A DNA stretch of 54,455 nt, counting the filler, from Basidiobolus ranarum (Eukaryota), in NCBI GenBank assembly GCA_040143965.1. It is 2 parts of 2 records of this genome, joined end to end, with 100 filler letters (N's around TTAATTAATTAA, not from the genome) between each part and the next. Parts side by side here need not be neighbours in the genome. Positions count along the whole stretch, not along the records: positions 1 to 27,256 come from JASJQH010000124.1; 1 more part is not named here. One strand, 5' to 3'. How positions within the stretch are numbered: the stretch's first letter is position 1; every line of letters starts with the position of its first letter. The notes under the pieces are model-generated. The model was not told the DNA's origin, ran no database searches, and worked only from the letters and a program-made list of their open reading frames with translations. Both the position numbers and the translations under genes were made by a program. This document shows positions 1 through 54,455 of this stretch, one piece after another.

Positions 1-1140
1 CTTTACGTTCACCTGTTTTTAGTATAGCAATACAAGAGTTATTACGCAATTCAGATGACTCTTGTTTATTATACCCTATACTCGATGAAATGACCCCTAA
101 TTTGATCGCACAGAAAGCTGAACTTGATGAAATTTTGAAGAAATATCCACAATACTACCCAACTGTTAAAGAGCATGCTCAGAGTTAAACTCTTAGACTT
201 CATCCATGTAAAAATGTTTTGTCTTCTGCATTTTCCCAGACTTTGCATATCAACCACCTTTCCATAATATCACACTTTGAAACTCTCATTAACTTCAATG
301 ATTCGTCAATATTCAATATCGATATACTCCTACAGTATGTAATATGCCTTCACACATTCAATCTTCATTTGTAGTAATGCCATGATGCATTTTATTCCCC
401 GAGTCTTTACACTTTGTGAGAGCTTTGATCCATTGACGCAAACATTGTATTCGTATTAAATAAGATATTTTAAAATATTACCTGTCTTCCAGGATTGGTA
501 ATCATCAGATTAATGTGACTCAAAGTATGCATTATTCCCCGGGTATACATCCCAAAAAAAGATGTCCCAGAAGTAACCAAGTGTGAGGAGTGAAACCCTC
601 AAAGATCTACTTCCATCTGAAACAAGACTTATGCGGGTCGTTCAGTTAAACCTGCAGTGCTATACTTATATACTTCATGACAACTTGATGTTGTAAATAT
701 GGAATTTACCACATGAATCTTTCTCTATAAGAGATACAGTGACTCTGGGTATCTCTCGTTGAGACTTCTTAGGGTTCATGTTAGCCAAAATAATGACTGC
801 AGTCTGAGAATCGGAAGATAAATCCAAGGTTATCAGTTTTAAGTCCATTATCTACCCACAATACTATAGGGGAGAGAGATGTTAAATTCGCTTTTATGAG
901 TCCAAATCTTTTCAATAATGCGTGATTTTACCTGACACGACGAGTTAACATTAGCTTTGGATCTATATGCAATCCTTGATTTGGATTACTGTCCGCATAC
1001 ATAATGTTTGGCTACTTGAATGAGGAACGAATCCAATGGTCTTGTTACCCATAAACAATCATTACCAATCAAATAGAATAATTATCCAAAAAGTTATTGG
1101 TGTTGGTTATCATTTGTGTTTATATTTTTCAATTCAAGAG

Positions 1141-1460
1141 TGTTAAAGTATTTGGGAGCCTGTTGGAAGTGGTTTGGTGAATTAGAGGAATTGGTGGTTT
1201 TCACTTATTGATTTATTGAGTATTCAGTTGACATTTATAGTTTTGTCAAGATGTAAACAAACTAACGTGTAGAATGTGCTAAGGAAGGTCCCAGGAACAT
1301 GTGTGCAAAGTTTGGGGCTTCTTTGAAAAATCTATATATCTGAGAACTTCTAAGTAAATTCCAATTGAGAATAATGGGTAATATCTTAGTGAAATATGAG
1401 ATAACTAAGTACTAAGCTATATATGACTATATAGGTGCTTAGGCAATGCTAATTTCAACA
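1141..1460 (-). mobile_element. Solo LTR (Ty1/copia-associated family)
   Basis: 320 bp bounded by TGTT...AACA with short terminal inverted repeats. It is the reverse-complement near-copy of the LTR at 27897-28236 that abuts a copia RT. No clear target-site duplication (aagag / acaga). Confidence 0.8.
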
Positions 1461-4400
1461 ACAGATAACCTAGAATGCATATTTGCTCACATACTTGACC
1501 AAGTGTAGTACTTGAGGCATTATGTATATTTGCTTGGCCATACTAAAGGGTTAATAAAACTATGATGAGCAGTCACTATAAACGATATGAATATATACAA
1601 CCTAATCATGATCAAGGTTCACTCACCTCCATGTGGTGAATGATGGTGAGTAAGATCTTGAATGTGGAAACATGCCAATAATGAGTCCAGTCCACAATAC
1701 TGGCCTATTTCGATTAATCCACCTCATCAGAACTCTTACTGACATAAAGAGTACTCCGAAACTACTCAAGATATTCAGATTTTTTAATTCCTTCAACGTG
1801 CTTTCTGAAAACGTTAGAGAAGTTCAGTTCTTTTGTCAAATCATACTCAAATGCCTTCCCTAAGCTGTTAGTCTGACATTTATTGAGACGAATGACTTCA
1901 GTATGTTGGTAATATTAGTATCTAATCTAATGCAATGTCAACGTATAGTGGTAACATTTAGACTTACGGAGGTGATTGGTGGCTTGTTGTTCAATGCTTA
2001 CTCACTGTGGCTGAGCCCATGAATATCATTTTCGCACATGTGACGACACTATTCTGGAAAGCCCAAGAGTCAAATAACCACACCTAAAAAAATACTTTTT
2101 CAAGTTTTACTTCCGGAAAAGTAGATTACTCCTTGGTGCTATTTCATGAATCGGCACTAATCTTGTACTTTTCTATTAACCCATATGTTCCACCAGAAGC
2201 TTGGTTAAATTATTGCCAAAAGAAATCCTACTCATCAGGCCTATCTGACTGCTCTCCTTATCATATGAATATTCCTACTTGGCCTAGCCCCCTTCGTGAA
2301 TCCATTCATATGATTGATGAGACTCAGGAATAGGGTGCGCTCTTCAACATCTCACAACAATAACAAAGGAATCCATCAACAAAGTACCTCTTTTTGTACT
2401 ACATCAACCTATGAACTCTAGGGTAAGTTGTCACTGTTGAAATTACCTGAAAGAATCGCGACCATTCTTGTGCTTCTAATTGAAATACTTCCGAGAAGTA
2501 GCTCGATTCGAAGGTTCACTCAAAGAAAAGAAGGATTGAATTTGGTAATGACCAAGTTCATTTGTCCCACAATGCTCCACCATTAACTGGGATATTTGAT
2601 ATCCATCACGGGATAGCTCTCTTCGAAATGAGGATCTCTCTGAGAATGAGCAAAGCTGAACTCTGCCAATATTCCCATCGAATGGCAAGTGTATGGTTCC
2701 AGATTAACAATGCACATGGATACATGAGTATGTGCTACCTTTCTCTTAACTTTCGACTCTCCGGAGATACAAAACTGAACCCTAAAACGATTAATGGAAG
2801 ATGGATGTGTAGAGACCTCGTTGCCATCCATGACTGAAGATCCTTGTTGGCCATTTAGCTAGGGCAATGCTATTTCATCTGTGTTACTTCAAATTTATAT
2901 CGATATTGATGAGATATCTTGAGATAGATCAAGGCTACATGTTATAACCACTATTATACTCTTTCGTGGACAGAAAATGGGGAAAGAAAGGGCTTTTCAT
3001 GTGATACTGCGGTGAAAAGATGTAAATTAGACTTCGTTTCGTTCTTCTAAGGTATAGACCACTAGATGTGGATCTATTACCTAGCAAGATGCAAATCAGA
3101 TCATATAACAATTCTGAGTTCATATCAAAATGAAAACCAGTACATAGGTAAGAAAAATGGCTAGAAACGAAGATGGAGACAGGGGAAAATCTCTACTAAG
3201 CTAAGGAGATTAAATTCACTTAACATAGAAAAAGATGATACTGGCAGGGACTATACCCCGCTGCATCTGATCCACCTGTGTACGGTAAGATTGATAATGG
3301 ATCGTTGGAATTTCTAGGGAATTATTAGACTTTGTGAGCAAACCAGGCTGGCTATCAAAGCTAGTAGAATCGAACCAAGTCGAACTTTTACGCAATCACA
3401 ATGTCCATTGCTCTTCACTCGCCAATCAGACTTCAATTCCAAGGCTATGAAAATAAGGAAGTATCTGAAGCGGCATATGCTTAAATCCTTGGATGCTTCG
3501 AGAGAGATCTTCAAAGATCCCCAGCAATCATTTCAGTAATTACATATGTTGTAAATAATCGGAATTTAAGGCAGTGAGTAGAGTACACAAAATTAGAGCT
3601 TATCTAAATAGCTCAATCCCTATCCAATAGAGTCAGATATGAGGCCGGCAAAATTGTGATATCTATATATGGGGACCAATTGTACGCAACTCCGGCCATT
3701 GCTAAGGAAATGATATTTCGATATAGTATTGGTGCAAATGACAACAATCTCGTACTACTAAGTTCTTTTGGTTGCTTGTCTCTCGGTGGGAACAGAGTAG
3801 AATTTTCAAAGTTGGAAAGTTACTTTTGTCATATATCCTCAGATATATCGGACTCTGTCGTGTTCCTAGTTGAATTACCACAAGAGCTCGCGTGTAAATT
3901 ATATTGTAACTTCTTCTATATTATATCACCACTTCAATCTATATTTCCAGGCAACTTGTCATGGTATCGATTAGGTTTCATTCAGCATCGACATTGATAG
4001 CTATGTTAATCCCATCGTCATCTCTAACAAGACTATTCTTTGCTAAACACACGATTGGGGAAAGGAAAGATTTACATCTCTCTCAGTTTACTTCGATGTA
4101 CTTCGCTCCTCCAGCCTATACTAGTAAGTGGGCCCACTTTCATTATTTATGGTGAAATGAAGTCACGTATCAAGCAGCGTTAGTATCAATACCATCTACA
4201 AATGCTATGCTTGGAATGCAGCTTTAGGAATCCAGATATGATTTTCTCCTGGCTCAGTGAATTTTGGAATTATCCCGCACCTTACCAGGACTTGTTTGTG
4301 CAGTAACTTTAAATAATGGGTGGCTAGTGATGAGTTCTTGGGATAGTAGAGAATGGTTTAGGTGTAACTATCTATGGTGATGCATTTCAGAAATGTCTCG

Positions 4401-5536
4401 GAAGGTAGAGATATATTTTAGGCTATCTATGGGCAAAAAAGAATATTCGCTAGCCAGAGATATTTCCAAGATTACTGAGTATACTATGTATATATCCCGG
4501 CCCAATATGAGCATGTATATGTATGTTTAGAGCTTAAACCAAACCATTCCCACAAGTATTCAGATATTGACTGTAGAAACAACACACCGCTTCCCTACTC
4601 GTGTGCAACATTGGCACCACATAGCATTGTTTTCTAATGGTGATCTTTATATTTAACTCGCTTACCTGGATACCCTGGAGGTTATTCTCCGCAACTATCT
4701 TACTCAAACAAGAAAAACCCGCGCCAAATCGGTCAGAATTAATATAGTATGTATATCTTAGCTATTCTAATGCAAGATTGACTGGCATTTGTGTCAGTGA
4801 TGTCAAGTTACAGCCTTCTATATGCAAGATTGCTGGGTCAAAGAGAGTGCTGATAGGCTGCTTTAGGTGCACTCGGCAAGGTAAGAAATGGAGAAGGTTG
4901 GCGTCCAATTAGGGTAAATTCACATTGACCATTTTCGGGTTTACAATATCATTTCAAATGAATGCTTAATGCGAAGAGAATCTACATGGGTTAGAATGTC
5001 TTTTATTCTTTCTCCAAATGGCCAGTACCGGGATTTTCGGTCGAAAATGGGCCAAAATTGTAGGCAGGATGTGAGATGAGAATATTTTGTGAAGATCCCC
5101 TTCACATCACACAATGCGAAAGAACAACGCAGTCCTCTTCTGCAATCTATTTACATCCATGTACCACTTCGGATGTTCATTGAACTCGTTAGGAGAGGAT
5201 TTCCACAAATGAGGGAGGATTCCGGGAGAATAGGCACGTGATAAGAATCTTTTGTGGTGCCTGCATTTTACATTGGCCGATGATTTTTAAACATTTAAAG
5301 AAATGGTAAATTAGGATCTTAATTAGGTTTCTGCTCGTATGCCATATAGATTCCCTCGAATCAGATCCCAGTGATTCTGAACCGAGGGAACTCAAATCCA
5401 CCCCGCCCCATAGAGACACTTTAGCTGGGATATTCTTGTTTGCTACGTTCTTTTATAAGCACAATATCAAGAATCACGCCTCTTTAGACTCCCGAGCCTA
5501 ACCCTGTCGATATCAGAATATACAATACCCATACTC

Positions 5537-5573
5537 GTACCTGTACCCGTACCCGTACCCGTATCCATCTACC
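5537..5573. repeat. Degenerate (GTACCC)n microsatellite
   Basis: gtacct-gtaccc-gtaccc-gtaccc-gtatcc-atctacc read directly. Confidence 0.7.
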
Positions 5574-5799
5574 CTATACTATTTTATACCCTCGGGAGCC
5601 TAGACTAAGCCGGATCCCAGATATCGATTTCATAATAAACATAGTTTGTAACCTGGATCAATTGCGTATTATGATTAGTTTAGCTCGGACACAGGTATTT
5701 AAAGCTCCGCCACTCATATTGTTCATATCATCCTTTTCGTTTCTTCGTTTGGAATCAACTTCACTACACAGAAAACCACCAGGAAATTTCCATTCAACC

Positions 5800-6141
5800 A
5801 TGTCTTCCAAACGTTTACTTCTGACTCTTTTTGGCTCGAAAGGATGTGGTCTCTGTCATGAAGCCAAAGACGCTTTACTCAAAGTTAAGAAATTGGTAAG
5901 TTTTCTAACCTAAGAAACCCCATGTCTACAGAGGCTCTCCAACTTACCTCTACACCCCTTGGTTTTCTAGGTTCCTTTTGAATTACAGGAAATCGACATT
6001 CACCAACCAGAAAACCAAAAACGTTGGGAGAAATATACTTTCGATATTCCAGTGGTACATTTGAACGGTGAAGAGATCTTGATGCACAGAGTGGACGAAA
6101 CTAAGTTAACTGAGCAATTAAAGAAAAAACTCGCAGAATAG
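5800..6141 (+). CDS. Glutaredoxin-like protein (DUF836 / YDR286C type), 88 aa, 2 exons
   Basis: Exons 5800-5895 and 5971-6141 with a GT-AG intron give MSSKRLLLTLFGSKGCGLCHEAK...EIDI...WEKYTFDIPVVHLNG. CxxC and the cis-Pro (DIPV) motif are present. Confidence 0.88.
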
Positions 6142-6694
6142 AACCTCCTAAGCTTTTTGTTATATAAAAATCTCCTTGAACCTTATTCAAAGAAACGTCC
6201 CTTTTTCGGAATGACTTCTTAAGCATTATCACATCTGTGAGGGGGGGGGGTTATTATACGTAATCAGTATCTTTCACTTTAGTGTGTACGTTGCTTTGAC
6301 AGCAATCATTCATCCATTCAAAAATTTTATCAAGATGTAGTTGGACCATAAGGCTGTTTGTTAAGTATCAAAGTTAATAAAAACATTTATATCCACAGAT
6401 ATACAAAGGATTTAGAAGATAGAAGATTGAGTTCAATGTTGCAATTGACTCTCTTGTATGTTATGTTGAAGAGGATCACGGTCAACACTATCTAATGGCT
6501 ATCTACACTGTGGCTATCAATCCATAAAGCGGGTTAAAATAAGAAAATATATCTTGCTCTGGATGATACATGATGGGGATGGGGATGGACTAAGCAAATA
6601 TCAAGAATAAATAGAGTTACTTGTTCTACGAAAGATCTCTTCAAATTGAACATTCGCGAGTATAGAATCATTATAAGCAACCGTTAAGTGGAAT

Positions 6695-8399
6695 TTAATT
6701 ACAACATCGGCTTCTTTCTATCTCCTGATCTTCGTCATTCAAATAAATGCTTCCGTCTGTCTTGTGTCGTCTAGCCCTCTCCAGTTCAAATTTATTCTCT
6801 ACTAGCTGGCGTGCAATTTGTACAAAAATTTCGTCAACCCCTACACAGTAAAGTCAATTTAGTTTAACTTAGTTTCCACCTTTCCACCTTTCCCTTCTTC
6901 CCTCCCCCCCATCGTCATTGCTTCTCACCTTCATCGTCTTTGGCAGACACCTCATGAATGGTATATCCAGTTCCCACTACATTGTCCACGAATTCAGCCA
7001 CCTCATCTAACGACACTTCTCTCCGAGTATTAGCCAAGTCAAACTTACTACCAACGATGTGAATGACTATAGTATAACTGTGTGTTTAGCAAGACATCAT
7101 AGAAACCAAGGATACTTGAATAAAGATCCTCACTTAAATCTTCGGCCATGTTCTTTTCCAGTTCTATATGAAAGTGAAAGGAGGGAATGAAAAAACGATT
7201 ATTACTCAAGTTTGCTAACAACGTCTTGATTCATTCAAATCCTCAATTATTCGCGTACACTTTAATGTTAGTACGAGTACTAACACTTCAGGGTATATAT
7301 TCTCCTCTGAGTGCATCGTGTTCAGGATCCTGATGGTTCTATAGTAAATTTTAACTAACCTTTCAGCCAAGCCTCTATCTCCTCGAAACTTTTCCGGTTC
7401 GTAATATCGTACACAATGATCGCAGCATTTGCCTACGGAGTATTATTCAGGACGTTAGCAAAGGAATTGATTCTCAACTCAAGTTAAACCTACCCCTCTA
7501 TAATACATAGGTGCCTGTAATAAAGGACGTTAGTGAATGACATTAGTATCATAGAATATGCTGCAGAAAACACCATATACTCTCAAAGAGAGTTGAATGT
7601 ATCATGGATGTAGATTGATATCCGAAGAAAGGGATAATCTTAAAAGACATTCCAACCAAGGAAAAATCCAAGAACAAAAAGAGAAACCGAAATATTTCGA
7701 AATAGTAAATTACCATAGAACGAAAACGCTCTTGACCAGCGGTATCCCATATCTGCAATCTAACTTTACAATTATCTACGACCCTAAAAGCGTGCCAGTC
7801 AAAAAAGTAAAAGACAGTGACGTTGAGAAATCTGTCTCTAACATGATCGATACTCTACCCCTTGTGTGGTCTTCCACATTAACACTTCTCCCTGTGTATA
7901 GAACGCTTTCTTACCTTCTTTCTCACCAATTCCTTTTTTGAACTCACCTTTTGGTATGCATTCGTAGGTGGTTGACTTTTTTGTATAGTAAACTTACTTT
8001 ATGTTCTATTGGATTGGTCAGGAGTTGTTGAAGACCACATAAAGGGCAGAGTGGTCTGAAAGTTCAATGAACAAGAGAGTAGAAAAGATACTTCACCCTT
8101 TCTATCCTTCTCGAATACACTCTTGTCTACTTACAGTTTAGTTGTCATGAAAGAGGCACCGATGGTTGAGGAACAGTTTGGGGAAAACGTCTTTTGAACA
8201 TAACGAACCACAAGTGAGGTTTTTCCAACAGCTTGAAACCCATATGAAGGAGAAGGTTACAAAGGTTGGAAAAAGGAAGTCACAGTCAGTTAGTATCTAT
8301 ACCAAGGGATGATTTCAAGCCACTTCAAGAATATGAAATAAGTTGTTTACCTTGACTTCCTAATATAACCACTTTGGCTTCAAGCAAGTCGTTGTGCAT
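6695..8399 (-). CDS. Rab-family small GTPase (Rab5/Rab22/RabX1-like), 8 exons
   Basis: Spliced translation MHNDLLEAKVVILGSQAVGKTS...TIGASF...[32 protein letters not shown]...IVGSKFDL...EVSAK...SRCCN*. G1, G2, G3 and G5 boxes are present, with a C-terminal CC prenylation motif. Confidence 0.92.
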
Positions 8400-9298
8400 T
8401 TATACCAAGTTCAGGGGAGTGGTAAGGGACGGAATATAGAAGCAACTCGGAAAAAGTTACAGGTGAAAGTAGAAGTTATTTGTTTATAAGAAAAAAGAAG
8501 GTTTATCAAGTTATTGAATAAGGGAAGGTTTTGAGAGCGGGGGTAAAATTGAAAGAAAGGTATAGAGTTGAATGTGAGTAGTATGCACGGGGAGTTAACC
8601 AAATGCTACACAAATCGAAATAAACCGACAGTAAAAATATGCAGTAAGGAATTTAATTCACTCTTACACTGTATTAATTTCAAATCACTAGAGATCATTT
8701 CAATCTCCTCATTCTGAGAAATATATTCATGCCAGTATTTTGCTGTAGTAATGAATCAAACGAACGAAATTGGCTCGTCCATTTTCCATCAATTCATACA
8801 TAAGTATTTCCACCATACAGATTAATACATTCCACATGAAATTAGAGTTGCAATCAATGCAACTTTCTCATCCTCAACTATAAGGAAAAAGTACGTGACT
8901 CTACAGTGTTACGTTTCTCTTTATAAGAGACCAAGATTCGAGTCTTTGACGAAATACAATATTATGCAGTATATATGTACGTATATATAGATATATATAT
9001 AATATTCGAGCGCCCACTTTAGATTAAATTGGGTCCTTTTACTGTACAGAATCTCGACTACAGAGATCTTTGGGAGTAAGATGAATATTGGCTATGTAAA
9101 CAGAAGTAAATGCTATTGGTCTTGAAGAAAAGTGCTGTCTAGCATCATGAAACAACCAACGTTAGAAAATAGCTAGCAACCAACGTAGGTTCAGCCAGGA
9201 TTGAGGTGAGGCTACTAGTTAAAGAGGATGTAATTTGTTGGAACGTACAAAGTCAACCTCATGATTTCACAAGTGATATCGAGTCCTTCCTACAGCCA

Positions 9299-11643
9299 CT
9301 ATTCGTTATTTGCAGAAAAGAATTTAGGAAGGTTATCCGATTGTCGGAGAGTACTTGAGGAATCCTGGGGATAACTGGCAGGGAGAGGATCATCATATCC
9401 AACGCTTGATCGACTTGGCTGTGAGTGATAGCTAGTGTAAGCCAGTCTTGGTGAGAAGGTTGAAGTGGATAGATTGGTACTTGATCGTGTATCGGTCGTA
9501 TTGTCAATCAAAATCTCCTGTCGTAGACCAGCATTTTCACGAAGACTAACTATATATAGATCGTATGGAGATAAGTTTGCTCTGTCAGGTAGAGAAGTAT
9601 GAGAGACTCTATTGCCCCATGATTTATCATTAAAACTCGAATCATAACCACACTTGGAGGAGGAAGGTCTTGCGGTGATGGTTGTACCAACCACGCTGGT
9701 AGGAGCAGAAACCCGATTTTGTGTAACTTGAGATTGTGATAGGAGCCCAGGAGTAGCCGAAGGTAACACATCATTGATGTTTTCTGGCTTGATATACTTT
9801 GCTTTAATGATCATGATAAAACAAACGATGCCTCGCAGCGTCCAAACAAGTTGAGCCACGAGAATGAAGAAAATGCTTATTAGACCACACCAGTCCTTGG
9901 CATTGCCACCGGCTTTTACTGCCGGTAAATACGCAAACAGGAGTGCAACCATAGCTATCCTCATTGCCTGGAATGTTATCTCCCATCTATTTACGCTTTT
10001 ACTAACGTATGGATGAATCCCGACACAAGCGTAGAACATTGCAAACTCCAAGCATAGCATCAAAATTAATTGTATCAAACCATTACTTTTCCCAAACACC
10101 ACGATTCCAGCGAGTGTGATACGGTAACTGAAATGGATCCAGGAATACTGATAAGACGCTGGAGTATAGTCATTGTAAAGGGGACCAGACCTTAGCATAT
10201 GAAAAGTATCGATGAAAATGATTGATGTTGGTGAAATGTTCATCAAGTATACCATGATGCCAGCTATGACTCCCAAGCTTAGAAAGGCGACGAGTGCAGC
10301 TGCAATAATAGTTAGCCATACCGAATCATGAATCATCAGTTGATTGAAGGAAAAGAGAGTAAGGGGGAAATGGAACAAGATAAGAACTCTTAAGATGTTC
10401 CCTAGGAATAATAGAAACCAGGTTAGCAAAGAAATTTGTTGCCTTGATGAAACCAACAACAAACCTAGAGTGAAGGCAAACAGCTTCTTTTGAGAATAAT
10501 TGGCTCCATCAGATTTCATAACTAGTATAGCTACTCCATTGATGATCCCACTAGCCAATAGCACTGCCAGCATAGCAAACGACATTACTATGAGCAACGA
10601 GACTAGAAGTTCGTCAGGCTGAAGGTCCACAAAATGAGAGAAGAAAGCGATTCCATGATCGTCTGTGGTCAGCGGTGACGGTAAATGAGTACTAGAAGAA
10701 GCTCCAGGTGCTTTGATAGAACCATAACTAGTGATTGAATCCGCTAAAATTCCCATAGTAGAATGGAATCGGAAAACAAACTTTTGATGAAATAACGAGT
10801 AATCCAAATTGAGTAAAGCAGTGGCCACCACGAACTGAAGGTGGTATATTACTTTAAAAATCCCAGGGTATCTAAGACTCTGCATTCTTCCATCGATTTC
10901 GAAATTTGAAGTATACGTGAAAACATCGCGAACACAGCCAAAGAAATATCCGCAAAGCATAGTCAGAATAGGCAGTACTAGAGTCCATAGCACCACAGTT
11001 GCAATTGTGTCATTGTACGTCTCATCTGTTTGGCTCATGGTAGTGGCAAAGCAACCGTATTCTCCGCCATTCTCATCGATAAGGATAGCCATAATATGAA
11101 TATCAACAAACGGGGCGTAGTTAGGCAACTCCAAGATCTTGCGTATCATGAAATGAATGAGCTTCGATTGAGAATACAGACGAGATTTCGAAACAATCTT
11201 AGACTATACCTTATTGAGGGTGATATTCCCAGGTTTTGTAGGACACCCTCCCAAAGAAGGGCATAAATTTGAGTCAGTCACAGAACCTTTGGAATTTAGC
11301 GTGGAGACGATGTAAAGTGAAGTAGCTATACGGCCTAGTTGAATTGGAACATAATAATATAAGCGTTGAATATAAATAGCTCGAGATGTAAAAAAGCCAA
11401 ACCTTGTGTTTGGGTGGACGCTCCATAAAGTGTATCATTGGCAACACCGGTTACTCTAAGAGTAACTGTCCTATGAGCCAAATCCAATGTGACTGCCCCA
11501 TCAATCGGGTTCCAGGAATGGCGAGGGTCTCCGCAAAATTCGAATTTAGCGCCATACGCACTTTGAAAGAAAGAGAGCACAATAATAAGTTGAAAGTAAA
11601 GTCGAAATAAGCGAGATAGGTTAATGTTTTTTGAAGAAAGCAT
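9299..11643 (-). CDS. Fungal TRP-like / FLC (Pkd2-type) membrane protein with N-terminal ML-like domain
   Basis: Signal peptide, then a Cys-containing lumenal domain (exons 11643-11403 and 11334-~11210), then a multi-TM region with HLQFVVATALLNLDY and GPLYNDY motifs typical of fungal FLC/TRP proteins, and a Ser-rich tail. Probable in-frame intron at 10402-10464. Confidence 0.8.
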
Positions 11644-13207
11644 GGGATATAGGCTACAAAGGGTGGAATGGAAATACTTAGAATCTTTGAGGAAAAAGAG
11701 TACGAATCTTACAAAAGAAAAGAACTATATCGAAAAAATCTAACAGTAAAGATAAAGTCAACTATAATGCATGTCTAGAATGAGTTTGATACGAAAAAAA
11801 GAGACAACAAAGATGACAACTTCAGCACCAGAATTTATATTTATTTACTTAGCGGCAACGTAGTACGGATTGGCATCAAATATTATTGCAATTTACAGAC
11901 CATTCATACACAATCAATCATAAGTAATTGTGTGAAACTACTATCTATGTATATATATATATACCTATATATACAGAGCACCAGCATTGGTCTATGCAAA
12001 CAAGACCACAATAGACAGGCTAGTTTTTGTCAGACGGGTCTATATGAGATTCAGCGATAGAGAAAGCTAAACATGATCACCTAGATTGCTGATTACCAAG
12101 AATTTTCGTTGTTGAAGGAACAAGGGGTGTTTAAAGTAACAACCAATTACAATATATACGTCTGACAGGAAATTGTGTTTACTTTTGTATCGTGCTTCCA
12201 TAAAACTGTAACTTCGGCGTCAGTTATTAATATATGGTTTCACTCTCCAATTATATTAGGGCATCGAGATAAATATAGTAGCAAATGAAGCCCGATCAAG
12301 TACACAAATATGGCCGCAAATAATGCTTATTTCAGATAGGGAACCAACATCCTGCACTGATGCACAAGGAGTATGTTCTTTGGAATATGAACGGGTTAGC
12401 ATCTACTGGCACAAAAAATTAGAAAAGTGCCAAGCTGTCTCAGCCCTCTGCTTCATATTTATGTTTCCTTCAACTCGCTACATACAGTGAGCATGTTACT
12501 GCTTTGCGGGGGCACTTTAACTGCATCAAGACCTCAAGTAGGCTAATCCAGAAAAGGAAATCAGGAAGTGCATATGATTATTGGAAAGTGGCGCTGTTGA
12601 TGGATGATATGTATAACGTTGGTTCCAAACCAGCTGTGGAGAGAGTGTAATGCTGTCATACTCCCCCAGAGAATTTGCATGACATCGACAAACATGACGA
12701 TATGTACTGCTCTATTATCAGTCTACCATAAGCAAGAACACTAATTGGAGAGGAAAATGTTACGGTCCTGCCTAGGAGATGTAGCAGAGATAGAGGAGCC
12801 ACATGGTGTAGAATCCATCCACTAGATACACACCACCTTGCTAGAAATTAAGGAAAGCATTCAGCTTTAACATAGCCTGCAAACATATTGAAGGTAATGG
12901 CATTGGCAGGTGGAATTGTGTCAAAGAATTCAATCCACTTGCAAAAGCCACGAGATCTCTCGAAACAGCCATAGAGGATCGGCTATCGAGTACCTTGAAA
13001 TCTGAATGCTATCTAAGACGAGTGGGCCGATCTTTATTCCTCATGAAGAATCCGAGCAGGATGGCATTTTGATTGCTCAGCGTATTATATATAATATTTA
13101 ATTAGGAACACGTGAGCTGAACTAAGGCTAGTGACATCACCGTATCCATAATTATCAGGATTTGAATTTAGATTTTTTGACATTGGCGTATTTTTTGCAT
13201 TCATTAA

Positions 13208-13647
13208 TCACCAATTTCGAAAACTGTACTGTGATAACTGCAACCAATTGAAAGTGCGAAGAATAGATCTGCACTTACAGGCGCGCTCTATCATGTGGTA
13301 ATGAATATCTGCTTGATGGTGGCTTATAAAGTAGAAACTTTCTGTGATCATCTTGCTCATTGAGCCATTTAGGCTTGACCTGTGATACAGATATTCGGTA
13401 TCAACTTCACTCCATCGATACCAATTCGAAATTGTCTGTACTCCCTTCAACCACAAGGCGTCCTCTTCATAAGCTTTGTGCTGGAATGAAGCCTGACTTA
13501 AGTGTTGCTTAGGGTTATCTTGATACAAATGGTGTTCCGGGCTAGCCTTCATTACTTCTTTCAATTTAAAGGTCTATAATTGCAATCGGCACTCATATAT
13601 GCCACGACATGTTGGACAAACTTTGATCCACCTGCGGGGCGCCACTG
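13208..13647 (-). mobile_element. Possible decayed LTR-retrotransposon 5' end (PBS-like site followed by a gag-like ORF)
   Basis: Minus strand reads ...CA-G-TGGCGCCCCGCAGG (LTR end plus tRNA primer-binding-site pattern), about 80 nt upstream of a 118-aa ORF. No pol motifs were recognised. Confidence 0.25.
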
Positions 13648-15151
13648 AAGATGAGTCTCCGAAATCATGCACCATTAAAACTGGTTTTATGTCTCTAGAC
13701 CAAACACCGGCACTCAGCTTTTTCGACTAAGAACTTATACTAGACTTGGGTATAGTAGTTGATGTTGTATATTAATTTGGATCTGATCACATTGATCTTC
13801 TAGTTGGAAGAGCACCAGTGATTGAATATCAACATCTTGCTCTATACTTGTTTGAACAGTGGAGCCTATATATATACCGAAACTAGGATACCAAATAGCA
13901 TTTGACCTTACGCCTCATCACATATGCAATCATTACAGCTTCTCAACGCAGACAGGTAATATCTGAAGAAGCGAAATAGCAATGTATTGAAAGGCAGTCT
14001 CTACTGTAATCACGAAATGGGTATCTACGAAGTTAACCTTACAATGGCTGAGAGTACTTAGTGACCAGTCAAGCATTAGTATTGCTTCTTACGTCTATTC
14101 TGGCCTCGTTGTTCTAGAAACTCGGTGGGTGACCTTAGGATCAAAGACCAACTCAGCCGGTTGAATATATAGCAGCAAAAGCTGGCGTGCAAAATAGAGC
14201 AAGCCTACCAACTTCTTATAATCAACTCACACCAAACCGATCACGCATTAAAAAAAGGGGCGGTGTCTACATCTCCCGTAGAAAGAAGCTCTATTCCCAT
14301 ATCGAATGTATTTTCTCAATTAATGTAAATTAATGTAGTTCACACTCTTGTGTTGCTGATGTGAACTGCAAAATCGACACATGAGGCCTCCATATTAAGC
14401 AATCGACAAGAAGTAATGACTCTTCCTCAGACTAGATGTGACACTGCGAAACAACTGTTGTATTAGGATGAGAATAATTTTGAAATACATCCCACCGAGA
14501 GATTCTGAGGACACACCTGAAATTTGCATTTTTGATCACCAAATGCACTCCTGATTCTGGGACCAATAGATCATCCACGGATGTAGGATCGTGTGTGGAC
14601 CCGGTACTAAGCGCATTAAACTAAGCGCAATAAACATGCCATGTTCTTTACTGGTGATTACCTACATCTGGCTAATTTAAAGTTTCTAATAGGATTTTGA
14701 AGACGTGACTCGGGAAGCATCCGCTGCATTCTCTTTCACAATCTTTACCCGTATTGGCCAGTGCTGATTCATGTTAAATCTTGATTCACATTGGCTAGAG
14801 CTATCCTATTCTGTACCCTAGATTGGTTATTATGCCACAAACTATATGATTCCAAAAATATGAGTAATAAATATGCATACAATCAGACGTTTTAAAATAT
14901 CCCTCGAACGGAAACTATGGGTGGCAGAAGAAACATCCACTGAGAGTTTAGATGTAAATAGCTCAACCACTATTTAAGTTGTTGCTTGATAATCAGACGT
15001 TCTTCAAATCTTAAACTTTGTTTTTTCTTTTTAAGCGTATCTACCATTTCTTATTTCCTTGATTACTATTGAATTTTGGAACTATACGTATATACAGCCT
15101 CACGGAAGCATTATCTCGATTCCTTTGTCGAAGTATCTTTAAATTTCCACT

Positions 15152-16460
15152 ATGCTGTATTCGGATGAACAAGAAGAATCATTCGCATTCTTTGATGGTA
15201 CGTTTTTCAGAAATTTCCACGGCAAAGACAAAAAGTCTTAGTATTTATGGCTATACTTTTGTTGGTTTTATGCAGAGCTGGACTCTATCTTAAATCAAGA
15301 CCTTCCATCCTCTGATATCAACAACGCGTTAGACGCCTACTTTAGTACTCTTGAACGAAACCTCGGTAAACACCTAATTGTATTTTCAAACTCTAAGCAT
15401 TTACTTATCTTCCTCTAAGACTCCGTCAATCGCACTGACGCACTAGCAACAATATGCTGTGCTCTAGTTGAATCCGCGTTGTTTGAAAGAAATAAAAAGA
15501 TTGCCGTAGAATATATAATCGATGAAGCATTTACGGTAATATGTTCAAGTAAACTACTGAAAGATTGAAGCCATACTAAAGAGCCAAACTTATAGTCCAC
15601 TCGTAATGTCAACATATTGTATACTGTTTTGTATTTTGCTGGGGAGATGTATTCTTTTTCACTAGATATGATGTTAGAACGTGGCATGATCTTTAAATTG
15701 ACTCAGGATCTTCTCATTAAAGGTAATTCTCATTCTATATCTTCTGCCTTCAGCTGGAGCATTGACACAATTTTTGAGTACAGTACCTGGAGATGGAAAC
15801 TTATTTTCTATTATGCTTTTACTCTGTGAATTATGCCAGTTTCATAGGTTACCTAACTCTGACTTGAAATTGCTGAACGAGACACTAATTCATAAATTGC
15901 TTGATATCGTGGAAGAAACCCAGTGTGGAGACGAATCTGTGAATTACACTGGTATTCAGTTGATTCTAACCATCAACTCGCAATTTACGGATCTACATCA
16001 AGAAAACGGAAACACAGTTATTAAAGTATTAAGCAATCGGTTTGAAACAAGTAAATCTTTTGGAGAAAATCTACTATTTATGATGAACCGTGGTGCTAAA
16101 CCAGACATTCAGTTATTGATTCTCAAACTGTTGTACGCTTTGTTTACCAACAATACGACGTATGACTATTTCTACACCAATGATCTTAGGGTCCTAGTAG
16201 ATGTAATTATACGAGAGCTGTATAACCTGTCGGACGAAGATGGAGAGTTGCGTAGAGCTTACCTTGAAGTTCTACCACCACTAGTATGTAATACTCAGTA
16301 TCCAGAGATTCTTCATAAGGCTCAACAGATCGTGTGTCTGTTGGAAGAATTAACTACCGAACAGGCACACAGAAACACTACTAGAGAAGTCCAGTTGATA
16401 GTGGCGAAAGTTCGTTCCGAATGCGCTCCTGTGTTAATTGCTGGTTTCAAAACTGACTAG
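15152..16460 (+). CDS. LDB17: Ldb17/Dip1/SPIN90-family Arp2/3 activator (DUF2013), 5 exons
   Basis: Four GT-AG introns join MLYSDEQEES... to the 15762-16460 ORF, which carries the family signature FYTNDLRVLVDVIIREL and FGENLLFMMNR. Confidence 0.82.
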
Positions 16461-19400
16461 TTGCTCTATATATGACTTAGCTTTATTCCGAATCAATCTC
16501 TACCGACCTTTATCACTTATGCTACATATTTTCTTTGAGGCTTTTATCTATTATTGCCATTAATAACTCATAGCTAAGTCAAGTCTACCTTTGAGCATAC
16601 CAGACATACAGTCTATATAAATAGTACGCTATAATTTAGCAGCTCACGTGTCCAGTACCTTTCCTGGCTGTACCAAATAATATCGGAAGAATATAGATGG
16701 AGTTGCTCTGTATGATCCCAACATCTCTATTAAGGATTTGGCAATCATGAAGGAAATATCCAATCTAATCCATCAAACCCGCCTATTTAGAAGGCAATGG
16801 CTTCTTTATACGGTGGCGGGATCCTAATTCTCTGCATTTGGCACGGCGAGCATCATCTGAGTATGTATGACTAGGATGACTTACTCGAGCTCCGTTGACT
16901 TTTGCGTTGAAGAAACGAATTCCTGTCAAATATTAGCAGCAATTGATGAGACGTTTAACTCGCACCATACCACAGTTTTACCCCTCAATGACATCATTGT
17001 GGAGTGGAGCTACCTTCAATGAGTACAAATCAATAAATGTGCATATACGTTCAAGCCTTTGCTTAGAATTCGCCTATCGGATGAACCCTTATTGAGAGAC
17101 TTTATCCGAGAATTCTTATTTATGCCAAAAGGGAATTCATTTAAAATCATCTGCACTGAAAGGGAAATCTTAGAGAATGCAACATCTATGTAGTATGTAT
17201 GATGACATAGAAGACTTTGTGAAACGTTGCAAGTTTGCGTTCAAAGAGGTAACTTTCAAGTAAGTAGAGCTTGATTCTTTGCATTTTGGCGATTTCTCCG
17301 CCCATGCCACAACTTTTTATTGACGAGAGTCGGTTCTCTCCATTGTATTCCAATTCGTGTAACAGATTTCTAAATGTTCCACAACATAGTGACTGAGAGT
17401 TTGGTGCTTATTGGTAAGAAGTTCAACTATGATGGTATCAACATGACAGAAATAACCCGATCAATGACATCAACCCACACATTATGCATCGATGTTAAAG
17501 CTACCTTATGAACTATTCACTACATGTTCTCTCTTTAGATCTTCTACACTTGTCTCCATGAATCTAAAGGTTTAATTTGTCACAGATTTTTCTTTTGCCT
17601 CAAACCTCATTCTAGACCCTTGTTTAGCATTGGTTTCATCAACCACGAAAATCTCACTCCAACTAGATTTTTTAATCCCCCAGTTGATTTTCGAGAACTA
17701 ACTTAGATCCAATAAACAATAATCAGATCCAAGGGATAAAGTGAACGCCAAACCTTACCGTACTAACCTTTAGGAAAGGCCCCGTAGCGAATCGTAAGCT
17801 GAGATCATGTAGTCCATTTTTCTCACTAAGATCTTGTCAGTAGAGGTAGAGTTGCTGCAATTAACGCTAGAGTGGATGGCGATATTTCAGGAACAGTATC
17901 CTGGATACTTGCCCAAGACAAACCTTACTCAACACCAACACAGCTTTATAACAGCGTATTTATCTGGACTAACTACAGAGGTTCATCTTACTCATCTTAG
18001 GCAAGTATTACATATCAAACTACTCATTGTTCTTGCAGGGTTTATTATGTAATCAGACAGCAGGAGAGTGTGAAGATTATTAAATGCTGCTGCATATCTA
18101 TGCAAACAAAACTCCGCAAGAAACTGACCAACCCAGAATAATTCTCTCCGTTAAAGTGATGAATTCCTATGATGAACGCTTAAATTAAGGTTAGCTCACT
18201 CTAGAACACTACTCTATAAAGGGAATACTCGTTACTGAAAACTCCACTAAGTCACCATTACCTAAGGATTACATGACAATGATGATTTGCTCTGCTCTGG
18301 TGTGGTATGTACGATGTAGAGCCTCCATAAAGCCCTAAAATCAAAGAATGCATCGCCTACCAGTTTCTATTGCCAAAGTGTCTATGTGTAACTCCAAGTA
18401 ACAGCGGTGACAGCATAATTACCTTGAATAGCCTTTGTACGTAGCAAATTCTAGGAGAGGGCGAGTGATTGGCCCACATAGCATACTAAAATGACCATAT
18501 CCATATCGCTGCTTTGTGCCAAACGCGATGGTTTCCAGACAATCACCAAGTCTTGGCTGTGTTTAGATGCAGCCCATTCGTCAAAATAAATGAAATTGGT
18601 GCAAATTACTACAGATTATCAGTTGATTAGTGTCTTGTTGCGTATATGCTCATGTCGAGGTGGTTTCTATGGTGCAATTGTGAATTCTACGAAATCAGAA
18701 ACTCTATTTGCATTTGGAAAGAGTGGACAATTTTCATTCAAACCCAGATGAAAAGTTACGTCATTCAGTATGGACAATTGCCTTTTTTGAGAGACTAGGG
18801 GAGCTGAAGTGTCAGGAGTGAGTGCCGGTGTCTCTCAACAAAATAGGGCGATTGTTCTGGGTGCAAAAGGTCAAACGGATAGCTCAGTTTCCTGCACATA
18901 ATATCGCCATCTCAGTTGCTGCGAATCCATCCCTGCCTCAATACTAAAACGCTACTGTACCGAAATATGGAGATTGGTTGGCGGTGACTCTGGGTGAAGA
19001 ATTAGGAATTGAGGAGGAGATATTGAAATCCGGTTTTACTTATTTGGTAGAAACCCCATTTCGATAACGTACCATGACATGTCATGGCAGGGAATTCAGT
19101 ATCAATACATCACGTAACCTATTGTCACATCTCACTAACACATGTTTGGACAGTCTGGTGACGATCTGAAGTGACTTGTGCTAGAACGACATAATCGTTA
19201 CGCTCCAATGAAGCTTCTGGTTTGGCACCTCTATTACAAGTCTGTGTAGAAGCAGCGTTTGCTGAATTCGGTAGTGCATTTTAATTAGCATTGGTGCATG
19301 ATGTCAGTGTTGGTAAAGAGGATGTGTTCGCTTAGTTGGCTGAGATGAGATATTCCTCTGTCAACATGTGTCTGTTTGTCTAACTGGCCCAACAAAAAGG

Positions 19401-19867
19401 ATGATGAATGTAGAACCAATTGAGGCAAGTCAATCCCACAAGTTTCGATCACAATGTCTACTTCCGGGCATAAGTGTCGTCATATGTGCACAACCATTTT
19501 CTACATTTGACCAACACTTCTGTTTATCGTTAAATCTATCAATTATCCCCTTCATACAAATTATCATTCCAAGTCAATTATATATTGAGTTTCATCTAAC
19601 CACATTCATTAAGTTTCTCTCAGCTCCCCCGCTAATCCAGACCAATAGTTGTTCTTCCCCTTCTCTTGACCAAATACAAATATCTGGATTTTCCTGTGAT
19701 TTCACTTGCTATTCTCTATTACTCTTTGTCTCCTTACCGCTCTGCCTTCGTATTATCACTTATTCATACAAATACAGTTTTCTTCCCCTTATTGATCATA
19801 CTTGTATCTTCTGCAGACCATTTTTGTACTCGATAGTCTCTATTAATCCTTATCACAACTAAAAACC

Positions 19868-21791
19868 ATGATTAGACAAATCAAAAACTTCTTGAAAACC
19901 GCTACTTCCAGTAAGTCTTCATTACTCGACTCATTATCTTTGGAATTTTTATTGTTGACGCTAACTCACTCTTCTCTCTTTATAATTCTACGTATAAAGT
20001 ACCAAACAGCGATCCACCTTCACCTATTTCTTCCAGCAATCCTTCTGGCGCTGGAAAATCTACTAACTTCGCGGCACCACTTCAACAGGAAGAGCTTCTT
20101 GTGGACCAAAACGCTATTTTTAAGCACCCTAAATATGCAGCTGATCCCAACCTTCCAATTTATCCTAACTTGGACAGATACCAACTTCTCAATAAACTTG
20201 GAGAGTAAGTAGTATATTTGAAATCGGTATATATACCCTCGACGTCTAACCTTTATGATTTTTTAGTGGAGCATTTAGTAACGTCTACAAAGCCTACGAC
20301 AGGTATCGTAGAAAATTGGTAGCTATCAAAGTAGTGCGCAAATTTGAGTTGAACTCACTCCAGGTAAATATTGGTTAATTTAATGAACGTTATCTTGCTT
20401 GATGTTAACATCTTGTGATCCTATTTAAGCGTGGTAATATCCTTAAAGAAGTCACCATCATGCGTACTCTAAATCATCCCAATATCGCTAAACTTCTCGA
20501 CTTTAAGGAGTCAAAGGACTTCTACTACCTGGTGTTGGAGTTGCTTACTGGTGGAGAACTGTTTCATCGGATTGTGAAATTAACTTATTTTAGCGAAGAT
20601 TTGGCTCGTCATGTGATTACCCAGGTGGCTGAAGGAATTTACTATTTACACGAAGAAAAGGGGGTGGTGCATCGTGATATCAAACCGGAAAATTTGCTCT
20701 TTGAGCCGATCCCGATGAAGTCAAGTACTGAAAAACCAGCTTCAGTAGATCGTTTTGACGAAGAGAAAGTCGATGAAGGGGATTTCATTGAGGGTGTAGG
20801 CGGTGGTGGAATAGGTGTAGTTAAGATTGCTGACTTTGGCCTTTCTAAGGTGATCTGGAATAAAGACACAATGACTCCTTGTGGTACTGTTGGATACACC
20901 GCACCAGAGATTGTCAAGGACGAAGGTTACAGTAAAGCAGTAGATATGTGGGCACTTGGGTGTGTCCTATACACCATGTTATGTGGTTTCCCTCCATTCT
21001 ATGATGATGACATCAAAGTTCTGACTGAAAAAGTGGCTCGAGGATATTACTCCTTTTTATCTCCCTGGTGGGATGATATCTCCGATTCCGCTAAAGATTT
21101 AGTATCTCGTCTACTTGATGTTAACCCTGAAAGACGTTACACGATTAACCAGCTATTAGCACATCCCTGGATCAAAGTTAAGAAATCCGTCCAATTTGAA
21201 CCAACAGTTAACGATATCAGCTCAGATTCTTCACTTCGTCATTTGCCTACCTCCCCCACTGGGTACCATCCCGAAGCGTCCTCAATATATCGCGCTACAG
21301 AGGAACATGTTAGTACTCCCTACCATGATGCACCCAGAACCCACGTACGTAGGGAGCACCATCCCATCCCGGTCACTCCAAACGTTTCGATTAAGGAAGC
21401 ATTCGATGTTTCCTACGCAATGCATCGTATGGAAGATGAAGAAGCTGGTAAACGTCGTATGCGCGCAATGCAAGAACAGTACGACAAAGCACAAGGGGTT
21501 GTTCCATTTGCACCATATTACCATCAAAGAGCACTGATGGATATCGTAGATAATGGCGGTTACGAGGAAGATATGAAAACCATCAACTCAGCGTTGAATA
21601 CTCAAATGAAAGATCCTTACCAACCACGTACGCGTAATATCGGTAAATCGAATCAACCACCAGCCATGCACACAGGTCGCCAAGTAGAGCAAAAAAGAGA
21701 GGGTAGACGAGCTGGCTTCGAATTGAATATGAACAACGCTACTTTACTAAGTAGAAGAAAGCAAAAGCATCCGGAGCAAATAGTAAACTAG
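19868..21791 (+). CDS. SRK1: CAMK-group MAPK-activated kinase, Srk1/Rck2 type, 4 exons
   Basis: Exons 19868-19910, 20000-20204, 20267-20363 and 20430-21791. Motifs: LGDGAFSNVY, VAIKV, HRDIKPEN, the Rck2/Srk1-specific DEGDFIEGVGGGGIGVVKIADFGLSK insert, and TPCGTVGYTAPE. Confidence 0.93.
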
Positions 21792-23134
21792 AATAATGAA
21801 GTATATATGTATGTATCTATCTATATACAACAAAAAATAGGGAATAGTATTAACAATATCCAGTATTGCATTCTCTCATCTACCTTGCCACTTAATGCAT
21901 AGCTGTCATGGTTCTTATGTATCAATAGCTTACGAAACCACATTCTCTATTCTAACCACCATTTCCATCTTTGCTGTGCCTAACACATCCATTCAATCCC
22001 AAAGAATCTATATATATAACCCAGCGAAGTGATGTCATTCTAAGATATTGTGTTTGCTGAATACTTCCCGAGTTCCTCACCATATCAAATGAACAAGATT
22101 CACATTGCTAATTCTTCACCTTACCTCACACTACTCATTCACTTTTTTTCATTTCCTCTTCCCCTTAATTCATTCATCTCACCCCACCCCACCCCTATTT
22201 TTTCTTAAGATATTTCTCATTTGGGCAGTGAATCCCTACATTCTAATGATTTCTATTCAACAAATAACCAACCTTGACCCAGTCTAGTCCACTGCAATCT
22301 GTTGTGTATATAAAGAAATAATTGATACTCCAATCAATTTGAATCATTAAACGAACCATTATCTATCCTGATTATCAGTTGATCCAACCCGAAGCAATCC
22401 GGTGACAAAGATGAGCACTCAACACTCCATTAAACTACGTTACCCGATCAAGCGTAGCATGAAGTCACTCCAAAAGCCAGAAGTTTTCTCGTAGCCAGAA
22501 AGCGAGGAGATGAGTAGTAGAAATTGGAGAGTAAAGATGAAACCCAAGCCCGAAACTCATCTATTTATCATTATTCGATTCGGGTTGTTTGGGAATTGAA
22601 TGGAATTTTTGGATCAAGTAACATTTGGGCAGCGGATGCGATTCTTGGTTCCATTGGAATCGAGAAACGTTGAGCCATCTGTCTCACTGGGTTTGTAAAA
22701 TACTTCACTTCCAATCCAATGGAAATTGAAGATGGTTCTTCCAGTTCTTGGGATCTACATACATGCTATAATAGCCTGGGATCTTCGTTCTTCAGAAATT
22801 GGATGTTTGGAAGTGCTTGTTGGTCATGATACATTAGGTTGAGTAATGTTTATTGAGATAATGCTAGAAAAGGAATCAATCCTTTGTAGTTGCGGATCTC
22901 CGATAGAACTTAAACGTTGGTTAGCTAGTGGAAAGGGAAGAGTTGCTCAATGAATATCAACCCTTCTCCTCATACTATATTAATGATGGTCACAAACTAG
23001 CACAAATAGTGGAAAGACAAAATGTTGATGAGTAGACTCATCCGGGTGTTTCGGATCAGTTGAATTATTACTTATTAAAATCAATAAACGAATGGGATAT
23101 AACAAAATGGTTAAAATGACGTCCAAATGGATGA

Positions 23135-24736
23135 TTAGGCGCTAAAGAAATGTTTTCGGATGTTAATGAACTGTGTGTTTTGCTATACTTGTATAAAGAC
23201 GGTACTTACATGGAGCAGTTGGCACTTCGACGCTTCTCCTTTTTCTCTTTCGGTTTCCCGCCAAACTGGATTGTACGGATACTAGGGGCAATGCTAGGCT
23301 TCTTCTTCAATCCAGGCTGTGAGAGTGCGGGCTGTGAGGCATGACCCCAGGGACGATGTATGTAGCTTTGTCTGATGCTTTCGTCACTACTGCGTGGTGT
23401 AGAAAATCCAGTTTCTTCACCTGCCTCAATATCAAGGCCTGTATCGTTCAGCTTGTGATCATTGCTAGATGCAATCGCCCCGGGATCTATGGATACGGTG
23501 GGAAGGGAGGGATGGTTTCCGGCATGTTGTGGGTCCGGTAAAATCGGGTTAACTATTGGCTCTTTAGATACTTCCATGTGAGGAAGAGTATCTCCATGGG
23601 CGTCATGGAAATCCTCGTTACAAGTGAAAGATTCGGCATCATTTCGGTGTTCCTTGTCATTCTCAGTAACTGACGAATGTGCCTCACTATTAGTATCCTG
23701 GTGGTTAGACTTTGGTGATGAGTTACGCGTATTATCTGGTCGAGGGCTATGGCTCATCCTTTTGAGTAGGTTGTTGGTACGATATTGTTCGTAAAGAATC
23801 GAGTAAGTTACTTCTTTGAGAGAATTTAAGTGACTATTTATGAGTACGTATTTTAATGGAGTAAAATCGCAGTGATCCGGGTTCAAACAATCCACCACTC
23901 CCCATGGATATCTTCGACCCAGGAATGTTGATGTTTTGTCGGATTTTTCGTTAAACTCATCGCTAGCAATGAGGCTAAACGGAAGCATCTCCCGAAGTTC
24001 AGCATTTTCCTTAATAATCTCTGTATCGTCATCATCTAAGTCGGGAAAGTTAAAGATAGGTATATCTTGTTGATGAATATCCCGGTTGATAGCTTCTTTG
24101 GCCCGTTTCAAACCAGCAACTGTCAAAGTATCAGCTTTACCAATCACAGGAATAATATTCACTCTTTTACCGAGTTTCCTCATGAGAGTAACATCTGCCT
24201 CGGATAGACCAGTATCACTTGGTGGCAGAAAATATAGGCATACATGAACCTGTTCTTCTTTCGGTTTGGGATTACGCTTTAACTTGGACTCCTAAAAGAA
24301 CAATAAAAATTTAGTACATCAAGTTCCATTTATCTTTTCAATTCTTCAAGTCAAAAAAGAAACGGTTCTTCATTCTGTTGTATTCCAAAATATAAAAACT
24401 GACCTCGGCGAGTTTCAATTCTAGTTGACCTTCGATATACCTTAATAGAAAATTACTCTGCTCTTCTAACGTAGCGTCTTCCACGAAGCCTGGAGTATCA
24501 ATCAAGGTAATAGCAAATTTGATTCCCTCCTCCTGTGCTAGTACACGTTTAGTGGTCAGACCAATAGTTTTTCTGATAGGGATATTCTCCGTTTCGACAA
24601 ACCGTGTGTCACGAGTGAGATTAAGTGAGTGATAAAAGGTTTGAAGGAAAGTGGACTTGCCCAAGCCAGAGAAGCCTGCCACTAGCAAATTAAAAGGTGT
24701 AGCAACATTTCTTCTACGAAAACTAAGCGTGGACAT
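23135..24736 (-). CDS. Septin GTPase, 3 exons, predicted C-terminus ...KKEKRRSANCSIA (CaaX)
   Basis: Exons 24736-24404, 24291-23210 and 23141-23135. G1 GFSGLGKST, G3 DTPGF, VHVCLYF, G4 GKADTLT and GRRYPWG are present. The last intron (GTAAGT...CATTAAC...TTTAG) is predicted, and the unspliced ORF ends at 23206. Confidence 0.9.
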
Positions 24737-25170
24737 AGTTGCTGATATAGTTTTAAAGACGTTACTGTATTCTCAAGTCAATTGAGTTCGGCAGTAATAA
24801 TAACCAGTTAGAGGAAATTTATGGATACAGTGGTGGGGGTGCCAGAAGGTTTTGGATAGCTAGGGGAGGGATTTCGAGTCGAGTAAAGGTTCGAAGGCGT
24901 TGTTTCAAATATGTATCAAGTATGCTGGGGTACACTAGTAAGCCTAGTTTCGAGGGAGAAGGAAAGAAAGGTGGGGTTCAGTAATCCTGTCGGGGTGAAT
25001 GGTTGAAATAACCATTAGAGAATAAAATCAATTAAGTGTGAAAACAAATGTACTTGGTGGGATTTTAATTTAAATCAGTATTCAATTCATTTAGATTCTT
25101 CTAATTTAAGTGCGGATTGCATATATTTTTATGAGGTTGTTTAAACTGAACCAGTATTGAATCATGACAT

Positions 25171-25593
25171 TTATGGAAATTTCATATTTGGGTACTCCAA
25201 TGGTGTTGCCGTTGGCTCATCAGTGAACCTGAATCCGATCCAGCATCCATAAAGAGGATCAGAGTCACCTAGATGTGGATAGTCTGCCATTCCCATATCT
25301 GGCATATTTAAAAGCCAAATTTCAATCGCTTCAGGGTACTTGGCCTGGAGTTCTGCTGTCTGTTTTTGAACTGACCGCAATATGCAGTGTGAGTTCGAGA
25401 TTCGAATAAGCATAGAAGCCCACCTCGTTTGCATATTCCATTATGCGAAATACCAGCAATCAATGTTGGCTACGCTTTGGCGTATGAATGTATGTATCCT
25501 TAGTATGGAGCGGCGGATGCCAGGATTTCACTCTATGTATCTCTATTAGCCATAAACAGTCTATCTAAGCTTCTCCATAGGAGACCGACAAAC
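25171..25593 (-). pseudogene. Possible spliced pseudogene of unknown family
   Basis: Two intron-like segments (25360-25423 and 25533-25593) flank an exon with an in-frame TGA (25460-25462). The last exon is open for 62 aa. Confidence 0.3.
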
Positions 25594-26214
25594 CCTGACT
25601 ATATCACCTCAGCTCAATAATTTAATGATTTACAGTTGGTTAAGGCAGTGGACAGGTGAACATCAAATACCCCTGAAATACCATTAGAGGTAGATGTTCT
25701 TCCATATACCGGGGCCTTTTCCGAAAGATGCCGCTCCACAGAGTACCTCTTAGCTGCCCTTATTTTATTTCAGGCCGCTGACTAAAGAGATAGCCCTCTT
25801 TTTAGCGAAGATCTGAGCACTTTTTTAGAGTCAATATGAGGACTGTTGTGGCTCTTTCACATGGAATCCGCCATATTATTCTAACGTGACAACAGAAACT
25901 GTGACAAATATATATTAGCAAAGGCTTAGCCAATATAGTATGTGTACTGGAAAATTCAATAATTAGATATTTACTCTCAATTTTAGCCAACGATGATACA
26001 AGAGATGGGTTTAATTATTCTGACATTGGACATTTGTGTAGATCCACTGCCATACTTAAATGATTACCACAATACATCTTCCAACCAAGGGAGTATTGAT
26101 ATTACATATATGTGCGGTTGGACTTGTTAGTAGTACCAAAGGGCATCAGATATTAGACATTTTACTGGACATTTTGCGAGTGCAACTTCAATTGAGATCG
26201 CGTTTTAGGGAAGC

Positions 26215-27256
26215 CTACGACCAAGGATTGTATAGGCTCGATTGGCTGGACGGACTTGCAAACTTCGATTCTCTCTTGTGCCAGTCCGTTTGAGGATCTG
26301 GAGACGCTGGTGAGCTGTGAAGCGTCTGATAGTGCTTAGACCTTTGTTGGACCGGAGACCACATCCCTCCTTCCATTTGAGATCGATCATAACCTCGCAT
26401 ATTAGGTTCCGTATGAACGCTTTCATCGGTCGAAGGGTCATCATTTTCTTCGTTATATTCTGCTGAATTATCAACAGGACAATACAAAAGTCCGGTTGAT
26501 TCTTCTGAATGGGCCTTTTTGTCATTTGCTATGATACTGTGTGTGCGGCTATTCCCATATCTCTGACTGGTGGTGGATTCTATCTGTTTTGTGCTTACGG
26601 CTGAATAGGAAATAATAGTACTTTTACCTTTGATGCTTTGGTTCTCATTTGGTTTTTGGGTGGGTGATGATACTGTAATGACCGGGTAGTTATAGTCGCC
26701 ATGGACTAGCTGCCGAGCGCACTCATAATCATCTTCTACATTGTCCGAGTCATCAACATCCGGGAAATCCAAGCTTATGCTGTCCATTTGACTCTGTAGT
26801 AGGTACGGGTCTGCTTTCAATGCAGAATCGGCTGAGGGAATCCAGTACTTAGTCTGCCCCCCGTCAACGTAGCGAAGACCTGCGAGAATACGCTGGTTTC
26901 GACCGGGCCCTGCTGGTGCGATTCCTTCAGCTGGTTCGAAAGCACGATAGTTGAATTGGTCGCCAGAATAGGTTTCACGCGAATCTTGAACAATATCACG
27001 TAAACCTAATGCATCCCGAAATGCATGCGGAAGAGTCATACGACCAAAATGAAAATCGTAGTTGTTGTAATCTTTGTATGTGAACGAATGCCTACGTATT
27101 TTCACGTAGCTGCTTAGTAAATCTAAAAATCATATGCTTGGAGATATAAACCAAATTCTCACCAGTGGCCGATGGCGGCAAATATCATCTCGAAACAAAT
27201 CAAAAAATCTTGAATGGCAACTGCAAGTTGATCAGCATTGAAATGAGCATCTACAT
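26215..27256 (-). CDS. TMEM184/OST-alpha (DUF300, Hfl1-like) protein, 3' part only
   Basis: Exon 27256-27163 (..AVAIQDFLICFEMIFAAIGHW), intron 27162-27092, then HSFTYKDY...HAFRDALG...AGLRYVDGGQTKYW, which matches the fungal Hfl1/TMEM184 C-terminal region. The 5' end is lost at the N spacer. Confidence 0.82.
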
Positions 27257-27356
27257 NNNNNNNNNNNNNNNNNNNNNNNNNNNNNNNNNNNNNNNNNNNN
27301 TTAATTAATTAANNNNNNNNNNNNNNNNNNNNNNNNNNNNNNNNNNNNNNNNNNNN
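27257..27356. other. Artificial assembly spacer with six-frame stop linker
   Basis: 44 N + TTAATTAATTAA + 44 N = exactly 100 nt. Confidence 0.97.
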
Positions 27357-27896
27357 CATAATCAAACTTGGATTTTAATCAACTTACCTGATGATAGAAA
27401 ATCAATTGGCTGTCAATGGGTGTTTAAAGTTAAATACAACTCTGATGGCAATATAGCAAGGTACAAGGCTAGACTAGTAGCCAAAGGCTATTCCCAAACA
27501 TCAGGAATAGATTATATAGAAACTTTTGCTCCTGTAGCAAAGTTTGATTCAATTTACATTAATGTTATCAATTTCAGCTAAGTATCAGTTTACTATACAT
27601 CAAATGGATGTTAAAACTGCTTTTTTGAATGGTGAGCTTGCTGAGAAGATCTATATGGACCATCAGATGGTTTTGTGGACTCAGAAAACACTCTATGGAT
27701 TAGTAAGATTGAAACTTTTTTGGAAACACCCCAATTCCAAAAGAGCAATATTGACTGTAGTATCTACTTCAGACCAGATAAGACAAACCCAGTTTTATTA
27801 GTCTTACATGTAGATGACCTTATTATAGCAACAATGACTTGAAGACTTTGAAGAAAACCAAATCCAGCTTATCTGCCAAATTCAAAAGGACTGATC
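27357..27896 (+). mobile_element. Ty1/copia reverse transcriptase (RVT_2) pseudogene fragment
   Basis: Translates with frameshifts to [12 protein letters not shown]...[26 protein letters not shown] / HQMDVKTAFLNGEL / LHVDDLII. It is cut at KFKRTDL, before RNase H. Confidence 0.92.
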
Positions 27897-28236
27897 TGTT
27901 AATATTAGCATTACCTAAACACCTATATAGTCATATATAACTTAGTAATTAGTTATCTTATATTGAACTAAGATATTATCAATTATTCTCAATTGGAATT
28001 TACTTAGAATAGTTTTACCAACTTAGAAGTTCTCAGATATATAGATTTTTCAAACTTGTGCTAGAAGCCCCAAACTTTGCACACATGTTCCTGGGACCTT
28101 CATTAACATATTCTACATATTAGTTTGTTTACATCTTGACAAAACTATAAATGTCAACTTTCTACTCAATAAGTGAAAACCACCAATTCCTCTAAATCTC
28201 CAAACCACTTCCAACAGGCTCTCAAATACTTTAACA
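27897..28236 (+). mobile_element. LTR (340 bp)
   Basis: TGTT...AACA ends, internal TATAAAT, near-identical to 1141-1460 (opposite strand), and joined directly to the copia RT. Confidence 0.82.
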
Positions 28237-28403
28237 TAGCACAAGTTTGAGAAATCTGTATATCTGAGAACTTCCAAGTTGGTGTCAATATTCTGAGTAA
28301 ATTCCTCAAGAGAATAATGGGTAATATCTTAGTTCAATATAAGATAACTAAATACTAAGCTATATATGACCATACAGGTGTTTAGGCAATGCTAATTTCA
28401 ACA
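28237..28403 (-). mobile_element. Inverted 5' half-LTR of the same family
   Basis: Reverse complement of about 27897-28063. A further degenerate terminal fragment lies at about 28425-28472. Confidence 0.8.
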
Positions 28404-28656
28404 ATAACATTGTGAAATTTAGGTAGCTAGATATATGACTGTATAGATGCTTAAGCTATGTCATTTTCAGCAGTATGATATTCCTAACTCTTAAATAATT
28501 CCCGTATATACTAAGTATGTGTTTCATTTTCCAGCCAAGTGATATTTGATTAAATAACAATGACTAACTTAGATGTGATATAAGGAATAGCCTAATGTAT
28601 AAAGATAAGGATGAATATATGATAAAGATAACAAGCATCAACAAATATATCCCCTC

Positions 28657-29104
28657 TGTAAGGGCCCATAATTGCTTGATTCCATAAGATATTGAGAGGA
28701 TTTGAAGTGACCGGAAGGAGTGCTGAGTAATCATTCAATTGTTATTCTGAAAGCTGTTTATGTCGCAGACTTGTCCATCTCAATCTTGACCCTGCTTGCC
28801 TTTCCGGTTAGACCGCACATACATTTCGTCAATCACACCACCACACAATCTTAAGTGCTGTGCAGTTCCCACATAGAACTTTACTCTAGGCTTGTACACC
28901 CACCATCACCCAGACCAACTTATCACCTAGCTAGTATTAGTTACCCCCCTCCTTATCCGAATATAAGTAGAAGTGTTGATCCCTTCCTGGTTTGGCATCA
29001 AGTAACACTTCTTCCTCCTATCCTCATTCCATCCTCACCTGGGTCGAGATCAATATTAACACCCCTCTGCCTGTCAATCAACCCTTGTATTGTGAAAGTT
29101 TACA
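28657..29104. mobile_element. Possible second-family solo LTR
   Basis: TGTAA...TTACA ends 448 bp apart with an internal TATAA and a CT-rich 3' part. There is no TSD and no second copy in the window. Confidence 0.3.
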
Positions 29105-29416
29105 TTTTGGAAGAAAGGATAGAGAGCCAATAATGATATTGTATGCAGAATATATGTTGCACTGAAATGAGCCATCTTGTGGTTTTTTGAATGACTTTGA
29201 AATTCTATATATGCACCTAACAATGTCCATTATGGCAACTAAGCTACTGACTTATGATTACTTCTCAAATAGGTGCAAAGTTCAGCTTATATTTCTCAGC
29301 ATTAACAAAGCTGCGTCTATAATGTACTGATATGTATATTGACGTTTGAAAAAGGGAAAGGATTATAGCTATGAAGAAAAATTTATTTGAAGCAGTTATT
29401 TGAATCGAATTTCTCT

Positions 29417-31705
29417 TTACATATTGGAGAGTTTAAGATTAGAAACATCAGGAGCCATCTCATTTTCCGATCCAACATAACGGATAATGAATGCATATTC
29501 CAGGGCTTTATCCTTAAGGTAATCATAACGTCCAGAGAGACCGAAATGACCAGAGCCCATACTGGTTTTATTTAAGATCACTCTTTTATCAGAGTCTCCT
29601 TCAGCTCCCTCAGCTCCATATTCACGTAATTTAGCCGCCCATTTAGCGGGCTCCCAGTAAGAGACACGAGGATCATTGAGGCCAGCACGAATCAAGATAT
29701 TCGGGGTTTTGACGCCTCGAGCGATATTCTCATAGGGAGAATAGGAAAGCATGTAGTCAAAGGTCGCCTCATCTTCCGGATTTCCCCATTCTTCATACTC
29801 GGCTATGGTTAAAGGTATGCTAGCATCCATCATAGTATTGATCACATCCACGAATGGGACACCTGCGATAGCTGCGCGGAAAAGATCAGGTCGAAGGTTG
29901 ATTACACATCCCATAAGCATGCCTCCAGCGCTTCTACCTTCAATAGCTAAGCGACTGGGACTTGTGTACTTCTGGTCAATGAGGGCCTCAGCGCAAGCAA
30001 CAAAATCGTTGAAGGTGTTTTTTTTGTGCATAAATTTGCCTTCAACTTCGTACCATTTACGTCCCATCTCTGATCCACCTCGAATATGCGCAATGGCATA
30101 GACAAATCCTCGATCCACGTAGCTAAAGATCGAAGATGTAAAGTCAGGATCCATGGACAGTCCGTAAGAGCCATATCCGTATAGCATGCATGGATTACTT
30201 CCATCCCCCTTGAACATCGAGGTCTTGTAGACAATAGAGACGGGGACTCGGAACTCGCTTCCTGGTGAGGCGGTAGATGGGACCGAGACATAAATGCGTT
30301 TCGTGGTGTAATCGTTGCTCTTAAAGCCTCCCAGAACCTCCACTTGTTTGAGAAGACTGCGCTCACGAGTGCTCAGGTCGTAGTCAAATGTTTGTTCGGG
30401 GGTAATCATGGTGGAGTAGGTGAATCTCAGTATGCTATCTTGGTATTGCGAATGCTTGTAGTCATTCTCAACGGTGTAGACATCCTGGTCGAATTCAAGA
30501 TAGTGTTGGTCTTTGACTTGAACATCCGATCCATGCTCCAAGTTCAGAATTCGGATTCGGGTTAGTCCCTGGGAACGCTCGAACAATGATATTCCCTTAG
30601 CCAGTGGCAACATCTCCTCAATGTATGCGTCTTCACTGTAAGCCAACAACGGTTTCCAATACTCGGATTCAGTGTTGTCTAATGTACACCAACATAGTAA
30701 GTTGTTCAAGTAACGTTGATCTCCCTTTTGATTAGTCAATACAGCAAACTTGTCATCGGCAATATGATCTATTTCATAAAGAACATCGAACTTGCGTTTC
30801 TGAAATAATGTTGGTGTGCTTGATGCTTCATCGGCATTCAAAAAGAGAATTTCACTGGTCTGAGAACTCGCAGTGTGAATAAAGATATATTTGGAGCTGG
30901 AACTCTTGCTTACATCTACTTCGAATTTCTGATCCGGGTCACTGAATACCACCTCGTCCTCTTCGTAGGAGGAGCCGACAATGTGTTTACGTACCTCGTA
31001 GGAACGTAAGATATCATCAAGTACAGTGTAGTAAACTGTTTTGTTATCGTTAGCCCACACCAATGGATAAGAAGCTTCTGGAATAGAAAGACCAGCTCCA
31101 GACAAGACTTCTCCAGTCTCCAAGTTCTTGAAATAAACGGTGAATTTCTCAGCACCAGTAGTATCCAGGGAATAAGCTAACCATTTGTTATCCGGACTAG
31201 GACTGAACTTTCCTAACACTATTTGCTTCTCGTCGAGTTTATTCAAGTCCAACAATATCTCTTCCTCAACGCTACCAACTTTACGACGACACTGTATGGA
31301 GTATTGAAGGCCTTCTTCTGTACGTACATAATATTCGTAATCTCCACGGCGATAAGGAACACTCACATCAGTTTCTTTGATGCGAGCAACCATTTCTTTG
31401 TAGATTTGCTCACGTAACTCAGTGGTATCTTCAAGAATAGCGTCAGCATATTCGTTCTCTTTCTTAAGGTAATCCAGGATTTTGGGACTCTTTTCGGAGT
31501 TTGCATCTTTTAACCAGTGATAATTATCAAGAAACTTTCTTCCATGGTATTCATGGTAAAGTTCCTCTTTGGGAGTGATCGGTGCTTTAAGACTTTTTGT
31601 TGACATGTTGAAGGTTTGTATTGAACCTATACGAACTGAAGTGGAAATAAGTTGTTTGATATGAGGTCCTTTCGCAAGACAAAGTCTACGCAACAACTGG
31701 GACAT
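29417..31705 (-). CDS. ptrB: Oligopeptidase B (protease II, peptidase S9A), intronless, 762 aa
   Basis: DNYHWL N-terminal motif, beta-propeller region, LYGYGSYG, HIRGGSEMGRKWY, catalytic GRSAGG (Ser), NDPRV (Asp), GHFG (His), and EYEEWGNP. Confidence 0.93.
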   Translation of the reverse strand: MSQLLRRLCLAKGPHIKQLISTSVRIGSIQTFNMSTKSLKAPITPKEELYHEYHGRKFLDNYHWLKDANSEKSPKILDYLKKENEYADAILEDTTELREQIYKEMVARIKETDVSVPYRRGDYEYYVRTEEGLQYSIQCRRKVGSVEEEILLDLNKLDEKQIVLGKFSPSPDNKWLAYSLDTTGAEKFTVYFKNLETGEVLSGAGLSIPEASYPLVWANDNKTVYYTVLDDILRSYEVRKHIVGSSYEEDEVVFSDPDQKFEVDVSKSSSSKYIFIHTASSQTSEILFLNADEASSTPTLFQKRKFDVLYEIDHIADDKFAVLTNQKGDQRYLNNLLCWCTLDNTESEYWKPLLAYSEDAYIEEMLPLAKGISLFERSQGLTRIRILNLEHGSDVQVKDQHYLEFDQDVYTVENDYKHSQYQDSILRFTYSTMITPEQTFDYDLSTRERSLLKQVEVLGGFKSNDYTTKRIYVSVPSTASPGSEFRVPVSIVYKTSMFKGDGSNPCMLYGYGSYGLSMDPDFTSSIFSYVDRGFVYAIAHIRGGSEMGRKWYEVEGKFMHKKNTFNDFVACAEALIDQKYTSPSRLAIEGRSAGGMLMGCVINLRPDLFRAAIAGVPFVDVINTMMDASIPLTIAEYEEWGNPEDEATFDYMLSYSPYENIARGVKTPNILIRAGLNDPRVSYWEPAKWAAKLREYGAEGAEGDSDKRVILNKTSMGSGHFGLSGRYDYLKDKALEYAFIIRYVGSENEMAPDVSNLKLSNM

Positions 31706-32069
31706 GTTTAGGGAATATTAATTGTCAAGTATGGACCTAGTACGCAAATACGTGGCGATTGGCATAATCTGGTTTATTTTTAATCAGCTTACAAGTGGAT
31801 GGTGGATAGATGGTGTTTAGAACAAAGGTTGTTTTTTTGATTTTTTTACTTGAGCGTAATTGACAACATAAATACATCTTATTTTTATAGATATTGATAG
31901 TTTAAACCTGAAACGTAATGAATACACAAGATAAAATCGAACTACACTATCACAGCCCCCATAGAAAAGGATCTCGTTGATAGAAGCCATGCAAGGAGAG
32001 CTTCAACTATTTTAAGGAGGGTTACTTGAGGCGAAATTATTATTAAGGGAAGGATAGAGTGGCTAAGAT

Positions 32070-35000
32070 CTACCACCGTCTAGGTTGATTGTTGTAAGAA
32101 CCGCGTGAGTTTCCTCTACCACGATTTACAACTGGATACCATCCTTGATCACCACCTCCAGATTGGTAACGATCGTTGTGTTGTCTAGGTGGTCGGGAAT
32201 CATATTGCTGGGAACGGTATCCACCTTCCGATCGATTGTTATCATAACTGTCATGATAACTGTTATTGTTGTTACGATAACCACGATTTCCACTGTTGTA
32301 ATCTTGATTATAATCTCTTGATTCATGGTAATCATTGTTATATCCTCCTTGATGGTTGTTGTATCCACCACGATAGCCCCCACGGCCCCCGCGTCCGCGA
32401 CCACCGCCTCCACGAGAACCACCGCGACCACCACGTCCACGACCGCCATAACTATCATACGAATCATAGTGGTTGTTATAACCATCGTAACCACCATTAC
32501 CACCACCTCCATAGTCATTGTAACTATTTTGCTGCTGTCCATACGATCCATTGTTGTTGTAATGTTGCGACCAATTTTGTTGGCCATAACCGCCACGTCC
32601 TCTTCCTCTGCCCCTACCACGTTGATTACCACCAGAGCGTACATAGTCATAATCAGCAGGACCTAACACACGTTGTGGAAGTTTAACACCGGGTAGAAGA
32701 CAACCAATTCTAGGATCACCATGCTTTGGCAACCTAGGGAGGAAGTAATAAACACTTTCACAAAATAAGGAATGTTAGAAATGACAACAGAATATCCTTG
32801 CCAAGAAGATTAATCTTACCTGATCGATTTATCGCTGGGAATATCCAGTAACCCTTGATCAACTAGAGGTGAGGCAAAGGTAGTGTGAGGAACACAGTTT
32901 GGATCTGGTGCTACTTCACCAGCCATACAACCACTGAGTCTTGTATCTAAAATCATTTTCTAAATTTCAAAAGTCCACGTTAAACCTTGATCTACATTAT
33001 AACCAAACCAATGCTCTGCTTACCTGGGTCAAGTCTCGTGTGCTGTACAGAGCACACAATGACTCATACAACGGATTCTCCTGCCCAACAAAGAGAACCT
33101 CACAACCTCGCGTATTTCTTGCTTCTTCACTGTCGCTGAGTTTTGGATATACTTTCTCAACGGCGTTTAAAAGTCTACCTTCTTCGATGAAAGGCAACAG
33201 AGCGACCCCTTGCCAAGCTTGTCTTTTACCATTCAAGTCAACTTCGAAGTCTATAGGGTAAAAGTCAATGATTTCCGAATCCTGATCTGTCATAAGTTCA
33301 TGGAAAGCTTCAGGTAAATGCGATTTACTAGCAGCGGGCAACACACCCATCAATTGTTCGTAGGGTTTGAATGGAGTACCCAAATCGAATTTAATATCCA
33401 AATGCTGGATATCCAAAAAGTCGGAAGCGAATGGTGCAAAATGGAAGGGGTAAAACCATTTCCAAGAAGGGCATCCAAGATAGTAGTACTCCAAGACCCA
33501 AGATAATCCTTCAACATAGGAACGAACAACCTGTTGGCGGAACTCGTAATCGTTTAATTCAACGCCGAATTTACTTCTGTAATAGCGCTCTTTGAATCCA
33601 GACTCCCATAGCTTGACCTCATCATATGGCTCATCATCATCGACGTCGACAGGCTTGGGAGGCTCACTCTTGATCATTTCTTCAGCTTTTCTTTTGACGG
33701 GGGCGACACTAGACATCATTACCTCTTCCTCTTCTTCCTCTAGATTGGATCCATTGTCCGATTGCGTAGTTTCACTTGGAGAGTCTTTCGCGAGGCCAAT
33801 CTCAGCTTTTAGCATTTGAGCAGCGCTCAGATTGGCACTATGAATGTTGGAATTAACGGCCTGCGACACCTCGGGGGGAGCATCGTAGCTAGAATGTTGG
33901 TTATCTCTAGCTTGTTGTTGTAGCTTTCTTCTTTTGTTATTCTTAGCAAATCTCTCTTCTTTCTCGCGTCTCTTTTGGAAAGTCAACTCTTCCTTTTTTC
34001 CTAACTCTGACATGATGACTTGAGCTCTTTCGAGGTTGACCACACCACCGTCAGTTAAATATCCACCCATAATGTCAAGGTTTCGTTTCCAAATATCAAT
34101 TAAATCATCTAAAGCTCCTTCACGAATCTCAAGTGAAGGGAGATGCGGTAAGAAATCGTTTCCTACGAAGAAGCACAAGAACACCCAATCATCGATGGCT
34201 CGCTCTAGATCAAATTGGAAAGACACGCTCTCATGTCTGAGCTCAGCATCTAAATACTCGCGAAGTACGTTCACATGAAGAAATACGAATGGTTTTTCAA
34301 CTTGCTCCTTGGGTGCCTTTTCATCAAACTCTCCTTGTTTGACTCTGGCCTGTCCTATGATAGTAAAGAACACCGATTAGTCGCAATAATTGAAAAAGTC
34401 AAAAAAAATTAGAGTATCTACCTGTACATTGGTCAGCCTTATGACCCGGTTGCTTGCAAATATGGCAAGTGAATTTTCCGCTTTCGTTAAAGAACACGTC
34501 TTCTCTGAGTACCTTGAAGTAAGGCTCATGAGTAGCCAAAGCCAACATGATAAGATCGGCATCCTGTTCGAGGGTAAAGACTTGTAAATTTGATGAAAGA
34601 AATCAACACATATGACTCTACTTACCAATCCATACAGAACATGCTTAGTGTTGGGATCGTGATCTGGGTGGGTACGTTGACCTCTAATAAAGTCCATAAT
34701 TTTGTGCTCTCCTTCTCCGGGAACACTGGCGTCAGAGATTATAATTTTGACCTGTTAAAATATCCAAATCGTTAGACAGATTACCTCCCATAAGAATAGA
34801 CGCGAATTACATACATTCTTCCAACTAGGATCAGAATTTAGTCGACTGGCAACGTAGTACCGGAGAGAGTTAGCAAGATTCTCCATGAACGGTGTACCTT
34901 ATTGGGGATTGAATCAATTATTGAACCTTGAATAGCCATTAAAACCGTTTTGGATAGCATACCTGGAGTAATACAATTTGAATCGAAATGAGACTTTTTC

Positions 35001-36001
35001 TCAGGAAGATCGGCTTCTTGAAGCTGGCCCTTGGCTAGTGAGGAAAATTCACACCAGTGAGTATTAATTGCAACGGGACATGGATATATTCAAACAGTAC
35101 CTATTAACTCATCCACAGTCTTTTTTTCAGACTCTGCTTTCTCACTAGATTCTCTAGCAGTACGAAAACGTCTAGATCTTTGCTGATTCATTTTTGCACG
35201 TGGAGCAACACCATCTACAAGCGAAAGATATCAATTAGACATGGTGTCTCTTATAGGAGAAACGAGTGGGAGAAAAGAACAAAAACCGCAATTGATGTAG
35301 TAAATAAGCTCTGAGTGAGTTCGATACCAGCAATTTCAGTGACTATTCTCGTGGTAAGAAAAAGCTCACTTCACTCTTTTTTACTCAAAGCTCAATTTCA
35401 CCCAACCCACTTGCATCCAATAAGAAATCTATCTCTATGATGTCAAGATGGGAGACTGCTGAGGAAGAGTCACGCCTTACTTTTCTACTTTGTTATACCC
35501 GCGAACTATTACACAGGAAACGGTTTTTGTTTCAAAATCTCTTAAAATTTAAAGCACACGTACCAATTGCCATATATAAAATTTTTCTGGGTCGAATCAT
35601 GCCCATGATACGATCTAAGTACTTAAACACTTCAACCATCATCTCCGCTTCAGTTTCAGGAGCAGGCTTAAAAATCAAGATAAAACATTGAGGAAAAAAA
35701 CATTAAAAGAACACCGTTGAAACAAACGAAAATGTTGGTTAGATCTTGGTAAATTACAAGCGCAATATGACTTTGTTAATTTGTAAACAACAATTACTTT
35801 GTTTTCGGGGTGACAACACGGATGTACAATGCCGTTCATATCTAAGTAAAGATTATCAAATTCAACGCCGTTCGGATTTGGTTTAGATATATCTACAGGA
35901 ATCTTTATCCCATTGATCTCGTGTGGTTGTTCTTCCACAACTTGGTCAGCGATTTTTGGGTATTTGTTTGATAACCAACGAAATAATGCAGGAACCCCCA
36001 T
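32070..36001 (-). CDS. RAT1: Nuclear 5'-3' exoribonuclease Rat1/Dhp1/XRN2, multi-exon
   Basis: [78 protein letters not shown] and WQGVALLPF, followed by an RGG/YN-rich tail. Confidence 0.96.
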
Positions 36002-36886
36002 TTTACACAGACTTTAAAACAGAAGGTATGAGGGTGAGAGTAGACGAAGAGTGAAGGTTGATTGACTCTTCTCAAATAGAAAAAATCAGCGACCAGTTAG
36101 TTTGATATTTCCCAAATCTATCAAAAAAGGGATTTTTCAGAGGGTGGTTTTTTTTCTTGATCAAATTTTCTACGCGTTGAACGCAGCATCATGATTATCG
36201 AGTTGACTGCTTTTTATTATTGTTGTAATGCACTTCATGTAATTACTAGTGAATACTAGAAACAAACCGTGATTCGTTCACAATAACGATATATGCTAAC
36301 TCATTGATTCCGGACCAATCCCGATCTCTTTGGAGTTCGAATTTATATTTGATGTTGATTCATTTGTTTGTTTGATGTTTGAAATATGATTGAAAAAAAG
36401 ATCAAAGAAACCAACTCAGATAGACAGTGCTAAGGGTGGTTGGAGACCGCACTTATGCTGCAGCATCCCTCCATCTTCCGAAGAAGCGAAGGAAATCTAT
36501 CAGCTTAATGATATTATCATTCTTCATCGCTGGTTTAGTTGTGGTAGGGATTACGGATGCCGTGTCGGCTAATTTAAAAATCTCTAGACCCTGCCAGATA
36601 TTATGGGTTTAACATAATTAGTACGGAAAAATGATTTTTCGTTGACGCTATCCACCACTCCACCCCACCCAAATTCTAGACTGTATAATAATGGACTGGA
36701 TAATGATGGAGCATGATATATATAACGCAAGTGTCAAACAACTGCTGCAAATTATTTTGAGGCGTAACTTGAAAGCGGGTTTATTGCTAGGTTGCGGGAT
36801 GGTTCCTAAGATATGAATGGTATGATATGTTGCTGATTAATTAGATGCTAAGCAAATCAGATCATCTAAGCAGTGTTCGCAGGCCC

Positions 36887-37598
36887 TCAGCTCATTGCCC
36901 AGGCGTTTTCCTTTTTGATTTGCTCTTTCTCTTCCTCGGTCAAGTCATCTTCGAGTTTGAATATTTCCCTGATTTGTTCTGGTGTCTTACCTTATATATG
37001 GCATAAAATGCATCAGCAGAGCTACTTAGCCAGCATCTACAAGCAAATACCCCTACCTTTAATTACATTTGCCACAGTCTTGCACCCCACCTCTCTAATT
37101 CCAAAAGTTGAACTAAATTAATCGATATCCAACAGCTGACACACTCTGTCACTTACAGTAATGATTTAATATCCAAGTAATTGGCAGCCTGGGGTTGGAG
37201 GGGAAATCAGTAACAATCCTTGGGGTGTTCCAACAACAATCAATTTACCATGACAATAGCAAAGAGTAACTCCGAATCAACAGCTGCGAACTCCCTATCC
37301 CAATCATCGATTTCAGAAACGCCGGTATCTTCCCACTCTGTAATTTCCTCACACACATCGTTCTTGTGATATTCACAGAACTCCAAAACCTATCATATTG
37401 CAGTTAGTCTAGCGGATATAAATAATGGCTGTGACTTCGACAAACCTTCTTTAATACTTCCCCAGTCACATTGGGCAAAGGAATTGGTTGCTCAATCTCT
37501 CCAATGTCCTCCAGCATATTGCCGATAAGCAGCGAATGCTTTGCTACTTCTTTATCAACTCGAAACAACTGTGAATCACTACTCTTCAATATCACCAT
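36887..37598 (-). CDS. SKP1: Skp1-family protein (divergent), 5 exons
   Basis: Spliced MVILKSSD...[21 protein letters not shown]...WDREF...[34 protein letters not shown]...ENAWAMS*. Confidence 0.9.
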
Positions 37599-38367
37599 GT
37601 GTAAGCAAACGGAACAAGTGGAGGAGCGTTCTTGTGAACAAGTCAAGCAGAATCAATGGGCAAGAGCCGTAGGCAATATCAACATATATAACGAAACGAA
37701 TGGGAGTCACCAACCAGTAAAGCTTCCGGTAAAGCCTCCGATGGAGAAATATCCGGTTTTCAATCTCCGATGCATTGGTGTCTTCTATTTAGGTGGGATG
37801 AGGCAGTGAATGGATTGCCAAGGTTATACTCGACGTATCTCAGGCATAAACTTCAACCACTGATATGCTATGTATATATTCCCACCGCACATACCGCCAA
37901 TACATGTAGTTCTAGCTATATACAGCCCAAGTGATTGATGGAGTTCTAGTTTGGAAGTTGATTTCTAATTTCAGCTCTAGTCCGGTATCTTAGATATCTT
38001 ACCTTTTGTAGATCAGGTAATCGTCTTTGACTGTTGAGAATCAGGATCACTGATTATCGGAGTATCTGAGTATCATTGGCCAGATCTCTCCTATTTTGTT
38101 CGATAATATATACACATTTGTTTCGTGCTATTGTTCTTTTTTTCTGACCATCTTATTTTAGCGTATTAGTCAGGCTCTACTCACCTCTCTCCTTATTTTC
38201 TTTACTTCAATATTTGTCATTAGCCTGTTACCTCCCTTCCCTGGCATTATTAACTCTCTTCACAACCATCCGCATTTGCCTCTTAACTCCTCAAATTATT
38301 TGTATAAAATCTCTTAGAAATATCCACAACTCTTTCTTTTTTCTGTCATTCCAAACTTGTATCAAAC

Positions 38368-39286
38368 ATGGGCTGTTGCGCTTCTCAACCCGCTGACGAT
38401 GATGTTCACAACAATCCGGATAGAGTGATACCTAATGCCGGTTCGCTATACTTTCTATTCAAGTATCTATATTTTCTCATTTTAACGTTTCTTTTTGTTT
38501 CTCATTTAGGAAATAAACCATTGAAGAAAAAAGTAATAACATGGACTTCCGAGACACCTCTCACCTTAGCACAACTTCAGGCCCAGCGTGATGGTTTCTG
38601 GGACACTGCGCCTACTTACGAGGTTCGTTAGTCTTTTGCGTTTATATATTACTGTTCAAGTACTCAATCATTTTTTTTAGGGTCGTCGGGATGTTTGGGA
38701 AGGTTTGCGTACAGCCTGTGAAACCAATGATCTTATTCACGCTCAAGCCATTGTTGATGGACTTCGTCTATCAGTTCCTACCGGTCACTTATCTGATGGC
38801 TGTTATGATGAACTCGGCAATCGGTATATAATTCCACAATATTGCTTTGCCGAGCCAACCAATCTGGTTATGGTCAGCTCAGAGTCCAACGTAAAGCCTC
38901 CAGTAGAACTACCAGCGCCTGAATATGAACTAGAGGATAAAAAAGTCAAGCCACAGGAGGAAGTATCGGACACATCTAAACCTCAACCGATCCCAGTAAT
39001 TACCGTAACTGAGCACGCACCTGAGCCTGAGGTGGAGGCATTCGGCGATGGGTCCCAGGAGCTAACAGTCAGATTGAACACCGGTAAAGATGTTCGCATA
39101 AAAGTCAGCCCTTCAGAGGATTTGCACAGCGTCAAAGCCAAAGTATGCGCTGCTGAGAGCGTCGATCCTAGTACTGTCAATATAAAGTTCATTTATTTAG
39201 GCAAGATTTTGGATCAGAGCACCACTATTGAAGGGACCAAAATTCCAGCCGGTGGAGTCATACAAGCTCTAGTAGTGCTTGTGTAG
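38368..39286 (+). CDS. UBTD1/2 (DC-UbP) ubiquitin domain-containing protein, 3 exons
   Basis: MGCC lipidation start, LQAQRDGFWDTAPTYEGRRDVW and GCYDELGNRYIIPQYC (UBD), and a C-terminal ubiquitin-like domain (VRLNTGKD...FIYLGKIL). Confidence 0.9.
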
Positions 39287-40056
39287 TCACATTCTATGTA
39301 CTTCCCCTCTATCGTTACTTTCCAAACTCTAGGAATCCAAAACTGTCTTGATGACATATTATTTCGCTTCAATTTCATACCATTTTGAAAACCCTTTCGA
39401 GTATTTTTACACCTTGAACCTTGCCATCCATCTGCTTAATCTATGCTTTTATGTTTTTTCCTAAAATTATTGCCCTTTTCTGATTGTCTTTCGAATGTAT
39501 TCTAAGATGATTGAAATCTGAGGATTGTACAATTGTTATAACAATCATCCAGCTATTTTTCTTAACTAAATGTATTTCGGACTCTAGTTATTTGTAATTA
39601 AAAAACAAACCTCATTAATTATTCATGAAAGTTAGAAATAATCGCTATTCGAGGATAAATACTGCGAATTTCCTCAATTAATAATCCAAAGTGAGGAAAA
39701 TTAAATCAGTTGAGTGAAATATTATCGCAAAATATTGGAAACGTCATATTTCTATGGGAATGATATTGCGAATTCAGTTGGGTGATGCTTATCGGCTACG
39801 TAATCCTATTCAAAAAACCTACCACACCAAAGAGATAGGGCCGCGTAGAAATTCAAAGCATAGCTCGACTCCTTTGAATAAAGTTTTTGATTGTATTGTT
39901 ACTGGTGTTACTTCAAACAGCTACTAAGAAAGTTCACCAGTTCTTCCAAGTTACCTTTAGCTCCTTTATTCACTTCAAAACCTGAAAAATACATTCACTT
40001 TTATTTTCACCTTACAAAGCCTTTTCGTTTAATCTCACATACAACTACTACTAATT

Positions 40057-43000
40057 ATGTCTGTGTTGACTTCTGCCAGTATGTTTTCTCGATTATATGT
40101 AGTTAGGTTTCTCTACTAACCAGTCTCTTGTCTTTTTACAGGTGGTGTTATATCCCTTCTTGATGAAACCGAAGAGTTGCAAGTCTATGCTCTGAGAAAA
40201 CTGGACACAATTGTGGATCAATTCTGGGCTGAAATTGCCGATGCGGTTTCTAAAATGTAAGATCCTAATGCAAACTCTAACAACCCCACCAAATCAAATA
40301 TGCTTACGTCATATACAGTGAGATTCTATTTGAAGATGAAGATTTCAAATACAGACAGCTTGCTGCCCTTGTAGCCTCAAAGGTATTTCTTTTGAACAAT
40401 GATGAACCTTTCACTAGAAAGTCTTTAATCTCCTCTTGAATATAGGTCTACTACCATCTCGGTGAGTTTGATGACTCTCTCACTTTTGCTCTTGGTGCCG
40501 GTGATCTCTTTGACATCTCTTCTAAGTCCCAATATGTTGAAACTATTATCGGTACTTATCTCTCTATATGTATAACCAAGAGGCCATAGCATTCTGACGA
40601 TTTTCTTTAATGATTAGCTAAATGCATCGACAAATACATCAATCTTCGTGTCCAGCAACACGATGATCCTAGTGCATCTGTAGAGATCGATGCTAGACTT
40701 CAAAATGTTGTCGAGAAAATGTTCCATCGTTGTTTTGACGACCAAGAATACAAGCAGGTAATTTCATCGAATCCTTCTGCCCCTCCCCATCTTCCCTCTC
40801 TTCTGACCCGGGTTTCTACTGTTTAATAGGCCATTGGTGTCTCATTGGAATCACGCAGATTGGATATTCTTGAGGAAGCTATCAATAAGGGAGATGCACA
40901 CGAGCTTCTTCCATATGTCCTTGATATCTCCATGACCCTAGTCCAAAACCTTGAATTTAGAAATAAGGTCTTGCGTCTTTTGGTCAAACTCTATCAGAAC
41001 CTTAACGAGCCCGATTACGTTTCTATTTGCCAATGCTTGGTTCACTTGAATGACCCCCAAGCTAGTGCTCAACTCCTTAAGGAGCTGATTGGAAAAGATG
41101 AGGTATGTTCTTCCGAATTGTTCTTACTAGCTTTGCACCAACTAATCTTATGTCGATTTTTAGCATCATTTGCTGATGACCTATCAGATTGCTTTTGATC
41201 TCGAAGAGAATGCCACCCAAGATTTCTTACGCCAAGTGTCTAGCGCTCTTCCATACGATGAGCTTGAGCCCGCTGACAATCAAGACGAAGACAGCATGGA
41301 GGTTGATGGAGAGAAGACCAGTCTTCTTACTAGCCCAACAGTTTACAAGAACATTCGCTCCATTTTAGCTGGAGAGCAATCAATCAAGCTCCACTTGGAG
41401 TTTTTGTTCCGTAACAACCATACCGATTTACTCATCTTGAAAAATACCAAGAACTCCCTTGAATCTCGTAACTCCATGTACCACTCCGCTGTAACATTCT
41501 CCAATGCTTTCATGCATGCTGGTACAACTGTCGACGAATTCTTAAGACAAAATTTAGAGTGGCTTTCTCGTGCCTCCAATTGGTCGAAATTCAGTGCTAC
41601 TGCAGGATTGGGTGTTATTCACAAGGGCCACATCAGCCAAGGATTAGCTTTATTGGCACCTTATCTTCCACAAGAAGGTGTTAGCGGTAGCGCTTATTCT
41701 GAAGGTGGTTCTTTGTTTGCTCTTGGCTTGATCCACGCAAACCATGGCTCCAATGTCTTAGAGTACCTCACCAATGCTTTGAAGAACACACAAACCGAAG
41801 TTTTGCAACACGGTGCTTCTTTAGGTCTAGGCGTTGCTGGTATGGCAACCGCTAACGAACAAATCTATGAAGACTTGAAGACCGTTTTGTTCAGCGATAG
41901 TGCTGTTGCTGGTGAGGCTGCAGGTCTTGCCATGGGTCTTGTTATGCTTGGCACTGCGTCTGAGAAGGCTCTGGATGAAATGTTGCAATACGCTCATGAA
42001 ACCCAACACGAAAAGATTATTCGCGGTTTAGCCATTGGTATGTCACTTATTATGTATGGTAAAGAGGAAGAGGCCGATGGTTTGATTGAACAACTCACCC
42101 GCGATAAAGACTCCATTCTCCGTTATGGTGGTATCTATACCATTGCCATGGCTTACTGTGGTACCGGTAACAACCGTGCTATCAAGCGTTTGCTTCACGT
42201 AGCTGTCAGTGATGTGAATGATGATGTTCGTCGTGCCGCCGTCACCGCCCTTGGCTTCTTACTTTTCCGCACACCACAGCAAGTTCCTAGAATGGTGCAG
42301 CTATTATCCGAAAGCTTCAACCCTCATGTACGTTATGGTGCCACATTAGCACTTGGTATTTCATGTGCTGGTACTGGACTAAGAGAGGCTATTGAACTTT
42401 TAGAGCCCATGACTAAGGATCCCGTTGATTATGTTCGTCAAGGTGCTCTTATCTCGTTAGCGATGATTCTGATTCAACAAAATGAAGCCACCAACCCTAA
42501 AGTCACTAGCATTCGCAAGTTGTTCGAAAAGATCATTGGAGATAAGCATGAAGATGCCATGGCCAAATTTGGAGCTGTCATTGCTCAAGGTATTATTGAT
42601 GCTGGTGGTCGCAACGTCACCATCTCTTTACAATCCCGTTCTGGTCACTCCAATATGTCAGCTATTGTCGGTATGGCTATCTTTACTCAATTTTGGTTCT
42701 GGTTCCCACTTACGCACTTCCTCTCCCTTGCCTTTACCCCTACTGGTCTTATTGGTCTAAACAAGGATCTTCAAATCCCCAAATTCCAATTTGTCTCCAA
42801 TGCTAGACCCTCCTTATTTGCTTATCCAGCCCCTACCAAGCCAGCTACCACTAGTGTAGTCGAGAAGGTTGCCACTGCTGTACTCTCCACTACTGCTAAA
42901 GCAAAGGCACGTGCCAAGAGAAATGAAAAAGAAAAGGGCACTTCTGTTGAGCCAGAGGCAATGGAAACTGATGATAAGAAGGAGGAAACCAAGGAGGAGA

Positions 43001-43281
43001 AGAAGAAGCCACGCAAGAAGGAAGAATCTTTTGAAATTCTGGACAACATGGCTCGTGTTGTTCCCTCTCAGCTTCAGTACATCACATTTAAGGAAGACTC
43101 TCGTTACACACCTCTTAAGAAGGGAGTTGTAGGGGGTATTGTGATGTTGAAAGATACAAAGCCCGGAGCTGAAGAAGAATTAATGGCACTCAGTGTTCCC
43201 ACTGTAGAAGCCTCATCATCCACTACTGATGAAGAAGAAGCAGCACCACCCGAACAGTTTGAATACCCCTTTGAGAATTAA
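40057..43281 (+). CDS. RPN2: 26S proteasome regulatory subunit Rpn2/PSMD1, multi-exon
   Basis: MSVLTSA/GVISLL..., [30 protein letters not shown] repeats, [26 protein letters not shown] and terminal PPEQFEYP. Confidence 0.97.
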
Positions 43282-43722
43282 ATTCACTTTTAAATTATAT
43301 GATTTCGCTTCAGATTTAATCACCCCTTCCCATCCATTCTCTCCTCTTTCTCTCGGTGTACGCTATGTATCCTAGCGTATGGTCACCCCTCTCTCTTGTA
43401 AAAACAAACTTGAATGTTCCTTTACACAGCCACGAGGATGTTTCAAGAAATCACCTTTCTTTTGCCACTATATTATTGATTTCGTTTCACTTTTTTATCT
43501 TTCTTCATGTGTTCCATATACCCATGTGGTCTACATCAACATACATTTGTTATTCATTCTTGAGCGAATTCAGATAAAGAGCCAAAAAATAATGATTACA
43601 TATACGAATATCGATTAGCTATATTTATCTTCACCAACTTTAACTCCAACAAACCTTGTGCTGATCATGAATCTCATTTACGATCATGATTGCTTTATTC
43701 AATCTGCTGGATTTGCTTTGTA

Positions 43723-44050
43723 TTATTCTTCATTTGAAGCCTGCATAATATTGCCCCCTTTTCCAGGAGGATCAATAGGACCGAGCGTTGATGGAGTTGG
43801 GTCCGATTGCCGCAGCCTAGGACTTTTTTTCTCCTTTTTTTTCCTATCTCTGAGCATACATGAAAGACGATTGGCTGGTACGCGATCAGGTTCGTGATTC
43901 TGTAGTAACGCGGCAATATCTCTATTACTGGTACGCATTGTTGGTTTTCGCTACACTTGGTTGTAAAAAAAATAGTGAAAAGACGGATTTCTCGCCATAT
44001 TGTACTCGATCCGCGGAGTTTGACGCATCTACTATTCTGGATCCTACCAT
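43723..44050 (-). CDS. Possible small basic orphan protein (about 90 aa, 2 exons)
   Basis: ATG at 44050 in an A/C-rich context, and a 55-nt GT-AG intron (44005-43951) that joins in frame to ORF 43723-43938. No family recognised. Confidence 0.4.
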
Positions 44051-44559
44051 TTAGTTGTTGTATCTAGTAATTTGATCTACGGTGGTAGTAGTAATGGTGA
44101 GGGTTTGAAACAAATCTCTGAATCAATGAATGACAAAAGATAGTAAATGAATAAAAATCGATCTTGATTGGTTAATTGAATGGCTCATTTGGATTGCGTT
44201 CTCGATTTTGTAAAGGGGAGAATGAGCTACTCTTTCGCCTTAATCAAGCTTATTTTCTTGTCTATTTACTGCGTACACTTTCTTTGTGCTGTTTCTAGTG
44301 ACTTCTTAGTTCAGAGTTTTTTTCTTCACTCTCTTAATTGAATTAACCAAAACATTTCACCTAGTAGAGCCAGTGCTCAATAGGTGTCATCTTGTTTTCC
44401 CTTTCTTCCTGACCATACTTGACGTCAAGATTACTTTTGGGGGTTTTTTCTTCTGGATTAATATTCTAAAAGCTCTCTACCTCCTTGACGTGAACAAGAA
44501 ATATACATCTAATATATATACATACATAGTATTCATCATTTTTTACTTGCGATTCGACA

Positions 44560-46827
<2,268 letters not shown>

Positions 46828-48214
46828 ACAAAGCTGGATATGGTTTTAACAATCTTGTCCAGCTATGCGTCTTTATCTATCCTGTCCATTCCTATACCAC
46901 ATTTTCATCCTCGTCCTTACCACCTTTTGAGTTATATTTCTTATCCTCCTCGTTTGTTTCGGTTCCAACACAATCTACCTCACCATATTTAAGTAACAGG
47001 CAGGGCCAAGTTATCATTGGGAGCGGTGATTCGGTCCCGTACGTTTTGCAACCCAAGACCCAACGACAGCTTACTTAGCCGATTTTCCAGGAATTCTCGA
47101 TGTATCTTCCCCACCCCCTGCCCATTTGCTATTCGAGGTAGCTCTTGTTAACAGAGCAAATGCATATCTTTAGAGTACCGTTGTTTTTGCACCGAGTAGT
47201 GTGAATCATCAGGGCCAAAAGGTCGGGAACGAAGCAGACAATTCTCAGATGAATAGAACTATTGACCTTTGCGAACCGAAACGAGACGTCTGGACCCAAC
47301 TCATATTTATCGATGCTCTTGGAGTACTTCCATTTAGTTGAATGCGACGTTAGGTTGCTAATTCATAAATTTTGGTATTACCCAAATGAGGAAGAATTTC
47401 TTTCATACATGTTTATTTATGTATGTGTGTATATTAGGTTAGAGTATTTTTTAACAACTTTCAAGATTGTTATTGACCATCGGATTTTCCCACTTATACC
47501 TCATTTACTAATAGTCCCCCGAATTCAACACAAGTTCCACATAGAACATAGTATCCAACTTCCAATATATATCTCAATCATGTCAACGCTGTCTTATCTA
47601 TTGATGTATACTGCGACGGAAACGGAAACCGAAAATAAGTAAAATTGGGATGTTATTACAAGGGACATAGCGATGGTTTCTATTCAATGCTGATGTTTAT
47701 TCTTGGAGATGTGAAGCACCCTGACACTCGACCAAACCAAGTAATATACGTGGTTGAAGTGACATACTCGTGTAATACTCACTTAGTCATTGGTGTCACC
47801 AGTTGAAGATTCACCGACTTTAAATGGTAAGTCACTAGCGTCAATAGCTGAGCGATTCATATTAAGATAATGACAAGTGACACAGGAATCATAACAAGAA
47901 ATCATTTCTAATCTTGTCTCTCTTCCTGTCTTCTCCTCGGTTTTAACCGGCTACTCAACTCATGAATCTTAATAAGCAAAAATAGATCTGCAAATGAATG
48001 ATTTCATCTGACAAATCTTTAAATTCCCTAATGATATGGTTTGTGCGAGTAGGAGTGTACATGTTGTATGAGTGTAAGTGTGGGGGAGTGGTTACATATC
48101 ATTGAGCGGATAAATCACGGACGGCGAAAAGGATCACGCGAGAGAGATTTGGTTATAAATGAAGTGAAAGAGGTTACCAAAAGCAACCACAAATCAAATT
48201 ACCTCAATTCAACC

Positions 48215-50026
48215 ATGATTTTCACCTCGAAACTTCCAGCCATTGAGATTCCCCAGGTAGATCTATACACCTTTCTATTAGACACACCCAACTCCGTTGC
48301 AGAATCTCAAGTCGTTTTGACCAATGGTGCTACTGGTCGTAACTACACATTCTCTCAATTGAAGAAGAATTCACTGGCGTTTGGAGGGAATTTGGTGAAG
48401 AAATATGGAGTAAAAAAAGGAGATGTCTTGGCTCTTTTCACACCTAATATAGTATGTGTAGTGATGTTTCAATCGATATATTCCTTACATTGAATTAATC
48501 GGAGTTTTGTTCACTTTAGACTGAATACTCTACAGTATGTTTAGGTGCATTTGCCGCAGGTGCCACAGTCACCACGGCCAATCCTGCTTACACACCTAGT
48601 GAGCTTGCTCATCAGTTAGGTCAAACCAAGCCTAAAGTGATTGTAACGCTGTCTAGCTTGGTTGAGACAGTCAAACAAGCCATGGAGATTGCCAAGGTGG
48701 ATCTACAATTCATCCTTTGTGATAGGGAACTATTTGGTCTTATGGAGGAATCCAATAGAACATTTCAACGAGTGAAATTAACGGATCGAGATGTAGCATA
48801 CATTTGTTATTCATCGGGTACATCAGGTAAATAGAATCCATGGAGATGAAAGAAGATCACATTATCCATATGCCACACCCTTTACTCATCTAAATATGTT
48901 TAGGAGCTCCAAAGGGAGTACAACTTACTCATCGTAATCTGGTAGCGAATATACTTCAACAATCCGTCTTGTACGAGAAGAAAGAACAAGATATTGTACT
49001 TGGAGTACTTCCATTCTTTCATATCTTTGGACTTTGTTGTATCTTACATGCACCATTATACCGAGGAATGCAAGTGATAACGATGGAGAAATTTGATTTA
49101 TTGGAATTCTTAAAGATCATTGAAAAATATCGAGTCACTATGACTACTATAGTACCACCTATCGCTTTGGCTTTGGCTAGACATCCAATCGTTCAAAAAT
49201 TCGATATTAGTTCTTTGAAAAGTGTCGTTTGTGGTGCGGCTCCTTTGAGTAGAGATTTAAGTGAAGAATTAACAGTTGCTACTCGTGGAGGAGCTATAAA
49301 TCAAGGTTATGGTATGACCGAAACATCCCCAGTGATCGCCGTTAGTATGCCAGGAAAGATTGTTCTCGGTTCGATTGGAATTCTGGCACCCAATGTAGAA
49401 GCCAAGATATTAAGTCCAGAAGGAAAAGGTATGAAAGAAAGAAAAATAAGCATCCTATTGGATATAGATTTTTTAACCAGTAAATTTCACTTCATTCATT
49501 AGAACTTGGAATCAATGAAGAAGGAGAATTATGTGTTAGAGGACCTAATATCATGTTAGGTTACTTTAATAACCCTAAAGATACGGCGGATATCATGGAT
49601 AAAGATGGATTCTTACATACCGGAGATGTGGCTAAAATCGATGAAAATGGATACTTCTTTATCACGGATCGTTTAAAGGAATTAATCAAATATAAAGGAT
49701 TTCAAGTGGCACCTGCTGAATTAGAAGCTTTAATTCTAACTCATCCATCGGTCATGGATGTAGCGGTCATTCCTTTCAATCAACCAGAACAAGCAACCGA
49801 AGTACCATTGGCCTATGTGGTGGTAAAAGAAAAATCATTAGAGAATTCCCAAACTGCTAAAGATATCATCGAATTTGTAAGTAAGAATGTAGTAGCTTAT
49901 AAAAAATTAAGAGGTGGTGTAAAATTCTTAAAAAGTATACCGAAAAATTCTTCGGGTAAAATTATGCGTAGACATTTAAAAGATTTATTGAAAAAAGAGG
50001 GACTTACACTTACCGCTAAACTTTAA
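48215..50026 (+). CDS. 4-coumarate-CoA ligase/luciferase-like acyl-CoA synthetase, peroxisomal, 4 exons
   Basis: YSSGTSG/PKG, VLPFFHIFG, QGYGMTETSP, LHTGD, ELIKYKGFQVAPAELE and PKNSSGKIMRR, ending in a C-terminal PTS1 (AKL). Confidence 0.92.
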
Positions 50027-50146
50027 TTCATTTTTATATACTTATAATAAACTTATATATTGCTTCAGAATGAGATTGCTTTTATTCCATATTTCTAGGA
50101 GATTATGGGATGGTGAGGTATGAGGGATGGGGCATGAGAGGGTTGT

Positions 50147-51294
50147 TTATATGGTTAAAAGAATGGTCATTAAAGTGCTATTCGTTAATTGAATATAAAT
50201 CATTTGTGCCATCAATTTGATCACTAATCCACAGAGCATCACCAATGTTGTACGTAAATATCCAAAATCCAAGAACACTAGATTTGATGAAGGGTTTTGG
50301 AAGTTAGGATCAGGGAGCAGATATTAATGGATATGAATCAATTGACATATATAAAAATCCATCTACCTGAAAGTGCTTCCAAATTTGAAGCAAATACGAA
50401 TACACTCAATAACCAAGAATATTCCAATTCATTATAATCCCAAATAACCATCAAGATGAGTAATAATTTACCAAAACTTGAGATTATAAGAGCCATGGAG
50501 ACATAGTTATATCTAAATTAAAGTATCAAATGAATCTCTATTCTATCATTAAATTCTATCATATATAATAAAACTTACTTGATAATCGCATATTTACTTC
50601 CAAGACAAAAACTAACCGCTAAACGTACACCAAATTGATACGCTAAAAACTCTAAATAGTTTCGTTTAGAAAAAGAGCCTTTAAATATTTCAATGGATTC
50701 ATAGTTACCTATTAGACATAGCGCTAGTATATAGATATATTGTAGATATAGTGGTTGGTCACCAAATGGAAACTTCGTCTTCGCATAATATCGCTCTAAT
50801 TTAAACCATTTGATATCTTAAAATTGTTAAAGTTAAACCAACCTTTCAACAAAAAACCACAACAACCATATTCATCAGGTTGACAATGAACGGAAAAGGA
50901 TACAAACATCAAATAAGATGAGTAGAATTCCAAGTTTTAAAACACTGGGCTAAAGAAAATTCGTCAAGTAAGGAAGAGGAGATAAAGTAGAACACTTTAG
51001 TAATAGGCACATACATGTATTCCTTGATCTTTGTAATCCAATCTATTGAACAGTATATGCCTATATACTTGAGGTTTAAACAGTAACAAGTCGATAAAAA
51101 TTATCACTGCATCATGTTCTACATATTTATCCACGAAATTTTTGCAGTTCTCCTATTCTCATTCAGGTTAGCACTAGAATGCTCATATGGCTTGAATAAA
51201 AAATACTTACGCACTGGGTCAAACGAATATTTCCTTTGCTATACTCCATGTAAAGAGTAGAGACTGGGGTACCACATTCCACACATGTAGGCAT
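50147..51294 (-). CDS. ARV1: Arv1 sterol/lipid homeostasis protein, multi-exon
   Basis: MPTCVECG...YSKGNIRLTQC / NCKNFVDKYVEHD...IDLLLFKPQVYRHILFN zinc-binding Arv1 domain, LILFDVYIKW, ISSFGKLLL, and TM exons. Confidence 0.9.
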
Positions 51295-51993
51295 ACTCAA
51301 TGCTTTCAGAGGTATTAAAGAGATGCACGCAACGCAACAAGAATACCTTTCTTGATTCACTGGTCATAGATCAGAGAAATTCGATTCATACTGAACTAGG
51401 CAAAATGTGTAGTATATACAACCTAAACATCAAATGATGATTATCTCAGCACGTGATTTGAGTATTGTCAAAGATGAGTTTTGAAATATTTGACATGAAT
51501 TGATGGCTAACTATTCATGGGTTATGTATTAAATTGCTTGATCTGAATTCATAGGATTGGAACAAAAACAAACCGGACGATTGGTCAGTATGGTAATGTT
51601 TACTGTTGTTCTGTTTACTTATTTTCATTGAATCCAGTCACACCATACCATCTTCCTACATATAGAGGCACAACATCGCTTTTTTCCACAACCACTCTTA
51701 ACGTATTCGAAATATTTGGTCTATTACACGCTAGCATTATCGTTTGTTTGGAAACTTTAGGATTTCATTCCCTCCCCCTAGACCACCATTGATTCTTTCC
51801 TAGTTATTAGTACCCCTTCATCACACAAACCTTGTCTCTACCTTTTTACCGTTTCCATTTGACTTTATCTAGACACTTTTTCTATCCTTGAATTTAAGAA
51901 AAAGCCTTATACTATCCCTGACTTGCAAAAGAAACTACTCGCCAATTCTTACCTGACGTCTTCGTATATCCAACATTCATACGCTCAACAATC

Positions 51994-54455
51994 ATGTTTT
52001 CCACCTCAAAACGGTTTAAAGAAAAAGGTAAGTTATTTTTACAGAGAAGTAGATTCCTTCATGGATTAACCTCAACCTTTACCTTTACCAACTATCTTAG
52101 TGGTCATGACTACCCCTGGCCCCGGAGAATACAATATAGAAGCTCCAAACACTGATAAATACAAGAAATACGGTTTCTTACATAAATCCAAACGATTCAA
52201 TGAAACTGAAAAAGGTTAGTAAAAATGGTCCAACATCTATTACATCGCATTTCTCATAGGATTTCTTTGATGCAGAGGATTATGGACTGGGTGAATACGC
52301 TGAAACCCCCGTCGTCCCTGAAAGTGCTCGTAAACCACCCTCCAGACCTAATTCATCTCTTTCCCAACATCCAGCCAAATCAATCGATGAGATGAAATAC
52401 AAGAAAGAGGTAAAGGAAGATCTTTCACACTCACCCGCTGCTTTCAAAGTATCTAACCCTATATTCATCTCAGGTGGACAGATGGAAGGAAAAGTACGAC
52501 AAACAAAGCTTACTGCATGAAAAAGAAATCGAACACTTGGAGGAGAAAGCTCGTAAACTTGAATTACAATACCACAATGCTGTCAAAGAAAAGAATAGCA
52601 TCATCGGCCAAGTGGCAACGAAAGAAAGTGAAATCAGTGAACTCATTATTAAACAAGATCGCTTGAAAGCTAATGTATGATCTACTTGTACTCTCCATCC
52701 ATTCGTTATACTCATATCTCTACTCTTATTTAGCTTGAAAAGGTCGAGAAATCCGCTCAATCCTTGATGGAAAAGGGACCTAAAACCACTGTGCTTCAAA
52801 AACGTGTGGAAGACCTTGAGAAACAAAACTCCAAATTACGTGGCATCGCTGAAAAAGCCGAAAAAACCAAGGAGAAAGTTGTTGCTGAACAAGCCTCTCT
52901 GAAAGATACTATCGCGTCAATTCAAACTGAACTTGAACAAAAAGCTGCCGAATTACAATCCACTCAAGAGGAGTTATCTAAAGTTCAGACTATCAATGAA
53001 AAGGAAATTGGCTCTTTGATGGCTCAGAAAACCAAATTGGTTCAAGAGCATACCAAGGAAATCACCAATATCCAACAAAGTCTAGACTCTGCAAACGAGG
53101 AATTAGCCGCATTACAAAATGAACTTCAACAACGTGATGAGGTAATCGAGATTTTAGAGGATGAGAAAAAACAGACTGAGTTACTCATCGATCAATTGAA
53201 ATCGGACCATGCCGAAGAAATTGCCAAACTTCAGGAAAGCTTGAAGGCGGTTCAAGAACAGCTAGCTAGCGAGAAAGCAGCCCTAGCTAAACTACAATCT
53301 GAACATACTGAAGAGATCTCCCAACTCAATATGGCTCTTGAGGAAAGTCATCAAGAAACCTCGAGGCAAGTAGATGAAATTGCAAACCTTGGCGCCGAAC
53401 ATACTAAGGAGATCGAATATCTCGAGCAAAATCTCATGAAAACCCAAGATGCTTTCGAACAAGAAAAGTTAACATGGGAGAGTGAACGTAACTCTTATGA
53501 AATGGAGAAATCCGATTTGGCTGAGAAGATTAGTGTTCTTCAATCAGCTCAAGAAGAGCTAGAAAAGTTAAATGACAAGCTTGTCCAAGATAAGGCGGAT
53601 CTTGAGAGTGAGTTTCAAGAGAAACGTTCCCAGTATGAAGGTCAAATTGCTACTTTAAATGAGAGCCTGGAAGAGTCGAAGAGACTTTACGAACATTTAG
53701 ATGCTACCAGGGCTGAGCAAAATGCTGGATTCGAAGCACAAGTGAAGTCGTTGGAGGACAAGTTGATCGAGCTTCAATCACTCTCTAGCAACGATAAGTC
53801 AAGCTTGATGAAGGAAATAGAGGCTCTTAATGACAAAGTAACAAGCATGTCTTTGGAACAAGAAAATCTAACCGCTCAGTATTCGGACGATCTATCTTGT
53901 AAGGAAAATCAAATCGACACTTTACAGCAACAGTTGCATTCCTCGGAAACCACTCTTGCCCAAAAGCAAAAATCTTGGGCTGAAGAAAAAGAGGCACTTG
54001 AGATATGTATAAATGATCTTGAATCTCACAAGAGCCATCTTCAGTCAGAGATCTCTGAATTACGTCAGAAAATGGAAGAGGAACAATCACGTCAAACTGA
54101 TATTATTGAAAAGTTGGAAGCCAAACTTCAAGTTGAGATTGAAGAACGTCGTCAAGAGGGCGCAACCTGGGTTCAAGAGAAAAATTCTCTTATTAAAAAG
54201 TACAAGGAGGAGTTGGATCATCTTCAAGACTCGCATGATAAACTTCTTGAAGATATGGAAGAAGAAAACAATCAACAATCCACTACTATCAATGAGTTGA
54301 AGTCCAAATTGGAGGAAGAAACTAAAATCCATTTGGAATCTGGACAAAAATGGACTGCTGAGAAGGAAGCTCTACTCACGGAACAAGCCCAAGAGCTTGA
54401 GTCCATGCGTGAAAATCATGAGCAAGAGATCGATGATTTACAACTTACCGTGTCG
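51994..54455 (+). CDS. HMMR/RHAMM-like long coiled-coil protein, 3' end outside the window
   Basis: Spliced N-terminus MFSTSKRFKEK..TPGPGEYNI...FLHKSKRF resembles the HMMR N-terminal motif. An uninterrupted E/K/Q/L-rich frame runs from about 52734 to the window end and is absent from the ORF track. Confidence 0.65.

Follow-up and report, generated by a model that had tools for sequence, protein, structure and literature searches.

A gene of Basidiobolus ranarum encodes a septin whose C-terminus, once a short terminal intron is removed, would read as a lipid anchor, and we think it fairly probable that the protein is a farnesylated, divergent Cdc11-like septin with a long flexible tail in place of the coiled coil. 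The accepted routes of septins to membranes are polybasic regions and amphipathic helices, to which transmembrane isoforms have more recently been proposed as an addition (PMC10690161); the end predicted for this one on removal of the terminal intron, ...KPKEKKEKRRSAN-CSIA, would join a polybasic stretch to a CaaX box. The gene lies in a window of 54,455 nt, by which we mean the whole stretch of DNA analysed here (assembly GCA_040143965.1), and positions 1-27,256 of it correspond to JASJQH010000124.1. The features of the gene and of its neighbours are collected in Table 1.

Table 1. Features of the septin gene and of the remainder of the window, with the introns used for comparison.
Feature	Position	Strand	Length	Remarks
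Septin exon 1	24404..24736	-	111 codons	ATG at 24736-24734; residues 1-111 of P0001
Septin intron 1	24292..24403	-	112 nt	phase 0; GTCAGT...TTCTTTTAG; donor GTCAGT; GC 0.26
Septin exon 2	23210..24291	-		remaining GTPase domain and septin unique element, then 183-aa polar tail; ends ...TGC TCC AT
Polybasic stretch KPKEKKEKRR	23227..23256	-		just upstream of S-A-N-Cys
Candidate prenyl-acceptor Cys, TGC	23215..23217	-		residue 470 of 473; position -4 if spliced, -3 if unspliced
Septin terminal intron	23142..23209	-	68 nt	phase 2; donor GTAAGT 23209-23204; branch-like CATTAAC 23168-23162; acceptor TTTCTTTAG ending at 23142
Septin exon 3, coding part	23135..23141	-		C GCC TAA: completes ATC (Ile), adds Ala, stop
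Protein kinase, first intron	20205-20266	+	62 nt	donor GTAAGT; gene converges on the septin gene
Protein kinase, second intron	20364-20429	+	66 nt	donor GTAAAT
TRP-like channel	9302-11203			Pfam
SPIN90/Ldb17	15702-16457			Pfam
Prolyl oligopeptidase	29420-31717	-	766 aa	one ORF; Pfam
XRN 5'-3' exonuclease	33000-36013	-		several exons; Pfam
Skp1	37407-37652			Pfam
UBD/ubiquitin-like protein	38308-39283			Pfam
UBD gene intron			58 nt	donor GTTCGT
Proteasome subunit RPN2	40830-43278	+		Pfam
RPN2 intron			61 nt	donor GTATGT
AMP-binding enzyme	48053-50023	+		four exons; Pfam
AMP-binding gene, first intron			68 nt	donor GTATGT
AMP-binding gene, second intron			77 nt	donor GTAAAT

The gene encodes a septin. 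Its first exon includes G1 (GFSGLGKST) and G3 (DTPGF) and matches the Pfam septin profile PF00735 over profile positions 4-96 (E 5.1e-16), while the second exon matches positions 100-275 of 280 (E 1.3e-56); each clears the 26.2-bit cut-off by a wide margin. Intron 1 was placed by the continuity of the profile, which leaves off at 96 before it and resumes at 100 after it, the two aligned parts being exactly 3 residues apart. The joined coding sequence (24736-24404 + 24291-23210 + 23141-23135) yields 473 aa plus stop and agrees letter for letter with P0001, a protein retrieved by database search (KAK9766789.1, 'Cell division control protein 11 [Basidiobolus ranarum]', 473 aa, 100% identical) that ends KRRSANCSIA. 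G1 GFSGLGKST, G3 DTPG and G4 GKAD are all found in P0001, and the P-loop motif definitions behind them (G1 GxxGxGKS/T, G3 DxxG, G4 xKxD) agree with those in the accessible text of PMC8801916. The coding region of the polar tail begins at about 23754 and runs downwards on the minus strand. Left unspliced, the ORF reads ...AAC TGC TCC ATG TAA GTA... and ends NCSM*, its stop TAA being supplied by the intron donor; the spliced product is ...KPKEKKEKRRSANCSIA, in which NCSIA replaces NCSM*, and the Cys occupies the fourth position from the C-terminus only if the intron 23209-23142 is spliced. The initial annotation had called the gene a septin, had located the donor, branch site and acceptor of a 68-nt terminal intron and had deduced a spliced product with a polybasic stretch and CSIA, all of which are borne out by the Pfam matches and the joined coding sequence; the intron is not hidden, as had been claimed, since the public 473-aa model already uses it.

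How credible is this intron? We compared it with seven introns of the window that are anchored by Pfam or domain continuity (an ambiguous junction in the XRN gene was left out). The anchored introns measure 58-112 nt with a GC content of 0.26-0.34, all seven have a T-rich tract and AG at the 3' end, and in five of the seven a branch-like match to [CT]T[ACG]A[CT] stands 16-22 nt before that end; septin intron 1 has its sole branch-like match at 28 nt, and no such site was found in the UBD intron. The septin terminal intron matches the anchored introns in length, GC content, branch distance and acceptor: it is 68 nt long and has a GC content of 0.32 (exon 2: 0.44), some 22 nt separate the branch-like A of ATTAAC from the 3' end, and no AG precedes that of the acceptor TTTCTTTAG once the branch-like site is passed. 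A point against it is that exon 2 ends in CAT before the donor, whereas AG precedes the donor in five of the seven anchored introns. The hexamer GTAAGT alone is not enriched, occurring 33 times on both strands of the whole window against about 35 expected. The full configuration is rare: of 198 ORF ends in the window (ORFs of 60 codons or more), 4 combine an overlapping GTAAGT with a YTRAY branch and with a first AG that makes the intron 45-150 nt long. Besides the septin end, these are two ends that belong to the kinase intron 20205-20266 and the ORF end at 50577 (-).

The kinase intron serves as a positive control for the septin terminal intron. It has the sequence GA|GTAAGT, lies in phase 2 with an in-frame TAA and thus shares the geometry of the septin intron; its removal restores the G-loop of a kinase whose ORF at 20409-21788 (+) matches Pkinase with an E-value of 1.8e-63. 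Because the geometry is the same, an ORF end overlapped by the donor can be taken as normal for a phase-2 GTAAGT intron here and denotes no special device. As for the acceptor, 2 of the 15 AG dinucleotides found 40-400 nt downstream of the septin donor give an end of CaaX length (IA at 68 nt and IL at 213 nt). The second of these, the AG at 22997 (-), would give CSIL, and Leu at X makes a geranylgeranyl-type CaaX; the tract before it (TATTTGTGCTAG) is a weaker pyrimidine run than the one at 23142. Judged from its signals and from the gene-prediction model, the terminal intron is probably real and normally spliced, and as such forms part of the explanation that we favour.

The tail that leads to this end is polar and rich in proline, and the proposal of a long disordered tail in place of a coiled coil holds up. 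Over its 183 aa, 77% of the residues are Ser, Pro, Thr, Asn, Gln, Gly, Asp, Glu, Lys, Arg or His and 9.8% are Pro; the longest Pro-free stretch covers 43 aa and is almost devoid of hydrophobic residues, and the 18-residue segments with the best hydrophobic moments contain Pro. Composition, Pro spacing and hydrophobic moments revealed no coiled-coil-compatible segment in the 183-aa tail, whereas the canonical relatives P0006 and P0069 have long ...EKRQELLAKEEALR...-type helices at the place of the polar tail of P0001. An AlphaFold2 model built on a four-row alignment reached a mean pLDDT of 32.8, too poor to serve as evidence, and was set aside.

With Ala at the X position of the CaaX box, farnesyltransferase is the predicted enzyme. 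The prediction for CSIA is positive: the motif belongs to the yeast training sets of prenylation-positive and of cleavage-positive sequences in supplement file 6 of PMC9231725 and scores 1 with all four predictors in supplement file 7, and its Ras-based score in File S4 of PMC10320760 is 14.3 compared to 16.8 for CVIA. For Basidiobolus the call is thus a prediction from the motif that draws on yeast data.

A second B. ranarum septin, P0003 (KAK9767649.1), has 466 aa, is 36% identical to P0001 overall and has the annotated end ...KIKRNAKRRISNCVM. Its terminus KRRISNCVM shares KRRxxNC with the KRRSANCSIA of P0001. Anchored on the last Cys, KRRSANC and KRRISNC are identical in 5 of 7 positions (permutation p 5e-6), a level that only one other pair of 7-residue windows in the two tails attains; the 50 residues ending at the last Cys, this 7-residue end included, contain only 8 identities, and the remainder of the ~180-aa paralog tails can barely be aligned. 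The charge is distributed in the same fashion in both proteins. Within the 20 residues before the Cys, K+R outnumber D+E by 8 to 2 in P0001 and by 6 to 1 in P0003, and outside this basic end both tails are net acidic, the other 159 tail residues of P0001 comprising 13 K+R and 24 D+E. The retention of KRRxxNC while the rest of the tails has become barely alignable points to selection on the polybasic-Cys end of both paralogs. P0001 and P0003 have separate orthologs in B. meristosporus (P0002, 85%, and P0065, 59%, respectively), and the duplication is therefore older than the split between the two species. Both B. meristosporus models are partial and cut just after the GTPase domain, and so are uninformative on the tail.

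The public annotation ends P0003 at CVM without a terminal intron, yet splices P0001. Either an intron was missed in P0003, or Cys-x-Met is the real end that the two proteins have conserved; the Cys-Val-Met-stop of P0003 fits an unspliced phase-2 AT|GT(A/G)A donor and a true three-residue end equally. The second possibility underlies the alternative that fares best, namely that the terminal intron is unused or rarely used, that the protein ends ...RRSANCSM and that the conserved feature is a CaX end which may be weakly prenylated, be S-acylated or act through its charge only. Both paralogs do read N-C-x-M-stop when unspliced, the annotation does leave P0003 in that form, and in the accessible text of PMC11152559 the 16 CaX ends assayed on a Ydj1 reporter were farnesylated at levels from <25% to >90%, 8 of the 16 at >50%. 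The tested set in Table S1 of the same paper does not include CSM and CVM, though, and native prenylation of CaX ends is described there as remaining to be determined. Moreover, since a conserved phase-2 AT|GT(A/G)A donor gives a Met codon and a stop, two spliced genes would be expected to share CxM as well, and the perfect donor, the branch-like site, the T-rich first AG, the typical intron length and the completion of a validated CaaX box would all have to be coincidence. We regard a three-residue end as unlikely on these grounds, and prefer the spliced, CSIA-terminated protein.

Regulated splicing and retention could alternatively toggle the septin between a lipid-anchored CSIA form and an unanchored CSM form, as the initial annotation had envisaged. 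We consider such a switch improbable, and give just as little credence to its extension to a farnesylated Basidiobolus septin pair, with anchored and free pools produced by splicing or retaining the 68-nt terminal intron. The stop read upon retention is immediate and has no junction downstream of it, from which we infer that the mRNA could be stable, and a septin precedent exists in UNC-61a, a transmembrane-domain isoform that arises from a unique first exon according to the accessible text of PMC10690161. But every phase-2 GTAAGT intron brings an in-frame TAA with it, as the one at 20205 in the kinase gene does, and the TAA is no sign of design; the signals of the septin intron resemble those of constitutive introns, and CSM may itself be a weak prenylation substrate. 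The claim of splice control finds no support. Retention does yield CSM*, as proposed, but the loss of the anchor that was to accompany it does not follow: because some CaX ends are farnesylated in the reporters of PMC11152559, as far as its accessible text goes, retention need not remove the anchor.

Outside the two B. ranarum paralogs, none of the septins examined has the polybasic-Cys end. Two word-index database searches returned 97 proteins, 95 of which lack Cys at -4 or -3, the exceptions being P0001 and P0003. An exhaustive search added 147 further cluster representatives, three of which have Cys at one of these positions (...FCFD, ...CLRI and ...CREI), none with a basic run before the Cys; besides P0002, P0003 and P0065, this representative search found no relative above 47% identity. 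A metagenome scan with a four-protein alignment gave 80 loci, 79 with an ORF that reaches a stop, and Cys stood at -4/-3 in none of the 79; many of these loci are genomic with introns, and the ORF end is therefore not always the protein end. The best identity in the scan was 49%, and no Basidiobolus ortholog was found among the 80 loci. Many of the Cdc11-like metagenome loci (L040, L041, L057, L060, L073-L078 and others) have an ORF end ...KSVEGGxxx followed by GTAAGT, which suggests that an intron is conserved at one position shortly behind the GTPase domain, its donor again supplying an in-frame TAA. A search with the tail only among shorter proteins produced 23 candidates, none with an E-value of 10 or better. 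The weakest account, a combination of chance and gene-prediction artefact in which a fast-evolving disordered tail holds a Cys without lipid role and intron-like signals happen to lie in the 3' UTR, strikes us as very improbable: such tails do evolve quickly, the tail-only search found a homolog nowhere, GTAAGT occurs at chance frequency in the window and genome-wide we estimate that a few such coincidences are to be expected, but KRRxxNC is kept at the extreme end of two old paralogs with barely alignable tails (p 5e-6) and the basic charge is concentrated beside the Cys.

P0001 is Cdc11-like by best match but lies outside the canonical Cdc11 clade in quick trees. The best relative of solved structure is yeast Cdc11 (5ar1), with 193.9 bits against 190.2 for the next, a weak margin; P0003 scores 177.5 bits against Cdc11 (5ar1) and 152.3 against the next, and P0004 has Cdc11 as its best solved match with 289.8 bits. 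We built quick ML trees of 40 and then 31 rows selected from the proteins retrieved (SH-aLRT without bootstrap, midpoint-rooted, long branches flagged). The four Basidiobolus rows group together in these trees (SH-aLRT 99) and are sister to a Mucoromycota septin clade (SH-aLRT 90) that includes Rhizopus P0052, Calcarisporiella P0101 and Linnemannia P0102/Haplosporangium, as well as P0098 and P0107; no Cys-xxx or Cys-xx end occurs among the six rows of this sister clade. A branch with a support of 99 splits this Basidiobolus and Mucoromycota group from the canonical Cdc11-like clade, which holds Basidiobolus P0004 and P0005 together with Syncephalis, Glomeromycota and Dikarya Cdc11-like proteins; in these quick, midpoint-rooted trees P0001 is not a member of the canonical ortholog clade. 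Like Cdc11 and Group 3 septins, P0001 has G1, G3 and G4, the septin unique element and a short N-terminal extension, and Cdc11 is the best solved relative of both P0001 and P0003; unlike them, P0001 is devoid of a coiled-coil C-terminal extension. Short N-terminal extensions are ascribed to Groups 3 and 4 in the accessible text of PMC8801916, and P0001, whose G1 begins as early as residue 21, has a very short one. For Group 5 (AspE-type) the features in the same text are the absence of a coiled coil, a longer N-terminal extension and clustering with AspE; of the first two, P0001 shows the former and lacks the latter. The Mucoromycota sister septins form the nearest clade, and several have similar N-termini and short N-terminal extensions, but they have no Cys end and their identity is only ~41-47%. 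The absence of the end from the other septins examined, taken together with the tree, suggests that the polybasic-Cys tail is a Basidiobolus innovation in a divergent Cdc11-like lineage.

The surroundings of the septin gene offer some further observations. The ~1.3 kb that separate the kinase gene from the septin gene converging on it (21800-23135) contain no ORF of at least 75 codons, a long interval for this compact region. A small GTPase gene at ~6695-8256 (-) has many short exons, a Ras/Roc Pfam match on the ORF 7552-7854 and a last ORF that ends ...ERSRCCN*, which resembles a Rab-type double-cysteine geranylgeranylation end. At 27309-27798 (+), two overlapping ORFs match RVT_2, one over profile positions 1-65 and the other over 65-100; the frame is broken between the two, and they look like a decayed fragment of a copia-type retrotransposon. 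ORFs with no Pfam match at E 0.001 are found at 26218-27129 (-) (304 aa), 44530-45573 (+) (348 aa) and 52734-54455 (+) (574 aa), the last of which runs off the end of the window.

From the sequence we infer splicing in vivo, lipidation of the Cys and membrane targeting, which together suggest the following mode of action for the farnesylated septin. Farnesyltransferase would attach a farnesyl group to Cys470, -SIA would be removed and the new C-terminus methylated. The farnesyl group and the adjacent basic patch could then hold the end of the ~180-residue flexible tail on an acidic membrane, and this lipid tether would substitute for the coiled-coil C-terminal extension of canonical Cdc11-type septins. 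The second Basidiobolus paralog probably shares the architecture. Another conceivable role for the basic stretch is that of a nuclear localisation signal combined with a lamin-like CaaX box. In K-Ras4B and Rho-type tails, a lipid and a basic patch hold proteins on membranes, and the likeness lies in a run of Lys/Arg directly upstream of a C-terminal Cys-aliphatic-aliphatic-X box; the difference is that the septin anchor, a predicted one, terminates a disordered tail of ~180 aa on a filament-forming septin and does not directly follow a small G domain. A septin parallel is found in UNC-61a of C. elegans and its predicted relatives, which have a hydrophobic membrane anchor specific to one transcript form (accessible text of PMC10690161). 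There the anchor, which has been tested by experiment, is an N-terminal transmembrane helix encoded by an alternative first exon, whereas here it would be a C-terminal lipid and is predicted only.

Phrase searches of the accessible literature for prenylated, farnesylated, geranylgeranylated, lipidated, palmitoylated, myristoylated or lipid-anchored septins found none, in agreement with the initial statement that no established class of prenylated septins is known. Among the papers listed as mentioning septin, CaaX and prenylation together, no title concerns a prenylated septin. The terms CaaX, prenyl, farnesyl and palmitoyl are absent from the main text of the septin-evolution papers PMC11238149 and PMC8801916; in PMC6333174, CaaX and prenylation terms occur in the reference list only; and PMC10690161 describes transmembrane-domain septin isoforms and, in its accessible text, uses CAAX only as a membrane marker.

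The treatment of the two paralogs, with P0001 spliced and P0003 ended at CVM, implies that terminal micro-exons which complete a CaaX box may have been missed by annotation elsewhere. If the prediction is true, the B. ranarum protein would be the first example of a septin that a lipid attaches to membranes, and covalent lipid anchoring would join the polybasic, amphipathic-helix and transmembrane modes of septin attachment. The coiled-coil extension would then be replaceable by a long flexible lipid tether, and the tail would represent a natural counterpart of the artificial CaaX tags that are used to force proteins onto membranes.
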